Assembly: GCA_964187785.1 (NCBI GenBank)
Contig: OZ076409.1
Coordinates: 52,640,001-52,704,000, forward strand
Origin: Amphiscolops sp. MND2022
Lineage: Eukaryota
Length of the DNA stretch: 64,000 bases
Direction: 5' to 3'
The translations under genes and the position numbers were made by a program. This document shows positions 1 through 64,000 of the stretch, one piece after another (positions within the stretch are counted from its first letter, which is position 1; each line of letters opens with the position of its first letter). The notes beneath the pieces are model-generated. The model was given only the letters and a program-made list of their open reading frames with translations, was not told the origin of the DNA and made no database searches.

Positions 1-3000
1 GGAATACTCGTGTTGGTTCACAACCAATGCTCGCATGATGGCTGGTATTGTGGTTCGGAACTGCAAGGGGTAGATATTTATGCCATTGTCGGTCATATTC
101 TCCACATGCCATTTTGTGATTTGTCTTGAGAAAGGCGTGTGTTAGCTCTAGTTTCCCAACCGTTTGCGGATTTTTGGTTGTTGCACATTTTAGTAATTCA
201 CAAAAATTGTGTAATTTCCTTAATAATCGTGGAAGTGAACGCAATTCTTTTGTCAGTAATCAATTTCGTCGGTAGGTATGCGAGCCTAGAAGATAAGCGA
301 ATAGGTAACGCGAAAAGACATCGATTGCAGTAAGCACGTTTGATTACCCTCCACTTGGTGGAAGATTCGGCAATAGGTCGATCTGTTTTGCGTCTTCGGA
401 CCAAGGTCCATTCCGGCAAACTGAGTAGTTCGGGTGTAATCGTTGCATTGGAGACTCTCTTGTTTTTTGCGCATTGTTGACACGCCTCTACCCGTTATTT
501 GACGTGTTTCACTATGCTGGGGTACTATTACTTTTGTATGATCTCCTGCAGCATTTTTGATATACCAGGGTGCCTATGGGCTATCCCGTGAAATGACTGA
601 GGCGATTCTTTGAGTATGTGTTGCGGGAGAAGTATTTGGTGGTATTTTACATTTCCCATTTCTTCAAAGTATTGCCGAGTCAGGTTGTTTACCTTGACCA
701 CAATACGCTCAACGTTGCTAGCGTAGTCTCGGTATCTGTCTTCTTGTTGCAGTATGCGCTCTGAATATTCTTCAAGAAGGAGTTTGGCCTTCAATTGTTG
801 CAATACTGCATCTTTAGAATGCACAATATTGTTCTGGTTACTTTTGCGCAGTCGCATCTGTTTTCAGGTTGTTGTCGTATTAAGTTGGTAAAAACAATTG
901 GAATTGTTATAATAGATTCTGCGCTGGCAATGTTTCGTCTGGTTTCTTCCTTTCTCGCTCAATGTTGTTCTTCAGTTTCTTGATGATAGGTTGTATAGAA
1001 AAATTGTACTCCTTGCATTACCACGGCTGATTGAACATTGATTTCGATTGGTAGGGTTTGTACATCCTCGCGGATTTTCGTGACCAGTTTGACTTTTGGA
1101 TCCGCTTCGGGACAGGATAGGTAATCTGCTGCTGTGTTCTGTGCTTCTGGGACGTGAGCTATTACAAAATTGAATTGTATGACATAACCACAAGCATTCA
1201 GCAGGGCTGACGTTACGATTTTTTCCGGAAAAATCGCGTCAGACCTTTGTTTTCAGTGAGGTTAGAGACCGGTTTAGGCGCTCCCCAGAAGATATGTCCA
1301 AATTCTCTGAATGCAAAAAATTTTGCAATGAACTCTCTTGCGTATATTCACATCTTGAATTCAGTGAAGGTTTTTGAATCAGAAGCCACTGGGGCGTATG
1401 ACTTGCGGACTGAAGTAAACTTTTGGTAAGGGTCATCTTCTAAGTGGACTGCATATCCAGCAGCGGCAATACTCGCATCCGTCATTCAGGCGATTTGTTC
1501 GTTAGGAAGTGGCTGCTGTAGAGTTAGGTCGCCCGATTTGTCAAGTGCATTATTAATTTCTTCAAATTGTTGAACCAATTTTTTAGGATCTACGACCTTT
1601 TCGTCACTACTTCAGCATCTTGTAGAATGGGGCTAGGCGTTAGGACAGTCTTGGCACGTAATTACGGTAACAATTCAAGAGTCCCAAACATCTTTGTAAG
1701 GTAATTTTCGACTTTAGAAATTTGGTCTTTTCCAGAAAGTTTTGAGCGTTTTGTTTCTGGGGTTTAACGCCTTGAGGGGTAATAGTTCTTCCACGAAATC
1801 AATTTTGGTTGCTCCAAAATGACGTTTGTGCATTGTAAGTTTAAGGCCTGCCTCATGAATACAATTGAAGGTTGCTCTCTGGTTGGCAATGAGGTGGTCG
1901 GCATCATTGGCGACGATACCGATGTCGTCCACATATTGAGCACACTGATCCGCTTTCAAAAGTTTGTCGAGGTATTTCCTCATAAAGCACGAAAACCCAT
2001 AAAGTGTCCAGCTCTGGCCTTGTGCCCAACGTTTACATGCAAAATGAAAACTAGCGAAGTTGAATGCGAACATCTCTATTGACCGTTGGTCGGTCATTTG
2101 AAGCCGGTGAGATGCTTGTCAACAGTTCAATTTGCAGACACGCTTCTTTCCGCCATGTGTTGGGCAGCATCAGCGAGAGTGCTAACGGGATGATTGTTAA
2201 TAAAAAATCGTCCGAATTTAGTTTGTTGATTTTTCTCAGATCTACTAATAACGGGAGTTTCCTTTTATTTTTTTTCTGCGTTATTTTTGGGCTAGCATCG
2301 TTGGAGAAAGCAAGTGTGGTAAATATGCCATATCTGTAAGCATGGCTAATTCGACGAATATGTCTTCCTTAAGATTGATTGGTGCTGGAAGTCTTTGACT
2401 GTAAGCAGGAGTTTTACCTTGAATTTTTCGTTTATCCTGACATCGAACCGGTGTCTAGCAAAAATGTCTTGGAATTCCACCAGTAGTACTACAATTCGCT
2501 GTTTTTCCTTGGCTGCAGGAGTGGAATCTTTCCAATCAAAGTGTTCTGGATATTCTGTCCTGGATTCCGCGTCCTTGGTAGGGTCGAGTGTCTCCAGGCC
2601 CTGTAAGGCTCGCACCTCTTGTAGGATTTGTCATTGAAAAAGCGTGTCATCGTCAGGGTTTCCAGGGTTCTCTGGGGTAGGAAACCAGTAGTTTCAGAGT
2701 TTCGTGGGATTCTTTTCGTATTGATGAGTCTACTGACGTAATGGGCAGCTTACTTCTGGTCATTTGTAAATAGGAACCAAGTTGACGTTGGGTCAACAGA
2801 CTTGACATTTTTCATTTGCTCCGGTGTCATGACGGAAAAAATGGCAATGTGAAGTCCATTCTTGAGTTTGTAAGGTTGATCTGTAAAATTGTTTTCTGGT
2901 ATTTGAATATTGCCGTCGTGCAAGGTGAACCGCTGGGCAGAAGGCATTGTCACCTTCTTCGTGCAATAGGTAACTTAGTTGAAGTATGCCAGTGACTGCG

Positions 3001-3480
3001 TTTCCAGGGTAAAATTGGGAATTTGTCCTAATCAGGACTCTATCATTCAGTAGTATAGCAATTTCGGTAAGTCTGAGGATTGTTTCAGGGACATTGAAAG
3101 ACCGATGATCAGCTGTTTTAAGCTGCCTCGAGAAGACCGGGAATTCAAACCCCCTTGCTTCATATCCAAAACTGTATGATTTCTCGGGAGAAACAGTTGT
3201 CTAAATTTTGGTCCTGTTAGATTATCCATCACGATGAAGATTTCATGGAACTCAATGTCACCAACCTCAAATTTCAGTTGAAAAGTTTTCTTAGGAGTTT
3301 CTAATTGTCCATTAGCGACTATTATTTGAAAGTTTGGAGGGGACTTTTCGGATAACTAATTGTGGAGAGTGTGGACGAAATTTCCGAAATTCCATTTCAA
3401 TAACTGCACTGAATAAAACACCAGTGTCCATTAGGCCGTCTATGGCTAAAACCACAAAGTCCACTAAGAAGTACAGCATG
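1..3480 (-). pseudogene. pol: pol (protease-RT-RNase H-integrase) of family A, fragmented
   Basis: DTG near 3425; ORFs 2346-2615 and 1714-2097 (YVDD); integrase H2C2 at 528-857; integrase core at about 1-400. Confidence 0.88.
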
Positions 3481-3972
3481 CGTTTCTTGCCTTTGATGTT
3501 GATATTCGTAGAGAGTTGTATGCAGTCAAGTTAACCTTCTTTGGTGACAAGAATGATTTGAAACTGTTTTTCATCTAATAGGGAATGAGGAGAAGTGTCT
3601 GTAGTAGTGCTCAGTCACCAAAGGATTCGGAAAGACGGGATAGGTTGTTCAATATTTCTTTTGCCAGTTTTCAATAAGTGCCCTAGTTTTCTTACTGTGA
3701 GTGATTGGAGGGTTTTCGCGAACTCTTCTCTGGCAGAGTTCAATATCATCAAGGACGTGCTAGAATTGCAGCAGGTCCTGGTTGTAGATTTCAGTGTCCC
3801 AATATGGATCTCCGCTGTAGCTTGGATCAATATATGTCTGATTGTAGTCGCCGATAAGTGGAATGGGCCTGAATCGGATGGTAAAGTTTGTGGTGTAATC
3901 AGGATCCCAAGAAGGAATAAGTTTTTGGTACTAGTGGGTGTTATTATACGTGTTGAGAATTGCTTTCGCCAT

Positions 3973-5639
3973 CTATTGCTGCCTGACAACAGAGGGATAA
4001 CCCATCAATTGTTGTTGGTAATCGCAAAAGACTTTAGTTGGAGGATCAAGTCTGACATATTGTCGGACTGATACTAGATAGAGGTGTCGGAGCCGTGGTG
4101 AAATTAATTTTTTTGAATCATTTTTGGTTGATGTGGACTGAAAGTTGGACCTTGTGGAGTTAGGGCGAGCTTTCGGTGCTGTGGATTCTGGGTTGCTGTC
4201 CGATGAGTCTTCAGCCCTAGTACGTTTATGCTTGAGATGTGCGCCTGCACCCTGCCAACATCGTTCCTCAGGATGGTTTGTTTTCCCACAAGTCCACTTT
4301 CTGGGTAGTTTTTCTTTTGAGTTGGTTTGCCCTTCTGGGCATCCTACTCCATTTTTTTGAGTTTCTCGCAATTTTTGACCATTTGACCCGTTTCCTGAAG
4401 TAATTGCAGACGATATTGGTGAGTATCCCATTGAAAAGAAGGTTGTTGGGCTTAGATGTTGAAGATGTCATTGCCACCATTGGCAAGTCGTCGGATTCCT
4501 CAAGGGCGTTAAGTTCCCTTTCTGTCTCAAGATGGGCAACAATTTCGTCATAAGAACCATTCCTATGTCGGGCCATGTTGACTGATCTCTTGAGGATTGG
4601 GGGTAATTTCGCTAAAAGGAGATTGTCTATCATGCTTCGAGCCTTGTCTCCGAATGCTTTCTCTGCCCCTTGGTTCAATTCCTCAAGAAAATCGGGTAGT
4701 TTCATTGTATTGGGGTCAAAGCCGAAACGATGCCATTTTTGTTTGGCAGTCGTTGTGATTCGGGTTTGGCGTATTTTCGTCTGAAGATCACCAATAGGTC
4801 CTCGAGGGTCTGTCTGTAGATTGTATTGATGTTCCGGAATGTTTGTAGGGCTCCTTTGCGGAGACGTTAATTTTCATCTGTTCTGACAACTCCGGTTGCA
4901 TCTTGATCATTTTATGAAAGGGATCTTCAAAGAGCTCAATCTTCTCGCTTTTCCCGTCGATGGTCACTGTATTAGAATTGACTGGACGAATAGTGAGTTG
5001 TGGGTGAGCTCAGGTCGGTTTTGCAAGCTAGTCAGTGAATCGGCTAGTCTGTGAATTGGGTCTTGTGCGGCCATTGGAGGGTCTTGTTCTGGAGTGGGTT
5101 ATGTCGCCTCAAGGGAGTCGTTGTGATCACAGTTGGACTGATTGGACTGTTCATGACGGGTTGCGTCCCGTGGGAAACTTAGGGAATCATGAAATGGAGA
5201 TTCGTTGTCTCCTGTCACCATGTAATGAGTATACTCATTTTTCTCATCTCTAATGAGGTTTCGAGGAAACTCATCTCTCGAACTACTCCCGAGCTTGCGG
5301 TTAAAGGCTTCCTTAGATCTGTAACTATTCATTACTTGCTTCACTTAAGGCCTTTTCTATCTGTGAACTTACACTACTCGTTAAAGATCACAGATCTATT
5401 CAGTGATCCTTCGAAATAATTCCCCAGGCATTCTATTTTCATTCTCTTTAGTGTTAGAGTCAGAACTTGAGTCATGATTAACGAGGGCTTTCTGGTCTTC
5501 TGACTGCATAGCTTAGCTTGCTTTCCTTTCTTTTGAAGTGATTGCTACCTAGCTTTAGATCCATGTTTTCAATGTTTGATAACATATCAGTTTCTCTAGA
5601 TTTTCAAGCCTTGCTCTTTTGCTTTCTTGTAGTAGGCAT
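3973..5639 (-). pseudogene. gag: gag of family A, starting inside the LTR
   Basis: MPTTRKQKSKA*KSRETDMLSNIENMDLKLG from ATG 5639; reads THY-MVTG across the LTR/PBS junction; capsid-like KLPDFLEELNQGAEKAFG (4268-4705); zinc knuckle; frameshifted. Confidence 0.75.
5209..5220 (-). other. Primer-binding site TGGTGACAGGAG (tRNA-Leu-like, tentative)
   Basis: TGG directly after the LTR-terminal CA; one mismatch from TGGTGTCAGGAG, the complement of a typical metazoan tRNA-Leu 3' end. Confidence 0.6.
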
Positions 5640-7276
5640 GATGAATACCCGATGGTATGATTCGAATTACTATATCGGAAAGCGATTATTTCAATATAGG
5701 TTTGAACACTGATTAGCTCGGAAAGATTGTGTCAGAATTAAGGGGCTGCAGGTATAACTACCTTTGCAGGCATGACATTCACATTTTTGCATTTCATCAA
5801 TAACATATTTATCATCTCATCTAGAGGAAAAGTCACATGATCTTCGGATGTTTTATTCCTGGAAAGTCACCTGATCATCAGCGGTTAGGAGCATTAAAGC
5901 TACGGAAAAATCTAAAACCTACTACAAAACATTTTGAAAACAACTTCAAATGAAACAACGTAATTTTACCAGCTGCAACATTTCTTCAAAGTGCCAACTA
6001 ATAGCAAAAAGTCTTACAAACATGCATCAACAATATCAGGCACGCATTTACACGAGAGCCATACCAGGTCACAAAAATGGAACAAACTTCAAAATACATG
6101 TATGGGGATTAATTAGTGTAATAGCCGAATACGGCCATCAGACGCAACAATGCACTTTGAGCAATAGCCGGAATAGGTCGAGAGACTGGTTTTTAGAGCA
6201 CTACACAAACTAAATATTGACTACTTCAAACACCAACACTAATTACGATTAAAGATTTCATAGCGCTTTGAGTACTTGTCTGTTTATTTGGCCGGAACTA
6301 TTATTGCACAGCGAACTATTAGTCAAACGGCGGTAACCGGCAAACAACCATACTGCACTATGAGAATGAAGAGCTGTGATTGGTTAATGGGGGACTGGTG
6401 AGTATCGCTGCCGTAAAAGTACGGGAGCTCTTTCCAACTCGTTTCCGTACTTCTTCGCACTGTTATACATTTGCCTAGCATTACAACATTCACAGCTTTG
6501 ATTGCAATTCATCGCATTAAACAATTCAACCAACATTTCTAATATTCCAATATATAATGTTAACAATCTAATATTTCCCATATTCAAAACACGAATGCAG
6601 CAACAATATACGATAACATTACCTTGCATAAGTAATTGTACCTACTGATTGTCCGTGTATGTAGCGTATTGGTAACCAAACACCCAATGTAGCGTATTTC
6701 ACTCACGTTCTGGTACGGCTTCGTGTTTTGGATGTGATAGGCGGCTCTGAAAGTCGAATCTGAAGGCTGGTCGATCGGAGTCTCCACTACAAGTCCTCTT
6801 TCGTGTGGAGGAGAAGACATGGGTGTATCTGCGACTGGAATTTTTGTCTTGCACAACTGAATTCTTTCTCGGGCGTCTTCTTTGACAGGGGCGTAACACA
6901 GCTTTTCGTCGAAATGTACTTTGCTAAATTTGGAGGCATCACCTCCACACATCTGACTTGTGCTAGGCCCATCAACCATTTCTTCCATTACTTTTACGCG
7001 GTGTTATGCATTTGCTTAGCTTCACAACTTTCACCAGATTTTATTGCAATTCATCGCAATAAACAATTCAACCAACAATTCTAACATTCCAGTATATAAT
7101 GTTAACAGACTAAAATTCCCCATATTCAAAACACGAATGTAGCAACATTATAAAATAATATTAATTTGCATCAGTAAACGTTTAGTTTTAGTATATAGGG
7201 AGTGTACCCGGGGCTGGATCCTAATTGCTGGCGCATGTCGTATACTTTCTCCTGTCACAGGCGGCAGCCTGCGACA
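5221..7276 (-). repeat. 5' LTR of family A element (about 2.06 kb)
   Basis: On minus starts TGTCGCAGG and ends CATTACA directly before TGGTGACAGG; both termini and an internal AACTCGTTTCC block are homologous to 38726-40228 and 56414-58364. Confidence 0.8.
6670..6988 (-). pseudogene. Fragment of the family A accessory ORF embedded in the LTR
   Basis: HFDEKLCYAP..PMSSPPHERG..AAYHIQNTKPYQNVSE..GCLV aligns with YFNKEMCLAP..PLSPPDHERG..ASYHVQNIKPYENVSE..GCMV at about 58520-58770. Confidence 0.8.
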
Positions 7277-8239
7277 GGAAGTGATAAGCTTACCCTCAAT
7301 AAATGTTGATTTTTTTGCACGAAATTGGTTTTCTGGTTTGCAAAAGAACCATTTGCCATTTGCTTGTAGTTATAAAGCATTTGATTCACGCAAAGATATC
7401 GAGTGTTCAATTCCAATTAGAAGAAAGTATCTATAGAGCCAAATTCATACAAACATTGCGAATAATTCAATTTTCACCAGTAAATATTGATGAATTACCT
7501 TGATTATTCGGCTTTTTGTTAGTGCCAAAAGGCTTCTTTGAGTCAGAATAGGTCAATCCCGCACAATCCGTTAGTCTAAAACTCAAAAACTACTGGTTTT
7601 TGCCACTGGTTTATCTCTCTTTCACTGGTATTTCTGAAACGACGTGCAATTCTTAACTGGAAACATCGATACCGAAGTTGAAGAAATGAAAAAAGTTGAA
7701 AATTCAAAAATTAAACTAATCTCTGTCGTAATAAACCCACAAACTACTGCTTACGAGGCTCGCATTCTAACTAAGCCAAATAACGTAACTCCGGCATGAA
7801 CGTCCTTCAAGAAGTCGACCACTCAGTGTGAAGTCTTTAGTCTGGCAAACAAGTTGGAACGGCAAATGTGTGTGCCTGGGTCGCGACTTAGAAACAGTAA
7901 GTACTATAAGTCGCATTTGGACATAGGAAAGGTTTTTCTTAGTCAAAAAGTCCGAAAAACAAAAATTTTCTTTTTGTGGGGAGAAGCGGTTTTAAAAATA
8001 ACAAAGAACTCGTACAACTTGGCAGTTTGAACGATGATGTCAAAAGACCAATTAGACAACCCTCTGAGTTGTTACTGTTAAGTTTCAAAAGCTCGACAGA
8101 TAAGACCAACATGTAGTTTTGTGTGGCAAAAATTAACAAAAAAAGAATTTGAATCACTTCGGTTCGAATTCAGGCGTTTTGTCGAGTTTTTGGAACTTTT
8201 ATAGCGACTTCGACCGGATTGAAAAAAAAACAGTCACAC

Positions 8240-8530
8240 CGCTTAAGGCTCAAAAAGTACAAAATTTTTAGAATAGGCTCAAGGCGTTTTTGAGTGCACA
8301 GAAGACTCCTAGGGTTTTCGGCACTATGTGACATTTTCCAAAGGAAAAAAATCCGGTTTTTTCAAAAAATTTTCCAGCAAAAGTGGTTTCCAACTCTTAT
8401 CGAGCATGAAAGGCACCCTTTGCGTGTCTCGAAACTGTTTTCGAAGCATTTCATAAAAATGCTCTGGCATATTTTAGTAAGTTTTCTGAGCCTTAGATTT
8501 AGCGCCGACTTTGGCCGTTCCCGGCATGTT
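8240..8530 (+). mobile_element. 3' fragment of Helentron/DINE-1-like non-autonomous element (family H1)
   Basis: Ends GAGCCTTAGATTTAGCGCCGACTTTGGCCGTTCCCGGCATGTT, matching the 3' ends at 18598 and 51022. Confidence 0.6.
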
Positions 8531-9627
8531 GGTCTCGTACCTGCCTTCAGGAGGAGATACTTACTCTAATCACATTCCTTTCTATTAGAATCTATAATTT
8601 TTTAAAGATTTCGTGCAAAAGCGATGGTACTGCTCCCAAGAGTACCACATATCAGAGATCGGACAAGACTGCTAGATGACGACAAATTATTATTATATAA
8701 GCAAAAAACGTCACTTTACTGACACTGTTTTTATTGGTCCTAATGAAAAAACTTAATGAGTTCAAAAAGCCTCGACACCAGAGCTTTGACATCTCCAATT
8801 AGCGAATTACCGGCCGCGCAGAATGTTTCAGCGAGTTTATTACCCATTCGAATTCATTATTCTTCAAATTATTAGCGACGGTAATTTTTCTGTATGGATC
8901 AAATCGAAAGAAGCGTTTCGCTACACTAGGTGCGACACTATAATGCATAGACCGGACCTTCTTTCGCGAGTTGTAAGGTCGTTGGAGGTATAAAAGTTCA
9001 AACTTGCAAGTTTCTTTCCAGAATCAGCGATATCTTGCAAGATTCTTGTTCATCATCTTGCAAGGTTTCAATCGTCTTGCAAGGTTCTTGCAAGACCGGC
9101 ATCATCTCGCAAGAAACTTGCAACAATAACATTTTTTGTAAGAAACTTGCAAGATAAGTGGAAGATTTCAATTTTTCTCAGACTAGGGAAAGCTCTCAAA
9201 GATGTGGGTACCAAAAAATACTTTGGATTCGGTAATTGCAATGTTGATGAAAGATTCGAATCCAATTGGGTCAAAACAGTTTGCCAAGTTTACAGCATGA
9301 CGATTCAGTTATGACATTCGAGGCGGTTACAGTTTGCAACTCTGCATAAAGTTGAATCCTTAAAGAGCCCGATGCATCGATAAGGCAGGTTAGGTTACGA
9401 GACAGCTGACAATGCATTCGATACCAACAACCCTTCTCCTGTGTAGCGACTGATAATTTCTTAAGATTTTCTATAGTGCGAAACATACCACATTGCAATC
9501 TGACTTTGAGAACTGATATTTATTGAAACGTTGTGCATCAAGTGCCACAATAACGAAATACAATTTTTTTTCGGTCGATTTTGAATCGATGCAAAGTATC
9601 GTCGATTATTTCAGCCATAACCCTGCA

Positions 9628-10033
9628 TTATTTTTTCCACGATTTGCGCAACAACAAGATATGGACATTTTGCATCTCGTGATCAATTTCCGATAAAAAC
9701 ATGAAAATACTTAATCTGTTTTTTTTCCAAATTCTGCCAAATCTCCTCCCAATTTCTTCGACCTCACCTATGGTCACTTGACTATTTTAGTTACTAGTAA
9801 CTGAAATAGTCAAGTAACTAAAACAGCTTAGAGAGGGATTAATATCTAAAGTCAAAAATGGGAATAAGATTTAAAATTTCAGGACGGGAATGATATCTAT
9901 ATGGTTTAAGATCTAAAATCAGTAAAGTTTAGATCTTATACTTTAAATCCTATTCCCGGAGCCCCCTCCCAAAATAGCTATGGCTCAGTTGGCGAAGGCG
10001 AAAATTATCCCGGTGCTTAGCGGGCGTCTTGTT
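9628..10033 (+). mobile_element. Helentron/DINE-1-like non-autonomous element (family H2)
   Basis: Reverse-complement homolog of 20378-20596 and 31872-32092; ends CCCGGTGCTTAGCGGGCGTCTTGTT; internal GTCAAGTAACTA inverted repeats. Confidence 0.55.
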
Positions 10034-10749
10034 ACTGAATACTTTTTGAACTCATCGAAAAACGTTTTTATACCAGCTGTTTTCATTAGATCGATATGGT
10101 TTTTGAGAAGCGTTTTAAGTATATACTTCAAATATGGAATAAAACTTTAAACTTCAAACTGGTATAATCCACTGCAAGATACCTTCAACCGTGACATGTC
10201 ACGGTTGAAGTTTTCTAGCAGTGGGATTGCATTGTATAATTCGCACTTGTCTTGTTGAACCAGATAGCTTCTTCTGCGTGTAATGATGTCTTTCTCAAGT
10301 GTCTTCTTATCGTCACCGACACTTCTTTTGCACATACAAAGCATTGTAATGATCACCTATCGTCGACACGAAAAGTGTGAAAAATTCGTTCGAGGACAAA
10401 TTTGGGAACTAGAATTTGGCGATTTCGGGCATATTCCACCAAGAGACTCCGTGTCTTCTAAAAAGATCTGCCAGCCAAATCAAAGAGGCCCAGAATGAAT
10501 CAGAGCAAATAAAGACCCGCAAGAAGCTAGAAAAGACCGCATACCGAGAGTGTGAAAATGAGCTGAAACTCATTAACGATACGACTCGTTCTAATACTTT
10601 CATTAGCATGTTGCTACCAATTGCAATGTCTTGAGATTGCCTAATCGAGCATCCGTGCTTGTGCCCCACTAATTATCACCTTGCCGAAAAGACTGTGCAG
10701 TGAAATATCGATTATCTACATGTTTTAGCTCGTGAGCTAACTTTTTCTT

Positions 10750-11048
10750 TGTAACCTGAACCTGTGATGCAGAAATTTATCTTTGCCACCATCTCTATTT
10801 TTAAAGGCTGTCTGAGTGGTAATTTCGGCAGAAAAAGCGTAATTCGCACTACGGATGGCAGTGAGAGACTGGAAAAGGTCAACGAGTACTCCACAGGAGG
10901 CGGAATCCTCCTCTGACGGGACAACTTTTACCCGAAGGAGGCAAAATGGATCTATGGCTATGGGCGCCTGTCCCGGGCAAACACCCATGTTGTAGATTCC
11001 TCCAGCTCTATGGTTCAAAAGGGACAATGGTGAGAGCTTTTCGTTACA
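10750..11048. repeat. Short diverged LTR-like copy (family C)
   Basis: TGTAAC...GTTACA termini; block GGAGGCAAAATGGATCTATGGCTATGGGCGCCTGTCC shared with about 19010-19050 and 20127-20165; no clean TSD. Confidence 0.55.
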
Positions 11049-11568
11049 CTTACTAGTGCCACTATAGAGCGGAACTATCTTGGATGTTTCTGGACCACAT
11101 ATGAAACTTTTTCACTCGAAGTTGCACCAACTCGCGGCATGACGTTCTGAATGCCAAAAACTGAACTGTAAATGCAAAACAAGGGACTTAAAATGCGATA
11201 TGAAATGCAGCTATGAAACAACGTAATAATATACAGTTTGGGAGAATACAATCTTGCTGCAAGCAGCGTATTTGGGATCGATTACATGCTCGAGCTGTTA
11301 TTCCGAGCCGAATACGTATTGTTCGTTTTGAATAATATACATTACATGCATTTTAACCTCAGGAGTAATTACAGACTGAGATAGGTGGAGGACATGCAAT
11401 AGAGACCTTACATGAATGACTTAGAGACTCGAATGTGTCCCCTCTAATGGTTTTCAGAATTCCAATTCCCTGGGGATGGACGCCAAGCTTGTTTTGACTC
11501 TGGGTTAAAAGAATTGCATGGGCTTTCTTTAAACCTTTGTAGGTGTTAGCAAAGGCTCAGTGATTCTT

Positions 11569-14500
11569 TTAGGAGACTCTAGCAATCACAGCTGGTGGTT
11601 TGAATAAAGCGACTTGAATGAAGAGTATTATTAAAAAGAGTGAACAAACTAGATTGGTAGAAAATGGTAGAAAAAGAAGTGTCTTTGTCGTTGAGAGCTG
11701 TGATACCCATTCAATGCTGCAAGGTTCTCGTTTCTTGTTGACTTTGTTATTGGTTGATTTCTTGATTGTTTCCATGGGATACTTCCGCTGGCAGGAATAA
11801 TGATAGCCGATGGACTGGCCTTACGTATGATTCTCTTTGGGTCTGGATCTCAACAACGCGGGTGATTTGGTCATTCCCATCAAAAACTTTGATGACTTTA
11901 GCTATCGGCCACATCATTGGTGACGTGTTGTCGTCCTTCAAGAAAACGATGTCTCCAATCTGTAGATTTCTTGTTCCGCTGTCCACTTAGTTCGCTGTTG
12001 AAGAGTTTTGAGATATTCTAGGGACCATCGTTTCCAGAAGAAATCCTTTGCTTGTTGACGTTGTTGGAATCTTCTGAGGTCTGTTTTGTCGGATGGGTCA
12101 ATGTCTGGCACTGTTAGCAGTGGTCGTCCAATGAAGAAATGTGCAGATGTTAATGTTGGAAAATCGTTTGGGTCCTTAGATCGTGAAATTAATGTACGAG
12201 AATTCACTAAGGTTTCACTTTGGGTGGGTAATGTCGTTAATTCGTCTACATGTAGAGTTATCTTTCCTGTGGTTTTCAGAAAGTGTCGTTTGAAAGACTT
12301 AACGGCTGCTTCCTAAAGACAACTGAAACCGGGTGAACGTGGTGAATCTTGCGGTAGGTTGTAGGGGTTCAAGGGATTCGTGAAATTTTTGTTCTGCTAA
12401 CTTTCGTTGTTTTTCAAGTTCAGCCTGCGATCCTATGAAAGTGCGGGAATTGTCACTTTAGATGGCAATTGGTAGTCCGCGGCGAGCAAAAAACGTTCTA
12501 CGGTAGAAAGGTAAATTATAGGCTTCTGTGCTGATTGAGTTCACGGATTCTAGATGAACTGCTTTCGTTGAAAAACAAATGAAAATTGCGATGTATACCT
12601 TTACTGTTTTTGTTGCGATAGGGCCGCAATAGTCCAGCCCAGTGTAGCTTAAAGGTGTTGAAGGAGAATACGTTCTTGCGGTAAGTCCCCTATCCGAGGT
12701 TGACCTTGACGGCTGTTGAAGCGAGCACTTTCGGAACATTTTCGAATGATGGATTGGATAAGACGAGTCACATTCGGTATCCAAACTAATTGTCTTAGAG
12801 TTGACAATGTTAGTTGGCAATCTCCAAGAAGGCATTGAACGTGCGTTTCGCGGAATAAGCGTGCGTTGGTAACCGACCGCCGGGATACAATAATTGGAAA
12901 TTTGAAATCCACATGGTATCTGTTGCTGTTGGAGAGATGTCCACCAACTCGAAGGATTTGTTTCTCTTCGTCAAAAAGGGAACAAGGGCCTTAAGTGTGC
13001 TCTTGCGGGGTAACCTTTTGTTTTGTTTGACGACTTCAAATTCTGTGAAGTGCTGTTTTTGAGTCGTTCAGAAAATTCGTAGTCTTGCTTCTTCACTTTC
13101 GTTGGCGGAAGGGGTGGCTGTCCTTTGTAAGTTGTGTGTTGGGTGTCGTGTTCTTCTTTCTTCTGTCTGTTTCTTGTTTTGTTTCACATTTGGAACAAAC
13201 CTAAGGACGAAGGCGAAAATTTTGACGAGCTTCTTGAAACTCGAAACGTTGTTGGCTGCAACGAGTATCACATTGTCGGTATAAGTCGGATCAATGTGAT
13301 CTCCAGGGGTCCAGTATGATTGGTGTGATTGTGAAGAGTTCTTCAGATGTGGTTGTGGTTCCTTCTCTCCTTCTTGGTCGTATTCTTGTCCTTGTTCTTC
13401 CTCTTCATCTTCTTTGTCTTCTTCTTCTCGATCGTCTTCTTGTAATGCTACTGCTGCTTCTTCTTCTAATTTGGTCGAAGCTGAACAGAGTTGTTCAATC
13501 TTTTGTCTTCTTGTAGACTTTCTTCAGGCAAAGCAATGTCGATTTGAGGCCACGCTAAAGCTCGCATGCGTAGCCACTCAGGTCCATGCCACCACAAGCG
13601 GTGACTTTAAAATTTTCGAGGTAAGATTCCTCTACTGTCGCAGTCGCCTGGATTGGATTCAATGGGGACATGTTTCCAGTTTTCTGCCGGGACCGATTTT
13701 CGAATCTTCGCCACGCGATTGGCAACGAAAGTTTTCCAACGACTCGAATGATTCTTTATCCAAGCCAGTGTAATTGCAGAATCGATCCAAGAAAAAACTT
13801 CGAGGTCGGGAAATTGTTCGTCAACCAGGGAAATTCTGATTGATAGGACAAGTTGTGCTCCCAATCGAGCTGTACAGAGCTCTAATCGAGGTACACAAAG
13901 AGTTTTGATTGGTGCCACTCGTGTTTTAGCCACGAGAAGCTGGCTCTGAAAGCGTCCTTGGCTGATGGGTTGACGGATGTAGACACCTGCGGAGAAGACG
14001 GTTGTAGAGGCGCCACAAAAGCAGTGGAGATGAAGCGGGTTCATGGAGGGCTCATTCGTATGAAAAATGAATCTGGCGGTGTCGATGTCTTCGATTGATT
14101 TGAGATCGCCACTGAGATGGTTGTTTTGTTGTGTGAGGTTGTGATTCAATGGTTGATCCCACGACGAGTTATCCAACCGAAGTGTTTGAATGATTGACTT
14201 TAATTGGATGACCAACAGGTCAAAGATGCTGGTGACCTCGGAAAGTATTTGTCGTTTCGTTTGTGGGGATTTATCGGCCGATTTCACGTTGAAGGTGAAG
14301 ACGTCCTGTTTTTGGTTTCCGGACGACACCAAGTGTTTTCATAGAGTATTCTTCAGACTCGAAGTGTTTGGTGGCAGATGATTCTCGATAGGTATCGGGA
14401 AGGCGTTCAACGAGTGAAAGATCACTCGATGACCACTTACGTAATGAAAACCAGCTTTAGCTAGATGTTTGATGAGAGCGTCTTGCAATACTTCAGCTTC

Positions 14501-17200
14501 TTCTTTGGAGGAGGTTCCTGTTGATAAATCGTCGACGTACATGTCGAATTTGAGCGCTAGGGCGGCGGTGGGGTACTGTATTGTTTCGGCTACTTCGAAC
14601 AGAGGTCGTATGGCATGGAAACCAGCTGATGTCTCATTGTAAGTATTTTGGGTCATACGGTAGTCTTTTAGAGTTGACGACGGTGTTTCTTTCATGAGTA
14701 GTCTGTGAAAATCTTTGTCTTCTTGTCGAGAAGTATACCTGACGGTACATTTTGTCAATGGTGGCTGACAAAACCACTTTGTGAAGTCTGAACATGATCA
14801 AGATAAGATCTCGAAGAAGGCCTTTTGGATAATTGGACCAGGCATGAGGTTGTCGTTTAGTGGAACTCCTGAGGATTTTTCGCCGAGGTGTCAAAAACCA
14901 CACGAAGATTGGTTGTCGTGCTGGATCCCTTGAGGACACAGTGGTGTGGCAAGTTAAAAGAACTGCTGGATGCGATTGGGATTTCGGCTTCCGGGATTTT
15001 CTCCATGTGTCCAAGATCCAAAAATTCCTCGATGACGGCTGCGTATCTAGTATAGAGGTTCTCGTTTTTGGAGAGTCAGTAGAGAAGTGTTTCGAGGCGA
15101 AGTTTTGCTTGCTGAAAAGAGTCACCAAGGGGTATGGGTTCTTCTTTGGAAGGGAGTTTGACGATGAATAGTCCATCTTCTTTTAGAGTTGTGGTTTGTT
15201 GAAAGTGTTGTTCGCAAGCTTGTTCTTCTTTGGTGAAGAGATGGCTTTGGGGAAGATCTTCAATCTCCCAAAACTTCTTGAAGCTTTCTTCGCCGGAAAT
15301 TGAACTCAATAAGCTGAGGCATGTTGTAAAGGTTTGAATTGACACCGAAGGCGAACCTCCAATGACAACCCAACTAAACAATTAAGCACGGTATGTTACA
15401 TTGTTGTTTTTCTTGATCCGTGCATCCAACATGATGGTTTCATTAAGTTCAGCTCCGATGAGCATGTCAATTCCAGAAGGTGTGTTGAATGTTGGATCGG
15501 CGAGCTTGAGATTAGGAAGATGCTCGAAAGACGACGTGGAAACCTTGCATGAAGGCAAGATGTTGGTGAGTTTTGACATTACAAAGGCTCTCACTGGAAT
15601 AGCTGCTACTCTCTCTGGGGTGTGATAAGGACGTCTGTGGTTCCTCCATGTTGTAGCTCAAGCTTGGCGCCCAGACCAAAGATTCGCACTTGTTGTTTCT
15701 TCGCTGGAAGACCTAGTCGCGTGACTAGATTCTCAGTGATGAGGTTACTTTGGGTACCTGAGTCGAGAAGTGCTCGGCAAAGTGTCGTATCACCATTCAC
15801 TAAAATTGGTATCATGGCTGTTTGCAGGAAGACTGTTCAGGTTGTTTGATGAGAGAGCGAGGTAGCAGTGAACTGTTCTGGTGGTGGTGATGCTGTATTA
15901 AATGTGTTTTCTGATTCATTGTATCGAGTGTTATCTGCGACTGTACTAATGACAGAACGTGCTTGTCTTGGTGATTGCAGATGAAGTAGAGTGTGATGCT
16001 CCAGATTGCAAGTTCTACATGTTGTTTTTCTGCATTCTGGTTGTCGGTGACCTGCTCGTAAGCAACTGAAGCAAAGTTTTTTTGAGTTTGACGAACTCAG
16101 CTCGATTGAGTACCGAAAGTTTCTTATAATTTGGGCAGAGATGTAATTTGTGAGTGCCTTTGCAACTCCCGCAGTTGGTTTTGTTCGTTTTTGTGTTGGT
16201 GTTGTAGCTCCGTTGAGAAGAGTGCGATTGTTGGTAGTTGTTTTGACGAGTTGTAAATCAATGTTGTGGTGAACTAGTTGGCGCTGAGAGTGTCGATGCT
16301 TCCAGAGCCAAGCATCGAACTTCCAGAAGTTTTTTCAAGTCGTTGTAGGTTTGACGATCTGTCCCAGGCGCTGAGAGTTCCCAAAACTTCCTCGTGTAGG
16401 TAGGGAGTTTTTTGTGACGAAGTATACTAGAAAATCATCTTGTTGGTCGACTGGTTGGCCCATCATCTCCAGGGTCAATCGATGTTCTTCAACGAATTCT
16501 AAAAATTGACGGAGATCTTAAGCTGTTTCGTTGGTAAGATTTTTCTGTGTAGAGATGGCATGTACATGAGCGCGTAAAATCATGCGGTTGTTTTGGTAGC
16601 GACCTCCCAACAACTTCAAGGCGACAATGTAGTGAGCATAAGTGATTGTTACTGACGCTAGAAGCTTCGCTGCATCGCCCTTCAAAGATACTTGAGATAC
16701 CGTAGTTTCTGACTGTTCACTAGGGTTCCGTTGTTGTGAACTGCTCCAGTGAACTAGTCGAAGAATGTGGCCCATGAAAGATTGTCTCCTGAAAATGATG
16801 GCAGATCCACTTTAGATAACTTGGCTGTAGTTAAAGGTGGCGTGCTTCTCGTGGTTGTTGCTGATGTTGTTCCACGTACAGTTGGTGTGTTGCTTCTGAT
16901 GAATCGGTCTATCTAGTCTAGTTGTTGAACTAATTTATCGTCGATTTCTTCGGATAGCAGAATGTCGGTTTCCAGGTTTTCTTCGTTGTCGAATTGCTTT
17001 GAATTTGTTGATTGAGGTCGTTTAGAAAGGTTTGTTTTCTCGAGGGTTTTTGTGTAGTTGTTCCAATCGGGTAACTGCATCGGTGATGGTTACAAAGCGC
17101 GTTGGCAAAATAACGGACTCTGCTTCTGTCCAGTATTCAGTAGCGACTGACTTGTGGGAAGCAGGTCTTGCATTTCAATCTCTGTTATTCTGGATCTATA
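11569..17200 (-). mobile_element. Degenerate BEL/Pao LTR retrotransposon internal region
   Basis: DUF1759-like gag (SLKGDAAKLL), CCHC knuckles near 16.0-16.2 kb, protease ALLDSGTQSNLIT, RT YVDDL, Pao RNase H (HCFCGAS; LLVAKTRVAP; PRLELC), integrase GLDYCGP..KAVHLE, DUF5641-like tail (WKRWSLEYL; IGDIVFLKDDN..WPIAKV); LTRs and PBS not found. Confidence 0.92.
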
Positions 17201-17319
17201 ACTCTTTAGTTTTTTTGAAGTTGTTTCTGTGTTTTTGTTTTCTTCAGTTGGATAACTGTACTTCACGTTTCTTTGGACTTTGAGCTAGCCTTGACTTTAA
17301 ATACTTTGCGAGAACCTTG

Positions 17320-17500
17320 ATATCTTTGAATAGTGACGAATACTGCTTTAACTACTTTGATGTTGATCTTTACAAAGTTTAATTCTTTGAAAACTGACGA
17401 AGACTGCTTTGAGTTTTTTTAAGTTTCTCTTTACAAACTTTGAATCTTTGAACACTGACGAAAATTGCTTTGAATAACTTTGAATTTGTCTTCACAAACT
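17320..17500. repeat. About 61-bp tandem repeat (3+ copies) upstream of BEL gag
   Basis: TCTTTGAA.A.TGACGAA.A.TGCTTT recurs near 17322, 17384 and 17445. Confidence 0.8.
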
Positions 17501-17911
17501 TTAGATGCGTCGATTTTTCAAACTTTGGAAACTTGTGAATTTCTTAAAGTTGAAATACTTCGTATGTACTGGAAAGTATTCTGTACGGATTGACGTTACA
17601 TGTTTGAAACTTTGATTGGGGAGAAAAGAAATTTTTCCAAAATTTTTGGAAGGTTAGGTTGTTTAAATAAGCTTGTTTTAAAAATAATTCGCAAGCTTAT
17701 TTTGTCAGTAAACATTGATTTTTGTTCAATGAAATTTTTCAATGGCCACCAAACAATTGTTTGAATAAGGCGACTTAAATGAAGAGTAGTATTTACAAAA
17801 GTGAACAAACTAGAAAAAGGGTAGCAAGAAGTCAATACGAGTTTGAGTTTCAGAGTCTTGAGCTTTGGAGTTTTTACTATCAACAGCTGGTATTTCTGTT
17901 TTGACAGTATG

Positions 17912-19124
17912 TGTAACGGCACCCTCTGGTACACCACAATTAGTTTGTTTCTGAAACTTGAACATGTTCTGAAATTTGGTCAAAAATTCTAATCCGATCT
18001 GTGACGACGCACTAGGCATGTATGTTATTGCTTTTTTGCTGTTGCCGACATTTTCAATGCGAAACGACAACGAGAGCAGACTGAGCAAAAACACAGAGCA
18101 CGAAGTGCCCTGAGAGCCCATAGAGACTCTGAAAACCTCGACAAAGACATCTTTTAGTCGGCGCTTCATGAAGTGAAACGCGACTGTTATCGTGACTCTC
18201 GTTTTTTTCTTTTTTTCAATCGACACGAAGTGGCCAAAATAGTTCTTAAAAGTTCTAACAAGTACTATGGTATCAAATTGCTCCATTTGGCCTAGCGAAC
18301 TGAACCAAAAAGTTATTCCTGTTTTCCCGCATAACATATCATACCATGATGTCTTGCGGCAGAATGGATGTTGAAAAACCTCAAAGGGTCCCCCTTTCAA
18401 CTGCGATAAAAATTTTGACAATTTCGGAAATGTCCCCTTTTTAGCGCGCCAGGGGCTCGCGCTAGCGGGCTCCGGCGCGCCACTCGGTCCAATTTTTTGC
18501 TTTTTCGATTTTCGAGTACTGTAAATTGACACTTGGAAGTCCTTTTACTATTTTTGAGCCTTGGATATGGCGCCGACGTGGGCCGGTCCCGGCTTGTTTG
18601 TTGCTAACAACGGGTTTTCATCGATTTTCAGCAATATTCTAACCTAGAGAGCGGAAACCGTAAAAATGAGTCTCCTCTTTTTGCCTAAAGATCTTTGTTT
18701 GGTACTTGGATCTCCTGCGCCCCAGCTTGTAGCTGTGTGGTCTGCCAGATTGATGCGTACTTTGAGGTATTTTCACTGTTTTTAGCTGTATTTGCTAGTC
18801 CGAGAACTGAACCAGTTTTTGCAATTTTAGACGTTATTCCGATGTCCCCTGGAACTGAAAATTTACTTTATCCTTGGCATAGTTTTAATGTTTTAGTTAA
18901 AGTTCTTTAGAGAGTCAGGAAGATGCCCGTTACTATTAGCAATCAAAAATCAAAGGACCGGTTGGACTGTATTCGTCGAAGCACTCACGGCCCGGGACAT
19001 ATTTCACCCCTGGAGGCAAAATGGACCTGTGGCGATGGACGCCTGTCCGAGCGATACACCCATTTCTGCAGGTTCCTCCATCTCAGATAACGCGTTAAGC
19101 GACCGATCACAGCTTGCTGTTACA
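17912..19124. repeat. LTR-like element (family C), interrupted by an H1 insertion
   Basis: TGTAACGG...CTGTTACA; colinear with 19506-20241 once 18152-18598 is removed. Confidence 0.75.
18152..18598 (+). mobile_element. Helentron/DINE-1-like element (family H1) nested in an LTR
   Basis: 5' TTTT-AGTCGGCGC; 3' subterminal inverted copy GGCGCCGAC, then GCCGG-TC-CCGGC hairpin and TTGTT; absent from the sister LTR; inserted in a T run without TSD. Confidence 0.75.
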
Positions 19125-19505
19125 ATTTGCAGACATGTTTTGTCGTAAACTGTATGTTCTCATCCACGGGTCCCTCACAAATAGCCAAGCGAGCTATTAG
19201 AAACCGCCAGGTGGAATTAGGTGTTTCCAGCCAATTACAGCTCTTTTAAATCTTTTCAAGAGGTCTGGCTGGAAAATTAACCAACCCTCTCAGTAATTAG
19301 AGGGCTAGCTTCAATGGTATCAAATCATGTTTCTAATTCTTCGTGGAGTCCCCCAGGAGTTAGATTTTTGGCGTGAACGTAGTTCGAGCTCAGACAATTT
19401 TACTGGTCCAGAGCGATTTCCAGGTTGCAATAAATGACTGCCTAAAATTTGAGACTGTCCGTTTTTGGACTGCCGCGAATTTGATGGGAAAGCATTTGTA
19501 CATGT

Positions 19506-20241
19506 TGTAACGGGAACCTCTGGTACAGCAATTTTGCGACTTGGACATGTTCAGAAATTTTGTCAAAAATTCTAATCCGCTGTGTGACGTGGCACTGGGC
19601 ATCTGATTGCTCTTTTCGCTGTTTTCGCCATTTTCCATGCAAAAAGAGGACCGAGCAAGACCGAGCGAGAAGACAGAGAACGAAGAAGCCCATGCGCTTA
19701 TGAAACTCTAGAAATACACTCTTTTTCGAGTGCTAACCCTGGTTTTCTTTGATTTTAGCATTATGGAAACCAGCAAAATGAGTCTTTTGGCTTAATTATC
19801 CATGTTTGGTGCTTGGAGCCCATGCGCCCCAGCTTTTAGCTGTGTGGTTTGCCATATTCGTGCCTATTCTGATGTGTTTTCACTGGTGTTAGCTAGCTCG
19901 AGCGCTAGTTTTGGCATTTTAGACGTTATTCCCCATTTTAGAACTTAGTACCCATGTCACCCTGAAATTGGAAATTTACCTCATTCTTGGCATTGTTTTT
20001 ACAAGCTAGTTAAGCGGTGGTCTTCAGAGAGTCAGGAAGATGCCCGCTACTATTAGCAATCAAAGACTAGGACCGGTTGGACAGTATTCGTCGAAGCACC
20101 CAAGGCCTCGGGACGTATTTCACCCCTGGAGGCAAAATGGATCTGTGGCGATGGGCGCCCGTCCCGAGCGATTTACCCATTTCTGCAGGTTCCTCCACCT
20201 CTGTTAACGTGTTAAGCGACCGACAACAGCTTGCCGTTACA
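19506..20241. repeat. LTR-like element (family C), probable solo LTR of about 736 bp
   Basis: TGTAACGG...CCGTTACA 8-bp terminal inverted repeat; direct repeat of 17912-19124. Confidence 0.78.
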
Positions 20242-20377
20242 TGTCATTACGACGCTCCTGAAAATGATTGTACGGCGTTGCTTAAGTTTAGACCGAAAAT
20301 GGGAATTTGAGCAAACACAGTGGGATTGCAGTTAAATGAAAATTTTCAAAACGCAAAATATGAACAATTTAGTTGTG

Positions 20378-20596
20378 AACAAGACACACGCTAAGCACCG
20401 GGATATTTTCCGCTAGAAATGTAACGCTTCAGCGCTATTATAGTTACTTGACTATTATATAGTCAGTAGTAAAATATTCAAGTAACTAAAGAATAACTAA
20501 GTGGAGTGGAGATAGAGTGTAAATTTGGCAGAATTTGGAAACAAAACGCAACACAGATCATAATTTTCCTCCCCCATTTATGTGGGCGGAAAATAA
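20378..20596 (-). mobile_element. Helentron/DINE-1-like element (family H2)
   Basis: Subterminal inverted repeat TATTTTCCGC / GCGGAAAATA plus terminal AACAAGAC..CGCTAAGCACCGGG. Confidence 0.6.
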
Positions 20597-21373
20597 CAAA
20601 ACCAGGTTGCGAAGTGTGAAGAAAACCAACAGTAAGAATCCACAAAAGACAATGATTGGTACAAACTGTCTTCAAGTCCTTGCTCCCGAGAATTACTTTA
20701 TATATGATGCTTTGAACAAATGCAGTCTGACGGTTGACAAAAAAATTATCACAAAATATTATCTGTTTGTTTTTTAGAAATTTTTCATTCAGTTCCATTA
20801 GAAGCCGCTGGGTTTTGTGTATTGTAGTTGTATTTTTAGTACTTTTCGAGAAAAATGCACAACGTTTACAATGTGAAGTTTTTTCACACTTTCCATCAAT
20901 CTCTGATAAATATCTCTATCGATCTCGTGTGCACGAATTTTCCGTCGCTTGGCAATCAATTTTTCAATCCAAGTTGGTAAAACACTTCATAAAATCTACC
21001 TGTATATATTAAAAAAGTTGTTAAAGTACATGCTAATTTATTCATACAATTGAATACATCACTGGAAAGAATTATATGAACTATTATTTTTTGGGTTAGA
21101 CATTAAAATATACTTCACTCCCAAAGAATATATAATTCTATATTGATAAAGCTATTAAAATATTTTCATGCTAGTTAATATGGTGAGTTATACTGCAATC
21201 AACGATTATCTACAATGTATGATAAAAAAAACGAGATATAACCATCTAATGATACAAAATACAGCATTTATTGGTTATTTTTCTAATACTTTAAACACAA
21301 TCGGACACTTTTCTAAGTTACCCACATCAAAAGATTAGTTGACACAACATGATATGTCTCCATACTCAAACAC

Positions 21374-21600
21374 TCAGGCCGGGATGTTTTTAAGTTCCAA
21401 TTTGGGATCCTGATTTTTGAGCGGTCTTTGTGTGACCGAGTTCTGGCTGAATATTTCCTCGGGAGCTTGGGCAAAGCAGGGGCAGATTTTGTAAAGCCAC
21501 ATTTTGTACGCTCTGAGGAACCCCTTGTGAGTGTATCCATAGATGACAAAGTTGAAAGCTGAGTTTGAATGTGCCCAGAGGTCGCAAAATAGGTAGATTT
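21374..21600 (-). CDS. GPCR last exon (TM7, helix 8, C-tail)
   Basis: Acceptor TTCTTAG; EIYLFCDLWAHSNSAFNFVIYGYTHKGFLRAYK..NIPA-TGA; AATAAA on minus near 21270. Confidence 0.92.
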
Positions 21601-24600
21601 CTAAGAATAAAATCATGACTGTCACAGAAAGTTTTTCGTAATGTAACCCCGAATATATTATTTTGTAGATTATGCAAATTTTAAGGCTCCAAAATAAACT
21701 GATATCGTTTTCTGCAACTTCAAATGATGCACCTTTTTTCAAACTGATTTTACTACACTTTGTATTTCGAAGAGATGCTACAAAAAATATCAAATTAGTT
21801 TTTCCGAAAGTGTTTACACTTCTGAACGTTTTCACAGCCTATAAAACTTGTGTTGAAGTTACATTTATAAATCACAATGTAAGAGTTCGAATGAGAAAGC
21901 AAAACAAAAATGTTTGAAAACTTGTTTTTCAGCGACGTGAGTTTTTCGTCTCGATTCCAATTTCGCTTGATCTAATTAAACCAAAACTGGCAAAAAGAAC
22001 GAAAGAAGTGTGTTTTTGTTGTTACTTAGAAACTAAAAACCTTCGAAATGAAACTAAAAACCAGTCATCAAAGAATGAATAAATGGATATATCTATTTGA
22101 TTACTTGCTTAATTGCTAAATATATCGACTATTAATGTGCTGACTATACTTGTTGACTACTAACCGAAAGGAATTCGATTGGCAAACTCGATGTTGACCC
22201 CAAATAGGAATATGATGACCCCAAAGGGTACCCAGGTCACAACGAAAGCCGCAAATATTGTGACCAAAGAGACCAGAAGCTGTCGCTGCTCCCTTTTGCG
22301 GCGAGTACTGACAGTCTGTGACGCCACCGTTGCTAAAACATAAAAAGTCCCTGGTTTTGTGTTCCGTTAGAGTAGCTATCCAAATATTTTACAGTCGGAC
22401 CTCGGTATAATGAACCATCGAAACAACGTGACTCTCGTTATAACACAATTTGATTTCTAAACCAATGGAAATCACACACTACCCCAAAGAGGCGTGGTAA
22501 ACCGAGGTCTGAAAGTATTTAGAAGAATCCACCAATTTTTCAGTTTACAGTAATTGTATTCCTCGAAAATATGTATAAAATCGCAAAAATGAGTAATCCA
22601 AACTGTTTGAAAACAGAAACGACGAGCTCAAAATATTGATTCATTATGTCCTTCAGATTTTCTTCCAAAAAGTGAAGACCTTGAAAGAGACAGCCGATGA
22701 GACGAACATAAATAAACGCTATGCTCTGAAGTGCTAAAAACCTGGGGATAAATATTTTTGAAGCGAAAAAATCCAAAGAACTTTCTTGTCTCATCTATGA
22801 AAACACTACTGAAAAAATTCTCAGGTCCGAAATGTCGTTTGTTTTGCAAGTTATTTCATATTCTTGAAACTCTTCTTGAAAATCTCTCTATCGAAACTCT
22901 TGGTATAAAATTCAAAGGGTGTGTTGAACAATATCTAATCAAGACTGCCAAGAATAAACGGGATCATGTAAAAATATAAAAGAGTTGGTAAGAGTTTCAA
23001 GATTTTTTGCATGGGGTTCTAATTGTAGTGACTATGCAACAATGCAATAAATTTAGCTATGCATAGTTGCGAATCTTAAAACAGCTTGATGTTTTTGTGT
23101 GCAAATAGTTGGACCCAGATGACATCACGTCGCTGCGTTTACCTGGTTCACATTTTTATGAGTTTATATACCATTTACCCCCAAAGCTTTTACGTCACTG
23201 CTGCGACGTTCAGGATTTCAAATGAGAGCTTCTTGAGTTACCTAATTTGGGCTATTGAATGAAGTGTTGCTTTTAGTCTGCTCTTTCTGCTCTTACAGAG
23301 CAGAACTCTCACTGTCGGTAGCTTTTTATGCTGAAGTCACTGAAAGGTCCACGTTTTAAAATACTTATAAATTTAACAGAAAGTCCTTGGTAGAAATGGA
23401 TGGTAATTTGGCAAATCTTCAACATATCCAATGGGTCCGCCTTTACACTTTTGTATACTTTAAATCATTTACGAGAGTAAAGGGTTCCCCTTCAAGGTTT
23501 TTTAGTACTGAGCAATTTTTACTCAATTGAATTTTTGGTCTTCAAAGATTTTGCTGTCTTCATTCAATAAGTTACCCTACTGGGCTGCATGCTCTCAATG
23601 CTGAGAAAAATGTTCTTAATTGCTTTTAAGGAATCACTCTATGATTTTCAACCTGCAATGATTGATTCTGCAAATGCCAGGAAGAAAAAAAAGTTAGTTG
23701 AAATTTTCAGGAACCTTGTTGAATTCCCTTATGTTGAAAAACGCCCACAGCTGACTTGAAATGTTTCGAAACCTTCTAAATTTTTCGACTTTCAGTTTTA
23801 ATCCATCATGCAGGGAACAAAGTATCATTAGCATGAAAACTTGTTTTTGTCTAAAATTGTTGACCCAATGTTGAAGTAAAAGGAAACCAGATTCTACTTT
23901 TTTGTAACCGATTAAATTTTTGTCATTTTCGATTGAGCACAATTTCGATTGTGCACGGCGATAAATATGTGGCGCTTCAGCGGTTTTTGCTTGGGAATTT
24001 TTAGCTTGAAAAGATTAACCTTAGAAGTTTGCATAATAATATTCAAAAGACTTGGCACTTTGAACACAGACAATAGACATTCAGACTGTAGTTGACATTG
24101 GAAGTTCAAGTGAAAATTTTTCGTTACGTAATTGGGTCTAAGAACGTACATTTAGACGCTTTCATCCATATTCTTACGTAACAGTATGATATAACAGCGA
24201 TGGGCAGGGCCAAGCAGATGCCACTGTACATGATGGAGTTGAACCACCATGCGTTGTCCAGCCGGAAGCTGCAATGCAAGTTGAGGTTGATGAACGCGTG
24301 ACCACTGAGACCCACAAAAGTCAAATTCGGCAGGTCAAGACAGAACACACAGATCCAAATCAGAAGCATGGTCAGAATGGTTCCCTTGAGATTGAAGATC
24401 TTGTCGTATATGTGGTTCTTGCAAACGAAGACAAACCTTAAAACAAAACCAGTTGATCACTGCTGAAAACATGCATTTACTGTCATAACTGTACGTACCC
24501 AGTAGCAACTAAGTGATCAAGCAATGGTCGACTTGAAGCTGTGACTTTAAAATGACTTGCTCGAGGTCAAAGAGGTCTGACTGCTCACCGTTGCTCTTTT

Positions 24601-27600
24601 TATATTTTCTCCGGCAGAGACGAATTTTTTGTTAGTACCATACCCCTATGCTAGAAGCACATTTTAAAGCCCCAACAATGCTAAGTTGAGAGAGATTTGA
24701 GCCAGAGATCGCACCAATACAAGTCGAATGGTCTAACCGAATCGTGGTAGAGATCGTCTAGATCTTAGTTTACTAACAACCTGCTAAAAAGCCAAGTGAA
24801 AAGGAACTATATTAGATGCAACCATTCGCATCATTATTACTAAACAGTACAGACTGCTGAAACAAATCTTTTCACTGCCGTACCCGATTACACCACTACA
24901 TCATGCTCAAACTTACAGTTGTTCAATTACAGAGAACTCGGAACTCTCACAGTCATTCGATACCGCTGCTAGTTTTCTTAACAATTATGATAACAAAACT
25001 TGTTTTAAAGAATCAATTAGTTTTAACGTAAAATAGAACACACATAAGAGTAGTTTTGTGTGAATTTTGGTAGAATCGGAGGACCGATCGTGTTGGATAG
25101 TTTTCAGCCCGACTCAATTTAAACAACTATGATAACAAAACTTCTGTTTCAAAGAATCAATTCGTTTTAACGTAGAAATAGAACACTCATACGAGTAATT
25201 TTGTGTAAAATCATAGCACTCATCTTCTCACATTATTCTTTCGTCAAAAAACAGCCCCTTTTGTGTGGATCTAGTTACCATGAGTCCTAAATGAAGTTTT
25301 ACATTATTTCTTTTTTGAAGCTGTTGTTCAAGAACTCTAATAACTGTTACTCGGTTGAAATGTAAGCAGTGTGGTCATTAAAATGCATCTTAGAATGAAT
25401 TAAAGCCTATCTTAAAGCACGAAAATGGCGGAGCAAAGGTATTTGGTCATTTTTTGCTCCAAATTTTTTGAAAAATTTGAAATTATGAAAAATTGTGCTT
25501 TTGGAGAAAAAAGATTCAGCACAAACTTTGAAGATGCAACAAACAGGAATTAGTTTGTTTGGATACATTTTTTATGAATGTAGAGGACAGACGAACTCTT
25601 ACAAACTTTAGAAACTAATTAGTCTGCTTTCTTGTTTATTTATATACCAGTCTTGCCACTTAAGCGCAGATGAATGTCTATACTCAGTGATAGAAATGAT
25701 AACAGTGAAAACAAGTTAATTCTTAGATCTCTGACATTCTTTTAAAAGCTTGATTAGAGATACAACATGGCGCAGTCAGTTTAACCCTAAAAAGTTACTG
25801 AAAGTCAAAACAATGGACGACAGCACAAACATTTCTCCAAGGAATGGAAGCAACATCTCGACGGCGACGGGATCACGCGCAGGTGAACAACCGTTACCAA
25901 ACGAAACGATGAACAGGACCGCAGAACGGACCTGCACACAGAAATTAACCATACCAACACTGGAGAAGCAAGACTACACCAGTGCAAATCTGTGGTGGCG
26001 GAAGTTTGTACAATATATCAAAATGACGAAAGACTTAGATCTATCAACAATGACAAACAGCAAAGAAATACTGCCACAATACCGTGACCAATTAGAAGCA
26101 GAAAAAAAAGACATATTCCTGTGGGCAATTGGACAAAATGCTATCACGCAAATGACCAAAACGGTTAGAGAAAGGGAACCGAGCTCACTACCGTTACACA
26201 AACTATATTCGCTATTCAGGTTACATTTCACTCCGGAAAGAAACGTTCACCATAGCAGAGCCGATTTCTTAACAGATAAACCGACCAAATTCAAGAAAAT
26301 GGATTGCAATAAATGTGGAGCCCCAAACTGGTCGAGACAGCATGAATGTCCGGCCAGAGGAAAGAAATGTGCAAAAAGCGAAAAAATTGGCCATAATGCA
26401 AAATGTTGCAGAACAAATAAAAAACCGCATACAGGAACAAGAAACCAGTAGTGCGGAGGAAGACGAATGGTCACCGAACACAATCCATTGCATCAACCAG
26501 AAGATCCATTCAACGCGTCAAGTAAAAAAAAAGACGGTCCGGACTTCTTCACTCTCACCGCATTGGTCAACAACCGACCAATCAAGTTCATAATAGACAG
26601 CGGATCACCGGTGACACTAATACCAAAATCACTCATCAACGGAATCACACAGTTGAAACCGCTGAAAACCGAATATAGAGACGTGAATGATAACAAAATC
26701 AAATTCGAAGGAAAAACGACTGCAACAGTACAAATAAATGGACAACGAAATAATCTGGAAAACTTGATAACCACGAAGAAAACCAATCCCCTGTAAGGAT
26801 TGGATTGGATGAAAAAACTGAGAATCACACTGGACACCGGTAGAACCGGTCCCCAAATAAATCACGTCACAGAAGATCCGGATATTACTTCTTTGAAAAG
26901 AAAGTTCAAAAAACTTTTCCATGAAAATCACACCGTGGAAGGATCAGAAGTAAAAATACAGTTAAAAGAAGACGCGAGACTAATCCAACAAAAAGGAAGA
27001 CCAATACCGATTCACTTACAGCAATCGGTTGAAAAGGAAATGAACAAACTAACGAAACAGGGCCACATCGAAAAAGCAAACAACATTGACGAGAATTGTT
27101 TCGTTAACCCAGCAGTCATTACCGTAAAAAAGGACAAATAGATAAAAATCGCCCTATATTCAAGGAAATTAAAGGAGATAACCATCAAGAGAAAGGCACA
27201 AATGCCTAACATGGAAGAATTAATTTCCAGAATCTCCAGAAAAATTGCTGACGGACCGGCAGACGAAATATGGATCTCAGAACTCGATCTGGATCATGCA
27301 TACGGCCAACTACTATTATCCAGAGAAGCCCGAAACCTGTGCATATTTGCCATAACCGGTGGAAACTTTACCGGTTATTACCGTTTCCTGAAAGGATTTT
27401 ACGGATTAGCGGATATACCGACATATTTTCAAGAGAAAATTGACCAAAAATCGGAAAACAAACATCCAGCATGGTTGAATGACATAATCGTGGTAACAAA
27501 AGGCTCTAAAGAACAACACAAAAAAGAGCTGGCAGATGTCTTAACCAGGCTAGAAAACGCCGGATACAGATTGAGCGAAGGCAAATCCGAATTCTTTAAA

Positions 27601-30600
27601 ACGGAAATCGAGTGGATTGGCCATAAAATTGACCAAAATGGTATCAGACCGTTACAAGACAAATTATTGGCAATAAAAAGTCTGAAACAACCGAACAACG
27701 AGAAAGAACTCAAATCATTTTTGGGAGCTATCCAATACTTGTCAAAATACATAGACAATTTATCAGCACAGACGGATAGATTGAGACAATTGCTAAAGAA
27801 AGACACTGAATGGTTATGGACAGAAGAACACTCACGGGCCTTCGAAAATCTAAAACAAAAGATCACAGAAATACCGTTTCTGGCTCATTATAATTCAGAT
27901 TACCAAAACGTGATAATCACCGACGCCAGCACAAAAGGCCTCAGTGCGACGCTATGGCAAGAAAAACTGGACGGAAAATTAAAACCGATCGGTTTCGCAA
28001 GCCGACTTCTATCCGATACTGAAAAGAAGTATGCGACCAACGAACTCGAACTATTAGCAGTAGTTTGGGGGTTAGAACACTTCCGACTATACACTTACGG
28101 CAAACCGATGAAATTACTCACGGACCACCAAGCATTAGAACCGCTGGTAAAGCGGAACAGATTCAATAAAACGTACAGCGCACGGTTGACAAGATGGCTT
28201 GACCGATTAGCACATTTCACAATAAATGTAAACCATATTGCAGGCAAGCATATAGCACTCACGGATTACTTGAGCAGAAATCCGTCAGCGCCGCCGCAAA
28301 CAGATGACGTATACGACGAAGAATACGTAATCAACAACATCTTACAGCACTACAAATTCATTTCCAAATACGGTTGCCTGAGCAACCACGCTAACCAATC
28401 AGAAAATGGAACGACGAAAAGCGAACGCAAAACAAACAACGAACCGCGGACACGAGAAAAGCGTGAACAAACTGCCATTGATTGCCTTAACAACTTACCG
28501 TCCACACGCAAAACTCATTTACAAAATTCATTAAATCCAAAAATCACAATGGACGCCCGAACAATTGACAATCTTGAAGCAGCAGATGCATCACCCGAAA
28601 CCACTGAATTAATTCAACGGTGGAGGGACATAGTAAAGCCCGGTATCTACCGCTTAACCGGGGGGAAGTGGAAAAAATACCACGAGCCAAAATTCCTCAG
28701 AAGCGAGAGAAAAGTAGTCGAGGAGCGCTTACAACAAATTATACAAGGCCGACAACAAGGAGACCTAAGACAAAGAATTGGTCCGCAGCACAGCGGCGGT
28801 TTCCAGCCACAAACCAGACGGTCGGAACAGTGGACAGTAGATCCATTCTGGGACGTGGACCGACCAACACCGGTCCAACAACAACAACATGACCAAAGCC
28901 AACATGACAGGCCCGGACCATCGTCAACAACAACAGACACACAACACCAATTCGCCCAAATACCCATAGAAGAAAGCGAAATTGAATCAGAGACGGACCA
29001 AGACCCGTCCATCCTAGAGGTGCCAGCGTGGAATTGGGCACGATACGTAGGAGTGAAGAGCGTGCAATATGTAAAAATGGGACACGCCCCCAAAGTAGCT
29101 GCACTGGACGAAAACACTTGGGACCTTGATCAATCCGTGCGAGAGACCGGAAAGAACTTCTCAACGGATCTGCAGTTACTAATGACCGAGACTACCAACG
29201 ATCCAACACTATTGAAGACACTTGTCAGCTTGGAACGACAGCAGCATGAATTGATCCTCGAGGAGTACCAATTGCACAAAAGAAAACTATCAAGTCGGTT
29301 CGGTCTGGTTTTCATTGAAGACAAAATTATTGTCCCCAAAAACCTCAGAGCGACCATTATCAGCCTCCTGCACAAAGGCCATCCAGCCATCAATAAAATG
29401 ACCCTGGCAGCAAGACATTTCTGGTGGCCGCGGATGACTGAGGCAATTCAAAAGAAATGCGAAACGTGTCTGCCCTGCAAATTGTCCGGTAAGAACATAA
29501 AACCTAACTTCCCTAGCACGGAAACAAATAGCCTTCCGCCATTGGATAATCCAAACAAAGAAATTCAACTGGATTTTATTGGTCCAATGACGGAAAATAA
29601 TCGTCGATTTTATGTCTTATTGTCCATGTACCGGTACAGCAAATGGCCAGCGGCGAGTTTTTGCACTTCAACGGACGGCGAAACGGCAGTAAAATTTCTC
29701 GACCAATACATTCGGCTAAACGGCATACCGAAAACAATTAGAACCGATAAAGCCACTGCGTTTACGGGACAACTCTTAAAACTACATAAAACTGATATAC
29801 GGGACACCGTATATACACACACCTACCGGTCTGGTAGAGCGTGGGGTAAGAACCTTGAAAGAAAACGTACTGACGAACAAAAAAGCCGGAGAACGCTTCG
29901 GAAAAGCCTTATATATATCTTTAGATGTAACGAGAAAAACACCGCACACTCAACTAAAAAAAATCCGCTTCCGAACTACACTACTGTAGAAAACCAAACA
30001 CAGAAATAAGTAACCTACTAAATCTGGATGAAATCGAAAAGTTAACAAAACGTTCCGTTTCAGCTAAACCTGATACCTTACAGGTATACTCTTTCAGTGG
30101 AGCTGGCGGTGTGTCCAACCTGCTGCCTATGAAGTCGAAGAAAAACTCAAAAGGAGTAAGTAATTGTCCCTTCTTATTTCTAGAAAAAAACACCAACGAA
30201 ATAAATTAGAAAGTGCATATTCCGATAAACCACAATTAGCAATACCGGGCACAAATCATACGGTAACCACCCCTAACGGAAGAGTAATACATTGGAAAAT
30301 GATAAGTAAACCCATTGATTTTAACCAGGAGTACAACAACAGAGGTACTGGGCCACGCGGACCGGACGGCCGATTTGTCAAATCACCGTCCAAACAACGA
30401 CGGGCAATGATAATCGACTCGGACGCCGAATCGGAAGCACCGTCAATGGATATAGACAGCCCAAAGACGCCAGAGCTCCCTACAGACACAACCACCAAGA
30501 AGAGCACATTCGGCCGAGGACGCCCATAATTGATCCGCGATCGCGCCAGCCCAAACACAGCCAACACACCTATGCCGGGAAGCAGCACAGGCCCGCTGAC

Positions 30601-33600
30601 AATTACAACGTCAAACATGCCGGACACGGAAATAGACCGTGCCATAGAAGACGCTAATAGTGCAGAACAAGAAATTTTCATCCGAGACGAAAACGGTAAG
30701 GTACTTACTAATGATAACACAAAACTGTTAGCAGAGAATCTGGAAAACTGAACTAGAATTAGCAGGTAACCTGAGCTCAAGCACCGAAATTGAAACTGAA
30801 GAAAAAGAACCAGTACGCAGATCGAAAAGACTGACAAAAATTAATCCTAATATTAGGTATAATAACCAATTTGTCATGATTACAGGAAACTCCGCAAACA
30901 GACTGAACTCGGGAACCACACCGAGTCAACAAAAAGCCAAACCGGAGGAGGGGAACAACAACCAGTAAACCGGTCACAAAACAAAATCTTGACGTTACGG
31001 CCAAGCAACAACCGTGACAAACGAAACTGCGAGGAGCGGTCAACCGCCCAACAAACACTGGACCAGTGGAGGAACAACAACCGCCACAACAGAAAGCAGA
31101 GACCCCCATTGGCAGAGATATCAGCCAATAGCGGAGGAAGGGTGAATGTAGAGGTGAGACGAACTCTTACGAACTTTAGAAACTAATTAGTCTGCTTTCT
31201 TGTTTATTTATATTAAATACCAGTCCTGCCACTTGAGCGCAGATGAATGTCTATACTCAGTGATAGAAAAGATAACAGTGAAAACAAGTTAATTCTTAGA
31301 TCTCTTAGATTCTTTTAAATGCTTGATTAGAGATACAACAATGAATGTAAGAGATGAAAATCCGTATTTTGAATAATCCGAATCCCAACATATTTACTGC
31401 AGCAAAACAGTGTTTCAATGAGTTTGAGCTATTTTCTTCGGACGCACTGATGTTGATTAAAAGATTGACTAAGGTAAGGTATATTGAAAGAAGACGCCCG
31501 CTGACCTGCGGTATATTTTCCACCCCAAATTGTTCTAGCAGCGGTGTACTTTTGAAGCCCAAGAGTAGCCCACTATGAAAATGCATGGAAGTTTTAAAAA
31601 ATTGAAAGTTTTGACACTTTTTGATTCATTTTATCCCCTTTTGAAAGGACACACTTATTTGTTCGAAGACTCCTATTGTTTTGTCGTTGAAGTGTGTGGA
31701 AATCAGTCACCACTTTAAATTTCAAAAAAAAGGCAACCCGAATGCCAAAAACAGTCTTAATATTTTAGACATTCGAAACAGGTACATTTCTCGAAACCAT
31801 CACTCCGAAGCAAGCAATAGTACACCAGGAAAAACAGAAAACTTTAGTTCCTTCAACAATTTTTTTCGAAAAACAAGACGCCCGCTAAACACCGGGATAT
31901 TTTCCGCCTTGATGAAGATCGCGGAGAGATGATAAAAAAAGATGGAGATGAGAAGTATCTGAAATAGTCAAGTAACTAACTAAAATAGTCAAGTAATCAA
32001 AAGATGGAGATCGTGGAGACTTGGCAGAGTTTGGAAAAAAACGCAACAGAGATTATGATTTTCCTCCCCTATTATATGTGGGTGGAAAATAACAATTCTA
32101 TCTTCTTAGAAACAAAAGTACTATAAGTAGATGACATTTTTGTTTTTCAGATTTTTGGATCCTCTAATCCCAAAGTTGCATGAAAATTCAAGAAAAACGT
32201 TCAAAAAGTTTAACTTTGGATCATGCCAGCTTTTAGGAACAGAAAAACTCCCAACCAAAATGATTTTACCAGTCTGTTTTCAAGCACTGCTGAAATTCTT
32301 ATCGCCGCTAAAACATTTAAATGTCATCAAAAATCCAATGAAGGCTAGCACAAAGTACAGTTTGTCAATTTTTCACAATTTTGACCCTTTGTGGGCATTT
32401 GGTGGCATCGCGAATCCAAAACGTATTCCTTTCAAACGTATGCTGCAAAGCTAGTGTTGTTTCTTTGAACTCTGACTTTCTATATCCACCAAATCGTTCA
32501 AATGTAGAATACTGTTTGAAAAAAGTGTTCTAAAAAACCATATGCCTTTTCGAGAACATTTTTCATACAATCTCATCCGATTTTTCCAATTTCTCTTAAG
32601 AACGAGTACTAATAGCTGAATATTTCAATGCTGAGCCTATTCGGTCTTCTATTTTAGGAAAAGCTTCGAAAGTTGTTTGAAATCTATATACCTGTTGTCA
32701 AAAATTCGGGAAAAAAGTCATTTTTTGTCATTTTTGAGAAACCTCACCCCACTTTTGCACTTCCACCTAACTAGCGGACTCGTTAAGTATCAAACCGTCA
32801 AAATTTTGAACGTTCAGGTCAATGAAAGTTCTAATTAACGGAACACTTCGATAATTGAACAAATATTAGAATTAAATTTTAAAACGAAGCGTTTTTGATT
32901 TTTAGAGGTGCATTTGAAGCACTTTTCAACCAAAAACAGGAGTTTTCGTTCCAAAAAAGCTCACCGGATAACTAATTCGTTCATCATTGAGTTTCTTGAT
33001 GTTTTTACTTCAAAATCTTGAAAGTTTTCCTAAAAACGCAATGAAAAACAACAAACGGAAAATTATGCAGTTTTTGACTCTTTTTGGGTAATTTTGCGGC
33101 ACTTCTATAACACAACCGGCACATATTTTATCAAAAGAAGCATACTGGATATTTTTTCGTCGTTGGCTTTTTTAAACTGAAAATGGCAATTTTTTATCCA
33201 AAAAACAACCTGCATAGCTGATTGTTCCGTTTTTGATTTTTCTTATCAACGAATGTTTTCAAATATTTCACAAAATGTCCGGAATTCTTTTACTTTTTGA
33301 GTTTTTTTCAGGTATTTTTCTTCAAGAAGCTGCAGATATCTTTAAAAAAACCTGGATACTAATTTCATCTTGGTTGATGAGTTTTTTCCGACGCATCTGG
33401 GGCCATTCTCAAGTGTTTTTGGAGCAATTGCGTGTTGCATAGCTACGTTTTTCACCTTTGAACGTTTTGAATCTTCTAACCAATTAAATCTATCAAGCAA
33501 ATCTGCATAAAAACGCTGAAAGTTGAAAAATTCCAAATTTTGTCCATTTTGGGGTCATATTGAATCGCTCTGGGGTCGTTTTGTGATTAAACCAAAAACA

Positions 33601-36600
33601 ATCCAAAAATCTCTACAACTCCAGGCAATCCATATTTATTTTCCTCCTTTTGCTTACTCAAATCTATAGAAACCATAATCGTCCTCAAGAGGTAATTAAT
33701 CAAAACGAAAACAAAAGTCGATTCCTTTCTGTTCCCTACACAAACTCCAATTATCAAAATTTTTGTAGAGATGATTATTTTCGACTTTTTAAAACATTTC
33801 TTATGAGGACAAAGTTGTGAAGATTGTAGTACACGAAACAAATGAATCTATCGAAACCATGGTCAAAAAAGGTGGAAAATTTAGTTCGAACAAAATTTTC
33901 ATTATCATTTATCATTGTATGATGAAAATTCAAAGGTATACCATACATTTAAGGTATGTTAAAGATAAAAATCGAATACAACGGAAATATTGAGGTATTA
34001 AAGTCGTTGGCAAATTCAAAGACAAGGAAACAGTTCAAGCTACTTGAACAAGGGTAATTCTCAAAGAACCCATTGATGAAAACTTGAAAAATTGTTCATA
34101 AGTGATGTATAACCTCACAACTCACAACATTTACTCTAAGTTCAACCCTAATTTTGCAAAACAAAGATCCAGAATCTTCCATTAATGTCTATGCAAATGT
34201 TTATCTCTCATTCACTTTCGATTGTTCAACAACAAAGTTTGTCATTTTTGATCCAGGCCTAAGAGTCAGTTTCAAACTTCATGTTTCCGACAAAAGTCTA
34301 GGCTGTTTGCATTACAATATTTGCTCCCGCATTTGATCAAATTGCATTAAACTAACTTTTTCTTCAAACAAGTGGTTAGATTCTACAACAGGGACCATTT
34401 TTGTAACAAAGTTTATCACTTTTCAAACAATGGTCAATTGTTGTAAAGTTTTTTTTTAGAAAAAAACCTGCATACGTTTTCAACTTTATGCAGAAATAGC
34501 TAAAACTTTCAAATTCTATGGTGAAATTGAATTTGAAAACAATATTTACGGTACGGCTCATCTTCAAGAACCATAACTGTATTAAATAGGATCTAAATCA
34601 GGTAGTACCCGAAAAACTATTTCGGTGAACAAGAGCGCCACGTGTAAAAATAGTTACATGTCATTTAGTCCTATGAAATTGCAACCTATGCAATTTCAAC
34701 CAATTTAAACTTCAACGTATTTCAACTAGTTCAAGGTCGCTGTGTTCTTAGCGAACTTCTGAAACTAATTAAACATGATCAACGTGCAGGAAAATAAAAG
34801 CACAAAAACTGTGAAGAAGCATAAAAATTAACACATTCAAAACATTCCTTGCACAAAATTTACGATGGTCAAAAATACAAAACCTTTATAAAATTACGCA
34901 ATTCAGAAAGACATTTAAAAACGTGCCAATTGCGTTCTAACATTCATTATCGATGGCCTCCATTTAAAAATGACTGAAATTTTGTGATGAGAAAAACTTT
35001 CGTAAAATGCAATTGAAGGCCAACAAACTATAAAAGTCTATTGACCATGAAGTCATTTTTCGAAAAACTCAGTTTCAATTAACAACTTAGACAAGTGCTA
35101 CTCCTTGAAAAGTTCGTCTGATTCCTCTTTCAAGCTTGTTGTGACTTCACGGGCGTGGTTCTAATGCGCCTACAATGGAGAGCGAGCGCCTATGGGGTTG
35201 TAGTGGGCAAACTTTGGTACACTCGGGAGGACGCAACTGTGCGCCAGTGGAAAGTATCTGATGACAAATTTGTCTTAATAGAAAAAATCTAATCAGGTTA
35301 AACTTTAATTTGTCAACTCGAAGTCTGCATATAAAGTTCGAGACCGCTCGCAAATGTGGCAAGATTGGTTCAAAGTTTCAGCTACTTTCAATGAGCAGCA
35401 ACTTTCTGTAGTTTTCTCATATCAGGGGCGCTTGGAACAAACAATTCCAGTGGTCTATTGCAAATAGATGATTTTGTGACTCTTTGAATCTTTCTCCAAG
35501 TTCCGTAGAAACTACAATATGTTTGGTTGGGAGTCCGTCAAACTAACCTGGAACACGTATTGCCACCCTTCTACGTTGTTGGTTGTCCTTGCCACTTCGC
35601 CAGCCGCCTTGAACTGGTTCCGCAATTCCATAACGAAGGATTCTTTTTCAGTTAACGTTGGGCCCTTCATAAAATTGTTTTTTATTTACAGCGCAAGGTC
35701 GTTCACTTTATTGCTGATGTTGTCATCAAACTCCTCTTTTTCGATTACTTCGGCAATTTCTCCAATTACCAATTATTTGAAAAGATGCTTTGAAATGACA
35801 GGGTGGTACATGGGCCTGCGCAGCAAGCTATCCAAGTGCCATGTTGAAATCTGGGCAGTTGTCAGAATAAACTTTCGGACCAATTTCGTTTAATTTTTAG
35901 TTAAAAGATTGCGTCATGGTAAATTAGCAGAGTGATATGATTGACACGTAGGAAGTTGAAGTTTGGTAGGATGAAACTGCCGTAGGATGAAATTGCAAAA
36001 AGTTGAAAGTTTCAACGGATGAAATTGCGAGCGGTTGAAATCGCGAATGGTTGAAATTGTAAAATTGTATAGGTTGAAATTGCATGGGACGAAATGTCCT
36101 TACACCTCTACAAATTTTTGATTTTTTCGAACAAACTTCTATTCAGTTGTATAGTTTTATCAAGTGCTTATAAATATTACATTTGGTCAGTAGGCATTGG
36201 CAGTTTGAAAAATCTAACGTATGCCTGTCGACATATATGATCGAGGAATCATTGCGAACTCTCTGTTGCTTCCGAGACACACTAAGTATGCCTAAGGACC
36301 TCAAAGGTAGAGCAATTATTCAATATTTCCTGAAGTTTTAGAAGCATCCTCACGGCATTTGAAAAGTAAGTTAGAACGAAAATAGTTAGAACAATCCACT
36401 TTAAAGTCGACCGCCCTCACTCTCTTATCACTCCGATTAAACTTCAACCTCAAAAAGAAAATAGTTAAATAACCGATTTCTGATAATCGATAAGATTGGA
36501 ATCTCGTTTTCCCAAGACAATTAGGATTCGTTTTTTGCTGGCAATTAATTGGCTTGTAGATTATGTTTCTCCGTCCACGTTGGTTCGGTAATCCAAGAGA

Positions 36601-39600
36601 TAAAAGCAACAGCGAACATTTTAAATAGAGATAAGAAGTTGATAAGACTTGGGCTAATAAACTAATAAATGCAATTACCTAATCACCTATAATTTTTCTG
36701 CTAATTCCAACTTATTTTTGTGATCAAAAAACACAAGTCAAAACACCAATGAGGCCAAAGCTTTAGGATGACAATATAAAACTTCTCAGGTTTAGGAGAA
36801 CTTTCGTAATAGTTGTCATTTAGCATGGTTAAAACACTTTGCTCTTTTAAGGTATAAGCACGTCGGAAACCTAACGTTCACGTCGGCGTGAATGACCTAA
36901 CGTTTACAAAGTATTAAATATCGGGAATAAGAACAATAGATGAGGAATCAAGCTCAACCAATCTGGATGCTTTTGTCTTTTTAAAATGAAACTTCGAAAA
37001 TTCGGAGGGTCCATTGACGTCATCTTTGCAAACAAATGCGTAAATCGTTTGGTTGTGGAACTGTGAAACAGAGTTTCAGTCAAAATCAAAATCTTCACAA
37101 TTTTTTAGGCCCGAGAAGGTCTCACAGTGCTAAAAATAAAGAATCCTTTGATCTCAAAGAAATTCCTAGTAGAGGGCCCTTAGGTGATTTTTCGCCCTCA
37201 GATGAAAAGTCGTATAGTGTTGAAAAAATACCAAGGGGATCTCTTTGATAAAATACAACTCTGAAATTAAATTTGTAAAAATGACCATCCGACCTGCTCG
37301 AGTAGATTTTGAGCAAAAAAATTGAAGTTGGAGCTTTGCATTTATGAAACTTTCAAAACTTCTTGTCTCGAAATTGCCGCCAAATTTAGGATGCATCTTT
37401 TAGGCAGCTTGATAAAATTCAATTAAATTAGTGAAACTTTAAAGCTTGGAAGTCTTCTTGAGAATTTTATAAAATCATGAAAAATTAGCTTGGTAACCTA
37501 CAAAAACTTGTAAAACGTTCAAGCAGTTTCAACCAGGGTATGATATCTGTAGTCTAGATACAACAAACTAGCCACCGTAGTAGTGAAGTGGGTGCATTTT
37601 CTCTTGGAGTGTGCTGACTGCAACTGGTGTTACAAATTACATGTCTAGAACTTCCGAATGTTGTTTTGATTTGACGTTGGAAATTTTTTCTAACAATTCG
37701 GAGACTGCTGCGCCACGGGAAACTATTTGGCGTTTCCAACAAGAAAAATGTAAGACCCCAACAGTGGATTTTTTCTAAAGCTCTTACTGTAAGCTGTCAA
37801 GAGGGAAAGTGCACGCGGGTTTAATGCCCACTTACTTTTCGAACTTTTTTCTGAACTTGAGTTAAATTTCAGAAAAAACTTCGAATATCGTATAGAAAGA
37901 TATGTTAGATATGTTACAGCTTCAAAAAGTCTGATTTAGCGTTTTTTCTCCGTTTTTGCCAGCAGTAATATGAACTCCCTTTCAAATTGATTTTTTTTAA
38001 AATATCAGTTTCTGATATAAACCATAATTTTGATGGACTGCGGATAATATGTTGTTGTAGACTTTTTTTACCATGGCCCAACTTCTTTAAGGCATCATAA
38101 GTGCTCCTTTCAAAGTCCAACTGAGTGTTTCACGATTTTTGCGAATCGAACCCTTGTTGAAACTTGAATTTTTTGCATGTACTTTCGTGTTGCCAGCAAC
38201 TTTTATTATGATTTTCTAAAACTCTTACGGAAACTTTCATGCGAAAACATTTACCTGTTGTATTCGACTTTTATCAAGCTGCTTGAAATTTTGATCAAAG
38301 ATTTGGCGGCAATTTTACGCCCTGGAGTTTTGCTAATTTTTAAAGAAACTAATAAATCGCTCTCAGTTTAACATGCAAAATAACTTCAGTCACGTAATAA
38401 ACTGCAAATTAGCGTCCTATTTGAGAAGCGGTGATCTTATCACATGAGTAGTTGAGAAAACAAAGTGTAAAAACGAAATAATTGTGTCGGTGATGAAGTG
38501 GTATTTATTTTCAAATTGAATTGCAGTAGTGGAAAATGAAGTATAATTCTACAAGATTTACCAACTGAATTGCTACTGAATTTTCTAGGTTTTATAAAAC
38601 AAATTACCTGAATGCAGGCCTGCAGCGTGTAAAAAGCTCCTGCAGTCTCAACTATGGAAGGCATAAAGAGTCCTGTTTTAGTGTTTTTATCAACTTGTGA
38701 GTTTTTTCTTATAAAAAGAAGGCACTGTCGCGATTTTGTTCGCTATTGTATGAATCTACTGAAATCTCTCTAGACCTGTGTCTACAATTTTCCTGCATAG
38801 GGACCGTTTTGGAACGCTTCACCCACGCTTTCTGTACATTTCCTGCTTCGGGGTTCCGTTGTAGCTCACTGGACCTTTGGTCCTCTGCGGTGGAATTGGC
38901 AGTCCTTATGCCAGGGTAAGGCTCATTGGACCCCCGGTCCACCACGGTGAAATTCGTTCTCCCCTGCATAACTAACGTATTTCGAATGGAGGGAACTACC
39001 GTTTCAGTGATCGCTGCAGAAATTGCGCTTTGTATTTGAAAATTGAGGCTAGATTTGATCTCACTGAATCTCCTTGTCATTTGGTTAGAAATTTCCTCAT
39101 TAATCATTCCACTGGTTTCGATAGTTATTTCACTATTTTCTCTACTATTTGTAAGCAGTGACCTAAAATCTTCTCCTGTTTCATTTGAATTTTTCTGAGG
39201 CCTCCTTGACCCTGAGTCCAAATTTAATTCACTTTCACTATGACCAACCTCCTCATCATTCCTTGAGTAACTACCTAGCATTATATCAACATTTTGAGTG
39301 TCAGACATAATGTCTTTCTTTAGCCTTTTGCTTTCTTGTAGAAGGCATTTGAGAATAAGTTCAATCAACGATCAATTAGCAGTGCAATTCAAAACAAATC
39401 GGTTTATCATAATGTGATTACAGTTAACTTGCTTGTATCAGGTTTATATCGCATTGATCGCTGCCCTCCCGTCTCTCCTATTAATAGTTGGAAGGGAGGT
39501 GACAAGCAAAAAACATGTAGTTAAATTTAGACAGAATCATCTAAAAATAGCCCCTTCAAGCTTTCGTCATAGTGACGTCATTTGTTTAGGTTACATCAAA

Positions 39601-42600
39601 GGCGAGTTAGACAAAACGTCGGTAAAATTTTACATTCATGTACTTCAACGAAATTTTCATGTTTTTTTACGGAACAGCAACACTGCATGTATAATCATAG
39701 CGTCATCACTATTTTACCAAATCAAACGCCAAGTCTACCTGGCTACAGTAACGCATTTGAATTACTGTATACACTCAAGTCACGTGGCTAGTTTCCACTG
39801 TGGACTTTGAGTCTACGCGGCGACAGTAAAGTAAGCACAAGTAAGGTATAAAAGAAGCACCGTCATTGGCTAATAACATTTGGACTGAGTGTACATTGAG
39901 CGCGATCAAAAGCACATTTGAACTCGTTTCCTTGTACTAATTGTTAGTATCTCAAAGTACTGTACTTCTTTTACCAGTTTACAGCTCTTGTTAACTAACA
40001 TAGCAAAATACAGGAGAATCAGCAACGATTAGAAACCAGGCACAAAATGAATTATTAAAACATAATATTATCTAAGTCTAATTGTGCTGATATTATTTTT
40101 TGTTGTGGCCGTACGGACTACAGGTCCACTAAGTTTTTTTATCGGGAGTACACCTGGTGGAGGATTAGTGTTGTCCCCTTCTACCAATATTTGATAGAAG
40201 TTCCTGTCGCAGGCGGCAGCCTGCTACAGGTACATTTTTCGCAATCTATCTACTAAAACGTTTCAAAGTTTTCAAAGTTTTATTATATAACGGATGTCAA
40301 TATTTTAGATATACTTTACAGGCGCGAATAACGTCTAAACGTGTTTCGCGAATAACGTCAACAGACATAAAGTCTAAAATTATTCCCGCTTGCTATTATT
40401 CCTTCAGATCTTATTCCCCCAACCAACCGGAAATAACGACTTCAAAAGGGAAAAACGTCTAAACACAAGAATAAAGTCTGAAATCGGGAAAAACGTCTAA
40501 AATAACATTTAGAAATCATCAAAATACGTCTGAATCGGTCTTCAATCAGAAACAACCCTTTTCTATTGGAAACAAAAAGATATTGAAACAAGCACAAATA
40601 TGAGTAGTAGCGCGAATAACGTGTAAGGAAAAACGTCTAACAGTTTTCCGGGAATAATGTCTAAAGGAATAACGTCTACAATTCAGCGCTTCAAGATAGG
40701 GAATGCGCATAACTTGGCTACAGACGTTCTCGTTTTGCATTTAGACGAGATTCCTTAGATGTTATACTACCCCCAAATGAGAACTGTAGTGGTTTTTCCT
40801 CGAATTCGAGAAAACTTCCTTCGAAGATTTTCAAGAAATTGATGATTTGCATGGAACTTGAATCGAAATGCTCACAAAAGCCTATTATAACCTTATTTCT
40901 GGTAATTTGGAATTGGTTACGAATTTCGTGGCTGAAAAAAGTATCAAAAATGAATTTTCAACAATCAAAATCGCTGATTATAATATACCGTTCTCAAAGT
41001 AGTTCCCTGAAAAAACCGTATAGAACTTCAATATGAAATTGTTTTCGCTTTTCCAAACCCGAAAAGTGATAAACATTTTGTTTTTCAGCAAGCCGCAAGC
41101 AAAACAAACATTTTCCGCTAAATTCGTACGAATTTGTTTGCCACACTGGCATGCCTTGATTATTTCTTTATGTCTTATTAAAGCGTCTTTGCTTACAAAA
41201 TTTGAGATTTTTCCCTAAAAACCTGCAAAATGTTGCGGGTGATCTTTTAATTTTCTTGAAGTTGCTTTGAAAACCCGCAAGGGGGTAGAGAAATCTTGAT
41301 AAATACATGAAAAACCATTGACGCACCATGAACATATTGAGCATTAAAGCGTCTCTAGCAGCTCTCAAAAACCTAATAAATTTGTTTTGTAGCCTATAAA
41401 AACATGTACAAGTTTCGAGCACTTTCAACTAGATCATGCATAATTGCATTAACTAGTTTTCAGATCAGTAGAGACTTCTCAAGTTTCAAATATTACGACG
41501 CTTTTATGTCGATCAATATGAAGCTGGAAGGTGTCTGATTTTTCCAAAAGAATATTAGCAGAATATACAAAAAATATCACAATCCCACTGAGCCTCTTCG
41601 TTGTTCATGAAACAGTCGGTGTATTCTCAAGTCTCATGACCAATTTCATAAAATTTCCCATGGATTCTTCAATTGATATGCTTCTACTGACAGTTCTAAC
41701 GAGATTGTTTTGAAAGTCAAAATGTTTAGAGCGTTTCGCAAATATAAATGGAAATGCCTTGTTATCGCTATTCACAGACAAAAGTTTCGAAGCACTCCAT
41801 AGTAGACGCTCCTCGAAAAAAAATAAACCAACCATATGAAGTATGAAGTTCAAGCAGCCGATTGGATTTTTGGATCGATGGAAAAACTTTCTCAATCCGC
41901 TCAAATCAAATGTTCTTAGACCAATCGAAAATGAAACATGACGAAAATTCGATAGTTGACTCAGCTCATTCTCTCACGATGCCCCGTCGTTTTTGCTATG
42001 AAGAAAAACACGCCTTTTAGGATTCAATTGGACGTATCTTATATTAGAGCAGGAAATGAAATTGAGGTCGTCTTTTTGAAGCATGCTCCATAGTAGGAGA
42101 AACGCGATGGAAATCCTATAATTTAACCATGAAAAGGCCTTAGAAGTTTTTTAGTGAAAACCAGAACAGAACATTGTTTAACTGAAAATAGTAGTTCCAC
42201 GTCTAAAAATAAACGACAATATGTTAATTCGTACCCAACTGTGTTTTATATAATTGCAACGTTGCGATTCCGATTCAAAATTTTCGTTTCGTAAATTTCA
42301 TGAATCTTATTTTGTTTTTCCCTTATTCTCGCCAAACGTATTTTAAGTAAGTTAAAGGTTTATTGTTAGTGAAAAACAATGAACATTATTCAACATCAAT
42401 GATGACACACGTGAGGTCGACTTGTGTCTCCGTTGTTATTTCCTTGTTTCAAGCATCTATTTTAGAATCTTGATATCCTCCAAGATGAGCGTAAATTGCA
42501 CAACTTTTGTTGGCCCGTTTTTCTCACGGAGTAGATTATTAATCTTGTTTATTGCATTTTCGGTGTAGTTGCTGACATGCTTTTTAGATTGCAACTTCCA

Positions 42601-45600
42601 GTTACAGCAATGACTTCTTCGTTGCTGATGCCCCTTTAAGTCTTGCAGATAGTCATCAACATAATGCAATCATTCTATTTTTCGAAAATGTAGGGCATCA
42701 AAGTAGTTTTTCAATCTTTTGAAAGCTCGTAGATTGATATTTTCAAAGTTTCAAAGAATTTAGAATTTCCAATAGGTGAAGTCTAGTTTCTAGCAAATGA
42801 GCTTGAGCCTACCTGGTTCAGAGTCCATGGTTTTCAGATCATGATTCATCTATGATTGATGCGTTCGTCAAGCCGTGAATCATTCCATAATCATGAAAAC
42901 ATCTCATGGATTGAAATGCCATGGTTCATGGATGAAACGCAATGATGCCATGGATGACCATGGATGAAAACGCAGTAAAAGGCAGTAATTTTCATCAATT
43001 TTGGGTCTTCTGCTTTTTTGTCTTGAGTCCAAAAACACTGCTGTTTGACTGGTTGATTTGTGTGGTTGGTTTGTGTTGGTTTGTTATCGCTTGTAGCTAC
43101 AATGGAGAGTCACCTCCATCCATCCTCTTCGGGTCCCTTGCCGACGAACGGCAAAGAAGACGGCATGTCAATTCGTACCAAATTTTGTTTTACATTATTT
43201 ACAACGTTATGAATTTGACTCAACAAATTGGCTTCAAAACACTTTTTGAAAGTTTCCCGGATTTTATATTTTGATATTTTCACAAAAAAACTTCTGCAAA
43301 CAAAAATATTTCCTTTCGAAAGTTTCTGATTGGTGTTTGATGAAATGCATAACTTATCACAGACTTGCTAATACATTCCATGGATTACAAAACATGTAGC
43401 TTTCTGGCATAGATCCTCATGGATGAATCATGGGTTCCCATCAGAGCCATGATCATAGATGATAAGCCATTCGATTGTAATGAAAATCCCCATGGATGAT
43501 TAGCTATGATTCGCATGTAATTCAAAAGTCGGCATGGATGATTAGCCATGATTCGAATGTAAATTTACATTCGAATCATGGCTTAAGTCATGAAAAAGCC
43601 ATGATTATGGATGAAAAGCTTAGATTGAGTCATGGTGGTCAACCTATGCCTTGCAGGAGAGAGAAGTTGCTTGCACGAGAGCTCAAGTTCACGTCCTGCC
43701 AGTCTATGATTTTCCTGTTTTTATTCGGCTTTATGTGAAATAATAACGTCACTATTATAAAAGCTCTTCGTCGTTTTTTCAATGTTTGATTTAAGTCCTT
43801 TTTGAATTACGATAATTTTCGAGTCTGGGATCTCTTGGGCCAGTAGCATATAAATTGTAAAAAAATGGCATATGGCAAGTGCATAACCCACTAGATTACG
43901 AGGGAGCTTGATCACGGTATGAAAAATAAATTATATGGAAATGCAGCCAAGGACCACTTTAAATTTCGAAGCTCGTCGAAAAAAAAATTTCTTCTTACGG
44001 GTAGTAAAAACTTCCCAAACGGCCAAAAATCCCAAAGGGATGCCTAAAGATTGTCAAAAGAAGGTATCTAACCTGTTGACTGCAACAAACATCATAGTCC
44101 AAAGACTGCCGAAACAGCTCAGCATGCAGATGATGCCACTTATTTCACAGAGGACGGGGAACTCGGGCAAAAAGGTGTCCCCTCGGATTGCCCCGATAAG
44201 AGCAAACACGTCCATTGACATGACCCCAAGGTCAAACAGGGCCAGATTGGCCACAAAGATGTGCGGGATTTCCCGCAAGTGTTTCATGAACACAATACTC
44301 GCAATCACTGAAACAAAAATGACCGTGACAGTTTCAAGAAGTTTTGGGAATTTGTTCGTGCATGAACAAAAAAAATTAGTTGTTCAGGAGATCCTAGCCA
44401 AATAGCATAGAAAAAGAGCTTTCAAGTTATGGGGAACTTCGTCATATCCGCGCAAAGTCATGCCTTTAGTTATATATAACTATGCCTTTAGTTATCTTGA
44501 AAAACGGTTGCTTTAATTTTACAATAGTTTCTCTAAGGAACTGATTCTCGAGTTCGTAAATCAATTTCCAAACGTCGAAAGTTTAACAAGCACAATGCCG
44601 TGAAAAAGAAGGGAAACTTTCGACACAAAGTCTAATTTATAAATGAAACTATCCAAAAAAGAGTAAGAAAGTGAACTTTTTATTAAATGAAAAATTCTGG
44701 AAAGTTACTTGGTCCAAGGTAGTTTTAAAACAAGCCGGGAACGGCCCAAGTCGGCGCCATATCTAAGGCTCAAAAATAGCAAAAGCACTTCAAAGTGTCA
44801 AGTACTCTCTTATACAGTACCCGAATGAGGAAAAAATTTTCTAATTTTTTTTCGAAATTATTTTGGAGTCTCCGGAAAGTCCCATAGTGCCGAAAAATGT
44901 AAAAGGCCCTTTGGGAGTTTTTGAACATCCATTCTTTTGCAAAATAGAAAATTGAAGGGGGACCCTTTGGAGACATTAAAATATTTTGCAAAAAAAGTCT
45001 CACAAAGCCGAAATAACCTGCACAAAAAAATTGGTCAAGGGCGGGACTCGAACCCACACCTCAAAAAGCCTAATTAACCTCTATGCCAAGTGCCAGTAGA
45101 AGTAGTGTGGCAGTTAGTGTTAGTGCAAGTCAACTTATAAAGCTTATAAAATCTGTCAGTTCGTTGGTCCTAAAAAAGTAACTACTATAGTCTGCGTTTT
45201 TCTACGAAAAGCGCCGACTAAAAACGACCTAAAGCTATCTAAGACTTAGAGCAGAAAGCGCAAAACTTTGTAGAACAAAATAAATTAACCACTTCGGTCA
45301 GATTGAAAGGAAAAACAAAAAACCGGCGAGAAACCACTGTAGTTGCGACCTTATATTTTTCATAGCATTAACTAGAACTTTTTTTCTTGTTTTTTCCGTA
45401 GTAAGGCCAAAACTAATTCGGAAAAACTTCAAAGGTTTCAGCAGAGCAACTTTTTTTAAACGTTAGAAACGTCAAATCCGAAAAAGTTTGATTTGAGATC
45501 AATTCCCAAAAAATGATGAAAGTTCTTAACTTGTCAGATTCGATCTCCACATTTTGAATTCGATTTGAAAATAACGTCAATATTCCGGACATGCGCATTT

Positions 45601-48600
45601 TTTAAACATTAAATAGGTAACATCAGACGAGGATATTATTAAAATTCAATTTGGAACAATACAGTTTTCGACACTCGATAAGTTCTCGGCAAGACATAAT
45701 GCAATTTGGACATAACGTCACAAATCGGATATTGTGCTCTATTGTCGGTACAAAGGAGTTTTGTAAGGTAACGTTATCAGGATAGTTCAATGCGGAGTCA
45801 TGAAAATTATTGGCTCGCGCGGAATTCAACTCCTGTTTTTCTGAACACTTTTCAGAAAAACAGAAGTTGAATTCCGCGCGAGAAAATAATTTTGGCAATA
45901 ATTTAGCAAATCATGTTTTGAAATTCTTGACAAGAATCTTGCCAAGATTCTTGTCAAGAAATCCGGTAGGTAAAAACTGCATGCAGAAAATCTGTGATAA
46001 ATTATGAAAAAGGTAACCGATGATTTTTGTGGGCAACGGTTTTTTTACGTAGAAGTTGCTCGATAACCTTCCGAGGTTTTTACTTGATTGATTTGAACGT
46101 TAATTTATTTATAAATAAATTAACGTTCAAATCAATCAAGTAAACCTTGGAAAGTTATCGAGCAACTTCTACGTAAAAAAACCGTTGCCCACAAAAATCA
46201 TCGGTTACCTTTTTCTCTGAAGTTTGGAAGGACTCGCTATACAACTTTTGTTCATTTTAATCGTGGTTGAGTAGCTTGATTCACATTGGAGCTAGAAGCA
46301 TTTTTTCTGAGGCTCTTTAGAGCATCGGACTTCGTGCAAAGATACGTCATTCGTTAATCAGTGTGTCATTTGCAGCACTCACAGTTAGATTTTCGAGATT
46401 ATCCTATCGTTAATTGCACTAGTAATAGCTTTTTGAATCTGCCTATTTAGATTCTGCATCAATCTATCAATTTCCCTTGTCATTATATGATTAATTTCCC
46501 CAGTTAGGCTTTCCATGTTTTGTTATTTGTCTCTTGAAAACTCCTGTCATTTCTAAAGTCGTCATCAGCCTCTCTAAATCCATTCTCCTGTGAAGAACTA
46601 TCTATTTTTCCTGTTAAAACAGTTTTGATGATTATTCAGGTCCCGTCAAGTTGTCTAACTTTTGTTCTCTTCGCTCTCCGTGCATTAACCAATCGTGATA
46701 TTTGAACTTTCGATGCCAGACATGTTCGACCTCCTTGATCTTTCCTGCAGAAAACATCTCGTTGAAACTTCTATTAGGTTTTTTTCAGGAAATCTAATTG
46801 CAAATGGTCTTTTTGACCTCAACTCTTACCTCATGTCAAAAAATTTTCCCCGAGATGGTCATTTTTATCAAAGGACTTCTTTTCCAATAGTTTCTGTCAC
46901 TAACTGTACTAGATTACATGAGTGAAACGGTTACCCTGAGTGTCTGGTTCGGATGAGTTTTGGAATCAAGTGTGTTTCAATGCAACGCTGGTCAAAATTT
47001 ATTTCGTTTCCAAAAGTAGATAAAGTCAAAGATTCAACCTTTGTTTTTTTTTCATTATTCACTTTTTTGCAAATATTTTACACCAATTTTTAGTCGGCGC
47101 TTTTCGAAGAAAAGAACCGACCATAGAAGTGGCTTTTTGTGAAGACCAGCGAACTGACAGTTTTTTTATAAGATAGGCAATTCTATAATTAAAAGCAACT
47201 ACTAATCTGTGACTTAGTGACATTAAACATCTTAGTTTAGAGGTTAACGCGGATTCCTTGAGCTCTAAAAAGCAGGAATGCGTGGGTTCGAGTCTCGCAC
47301 TGAACCAAAGATTGTTTAGGCTTGCAAAAGTAGAGAGGAGACCAAAGATCGTTTTTAGTTAGCGCTTTTCTAGTGAAAAGTGTCCGACTTTTACAATGAC
47401 TAGTTTTTTTTCGTCAGACTACAGACCTCACCCTGTATGTACCACTTTCTGTGCATTATACAGTTTTACCATAAGTACTTAGTGCTTCATTTTGAAAGCA
47501 TCCAAAGCCTCTGAAAAACCATTTAAAAGCAGAAGCGTTCCCCCTTTCCAAACTTTTTGGCGCTATGAGACTTTTCCCGCACCCGTTTTGAGAGACGTTT
47601 TTGAAAACTTTTAATGTCTCGAAAGAGTCCACGTTCAATTTTTTTTTTGAAATTTGCAATAGAATGGATGTAGAAAAATCCAAGATGGTCCTCCCTTTTA
47701 GCGCGCCAAAACTTGACACTTTGGAAGCGGAAGAATACACGGTGAAAATAGTCAACTTTACATTATCTTTTGGAACCTCATATGCACACATGCATGAACT
47801 ATTATTAGTCTGCCTTTTCGAAGAAAAAGCACGACCCTTACAATGGCTCGTTTTTGTTGTCAGTTCAACGCGATCGGTCCACTTTTTTGTTGTTTCATTT
47901 GTCCAACTTCTTGGCCGAGAGTTTAACACGGATTTAAGTTCAGATATAGCCTTTCAAAGTTCAGATGTAACGTTTTCAAGTTCGAATGTAGCGTATTCAA
48001 AGTTCGAATATAACGTTTTCAAAGTTCGTCACCGACCCGAAAGTTTGACTGATTGACCAAACGGTGTGTAACTAAAGATAGCAAGTCTTCTATGGTCGCG
48101 TAAAGTTCGTCTGGAGGCACTGTTCTGTTTAAAATATGGTTTTGACGTTGCCTTCGCGCGAAAAGTTGTTGTCCTCTGTAGCTGTTTCCATGTGCGCTCT
48201 AGGCGTTTTTCCTTCCGACGACTTGTTTCCATTTCTGAGGCTCGACGACAAAGTTGCAGTCCAAAAAGATTCGATTTCAACTGATGCAGACTTACAAAGA
48301 ACTAATTTTCGACTTCCTTTTAAATTAAAACAGTACAACCTATTTATACCTTCCTAGCATATTTTATCCTTTCCTAAAAATTCTTACGAATTTTGAAAAC
48401 GTGAAATGTTTTTGACTAAATTGAGCACACCTGCAACTTTGAAAAGATTTCAGTCAATCGTCATATTGTCGACGCAATATACTAGACTGTTTCATTCTTA
48501 CTTTGAATACTCGACTAGACAAGGTTGACATTAATCTAAATCCGCCATTAGTTGTTCGTGACTTATCGTCAGTGTGGCGGCAAAATCTGCGTTAGTCAAC

Positions 48601-49940
48601 GACGCTAAATGTGAACAATTGCGATAATTCGGTAGAGCCTGACAAAAACTTGACGCGGCGGTGACTAATGAAAATGACATTTCGCGAGAGAATTGAACAA
48701 AGTTGCTGGAGGAAAGCAACAGAAAAGAATAGGAATTACAACATCTGGTTAAACCGACGTTTCAAACTATATCACATGAATGAGTGAAAAATCTTTAATT
48801 TGAGCGTATATCATCCATGCGTCAAGTATTTATATCATTTAAACATGGTACAAGCAATCGAATGCATCCGTAGAAAAATTATTATCAAACGAAACATTAG
48901 CAAACCAAAAAATTAGCAGCCTTCCGTTTCATTTTAGGACAAAACCTAAATAATGAGTATACCATTTAAACACAACGAGAAACTTCGCTTGTAAAAATTG
49001 ACCAACGTCGTCAACATTACGTCTCAATATAATTACGTTAAAAAACCTTTGTTCAAAACTAATACGTAAAACGGAGATTTTGTAACATCATTCTGATGTT
49101 TATAAGGTTTAAACGATAATTTGTGACGTTTCGCCATCGATTTACACAGTGCATGTAATAAAAACTATTGATTAAAAGTAGGTCAACGATTGGTTGACAT
49201 AAAAATTCAAACAACTCTTTATATAGAAATATTATGTTGATGTAAGGACAACCCCTCTATATGCTTGAAAAGCATTGTTGAAAAATGGTTCCTTCTGAAA
49301 AAAATAGTCGTAATATATTTTCACTTCATTTAGTTCAACTTGTTGAAGCAAATGCTACGTAATAGTACAAACTTCCATAATTTGATACAATTGTTGACGT
49401 AGTGTTGACGTAGATTCAGAATCAGTCCATATTGCCTTGTTTGCGACGTCGTGTTGACGTGTGTATCAAGATTAGCTATATGCTAATAGCTATATATCCG
49501 TTGAATCAACGTCCGTTCAAAGCCGGAAAACGTTCTGGATTTAATTGCGTTCTCACAAATTAAAGAATTTCCATTTCAAATACCAATTTCAATGAGTTGT
49601 TTTGAGTTTCCAAAAAATGTCTTACTCTTCCGAAAAGACCACAAGTGGAGACTTTGGGCTCTCTCCGCTTCTTCATGTCGCAAGTCAGTATCATTGCTTC
49701 GCCGCAACTTTCCCTTTTTGCTTTCAATTCACAAAATTAAATTTCGATTAGAAGGTTCTCGATTCACGATTCATATTCCAGAAAGTGTAACGTTTCCGAA
49801 AACTGCAGAGGTATTGACTCACCCATCAAATTTCCTGGGACGCCCATAATGAGCATGATTGCCAGCCAGACTATCATGAGGATCCTCAAAGTCAGAGTCC
49901 ACGTGAGTTCCACCTCTTCCAGGGGCTGCACCCAGTCATC
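21374..49940 (-). CDS. Class A (rhodopsin-family) GPCR, melatonin-receptor-like; spliced gene: exons 49940-49823, 44307-44073, 24436-24150, 22332-22165, 21600-21374
   Basis: All four introns are GT-AG and phase-compatible (1,2,1,1). TM1 GVPGNLMV, TM2 FVANLALFD, TM3 LCEISG..AVNRF, TM4 W..DLPN, ECL2 Cys, TM5 LP..ISYCYVRIW, TM6 FVVTWVPF, TM7 AHSNSAFNFVIYG, helix 8 GFLRAY; no stops. Start codon unresolved. Confidence 0.92.
22165..22332 (-). CDS. GPCR exon (ICL3-TM6-ECL3), not in the ORF track
   Basis: TTTTAG acceptor, GTTAGT donor; STVASQTVSTRRKREQRQLLVSLVTIFAAFVVTWVPFGVIIFLFG. Confidence 0.9.
24150..24436 (-). CDS. GPCR exon (ICL2-TM4-ECL2-TM5)
   Basis: TTTAAG acceptor, GTACGT donor; FVFVCKNHIYDKIF..LLIWICVFCLDLPN..HCSF..ISYCYVRIWMKASK. 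Confidence 0.92.
24980..25210. repeat. Local direct duplication of about 85 bp
   Basis: AACAA.TATGATAACAAAACTT..AAAGAATCAATT.GTTTTAACGTA..AATAGAACAC at about 24980 and 25122. Confidence 0.75.
25579..25767 (+). repeat. 5' LTR, family B (189 bp)
   Basis: TGTAGAGG...TACAACA; by eye about 9 substitutions and one 5-bp indel versus the 3' LTR. Confidence 0.97.
25768..25779 (+). other. Primer-binding site TGGCGCAGTCAG (tRNA-Ser-like)
   Basis: Immediately follows the LTR; complementary to the GACUGCGCCA 3' end of invertebrate tRNA-Ser. Confidence 0.75.
25813..26451 (+). pseudogene. gag: gag, family B (probably internally deleted)
   Basis: WWRKFVQYI N-terminal part joined abruptly to CNKCG..HECPARGKKCAKSEKIGHNAKCC knuckles; frameshift before the protease. 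Confidence 0.8.
26467..30870 (+). pseudogene. pol: pol, family B (protease, RT, RNase H, integrase, long C-tail); 935-aa open block at 27202-30009
   Basis: IIDSGSPVTLIP; RT motif degraded to WLNDII; ITDASTKG and ELELLAVVWGLEHF; HKGHP..C..C; QLDFIGP and IRTDKATAF; stops near 26796, 27141, 30529 and a frameshift near 29775. Confidence 0.93.
31133..31146 (+). other. Polypurine tract
   Basis: GGAGGAAGGGTGAA directly before the 3' LTR. Confidence 0.85.
31147..31340 (+). repeat. 3' LTR, family B (194 bp)
   Basis: Direct repeat of 25579-25767. Confidence 0.97.
31872..32092 (-). mobile_element. Helentron/DINE-1-like element (family H2)
   Basis: Homolog of 20378-20596; TATTTTCCGCC / GGTGGAAAATA subterminal inverted repeat. 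Confidence 0.6.
34652..36106 (-). mobile_element. Decayed MULE/MuDR DNA transposon
   Basis: Imperfect TIRs built from TGCAATTTCAACC units; near-9-bp TSD TGTAAAAAT/TCTACAAAT; minus-strand RTTNNVEGW near 35570 matches the MULE RTNNxxEGW motif. Confidence 0.7.
38151..38657. mobile_element. MITE with CCC termini and 2-bp TSD (CMC/EnSpm-like)
   Basis: CCCTTGTTGAAACT..AGTCTCAACTATGG flanked by AA/AA; inverted homolog of 55354-55907. Confidence 0.72.
38709..39348 (-). pseudogene. gag N-terminal segment inside the solo LTR
   Basis: MPSTRKQKAKER, frameshift, then DIMSDTQNVDIMLGS..QIQSAISAAI..; homologous to 56376-56999. Confidence 0.78.
38726..40228 (-). repeat. Solo LTR of family A (1503 bp) in the GPCR intron, same orientation as the gene
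   Basis: Minus strand TGTAGCAGGC...CGCGACA; flanks GGCAC/GGTAC (5-bp TSD, one mismatch); carries the terminal hairpin and the gag N-terminus. Confidence 0.85.
40320..40775. repeat. MITE-like array of AATAACGTCTAA motifs with inverted copies at the right end
   Basis: About 9 direct copies at 40328-40680; TTAGACG and TTAGATGTTAT near 40741-40765. Confidence 0.5.
42810..43640. repeat. CATG-rich subterminal-repeat element (MITE-like)
   Basis: Dense CCATG/CATGA/TCATGG clusters at about 42825-42965 and 43378-43636 around a unique core; termini unresolved. Confidence 0.4.
44073..44307 (-). CDS. GPCR exon (end of TM1 to TM3)
   Basis: TTTCAG acceptor, GTTAGA donor; VIASIVFMKHLREIPHIFVANLALFD..LCEISGIIC..AVNR. 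Confidence 0.92.
44727..45224 (-). mobile_element. Helentron/DINE-1-like element (family H1)
   Basis: AACAAGCCGGGAACGGCCCAAGTCGGCGCC ... GCGCCGACTAAAA; same termini as 18152-18598, reversed. Confidence 0.75.
45803..45893. repeat. Hairpin with a core stem of about 31 bp
   Basis: TCGCGCGGAATTCAACTCCTGTTTTTCTGAA / TTCAGAAAAACAGAAGTTGAATTCCGCGCGA. Confidence 0.85.
46006..46215. repeat. Near-perfect 210-bp palindrome without a loop
   Basis: GAAAAAGGTAACCGATGATTTTTGTGGGCAACGG.. mirrored by ..CCGTTGCCCACAAAAATCATCGGTTACCTTTTTC; centre TTTA|TAAA at 46111/46112. Confidence 0.95.
46380..46690 (-). pseudogene. Old relic of family-A-like gag N-terminus
   Basis: LTGEINHIMTREIDRLMQNLNRQIQKAITSAINDRII resembles LNSRISREMDEMMNSVNVQIQRAISDAISAQVL. 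Confidence 0.55.
47088..47900 (+). mobile_element. Cluster of H1-family fragments
   Basis: TTTTAGTCGGCGCTTTTCG start at about 47088, degenerate restarts near 47352 and 47803; internal blocks match 45040-45224. Confidence 0.5.
49823..49940 (-). CDS. GPCR exon (N-terminus/TM1)
   Basis: CTACAG acceptor, GTGAGT donor; DDWVQPLEEVELTWTLTLRILMIVWLAIMLIMGVPGNLM. Confidence 0.9.
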
Positions 49941-50000
49941 CTGTAGCAAACAAAACAAACACTAAGTGGGTTTCTCATAATGAGTTCTATACATGCTAAC

Positions 50001-50092
50001 TTGAGTTTTTTTGTGGAACAAATTGAAGAAGCACTGGGAATTTCCTGTGATTAAATAACTTCCATTTTCATCTCGGAGACCATGACTGGAAT
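50001..50092 (-). CDS. Tentative GPCR N-terminal exon
   Basis: DSSHGLRDENGSYLITGNSQCFFNLFHKKTQ with an NGS sequon; phase-0 GTTAGC donor and a 60-bp intron join in frame to 49940. Confidence 0.55.
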
Positions 50093-50185
50093 CTTTTGAA
50101 AGGAACCTTTCTTTTTTTATCACGACGAAAAGTTGTTCAGAAATCAAATCAACGTATTTAAATTTTGAAAAAAATTTAGAATCTG

Positions 50186-51022
50186 TTTTTTAGTCGGCGC
50201 TTCATGAAGTGAAACGCGACTATTATAGTGACTCTTTTTTTTCAATCCACACGGACTGATCAAAGTAGTTCTTGAATGTTCTACAAAATATTATTGCACC
50301 AAATTGCACCATTTTGCCTTGCGAACTGAACCAAAAAAGTTTTTCCTGTTTTCCCGCGTAACATACCATACCGGGCGAGACCAAAGGGTCCCCCTTTCAA
50401 TTTTTTTCGGCACTGCAAGATTTTTTTCGGAAAAACTTTTTCCCCAAAGGGTCCCCCTTCATTTTTTTTGCTGTTTTGCGACAGAATGGATGTTGAAAAA
50501 TCCCAAAGGGTCCCTCCTTTCTGTTTTTTTTCGGCCTTGTGAGATTTTTTTCCGAAAATTAAAAAAAAAATTTCCCCTTCACTTTTTTGATGTTTTGCGA
50601 CAGAATGGAGGTTGAAAACCCCCAAAGGGTCCCCTTTCAGTTTTTCGGTATTGTGAGACTTTTTTTCTATAATTTTTTTCTCTCCAAAGGGTCCCTTTAA
50701 ATTTCTTTGATATTTTACAACAGATTGGGTCTTTAAAAATCCCAAAGGGTCCCCCCTTTCAGTTTGTCGGCATTGTGACTTTTTTCCGAAAATTTGTTTT
50801 TTCTCCAAAGGGTCCCCCCTTCAACTGCGACAAAACTGTTGACAATTTCGGAAGTGTCTCCCTATTAGCGCGCCAGGGGCTCGCGATAGCAGGCCCCGGC
50901 GCGCCACTTGGTCCATTTTTTTGGTTTTTTGATTTTCGAGTACTGTAAATTGACACTTGGGAGTCCTTTTGCTATTTTTGAGCCTTGGATATGGCGCCGA
51001 CTTGGGCCGGTCCCGGCTTGTT
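50186..51022 (+). mobile_element. Helentron/DINE-1-like element (family H1) with expanded internal tandem array
   Basis: Same termini as 18152-18598; about 7 CCAAAGGGTCCC units at 50381-50820. Confidence 0.8.
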
Positions 51023-52280
51023 GAAAGTATTAGTGGCTATTTTTGAGGCTTCGAGCGAGCGAAGCGAAGCGACGAAGTCTCTATTGTTCCGCGTTTACTA
51101 GCGTTTTGGTTTTTTTTTTCGCGTGACATACCCTCTGCATTTGTATTAATTGAAGGCTATTTTCTCAGAGCCTATTTTTCCGCGACCATCCAAACTTTCC
51201 AAAAAGAAACGCAACTTGATGCTCTTTCTAACCGTGTAAAAACTTTCCGAAAATATTCCACTGGCGCGATTTTATTAGCTTCGAAAGCGCGAAATTTTCG
51301 AAAATTTTTAGGGTTTTTGTCGATTTTGCTATTTTTCTTTTCGCAAACCACAGCGAATTGGCCCGATGTAGGTACTAACCGACGTAAAACGATGTTTTCT
51401 TTAATTTGGTGAAAGTGTTTTTGTCCTAGAATTATTGGGCTTTGCGAAAATGACCAATAAAAATAGGAAAAATTTTCGGTTTTTTTGCGTAAAAACATTC
51501 TCAACCTATTTTCAAGTAGCAATCAGTTCTAATCCAAGCAGTGGTGTTTCTACTCGATAACAGGTCTGCTTAGCTGCCCAAAGTTAGAAATTGGAAAGTC
51601 ACAACGTTTACGTCGGACAGATAGAGACAAAAAAGTTTTCAAATTTTTTGAATTTTTGATAAATTGCTCTCTTTATTCAATTTTGTAAAAGTTTTGGCCT
51701 ATTTTCTCGGAGCCTAATACTTCGAGACCATCCAAAAACTCAACAAATTGTTGGAACTGAATTTGTTGGTGAAGATTTAAATGTTGTTGGATTTTCGGGC
51801 AGTTCATTGTATATTATACAAATTGTGCTTTACTACGAATCTTGAAATAAATGAATATTTGATCCTTCAATTTTTAAATATACATTTTCCAAACTAATCT
51901 TAGGAAGGAGTGAAATAGACGAAGTTACCGGATCGGTCTTGTAAAAATGCATAGATTGCCGTCTGATTACCCCTAGTAACCCTCCTACTGTCTTATTTGC
52001 ACGGCTGTTGTTAAAAATGCTGACTTCATCCTTGGAAGGTTTTTATTTATTTATACTGCTAGTAGAAAATGTAAAAATGCTCGAAGACCTATCGGCAATG
52101 TACATTGAATCATATACTCCATAATTGCTCATTGATTTGCTTTGTCTCATGCCTGTAAAATTTTCGGTAAATAGTTTTTTTGTCCATTTTTGATGTCGGA
52201 AACCAAAGTTTTTTTCAGACCTCTCGATGTATGGGTTTTCGAGAGTGAGATCGTATTGGACCACTGGAGTACATACTCAC

Positions 52281-52360
52281 CGTTGGTTATTGATGATGTG
52301 GTTGTTTGAAGCGTAAAACCGCGAAATTTCCGTTCCTAACGTATTCTATCCAGTGAATAT
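52281..52360 (-). other. Tentative upstream GPCR exon (5' UTR or coding)
   Basis: TGTGCAG acceptor and strong GTGAGT donor; 3' part TLQTTTSSITN joins in phase to 50092, but that frame has one TAG. Confidence 0.4.
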
Positions 52361-53357
52361 CTGCACAGAAGGTATTATGCATTACCGCAATATTCCTGAG
52401 AGATTTGATGTCATATGCAACGATTAAGTCAAGACAACACTAAGTTATATTCACACCTCGCTGTGCAATGATATTCAACTACGTTGTATTGAAAACAAAA
52501 ATGATTTCGGATCTTTTCGTGATTTTGCCCCATTCGCAAATTTTAACAGGTTATTCATCCTCTGGAATACGTTTCCAACGGTGCCCACTGATGCTGGAAG
52601 GTTGTTTGATGCACAATTCAGCTAATTTTTAGAACTGAAAGTATACTTGCTAGTGATGGCACATATCAACCGTCCTATTGATAACTAGGGCAGTTCTTCC
52701 TTTTATATAGTGGTAAAGGCCGAAAAAGTTAAGCTTCATAGGATTAATACCCGCAATTCTTTTCAATTTCATTGTATTTTGAGCATTCTCGTGCCGTATA
52801 TAACCTTAGCTATTCGTCATAGCTAATAACTTGGTAATATGGTTCAAATGCACATGATGATAGTCAATTATGGCTGCGGGACCTGTCGCTCGAAGCCGTG
52901 CGCAAATTCCTTTGCGCCTATGTTTTTTCTTGAATCTAGTCTTGACACTTATAAATGATCACGACGCATTGTCTCAATGACTTGAAATCCTTTGCTTCCG
53001 ACCGTCAATTTGTTCATCAATTTCATCATTTCTCTATTTTATCAATTAGCGAAGAAACCTTGGCACTGCTCACCGAAATATTCAATTGAAGTTTTGAGGC
53101 TTTGTGTACTCCATAGACTTTGCAACGAAGTAGTTTTACAGTTTTACAGTTTTCACGCTGACTTTTCAATTCGGAAAAACGCTTATGACAAGCATTTGAT
53201 AAAACTATTTTTCTGATCTTTTCTGCTATTTTTAATTTATGTTTTTTTTCTGTATAAGTTGCGGTTACTTGCATGAAACGTCACAAGATAGCTCCTGAAA
53301 TAGTCAAAAGTGATGTCTAAGAGTGCTAAATATGATCAAGACTTGGGTGAACGTGCC

Positions 53358-53841
53358 GGACCATGTGATCTATCCCCCCCCCCCCAGGTACACCTTGTTA
53401 GGAATCCCCCCCCCCCCCCAAACGAAAACACAAGTATATTAATTATTGAATGAATGAATTACCATCTTTGACTTTTTTATATCTTGTCCAAAACAGACGA
53501 TTTTTGCAGATGGGACAATTTAAACTTCGTGGCAAACGACCCAAATTTTTTTAATGCTGAATGCAAAGTTCGTAGTTTTGTAAATATGGAAGTATGTCCG
53601 TTTGGAAGCACATTTCAAAGAATAATGATTGATTTTAACTGCCAATCAATGTAAAAGATATGATTATGTCGACATCAATTATTTTATTGGACTAAAATTT
53701 CAACGCAACGATGTCGACAATGGTATTTGACTATTTAAAATGTTATGTCGACATAATTAATTCGTTTAAAACTAGTATTTGAACCTACTGTATTATCCCC
53801 CCCCCCCGCCGCAGTTTGGGGGGAAATAGATCACATGGTCC
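53358..53841. mobile_element. MITE (484 bp) with 16-bp TIRs and 8-bp TSD
   Basis: GGACCATGTGATCTAT / ATAGATCACATGGTCC; TSD AACGTGCC at 53350-53357 and 53842-53849; subterminal C/G tracts. Confidence 0.9.
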
Positions 53842-54061
53842 AACGTGCCTTGTGAACTAACTTGAAAACAAAATCATTTTTTGGACGATTGTCAAGATCT
53901 TGTCCCGGATTGTGTCTCTTTTAATACTGTTTGACACAATTAGTTATTTTCTGCATGAAAGTCTGAAGTATGACATATGACAGGTCTTTCATCCCTAATT
54001 TCCATATTTCACTAAAAACAAGTAGCTATTGAAAAAATTTTCCCTCAAAAATTTGAATTGA

Positions 54062-54245
54062 TTGCAGTTTTTCAGGGATAATGTAATTTCTATAGGGAAA
54101 AAGTAACAGTTTCAGGAAATTTTGAAAATGAAAAGTTGCCGTAATAATCCCCAACGGGATTATTACGGTAACTTTTCATTTTCAAAAGTTCCTGAAACTG
54201 TTACTTTTTCCCTATAGGAATAATATTATCCACGAAAAATAGCAA
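54062..54245. repeat. Long palindrome (core stem about 62 bp, 4-nt loop)
   Basis: CTATAGGGAAAAAGTAACAGTTTCAGGAA..TAATAATCCC-CAAC-GGGATTATTA..TTCCTGAAACTGTTACTTTTTCCCTATAG (core 54090-54217). Confidence 0.92.
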
Positions 54246-54759
54246 AAGCTATATTCGAAGGAACGATTATCATCTAGATGACTTTGCACTTTTGATTTCC
54301 AACGTCAAATTAATTTTCTCATTCGAAACTGCTTTCCTCTACCTCGGGAATGGGGGGGGGCAGTTGAAACTCATCCAAAACTGGTAGAATGTGTCTTCGC
54401 TTTTTCCGACTCCAGTAATAGTTCCCTCTCCTCGCATAACACCACTTGCAATCAATTTCAAGCTGACTTCTCAGTCACATCAGTATTGGAAGATGGCGTC
54501 ATGAGCAACTCGAGTAGCCCGAGACACAAACATGTCATAAGATTATTTGTTCAATTTCGATTTAAATTTTCAATTTCGTAACCTAATCTCAACTATTCTC
54601 CTTTCCCGCAATTATCAATGACCAGCCGACAATTACTTACTTAAACGATAATTATTAATTGATTGATAGTCCTATATTTTTCACTCACTTCCAATTCACG
54701 ATGAAGTGGTTCTTTGTGAACCACTCACTTTTCCCGGCACGTCGACATTTTGTCAACTG

Positions 54760-55350
54760 TATTTTAAAGAAACATGTTGCAACTTGAAATATTTGCAAAT
54801 AGACACTATTTAAATGAAATGCTCTTCCTTCTAAGAAGCTTGCAAGACAATGTTTTCGTTACAAGAATCTTCCAAGGAAATGCTTAAGAAATTGTTCAAG
54901 AAATTCTTACAATGTTTACAATTGTAAGAAAACCTTGCAAGATCCCTGTAATTAATGCATTTTATCGAAACCAGGGATGCCATCTAGTATTCCAAAAATC
55001 TTTCAAACAAAAAGTGAACTGTGTAGGCGGACTCTGAACTATTAGAGAATTTCTGTAATGATTTTGAATTTCTCCGAAAATTCATTCGTAACATGGAATT
55101 GTCTTGTATGTCAAAAATTGCTTGCAATATCCTTGGAATATTCCTGGACACACTTTGTGAGAACAGACAAAAACAGACGAAATCAAAATCTTGCAAGATG
55201 AAATTTAAACTACCAAGATCTTACAAGATCAGACAAAAGTAAACAAGAGCTTGCAAGTCACATGTTAAAATAATGTATCAAAACCCGAGATCTTGGCCAG
55301 TTGTCAGCAGTTTGTGTTTGAAGTTGGATCTCAAGAACGAACGCATTTCC
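54760..55350. repeat. TCTTGCAAGA-motif repeats (decayed MITE family; related patches at 8980-9190, 45920-45960, 55940-56090)
   Basis: Many variants of the palindromic CTTGCAAG motif, some ending in CAGGG/TAGGG. Confidence 0.45.
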
Positions 55351-55353
55351 CCA

Positions 55354-55907
55354 CCCTAGTTGAGACTACAGGAACTTTTTACATGCTGCAGGCCTGCATG
55401 CAGGGTAATTGTTTATAAAACCTAGAAAATTCAGTGGTAATTCCGAGGGTAAATTTTGTGGAATTACACTGCATTTTCCACTACTGCAGTTAAATTTGAA
55501 AACAAATACCACTTCATCACCCACTGACTCGATCACTTTGTATTTACACTTTGTTTTCTCAACTACTCATCTGATGTGATCACCGCTTCTCAAATAGGAC
55601 GCTAAACATGACGCTGATTTGCAGTTTATTATGAGACTGAAGTTATTTTGCATTAAAATGATCGTTAAACTGAGAGCGATTTATTTGCTTTTAAAATTAA
55701 AACTGCTTCTTAATGAAAGCTGCAAAACTTCAATGCTTAAAATTGCCGCCAAAACTTTGATGAATCTTTCGAGGAGCTTGATAACAGTCGAATACAACAG
55801 TTTAATATTTTCGCATGAAAATTTCCGTACGAGTTTTAGAAAATCATAGTAAAAGTTCCTGGCAACAATAAAGTACATGCAAAAAGTTCAAGCAGTTTCA
55901 ACAAGGG
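55354..55907. mobile_element. MITE with CCC termini and 2-bp TSD (CMC/EnSpm-like)
   Basis: CCCTAGTTGAGACTAC..GCAGTTTCAACAAGGG flanked by CA/CA; inverted homolog of 38151-38657. Confidence 0.75.
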
Positions 55908-56375
55908 CAGTGATACTAAAAATATGAGGATCGAAAATCACCCGGGTTGACCCTCTTACTAGCATCTTGGCTGTCTTGGCAAGATCTTGCCAAATTCTTA
56001 CTACATCTTGGCAACCATGGATCCCATGGCAAGATTCTTATTAAGATCTTACTAAGACAATACTTATTCCAAGATCGTATCTTATCACGATGGACAAAAT
56101 TTTACGATTAAAAAAAAACACTCTATCTTCGGTACAAGCAGCGGAGACTCAATCTAAAGGCTCATTTCACCTTTTTCTACTCGTTTTCATAATCAAATTG
56201 CTTAAACCTGCTGAAAAAATTTTGCATGCAAAAATGCGTGAAAAATTATGATAACGTAGTCTGGCTTCCAAAATTTTGACGAGAATCCTTATAACTGCTC
56301 ACCTGTTTAAGACTGAGAAATGCGAATGTACCAAAGGAAAGGTCATTTCAAGGGCTTTCCAAAACTGGTAATTAA

Positions 56376-56999
56376 TCACTCCTGTCGATTCCAGAGACGG
56401 AGAAATATGCTCTTGTCATGACCAATCAGGTCAGGGTATTCATCATTTGGTAGGTTTTCATCCTGTCCTTCTCTCAAGCCGTTCTTTGCGTTTAGGTTTC
56501 GCTGAACTTCGGAATTTAGTTCAGGTCTCTCGGACGGAACGTCCCATCCTTTTCTGGTCCCGTGTCCTGATCCGGCCATAATAACATTTTGAATTTGAGG
56601 AAGTACTTGGGCACTTATTGCATCACTTATGGCCCTCTGTATTTGGACATTCACAGAATTCATCATCTCATCCATTTCTCGTGAGATACGAGAGTTTAAC
56701 TTGCTGGACAACCTATTTATTTCAGCGCTAGAATTACCTGTGACTGAATTTCGGTCACATTTGGTGTTCATCCCTGGGTCAATATTTCTCTGAGATCTGT
56801 TCATGTTCTCATTTCCATTTTCAGATTCATTGCTTAGAGAACTCCTATACCTTCCAGGTAAGTTGCTATTCAAGCTGCCTTCCCTTTCCCTCGTACTGAA
56901 ATGACTCTCACCTAACATTATATCTAAGTTCTCGATATCAGATAACATTTCGTGTCCTCTTGACTTTCTTGCTTTCTTCTGTTTTCTAGTTGTAGGCAT
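56376..56999 (-). CDS. Open 207-aa gag N-terminal ORF inside the 3' LTR, running into flanking DNA
   Basis: MPTTRKQKKARKSR..MLSDIENLDIMLG..QIQRAISDAI; homologous to the gag start at 5639; last 12 aa come from the flank. Confidence 0.7.
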   Translation of the reverse strand: MPTTRKQKKARKSRGHEMLSDIENLDIMLGESHFSTREREGSLNSNLPGRYRSSLSNESENGNENMNRSQRNIDPGMNTKCDRNSVTGNSSAEINRLSSKLNSRISREMDEMMNSVNVQIQRAISDAISAQVLPQIQNVIMAGSGHGTRKGWDVPSERPELNSEVQRNLNAKNGLREGQDENLPNDEYPDLIGHDKSIFLRLWNRQE

Positions 57000-58364
57000 A
57001 GAGACAGATCCGGGTCGAATATTTCAATTATCAGAACCGGAAAACGGTATTTCGTTATAGGTTTGCAACAAAGATTATTTTCAACTGATTGTAAAGAGCA
57101 GAACATAAGATTGTGTCTGACCAAGGAAGTAGCACCTACATATACTGCCTCGGGCATGACATACATAGTTCGAATACTAAAAATGTGATGACCACATTCC
57201 GAGAGCACCTGATTTTCATAAGTTTACAAACATCAAAGTACCGCTAAAATGTGATCGGAACAGTCACACGACCATTCAAATTCTTACTTTGACCACACTA
57301 ATAAACATTTGAAAGGCACGCAGAGCATCAAAGAACATCATATGAAATGCACAAGCCGCTCATATTCAAGGAATGCCAACAATCTCGTGCCGGCACGTGC
57401 CCCGTTATCAGACAGGACTGACTATAAATCAACATTTTTACATGCTATTGTACATGCTAATTTCTATGAAATATTGCCACAGATTGCACAGGTTAGTTGG
57501 TGAAAGTGGCCAGAAAGGTCTTTCAGACCGGCGCATGCAGTAACATCATAGATTAGCATCGATCACACTAATTAGTTTAGAGAACTACATGAATGTTTAT
57601 AACACGATTACAAACATACATTACATTTAAAGTACATGAACTCATCAAACAAAACATCCGGTTATTAATTTGAATAGGAGCCTTAACCGGCTACTACCCG
57701 GTTGGTTCTGGCAATGCGAAACAATAATCATGCAATTGGCCTTATTCGGCCAAGTATCAAGACAAAGCACTAATTACTAAATTGAACATTTAACCAGTGT
57801 TAAAGCACAACTATTGTATTAGTAATCAACACTCAAAGGTATTACAATGTGTTTCTTTCATTACTGCTTCGTGGCCGGAATCGGCCGTTTGACTAAAGCA
57901 CCGATAGATAAAAACAGAGTTCTGTCGAGTGGCCTTAACCGGCCATTTGTCGAATACAGCAATAATAGCACAAGCATGGATAAGTATGATTGGCTAACGA
58001 GGTGAGCTCAAGTGACGTCTCCGGAATCAGAGTTGCGTTCACTTGAACTCGTTTCCTATACGCTATTTAGCCGTGTTTGCTTCAATTATATTATTGTACT
58101 GCACTTCAAGCTTCGCAAATATCAGCTCATTATTTGAATCTTTCAGTTGTTGGCATTAACGGACTAATACTGGCAAAAGGTGTACAGTAATTAAAAAATT
58201 GGCAACAGTAACAAATCTAACTTACAAAACTAGCAAAATAACATAAGAGTTTGAGTTTTAAACGTTTTTACTTCTCTAATAGAATGGTAGGGTGCCGGTC
58301 GCTATCTCTTGCCCTTCTGCTGAAGTCGTGATTCTAGTGCCATCACAGGCGGCAGCCTGCGACA
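56414..58364 (-). repeat. 3' LTR of family A (1951 bp)
   Basis: Minus strand TGTCGCAGGC...CATGACA; shares GGCATGACAT, GATTGG.TAA and AACTCGTTTCC blocks with the 5221-7276 LTR. Confidence 0.82.
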
Positions 58365-59063
58365 CTGCGGGTGTTAGGAAAAGTAAGCTCCCTGCATTTA
58401 ATCCATTGGAGTATGCTTCTCGTAGTAGCGCGGTAATGTAGGCGGGTTCACTTTCGGGCGTCGATCTCTCCATATACCAGTTAATTTTCTCTTCTTTTAT
58501 CTGGTCCCTTGACTTGCCACACACCATACAGCCTGTATGGAGGCTCTCACTGACATTCTCGTATGGCTTAATATTCTGCACATGGTAAGAAGCATAGAAG
58601 TTCCCTGGGGTCATCTGCACCAGAGGGGTGTCAATAGGTCCTCTCTCGTGATCAGGAGGGGACAGAGGAGACTCCAAGACAGGCAGTACCGTAGTGCAAA
58701 GTTCGACTCTCGATTTCTTCTGCCTTTTGGACGGCGCGAGGCACATTTCCTTGTTGAAGTACTCAAATCCCAGTTTGGGGGAGAGGGCAGAATGGGCTGA
58801 GTATTGCTAGTCCCTGCTACCATTTCGTCGCTTGAGTCTTCTGCCGTCATCACTCGTCCAGCAATCGGGATTGGAGCTGCCTTGACCTCTCGCTCAATTC
58901 TGTCTATTATTGCCTCTGTATCCGTGGACCAGTCCGAATCCCAGGAACTTGAAACTTCATCTTCGCTATCACTAGATATGTAGATCACTGAGTTGGCTGA
59001 GCTTTCTGAGTCTTCTTCAAAGTCGAAGAGTTTATTAGTCAAGTTGTATCTTTGCATTATCAA
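58276..59063 (-). pseudogene. Accessory ORF (about 260 aa, one frameshift near 58770): acidic N-terminus, CxxC, C-terminus inside the LTR
   Basis: ORFs 58611-59063 and 58276-58746 join by one frameshift, supported by the continuous homolog at 6670-6988; tail SQAAACD..G[TV]LP present in all three LTRs. Confidence 0.72.
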
Positions 59064-59409
59064 TTTCTTAGCAATTTTGTTAGGTGGGAAGGTCGACTGA
59101 CTTGATCAAGATTTCAAAGTGGAATGAAGTTACCAATTCAAGAATTTGGTCGAGTCAGGGTTTTTCTCGGTAGTCCGTTTTGGCGGTTGAATCTTCGGTA
59201 AATCGTCGTAATCCGACATAAACATTCCTGAATGGAATTTCACAATTAGTCGGCATCCTTTGATAATTCAGTATTTACCCTTCATTAATATCATCACTAT
59301 GAGAGGTGTGGATGACGCTCGAGTTGTAAATATTAACTTCGCCTGTTTCAAGTGGGTAATTAACAGGTCGCTTGAAAACAATTAACAGCATGCGTCGCAA
59401 AGTTTTCTC

Positions 59410-59510
59410 AAAATGGCTTCAGCCAATTAGAATCGAGCTTCGATAAATTGAAAAATGAATAATAAAATGGCGGAAATAATAAAGCTAAATAATTCCAAAA
59501 TGGCGGAAAT
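59410..59510. promoter_or_regulatory. Candidate bidirectional promoter with two YY1-type AAAATGGCGG motifs and a CCAAT box
   Basis: AAAATGGCGGAAAT at 59464 and 59497; AGCCAAT near 59422; lies between divergent ORFs. Confidence 0.4.
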
Positions 59511-60110
59511 TCTAACTAGAGGTAACTAAGGCAACTGAACAAAACGGTAAAACGGAATAGGGCAAACGGCCATAATCGGCCACTAACTAACTAAGCTGTA
59601 AATAGTGTATGCTTCCTGTACATTTCGCTGGCAGACTCCATGTACATTTTAAATATGTAGATAATCGTATAATATTAGTCTGGTAATCCTCTTCAGCCAC
59701 GAACTCCAATCCTCCAATTTATCCACGTTAAAATTCCAGTTCAATTCCGTTTATTATTTATTTGTTCCACTTCCTTTACTTGGGCCCACTCAGCTGGTAC
59801 TCGTCTCTCTTTTGCCCTCAGTCAGCTGTTGACTCTCCTCTCTACAGTATCCCGGGACACCCTTCTTGCCAAGGCCGGCTAAATCCTGCAATCTCTAGCT
59901 ATTTGCCTAGGATTACATCCCACGAGTCAACAGTCCAGAAAGAACATGTCTTCAAATCCAGGTTGGTTTCATTTTCAATTAGTGAACTAGTCTAGCTTGA
60001 TCAAGGCTACACTTTGCTCAAATACTGCTTCCTGTTTCCACAAGTAAACATGTGATAACACGTTTCATTCAAGTTTTCGAACACTTCCCGAAGATTTCTG
60101 ACGCGGTAAA

Positions 60111-63100
60111 ATGGATTCTTTTCAAGGAAGCATACCGCCGACTTTCATTTCTTTCTATTTGGATAATCAAACCCCTGAGATCGGAATTTCTCCAAATCCT
60201 TCTGAACTGCCTCTGCCAGCTTCCACTGAAGACGCTACAAATGCTTCCGGGAATGTCGCCAATCCTCAGATTTCTTCTCAGAATACGGATAGCGACGAGG
60301 ATGTGAATGCATATGCGGAAGCCAAAGCCTCAAGCATGGAGACTGGGATACTCCAAGTACAGGAACAGTCAGGTGTGAATGCCAAGGATACTGAGTTATC
60401 TCATGCGGAGATTCGTTCCAGCCAACTGGAGACGCAGACTATGTTCCCTATCCGTGCAAGCACTCCAATTCCCTTTGAGACAGCTGGGACATCTCAAGCT
60501 AGTCTGACTGCCTTAGAATCGGGACTGAGAGTTGCTGATCCTATAGGATCCCAATTGCCCGAACTCCTCACCACGACGCCGACTAAGGCTATTGTCCGAA
60601 TTTCAACAACCGATGATGATTGTGAATCTTCCGTGTATGAAGTCCCTGCTCTCCCAACACAGGAACATAAGGTCCGATTCTTGACAGACCTCAGTGAGCC
60701 TGAGAAAACTGCGGAAGAGTCAAGTAATGCAATCTGCCCTTCGTTATATGGGGGAATTCCGAATATGTCCGAATCTGGAGCAGAGACAATTGATCCGCCC
60801 GACCTGACAATTTCGGCTCAAGAACAACTAGAGCCTGAACCTTCAACTTCCAGGGGGACCGGAGACCAGCTTCCAGAACTCTCCGGGAGAGCAGGAGCCA
60901 TTCTGAAGACATATTTTGACGAGACTAATGCCTTCAGGCTACCACCCGGGCAGACGACCGTGACTTTCTCCGAGCCACAGGTGTACCATTTGCTGCGTGT
61001 TTTAAGCGATGAGACTCTTCGCATGTCCTACACAACCATTGAACGCATGATCCTAGACGCTGTTCGCGGTAGTCCAACGATCGCACCATCAAGGACCGGG
61101 CATTTCCAACTGGGGACGCGCCCACAAACTCCTTACCGATACGCTAGTAGTGATTCCAGTGATGCCGAATCCGGCCAACTGCCCATCGTTGATTCAGAGG
61201 ATCAGAGTGCCACCGATTTTGGTGGTTTAGGCGACTCCTCCACATTCGGGGAAAGTGATAGTGCCGGGGAAATGGCTTTGATCTCTGCCACATTCGAGGC
61301 TTCCAACAACCGGTCAGCCGTCAAGACTACATCTTTGCCAGCACCAAGTGGACTAATCCAAGTGGACAGCCAGGAAACGGACTTCAGCAGTCAAGACGCG
61401 ACGTTGTCTGAAGTGAGAGATCAGACCCTGGGGACCAAAGGCAAGCAGCGAAATAAGAAGGCTAGTAAGCCTAAGAGGGTGTCACAACGCGGAGTCCCAA
61501 TGAGGGGAGAATTCTTCGCCAAGATCGGGTGGACACGCTCATTCATTTCCGGACCCGCAGACCCGCTACACAACCCCTATATGGTTTGGTGCCATATCTG
61601 CAAAAAGAATTTTTCCATACGCACCAAATTCTCAGACACCATCGTACCGAGAGGCACCTTAGACGTGATCAGCGGTGGCGGTACGAGCACTTGAAGAGCA
61701 CCGATCCCGTCACTCTGAAGACTCAACATCGCGTGCGGGGCAAAAACGGGAAAATCTTGACCAGATTGGAATTGGCCAAGGAGCTTCCCAAGTTCATACA
61801 CGCTGAATTGGTGGATATCGGGGAGCGCTTCCTCTTCTATGAGGATTTCATTCGAGGCCGGACGACTCCTCTGGTCACTCCGGAGTCTCGCGCACGAACT
61901 CAGCTGTGCATGGTTGCCGATTTTATCCAGCATCATGGCGACATTGCAACCCTCCGCAACATGTGGGCGAAGATCAGCTCGTTCACCGATCACCAGGCAG
62001 CCCTTTGTGACTTTGATTGGGGGGAAGAGAGAATGACTGTAAGTACTACCTTTTCGCTTTACTTACAAACTCCCCCTTTCGAATTTAGTTAGGTTCTCAA
62101 CTCATTCCCCTTTCCAGGCCATATTCCAGCATCTCTTCAATTGCAGCATGCATGACATTGCAGACCACATCTCTTCCTCGCAGTTCTTCGCTCTGGAATT
62201 TGAGGATGAAGGAGCTAGCCGCTTCATGTCACTCAGGTACTGGAAGGGTCAACACTTGTGCAGGGTCGTCATCTGCCGCAGCGGGTTGCCCAGTACAGAT
62301 CTCACTGGCGAGTTAGGTTCTTTGGCCCGCCTGCTCTCGGTGGTCTCAACGAAGGCAGATATTGTGGCCTGTTCCGGATGCCCTTCTGAATTGATCCGAC
62401 ACTAGATGAACTCCCGACCTCTTCCCGAGCTGTCCAAAGTTGCTTCCGATTCAGCCAACTGAGTTTACCCAAATTGATGCACAAAAGCAGTTACAGTGTT
62501 TTCGGGCATCTGGACTTCTTCTCAGTGTTACGAGGTCTGGTTATCTCTTTGGGTGGATCTTCTCAAGAAGATTGGGTGCAACGCAGTCCTGAATTAGCCA
62601 AGGTTAGCAAAAATTGGGGTTTCAATGTTAGGCGCACTTCTGACTAGTTTGGGACGTTAGCCTAGGTCTTACAATGATTCTGAATTTTCTCCTTAGGCTA
62701 TCTCTAAAAGTGACTTGGAGCTCTCCACCTTGCCAATTCTGTGTCAGGAGCTCATGGAAGAGTGGAAATTCGTAGGTATGAAATTCTTTAGGTAGGAATG
62801 ACACAGGCTTACTATTGTTTCCTGTTATGTTCTAGGTCCAGAGTTTTGAGTGGTCGCTCATCTGTGATGAGTTTTTCCTTGTCAAGCTGGAACTCTTCTA
62901 CCACCTCGTCAGCGATTGTTAGTATCACAAGGTGGACTAATTTGTCTTGTTGAGACTAGTGGGGATTGTTCCTTTGTTTTTAGACAACTCCAGTTTTGTA
63001 AACAATCTGCAATGTAGACGAGACTCGTCCTTCTACCTTTTTGGAGAAATAGCCCGGTACATTTATCGGCTCTGCTTCCGCTGTTATTCTCCCGACACTA

Positions 63101-64000
63101 TCCCGCTAGAAAATTCATGGGTCCTTCTCTTGAATTTCCAGACCAGCGAGGGGACCTTCATGCCAGCGGACGAGTTCCTGACCCGGCTGAAGATGACCAA
63201 TAAAGTTGCCAAATCTTGCAAGCAGAAAGCGGAAGATGTGCATTCTGGCAAGAAGATTGACAGGGCTGCTGTTCAGAAGACCGCCACTACCATTAAGAAT
63301 GATTTCGTCCGGGACACTCAATCCTACTTGCAGTATCTGATTGGAACAGTCCTTCGACAAGCCGGCCTTTGCTCTAACCTCGTCAGGGGGCTTGCTGCCT
63401 TTGACCCTCACATTATGGTGCACAGGCCTACCGAAGTAGCTCTCCGTCATTTTGACCTCTTGTACCGTACCTTCCAGCTTCGATCTTGGGTTAGCTCTGC
63501 AAACGAGTCTGCCTGTCGAGACGAGTACGTGGAGTTGCTAGATCAACTTCGTGCCGCCTCTCTACCTTCCTTTGATGTCACCCAGGGTTCTCCGGATCTG
63601 ATTGACTTCCTCATCAACCTTGCTTTTATGCAGGAGCACAGTCACTTGCTGTACCTATTCAAATTGAGCTGTTTGTGTGTTACCTCTAACAGTCCTCGTT
63701 ATCCGGTAGTAACTGTGGGGTCCCTCAGCACTTCAAACTATCAAAGCAGGCTCACTGACGTAGTTTTACCCGTGCAGAGTTACCTGTCTGGAGTTCCTGA
63801 CTCTGTTGTTTTCTGTAGCAATGAGTCCAATCTGAGTAAATTCTCTCTTCTTTCCGCCTCATTCGGTCGATCGGCCTTATCCTCCTCCTATGACCCCTGG
63901 ACATTCGTTGATGAGTTTGGCAGGGGGAAGATCTACAAGACCTTATTGACGACGTATCGTTCTGCACTTTCCGGACTGGGGGAAGAAGTTGGAGACCCTC
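60111..64000 (+). pseudogene. Spliced hAT-transposase-like zinc-finger gene (>1190 aa, two frameshifts): exons 60111-62038, 62118-62602, 62697-62771, 62836-62917, 62984->64000
   Basis: Four GT-AG introns of 79, 94, 64 and 66 bp with compatible phases; BED-like WCHICKKNFSIRTK..ILRHHRTERH; FFALEFED, MSLRYW and LAAFDP in hAT-like order; last exon open for about 339 codons to the window end. Confidence 0.7.

What the first reader, a model, noticed from the sequence alone, without database searches (positions are those of the whole stretch)
58276..64000. LTR retrotransposon apparently carrying an antisense, intron-containing, dead-transposase-like cargo gene
Seen: inside the 3' LTR (56414-58364, minus) lies a sense accessory ORF, then about 1 kb of spacer, then a plus-strand gene with four short GT-AG introns (62039-62117, 62603-62696, 62772-62835, 62918-62983) that splice into one frame apart from two small frameshifts. 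Known: introns on the strand opposite a retroelement's genomic RNA are not spliced from it and so survive reverse transcription. Inference: a Gypsy family may stably carry a spliced antisense gene derived from a DNA transposon, which I do not recognise as a described architecture. The far end is outside the window, so membership in the element is not proven.
Basis: partly seen in the sequence, partly recalled or inferred. Interest (0 to 1): 0.9.

Follow-up and report, generated by a model that had tools for sequence, protein, structure and literature searches.

The report
Retrotransposon carrying spliced, dead transposase gene
A large, recently active family of copy-and-paste jumping genes carries, on its opposite strand, a four-intron gene built from a disabled cut-and-paste transposase that natural selection has kept intact, suggesting one class of mobile element has tamed a protein of the other class for its own use.

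Summary
Confirmed, with one correction. Extending the contig gives a 16.2-kb Ty3/Gypsy element: two 1,951-bp LTRs (98.5% identical), TSD GCTCT, PBS, gag-pol. The plus-strand gene lies inside it, tail-to-tail with pol. Of 36 copies fetched by this gene, 34 have an LTR pair, 28 a 5-bp TSD and 33 all parts, across three clades whose cargo proteins are only ~30-37% identical. The four GT-AG introns, their phases (0,0,0,1) and exon lengths (486/135/82) are conserved; dN/dS in the spliced frame is 0.04-0.11 in most measurable pairs; database relatives cross junctions 1, 3 and 4 without a gap. Two halves folded separately both match Hermes (hAT) in order, and the language-model search agrees; sequence profiles do not detect the link. 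The DDE positions look replaced and no shared TIRs exist. The gene has promoter-like motifs and is swapped as a module between gag-pol backbones. Best guess: a DNA-binding regulator of its own element (0.45). No RNA evidence could be obtained. Antisense accessory genes are known; a spliced hAT-derived one was not found in ten literature searches.

The parts
56409..56413 (.). 5-bp target-site duplication GCTCT (second copy right after the far LTR, extended 72649-72653)
56414..58364 (-). 3' LTR, 1,951 bp, TG...CA, 98.5% identical to the 5' LTR at extended coordinates 70698-72648
56414..56999 (-). copy of the gag N-terminus: gag starts inside the LTR, so the 3' LTR repeats its first ~195 codons
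58279..59057 (-). sense accessory ORF (~235-270 aa in other copies; acidic N-terminus, CxxC motif), runs across the PPT position into U3; frameshifted in this copy by an insertion near 58758
59058..60110 (+). head-to-head spacer with promoter-like motifs: CCAAT 59421, YY1-like AAAATGGCGG 59464 and 59497, TTGATCA 59997, ETS-like CTTCC motifs 60028 and 60084 (motif names recalled)
60111..62038 (+). cargo exon 1: ~455-aa acidic low-complexity region, basic cluster, BED-like zinc finger (about 61485-61770), helical linker; frameshift near 61627 in this copy
62039..62117 (+). intron 1 (phase 0, GT-AG)
62118..62602 (+). cargo exon 2 (486 nt in the family): RNase H-like core; frameshift near 62398 in this copy
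62603..62696 (+). intron 2 (phase 0, GT-AG)
62697..62777 (+). cargo exon 3, truncated in this copy (135 nt in the family); deletion near 62777 removed the family donor
62778..62835 (+). remnant of intron 3 with its conserved acceptor (phase 0)
62836..62917 (+). cargo exon 4 (82 nt)
62918..62983 (+). intron 4 (phase 1, GT-AG)
62984..64000 (+). cargo exon 5 (continues to a stop at extended 64146): helical insertion and C-terminal hAT-like region, basic NLS-like tail; followed by the end of pol on the minus strand

Best explanation
[quoted passage not shown] Because the introns are on the strand opposite the packaged genomic RNA they are not spliced out of it and pass through reverse transcription (established logic; inferred here). 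The integrated copy transcribes the gene from an internal promoter in the spacer, splices it, and makes a ~1,270-aa nuclear protein that has lost cutting activity but keeps the BED finger and transposase scaffold, plus a long acidic disordered N-terminus. Most likely job: it binds a motif shared by the family's DNA and promotes or protects the element's transcription (transactivator or anti-silencing factor). Shown: architecture, intron conservation, purifying selection, module swapping. Supported by prediction only: hAT fold, loss of DDE. Inferred: transcription, splicing in RNA, DNA binding, direction of the effect.
For: Architecture in 33 of 36 copies, LTR pair in 34, TSD in 28, 22 of 34 LTR pairs at least 99% identical. 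Exact-length open exons bounded by AG and GT: exon 2 in 23, exon 3 in 29, exon 4 in 34 of 36 copies over three clades (also 64). dN/dS 0.04-0.11 in five of the six pairs with measurable dS (0.24 in the closest pair), third positions vary 42-56% against 4-13% at second positions in every exon. Relatives cross junction 1 (P0114), 3 (P0194 and 5 of its 10 cluster members, P0286) and 4 (P0246, P0321, P0391/P0395) without a gap. N-half model: Hermes 8EDG is the top Foldseek hit (E 3.3e-3; five of the top six are Hermes), VIA Z 6.3, model 6-337 on Hermes 4-382; exon-5 model: Hermes is the top VIA hit, Z 6.0, model 11-315 on Hermes 377-609, i.e. the two halves tile Hermes in order. Atlas: exon 5 scores 0.93, 25 of 30 hits are PF05699 hAT clusters; N-half hits are BED/hAT families at 0.78-0.83. 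End of core strand 4 is S/T-G in 11 of 11 rows where own-genome hATs have D; the strand-1 position is E in 7 and A in 4 of 11; no conserved acid follows the C-L-C motif in 31 rows. Zinc-finger region is the most conserved part of the gene (89-97% aa within a clade against 75-98% for exon 5; 49-50% against 32-37% between clades). CTTCCSGAAG upstream of the ATG in 28 of 36 copies against 0 in 234 kb of gag-pol; YY1-like motif on the cargo strand in 28 of 30 spacers, 0 on the other. N-terminal 455 aa: 45% S/T/P/E/D, net charge -35.
Against: No sequence-level link to hAT: no Pfam hit, no PDB sequence hit, nothing against 25 own-genome ORFs from hAT loci by hmmsearch or hhalign; Foldseek missed Hermes for the exon-5 model; Z about 6 is in the range of common folds and the N-half model is weak (pLDDT 56, pTM 0.32); placing D, D and E rests on secondary structure and recalled motifs, not on a residue-level alignment. 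The gene does not travel with one U3 type (Spearman of pairwise distances 0.11-0.19 in clade A-D, -0.07 to 0.50 in clade X), which argues against a VANC-style allele-specific lock on U3. No functional data at all; only 6 of 32 close copies are fully in phase over the tested part.
Confidence: 0.45

Rival explanations
1. Same origin and expression, but the protein (or the antisense RNA) is a self-limiting repressor, like HTLV-1 HBZ: it damps the LTR promoter and keeps copy number tolerable.
For: HBZ precedent: spliced antisense product that lowers 5' LTR expression (PMC10186651, passages); dead transposases often act as repressors (recalled); indifference to U3 type fits a family-wide target.
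Against: A repressor acting in trans is easy to cheat on, yet 33 of 36 fetched copies keep it and it is under strong purifying selection; long acidic N-terminus looks more like an activation region (inference). Copies were chosen by the gene, so cheaters would have been missed.
Confidence: 0.2
2. The protein works in the replication cycle: it binds cDNA ends or chromatin and helps nuclear import or tethers the integration complex to targets, a job that favours the copy that encodes it.
For: Transposase scaffolds bind DNA ends and oligomerise (established for Hermes); basic NLS-like clusters at both ends; LTR ends TGTCGC/…GCGACA are shared across clades; clade A-D lacks a purine-rich PPT yet is recently active, so extra help at this step is conceivable.
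Against: Made from a separate antisense mRNA, so it is not part of the Gag-Pol polyprotein and has no evident route into particles; swapped freely among gag-pol backbones; TSDs show no obvious consensus.
Confidence: 0.15
3. The protein is a decoy or antagonist of a host defence factor (for example a domesticated hAT/BED-type repressor or a SUMO-dependent silencing complex) rather than a binder of its own DNA; many old alleles are kept by frequency-dependent selection.
For: Cargo synonymous sites are saturated (pS 0.74-0.84) in pairs whose integrase pS is only 0.15-0.33; identity jumps from 55-75% to 90-98% at the cargo/pol border; 657 clusters at 50% identity match exon 5.
Against: Diversification is under purifying, not positive, selection in these pairwise counts; old alleles on a recombining backbone can also arise without balancing selection; no host partner identified.
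Confidence: 0.12
4. The gene came not from a mobile hAT element but from a host gene already domesticated from one (ZBED/FAM200/GTF2IRD2-like), captured with its introns.
For: Atlas neighbours include FAM200/GTF2IRD2-like and ZBED-like clusters; loss of DDE and gain of introns are typical of domesticated genes (recalled). This concerns origin and is compatible with any function above.
Against: No named or longer relative found; all 36 genomic contexts read were retroelement-like. A single-copy host donor could be hidden below the best-scoring copies.
Confidence: 0.3
5. It is a passenger: a nested DNA transposon, still active or decaying, copied along with the retroelement.
For: hAT fold; nested insertions are common (PMC7264820).
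Against: No shared inverted repeat of 11 bp or more around the gene in 14 of 16 copies, the two others having unrelated chance matches; catalytic acids not conserved; same position in three deep clades; dN/dS far below 1.
Confidence: 0.02

Closest known systems
Plant Ty3/Gypsy elements with antisense ORFs between pol and the 3' LTR (maize Grande gene23, rice RIRE2, Retand with the TRP28/PF04195 domain)
   Same: Position, orientation, presence in most copies, internal promoter and nuclear product for gene23, unknown function (PMC7264820 main text; PMC11963269 passages).
   Different: Those ORFs are described without introns ('intron' occurs 0 times in PMC11963269; PMC7264820 calls for a search for spliced antisense transcripts) and as lacking similarity to other TEs; no PF04195 hit here. 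Here the product has a whole hAT transposase layout and four conserved introns.
Botrytis Boty-like elements with the antisense gene brtn (Zhao et al. 2011, PMID 21802103)
   Same: Ty3/Gypsy with an extra antisense gene (title and citing passages only).
   Different: Paper not held. I recall, unverified, that brtn has several exons; if so, an intron-bearing antisense gene in an LTR element has a precedent. Nothing seen links BRTN to hAT transposases; homology not tested.
HTLV-1 hbz and HTLV-2/3/4 aph
   Same: Spliced antisense transcript encoding a nuclear regulator of the element's own LTR (PMC10186651 passages).
   Different: Exogenous retroviruses; promoter in the 3' LTR rather than internal; small bZIP-type protein rather than a transposase derivative.
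Drosophila TART and Arabidopsis Ty1/Copia spliced antisense transcripts
   Same: Multiple introns on the antisense strand of a retrotransposon (PMC1636488; bioRxiv 2024.04.02.587720; passages).
   Different: Both are reported as non-coding; here the spliced frame is a conserved ~1,270-aa protein.
hAT transposases (Hermes) and their domesticated derivatives (ZBED, FAM200, GTF2IRD2-like)
   Same: BED-like finger, RNase H-like core, helical insertion, C-terminal region in the same order.
   Different: Catalytic acids, CxxH and TIRs not found; extra ~455-aa acidic N-terminus; domesticated by another mobile element rather than by the host.
VANC anti-silencing proteins of VANDAL elements; ASY2-like accessory protein of ATLANTYS
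   Same: TE-encoded accessory chromatin proteins; VANC is the model for the proposed function (PMC6719617, PMC13547354 passages).
   Different: VANC is in DNA transposons, derives from MAIN-like proteins and is family-specific; here no tight pairing with U3 type was seen.

Membership tests
Ty3/Gypsy LTR retrotransposon | Two LTRs with TG...CA ends and a 4-6 bp TSD | tested here: met
Ty3/Gypsy LTR retrotransposon | gag then PR-RT-RH-IN order | tested here: met
   Pfam on a sister copy, order in 35 of 36 copies, best PDB sequence hit Ty3 Gag-Pol E 3e-39
Ty3/Gypsy LTR retrotransposon | PBS next to the 5' LTR | tested here: met
   TGGTGACA(G/A)GAG in 13 of 13; matching tRNA not identified
Ty3/Gypsy LTR retrotransposon | Polypurine tract before the 3' LTR | tested here: inconclusive
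   short AGGGGAG-type tract in 7 of 7 copies of clades X and Y; not purine-rich in 6 of 6 copies of clade A-D including the window
Named Ty3/Gypsy clade | RT phylogeny with reference elements | not testable with these tools
   no reference library of clades on hand
hAT transposase fold | BED finger, RNase H-like core with helical insertion, C-terminal dimerisation-type region in order | tested here: met
   collinear Hermes matches of two separately folded halves at modest scores plus Atlas (36, 74); not detected by sequence profiles (9, 20, 34, 35, 56, 78)
Active hAT transposase | Invariant D-D-E triad and CxxH | tested here: not met
   strand-4 end S/T-G in 11 of 11, strand-1 position E/A, no conserved acid after C-L-C in 31 rows; positions assigned from secondary structure and recalled motifs
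hAT DNA transposon | Terminal inverted repeats and 8-bp TSD around the gene | tested here: not met
   no shared inverted repeat in 16 copies
Retand/Tat antisense ORF (TRP28) | PF04195 domain | tested here: not met
   no Pfam match
Spliced protein-coding gene | Conserved splice sites, phases and purifying selection in the spliced frame | tested here: met
Spliced protein-coding gene | Spliced RNA reads | not testable with these tools
   no run could be laid on the stretch
VANC-type anti-silencing system | Protein and target motif co-vary family by family and reduce silencing | tested here: inconclusive
   no tight co-segregation with U3; target and activity unknown
env-bearing (errantivirus-like) element | Sense ORF3 encoding a membrane glycoprotein | not tested
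   the sense ORF is short, acidic, with a CxxC motif and no evident hydrophobic segment by eye; no formal prediction run

The most novel reading that the evidence does not exclude
A Class I retrotransposon has domesticated a whole Class II (hAT) transposase, introns included, as an exchangeable antisense cassette whose product is a DNA-binding counter-silencing or transactivating factor; the cassette exists as many ancient alleles shuffled over a recombining gag-pol backbone, and its spliced mRNA is sometimes reverse-transcribed back into the element (precise loss of intron 3 in one subfamily). This would be an animal-type or other non-plant counterpart of VANC, built from a transposase and carried by a retroelement.
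Probability: 0.35. Interest if true: 0.92.

Novelty: new variant of a known kind. Interest (0 to 1): 0.8.

Why it matters
Antisense accessory genes of LTR retrotransposons are an open problem: their origin and function are described as unknown (PMC7264820). This family gives one a traceable origin (hAT transposase), shows that a retroelement can keep a multi-intron gene for a long time, and supplies hundreds of natural alleles and recombinants (at least 337 scored exon-5 matches over). It makes testable how a high-copy retrotransposon stays active in a repeat-rich genome, adds TE-by-TE domestication to the known host domestication of transposases, and warns annotators that such loci will be miscalled as host genes or DNA transposons.

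Tried and rejected
Pfam scans of the cargo pieces: no match over the cut-off. PDB sequence search with both profiles: nothing. Foldseek with the exon-5 model: no significant match, Hermes not listed. hmmsearch and hhalign against ORFs from own-genome hAT loci: best E 0.04, at the zinc finger only. Search for longer (spliced, annotated) relatives: none among 8,000 scored candidates, weak evidence. RNA runs: none was listed. Rfam on 56000-64000: no match. First dN/dS pass used a wrong phase for exons 1-4 and was replaced. Four distant relatives (P0321, P0264, P0257, P0259) gave no match in the own genome at strict E-values; they may come from other species, not shown. Junction 2 was crossed by no protein among 395 examined; many junction-1 and -4 rows in that output are only read-through into introns and were not counted. 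Idea that the cargo is locked to a cognate U3: not supported (83; U3 stretches were cut approximately and are near saturation, so the test is blunt). Host group not determined. Earlier findings of the scan: three look-ups returned nothing. Literature: ten searches showed no spliced, hAT-derived antisense gene in an LTR element; subscription papers and Repbase are outside the library, and no supplements were read.


Full report
1. The element. The window lies in a 1.07-Gb eukaryotic assembly. Adding 20 kb to the right shows a 16,235-bp element on the minus strand: LTRs at 56414-58364 and (extended coordinates) 70698-72648, 1,951 bp and 98.5% identical, flanked by GCTCT on both sides. Between them, from the 5' LTR: PBS, gag (starting inside the LTR), PR-RT-RH-IN (Pfam on a sister copy; best solved relative Ty3 Gag-Pol), then the plus-strand gene tail-to-tail with pol, a ~1-kb spacer, and a short sense ORF that runs into the 3' LTR. 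No env-like gene was recognised.

2. The gene is a fixed part of a large family. Exon 5 gave 119 scored matches at 68-100% identity; two distant relatives gave 109 each; these are lower bounds. I fetched 35 further copies, picked by hand from the plus-strand rows of those lists to span identity bands (not random, and all chosen by the gene). Of 36 including the window, 34 have an LTR pair, 28 a 5-bp TSD, 33 all parts in the same order, and 34 have exon 5 abutting integrase on the other strand; of the two misses one has a duplicated integrase segment and one has no pol in the fetched stretch, which holds 200 N. 22 of 34 LTR pairs are at least 99% identical, so the family is recently active. Three clades (A-D, X, Y) have RT 87-90% identical but exon 5 only 32-37%. 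A profile of exon 5 matches 657 clusters at 50% identity, all shown rows unnamed.

3. The introns are real by every comparative test. In 32 aligned close copies GT/AG are kept in 30-32 at each intron while interiors diverge and gain indels. Phases are 0,0,0,1 and exons 2-4 are 486, 135 and 82 nt; exact-length open exons bounded by AG and GT occur in 23, 29 and 34 of 36 copies, all three in 20. In the spliced frame dN/dS is 0.04-0.11 for five pairs and 0.24 for the closest pair, dS is saturated for five far pairs, and every exon shows third-position bias. Collection proteins cross junction 1 (P0114), 3 (P0194, P0286) and 4 (P0246, P0321, P0391/P0395) with no gap. Six of 11 members of the P0194 cluster, most from long contigs, lack intron 3 exactly yet read through intron 4; as P0194 nests beside clade A-D and clades A-D, X and Y all have intron 3, precise loss is the simpler reading, which would imply a spliced cDNA (inference). 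No RNA data could be examined.

4. What the protein is. Predicted length about 1,270 aa: a 455-aa acidic low-complexity region, a W-C-x2-C...H-x4-H finger, an RNase H-like core in exon 2, helical exons 3-5 and a basic tail. The halves were folded separately (pLDDT 56 and 65). The N-half's top Foldseek hit is Hermes (8EDG, E 3.3e-3) and VIA aligns residues 6-337 to Hermes 4-382 (Z 6.3, rank 5, rmsd 17.8, 173 aligned); exon 5's top VIA hit among 48,161 chains is Hermes 377-609 (Z 6.0, rmsd 5.7, 166 aligned). Each score alone is middling; the end-to-end tiling is the evidence. The Atlas agrees (exon 5: 0.93, 25 of 30 hits PF05699; N-half: BED/hAT families below 0.9). Against: no profile or Pfam method sees the link. 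At the inferred catalytic positions strand 4 ends in S/T-G in 11 of 11 rows (D in six own-genome hATs), the strand-1 position is E or A, and no conserved acid follows the C-L-C motif that stands where hATs have the E-R-x-F-S segment (motif equivalence partly recalled). An invariant E two residues earlier in strand 1 remains. No shared TIRs flank the gene.

5. Expression signals and modularity. Upstream of the ATG, CTTCCSGAAG is present in 28 and TTGATCAR in 31 of 36 copies (0 of the former in 234 kb of gag-pol); a YY1-like motif lies on the cargo strand in 28 of 30 spacers. ETS and YY1 labels are recalled. Identity between subfamilies jumps from 55-75% over the gene to 90-98% at the pol border; integrase pS is 0.15-0.33 where cargo pS is 0.74-0.84. 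Distances within the gene correlate at 0.87-0.92 in clade A-D but only 0.04-0.31 with pol and gag, 0.06-0.14 with the sense ORF and 0.11-0.19 with U3 (16 elements); clade X is noisier. The gene is therefore an old cassette exchanged as a unit by recombination.

6. Mechanism. Shown: a selected, intron-bearing antisense gene inside a replicating LTR family. Inferred: introns survive because the genomic RNA is the other strand; an internal promoter makes a spliced mRNA; the product is nuclear and binds DNA through its best-conserved part, the finger. I put 0.45 on a positive regulator or anti-silencing factor acting on a family-wide motif, 0.2 on a self-repressor, 0.15 on a role in import or integration, 0.12 on a decoy against host defence, 0.02 on a mere passenger. 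Origin directly from a mobile hAT (about 0.7) or through a domesticated host gene (about 0.3) is open.

7. Comparison and novelty. Antisense ORFs at this position are known in plants and Botrytis, with origin and function called unknown (PMC7264820, main text read in parts 1-2 of 3; PMC11963269, passages). Spliced antisense RNAs are known in TART and Arabidopsis Copia but as non-coding (PMC1636488; bioRxiv 2024.04.02.587720; passages), and as coding in HTLV (PMC10186651, passages). VANC and the ATLANTYS accessory protein are the functional analogues (PMC6719617, PMC13547354, passages). Zhao et al. 2011 on brtn was not held; citing passages (PMC8365987, PMC5987419, PMC4227169) do not say whether it has introns, and I recall, unverified, that it does. 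PMC9911081 (passages) did not describe element structure. Ten searches found no hAT-derived spliced antisense gene in an LTR element. Verdict: real, a new variant of a known kind, interest 0.8.

Noticed in passing
window 58279-59057 (-): The sense accessory ORF is itself conserved in all three clades (31-41% identity between clades, pN well below pS), with an acidic N-terminus holding a SUMO-interacting-like VIYISS motif (label recalled), a CxxC motif and weak Spin-doc zinc-finger hits (E 0.05-0.1); it overlaps the PPT position and the start of U3.
   Followed up: partly
window 58365-58394: Clade A-D has no purine-rich PPT before the 3' LTR (6 of 6), although its LTR pairs reach 99.8% identity; clades X and Y have a short G-rich tract.
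   Followed up: partly
window 56414-56999 (-): gag begins about 600 bp inside the LTR and reads through the LTR end and PBS in all clades examined.
   Followed up: partly
P0194 cluster, P0286: Precise absence of intron 3 with intron 4 retained in a genomic subfamily; suggests cDNA-mediated intron loss inside a retroelement.
   Followed up: partly
G000:C5:3368637, 3382739, 3396841: Three identical-scoring copies spaced 14,102 bp apart, probably a tandem array sharing LTRs.
   Followed up: no
window 25575-31340 (+): A separate 5.8-kb Gypsy-type element with ~195-bp direct repeats and a 955-aa RT-RH-integrase-zinc ORF.
   Followed up: no
window about 12000-17000 (-): Broken Bel/Pao-type element (Peptidase_A17 at 13610-14338); similar strand skew at 1-5000.
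   Followed up: no
window 54062-54245, 46006-46215, 45803-45893, 50381-50824: Hairpin-like inverted repeats and a ~120-bp tandem repeat that also occurs beside other loci; probably MITE-like dispersed repeats.
   Followed up: no
L032 (extended 74772-79637): A 1,561-bp direct duplication, 99.6% identical, right of the element.
   Followed up: no
L093-L094: One clade-Y copy has a 3,375-bp tandem duplication covering the end of the cargo gene and integrase.
   Followed up: no

Follow-up and report, generated by a model that had tools for sequence, protein, structure and literature searches.

THE LOCUS

The window, by which we mean the whole stretch of 64,000 nucleotides of Amphiscolops sp. MND2022 DNA that was analysed, carries on its minus strand three long terminal repeats (LTRs) that open with a hairpin. 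One is a 3' LTR of 1,951 nt running from TG to CA (56414..58364), whose 5' partner lies just outside the window, at locus L077, and is 98.5% identical to it across 1,951 nt. The target-site duplication (TSD) AGAGC beside it (56409..56413, minus strand) repeats the 5 bases preceding the 5' LTR in L077. The first bases of this 3' LTR, the start of U3, form a 24-nt hairpin (58341..58364, minus strand), identified by motif match and folding, in which base i pairs with base 25-i and whose 5' arm contains the integrase end motif TGTCGC; the same letters encode (V)SQAAACD of a minus-strand open reading frame (ORF, 58276-58806). The sense strand upstream of position 58364 reads CTTTTCCTAACACCCGCAG. 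Two of its bases, AG (58365..58366, minus strand), lie between the predicted RNase H cut and the TG and are the predicted 2-bp extension for removal by integrase. At the place of a polypurine tract (PPT) stands a candidate non-purine plus-strand primer, composed of a U-rich tract followed by the G+C run CCCGC (58367..58390, minus strand), to which a function can be ascribed putatively.

The other two hairpins, also recognized by motif match and folding, are on the minus strand as well. That at 40205..40228 opens a solo LTR of 1,503 nt with the TSD GTACC/GTGCC (38726..40228). That at 7253..7276 opens a 5' LTR that precedes a decayed gag-pol and, with an internal duplication counted in, measures 2,056 nt (5221..7276); right after the CA of this LTR comes the primer-binding site (PBS) TGGTGACAGGAG, complementary to the 3' end of tRNA-Leu(CAG) (5209..5220, minus strand). 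The duplication in this LTR is spaced by 542 nt within 6448-7177, and a piece resembling the accessory ORF described below (6674-6916) lies between the two copies. The hairpin motif occurs in the window at 7254-7276, 40206-40228 and 58342-58364 only, all on the minus strand, and matched none of 100 shuffles. As sense RNA the three 24-mers fold into stems of 9-10 bp with a 4-nt loop (-12.7 to -16.8 kcal/mol, z -3.0 to -5.4), and the opposite strand of the 24-mer at 58341 folds less well (-10.5). Folding of 60-100 nt around the junction gave no excess stability (z -1.06 and +0.51), and Rfam returned no match at 58200-58500.

Two further LTR elements lie in the window. An unrelated gypsy family, family B (25575-31340, plus strand), has short LTRs and served as a control, with an ordinary PPT, GGAGGAAGGG, touching the TG of its 3' LTR (31133..31142, plus strand). 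A decayed element on the minus strand (11600-17800) has peptide pieces that we take to be BEL/Pao-like. An earlier, sequence-only reading of this DNA had proposed that LTRs start with the hairpin at the three places given above, that the hairpin encodes QAAACD and that family B has an ordinary PPT at 31133. All of this is borne out: the sequences are where that reading placed them, the hairpins are on the minus strand, and all three are true LTR starts.

The start of gag (MPTTRKQKK...) lies inside the LTR (56414..56999, minus strand). Gag reads from the LTR through its end and the PBS, which adjoins the CA without a spacer (56414-56999 and 5209-5640, minus strand). At the other end of the element, a sense accessory ORF (58276..59105, minus strand), about 260 aa long in open copies and split into two frames here, crosses the junction into the 3' LTR and ends 83-98 nt inside it in most copies (about 88 nt here). 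Its protein has a conserved CxxC, another Cys and a His. It has 496 database relatives, those looked up being unnamed; no Pfam family was found at the cut-off and no fold match was obtained with its model (pLDDT 54), Atlas matches being 0.90 or lower. Part of an antisense multi-exon gene, with a zinc-finger-like exon and a weak hAT-transposase-like fold, occupies 60102..64000 (plus strand) and is also present in loci L034, L066 and L070 and in the sister lineage introduced below. The exon has no sequence match in the PDB, and its model (pLDDT 44) retrieves the Hermes transposase only at rank 5 (Z 4.7, rmsd 6.2, 136 aligned). Between the divergent antisense and accessory genes stand two copies of AAAATGGCGGAAA (59400-59520), a sequence that resembles a YY1 site; the paired copies suggest a two-way promoter for both genes.

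A LARGE AND RECENTLY COPIED FAMILY WITH EXACT ENDS

The 24-nt motif has 4,082 exact matches in the genome (1.07 Gb) and its reversed control has none. The elements that bear it constitute a large, recently copied family of Ty3/gypsy LTR retrotransposons. Twenty LTR pairs about 14 kb apart were picked from the first 100 listed motif matches. All 20 of the 5' copies have unrelated flanks before the TG, and all 20 of the 3' copies have the accessory ORF there. Exact 5-bp TSDs bound 16 of the pairs, one has a TSD with one mismatch, one is non-matching and two right ends were not resolved. The LTRs of these pairs are 1.5-2.1 kb long and 93.7-100% identical, two elements of group 1 (defined below) standing at 100.0%. 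The elements are about 16 kb long and carry two extra genes between pol and the 3' LTR. In 17 of the 20 5' stretches TGGTGACAGGAG follows the CA directly (one has a variant, two were not resolved); it matches the 3' end of tRNA-Leu(CAG), a tRNA being called at one of the four loci scanned.

The order of pol, with protease, reverse transcriptase (RT), RNase H and integrase, is that of gypsy elements (Pfam, locus L071), the best match to a solved structure is the Ty3 Gag-Pol (PDB, E 1.7e-46), and the catalytic residues, those of RNase H among them, are intact in the open copies read. None of the 120 RT homologues listed carries an element name. No related element was found in viral contigs. A database lineage of 32 members is absent from the genome (best matches 31-42%), which makes it likely that other hosts carry the family as well.

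That the LTR begins at the TG, as had been proposed, is settled by the TSDs: those of 16 of the 20 pairs, of six of ten pairs in the sister lineage and, for the window element, AGAGC all place the boundary there. A start at the CC before the TG, suggested by two window copies, was rejected: the other 5' and solo copies have random flanks at that point and the TSDs end at the TG. Helitrons end in a hairpin followed by CTRR and make no TSD; CTAG follows the hairpin in the window copy and not in most others, and TSDs and RT are present, so that a Helitron end was rejected. DIRS-type retrotransposons use a tyrosine recombinase and also lack TSDs, and such an element was rejected on the rve integrase and the 5-bp TSDs.

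Some arrangements of these sequences were observed in passing. Two elements are three-LTR tandems with outer TSDs (L155-L157 and L161-L163). The junction region also forms a 1,545-nt tandem array on C1 (47790829-47797121). A dense tandem array of tRNA-Leu-like ends begins at about 35.59 Mb on C8; genome-wide there are 942 forward and 14 reverse matches to these ends, most of the listed ones being in this array.

SEQUENCES PRECEDING THE 3' LTR

The junctions between the accessory gene and the 3' LTR were sampled by coding patterns outside the hairpin, so that copies were not chosen by it. The pattern for group 1, which includes no hairpin letter, had 916 matches and that for group 2, in which the C-D-G codons are fixed, had 1,075. 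Of 200 listed sites 60 were fetched, mostly in listing order, the last 20 being picked partly by eye so as to pass over near-identical copies. Together with the 20 paired 3' LTRs they gave 41 junctions of group 1, to which the window copy belongs, and 39 of group 2. A sister lineage was found by its integrase end at 507 loci; proteins from the database that share this end show about 74% identity in RT. It also has both extra genes, and its TG starts are bounded by TSDs in the six pairs mentioned. Its junctions come from 34 of 50 fetched stretches, 31 of them distinct.

Group 1, group 2 and the sister lineage all lack a canonical 3' PPT, by which we mean a tract of some 10 or more purines that stops 0-2 nt short of the 3' LTR. 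No purine run ends at -3 in group 1 (0 nt in 41/41 junctions), no run of purines within -20..-1 exceeds 2 nt in 40/41, and 59% of the bases over -15..-1 are pyrimidines. Group 2 has a run of 4-6 G ending at -3, 2 nt before the TG, in 38 of its 39 junctions. The sister lineage has an interrupted tract before the TG, in which an A-tract is followed by two pyrimidines and a purine run of 2-3 nt (31/31 rows). The absence of a PPT claimed by the sequence-only reading thus holds for group 1, and normal tracts in other copies, which that reading had named as a refuting outcome, turned up in part: group 2 has its short G run, and an all-purine tract some 6 kb upstream, where pol ends, is found at 2,270 of 2,427 loci.

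What the lineages share just upstream of the junction is richness in G+C. The G+C content of -7..-3 is 91-97% in all three, with a purine share of 0.21 in group 1, 0.94 in group 2 and 0.74 in the sister lineage; the run reads CCCGC, GGGGG and GCGGG, respectively. An A or T stands at -2 in 39/39 group-1, 36/36 group-2 and 27/31 sister junctions. Further upstream, at -25..-8, a run of at least 4 T or A is present in 34/41, 16/39 and 26/32 junctions in the same order, and in 4-12% of control windows. In a metagenome contig, L168, with 35% protein identity, CCCCCCGGGAG precedes a letter-identical hairpin. Group 1 is one clade, in part by a quick tree, and none of the outgroups tried settled its order relative to the two clades of group 2. 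Because L168, the sister lineage and the two clades of group 2 all have G at -4 and -3, CCCGC is likely the derived state.

These bases can be compared with the rules established for HIV-1. The HIV-1 RNase H prefers C or G at its position -5, C, G or U at -4, C or G at -2 and A or U at +1 (PMC5728404). When this rule is applied to 205 bonds around the junction, a single bond, the one 2 nt before the TG, fits in 80% or more of the copies of each of the three lineages (0.98, 0.95 and 0.88, on a background of 0.08); L168 also fits at that bond. A second bond, at +7, fits in 1.0, 0.92 and 0.61. An RNase H-preferred bond is therefore present, by sequence, at the junction of primer and U3, the rule being that of HIV-1 and not of this enzyme. 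In HIV-1, cutting directly after A- or U-tracts is hindered, a U-tract protects the primer and the PPT's G-tract acts through strong pairing (PMC5766924).

The tracts of U or A are also codons for Phe, Leu and Lys, and several of the bases that fit the rule are first or second codon positions, which means that protein constraint contributes to the pattern. The fourfold degenerate sites at -5 and -2 are informative in this respect: they changed once each on the tree of group 1 (control mean 7.9) and twice and not at all on that of group 2 (control mean 10.9). Judged by these two sites, the bases just upstream of the TG are under a constraint of their own, beyond codon needs. Of the non-canonical plus-strand priming that had been suggested, a primer without purines is supported; the upstream constraint and the fit of the cut 2 nt before the TG point to ordinary geometry with an unusual sequence more than to a new end-making reaction.

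A foreign primer, be it a tRNA of the host, a different small RNA or some protein, could also start the plus strand at the LTR under the guidance of the hairpin, and the accessory ORF, which overlaps the site and is without known function, would offer such a scheme a partner. We hold it to be quite improbable: the upstream sequence differs from lineage to lineage, shows no CCA end and no fixed match to a tRNA end, column counts in all lineages revealing no copy of a tRNA 3' end terminating in CCA just before the 3' LTR, and the catalytic residues of RNase H are present.

THE HAIRPIN IS CONSERVED BEYOND ITS CODONS

The codons for Q-A-A-A-C-D give a partial palindrome whatever their third bases, and the first 6 bases of the hairpin are the end motif. 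It could consequently lack any function itself and merely result from the integrase end and from conservation of the peptide SQAAACD. Trees built without the hairpin motif, from 31 of 42 group-1 and 32 of 39 group-2 rows (stops, shifted register and exact duplicates being dropped), speak against this. The fourfold sites in the hairpin changed 0, 0, 0, 0 and 1 times in group 1, against the control mean of 7.9, and 1, 2, 5, 1 and 1 times in group 2, against 10.9. Pair 8:17, read by eye in 51 listed sites matching a synonymous pattern, is G-C in 39, a compensatory A-T in five, G-T in five and mismatched in two.

The sister lineage provides a comparison in which the peptide itself has changed (SHPPRCD, SRPQRCD, SPGFPCE). 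Its hairpin has a 6-nt loop and the pairing axis is unchanged. Pairs 6-9 are formed in 81% of cells, against 23-40% when the register is slid. Pair 8:17 occurs as five pair types, and pair 5:20 is G-C in 25/31 and A-T in 4/31. For pairs 7-9, 72 of 93 cells are paired, where shuffles give 57.9 and none of 5,000 reaches as high, a figure in which the relatedness of the copies inflates independence. The sister stem also crosses the junction, with pair -4:+29 in 31/31 and pair -3:+28 in 30/31 copies, two-sided changes being absent from these outer pairs.

Among 196 database proteins with the motif, five read Q-V-A-T-C, which by the genetic code converts C10-G15 into T10-A15 and keeps pair 10:15; one V-A-A and five A-A-T in the same set break it. 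DNA of the Q-V-A-T lineage was sought in the genome and not found, and the six double-change copies scattered there could reflect decay. On the frozen fourfold sites, the altered sister peptides and the double change in the five proteins, the by-product reading is very improbable in our estimation and can be regarded as largely refuted. Codon constraint had been named beforehand as the explanation that could undo the claim for the stem; it did not do so, for hardly any synonymous site has changed and the pairing register persists in the sister lineage with other letters and another peptide. On this pattern of substitution the hairpin is under selection as a structure, which codon constraint does not explain.

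As to the strand that folds, wobble pairs in groups 1 and 2 (21 G.T against 5 A.C) favour the sense strand, and the outer stem of the sister lineage does likewise. The inner sister stem has 12 G.T and 8 A.C, and the sense-strand 24-mer folded better in only 9/27. The idea that the minus strand forms a stable DNA loop of the GNNA type was dropped, the loops being variable.

Selection on the structure does not by itself assign it to priming. The hairpin might be used otherwise, as an RNA signal for packaging, dimerization or export, or as a site for the accessory or the antisense zinc-finger protein, with the primer made locally as proposed below; it would then stand at the LTR start merely as that stretch was already held fixed. 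Several properties suit such a separate role. Loop base 14, and base 11 in group 1, are near-invariant though unpaired and synonymous, which suggests reading of the sequence; the 24-mer is a near-perfect palindrome; and the upstream bases fit the RNase H rule by themselves. Moreover, replicated subfamilies of group 2 each have one unpaired position in the stem (a C at 5, a T or A at 9, or a G at 6), so that a perfect stem is not needed. On the other hand, L168 and the three lineages all have the axis at a constant place relative to the LTR start, the sister stem spans the junction and its loop letters vary freely. We consider a separate role unlikely, though of appreciable weight.

A CENTRAL PURINE TRACT

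The integrase ends in PRGG(K/R)YNLRP, and it is over four codons of this end that the tract noted above is all-purine at 2,270 of 2,427 loci. In the window element it is 12 purines long and lies upstream of the 3' LTR by about 6 kb (L077, 412-423, minus strand). It is the only long purine tract common to the family. By its sequence and position this 12-nt tract is a candidate central PPT, likely serving as a second primer for the 16-kb genome. Among 20 copies, the HIV-1 cut rule finds no bond at its 3' end that fits in more than 20%. The sister lineage encodes the matching Gly by GGT or GGC in the 100 loci listed, of 507, and read by eye, and no purine run near the end of pol was present in more than 5 of 30 loci there. 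With pyrimidines possible at this peptide, the purines near the middle of the genome are conserved further than the codons demand.

Plus strands might then be primed from the central tract only, or from scattered RNA fragments, leaving an over-long left end or a circle that integrase or another nuclease cuts internally at the CA of the extruded hairpin. The lineage-specific tract, present in the window element too, and a hairpin that begins exactly at the end motif agree with this, and HIV-1 without 3' PPT priming keeps central priming and makes 1-LTR circles (PMC13332604). The sister lineage, however, has neither a clean 3' PPT nor a central tract, yet its ends are exact. The wobble pairs of groups 1 and 2 favour the sense strand and not the strand that integrase would cut, the upstream bases fit an RNase H site, and extended ends lower processing by the HIV integrase (PMC13332604). 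None of six upstream stretches ends on the left at the central tract: two are the tandem elements with ordinary outer TSDs, one is cut short and three are uninformative. The one pattern tried for LTR-LTR junctions in the genome found none. Central-only priming accordingly strikes us as improbable.

PROPOSED PLUS-STRAND PRIMING

We consider it probable that the plus strand is primed locally, at the junction with the 3' LTR. The reading we favour, with modest confidence, is that the 3' LTR does without a purine tract, that RNase H cuts the plus-strand primer 2 nt before the TG by means of the U/A-tract and the G+C run, and that the hairpin helps to fix the boundary. By analogy with HIV-1 biochemistry, the U/A-tract would protect the upstream RNA and the RNase H cut at -3/-2 would leave a plus-strand RNA primer; as with retroviral integrases, the 2-bp extension would be trimmed by integrase. 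Instead of purines, the element would retain rigidity in one tract, strong pairing in the next run and a bond that RNase H prefers, and the hairpin just downstream would help fix the boundary. We may guess that, after minus-strand synthesis, the nicked U3 RNA refolds as a hairpin, quits the hybrid and exposes template beside the primer end. The position of the hairpin makes a role in priming or in end definition likely and, if priming is local, its action in that very step is fairly probable. Cut preference and tract protection are carried over from the RT of HIV-1, not taken from the family's own enzyme.

HIV-1 G-tract mutants show no priming in vitro (PMC13332604). As such mutants lose priming and integration, the precise integration observed here stands out, and the same loss calls for caution towards the local-primer model. 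A possible, more tentative reading is that the left end is set by the folded structure and not by the primer sequence: the hairpin would direct RNase H or, on a cDNA that the central tract had primed and that was circular or too long, would direct integrase, leaving the PPT free to decay under the accessory gene until its loss in group 1.

COMPARISON WITH KNOWN SYSTEMS

The 3' PPT has been treated as a fixed part of the replication of LTR elements and retroviruses, and its recognition has long been debated. The family described here likely represents a new plus-strand primer design within Ty3/gypsy elements; the pattern is real and not explained by codons. One genome, with closely related RTs, offers a series from an interrupted A/G tract through a short G run to no purines, all with exact integration. 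The series makes it testable whether primers are chosen by how rigid the tract is, how strongly it pairs and whether RNase H prefers the bond, and not by purines; the conserved hairpin may be a positioning element of a new type. Thousands of copies that look intact would be misjudged by annotation tools for which a PPT is obligatory. In the literature searched, most subscription papers and the repeat databases lying outside the search, no gypsy lineage was found whose primer site is of pyrimidines or G+C and whose U3 begins with a hairpin; a preprint on ATHILA detection has the phrase 'no PPT' twice.

Ty3 of Saccharomyces cerevisiae and other Ty3-gypsy elements share with the family the order PR-RT-RNase H-IN, TG..CA LTRs, a 5-bp TSD and a tRNA PBS. 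The differences from Ty3 are the length of about 16 kb, the gag start inside the LTR and the two extra genes from pol to the 3' LTR; in addition, Ty3 has an all-purine PPT of 14 nt (PMC3185511) and group 1 has none. Exceptions to the all-purine rule are the PPTs of HIV-2 and of Mason-Pfizer monkey virus, which contain a single pyrimidine (PMC3185511), against the predominance of pyrimidines before the group-1 LTR. An internal, central purine tract is also known from the LTR retrotransposons Ty1 and EVADE of Arabidopsis, where it adds to a normal 3' PPT (PMC7197481), whereas a normal 3' PPT is missing here.

The likeness to HIV-1 extends further. There too an accessory ORF, nef, runs through the primer site into U3, and integrase removes a dinucleotide at the LTR end (PMC5893875). 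The succession of a U/A-tract, a strong-pair run, two bases and the TG is common to both, and in both the integrase end holds one more purine tract (PMC13332604, PMC7197481). Unlike in HIV-1, the strong-pair run of group 1 is CCCGC in a pyrimidine-rich primer region, and a conserved hairpin starts U3. HIV-1 mutated in its G-tract forms 1-LTR circles and loses priming and integration (PMC13332604), whereas the elements described here integrate with exact ends.
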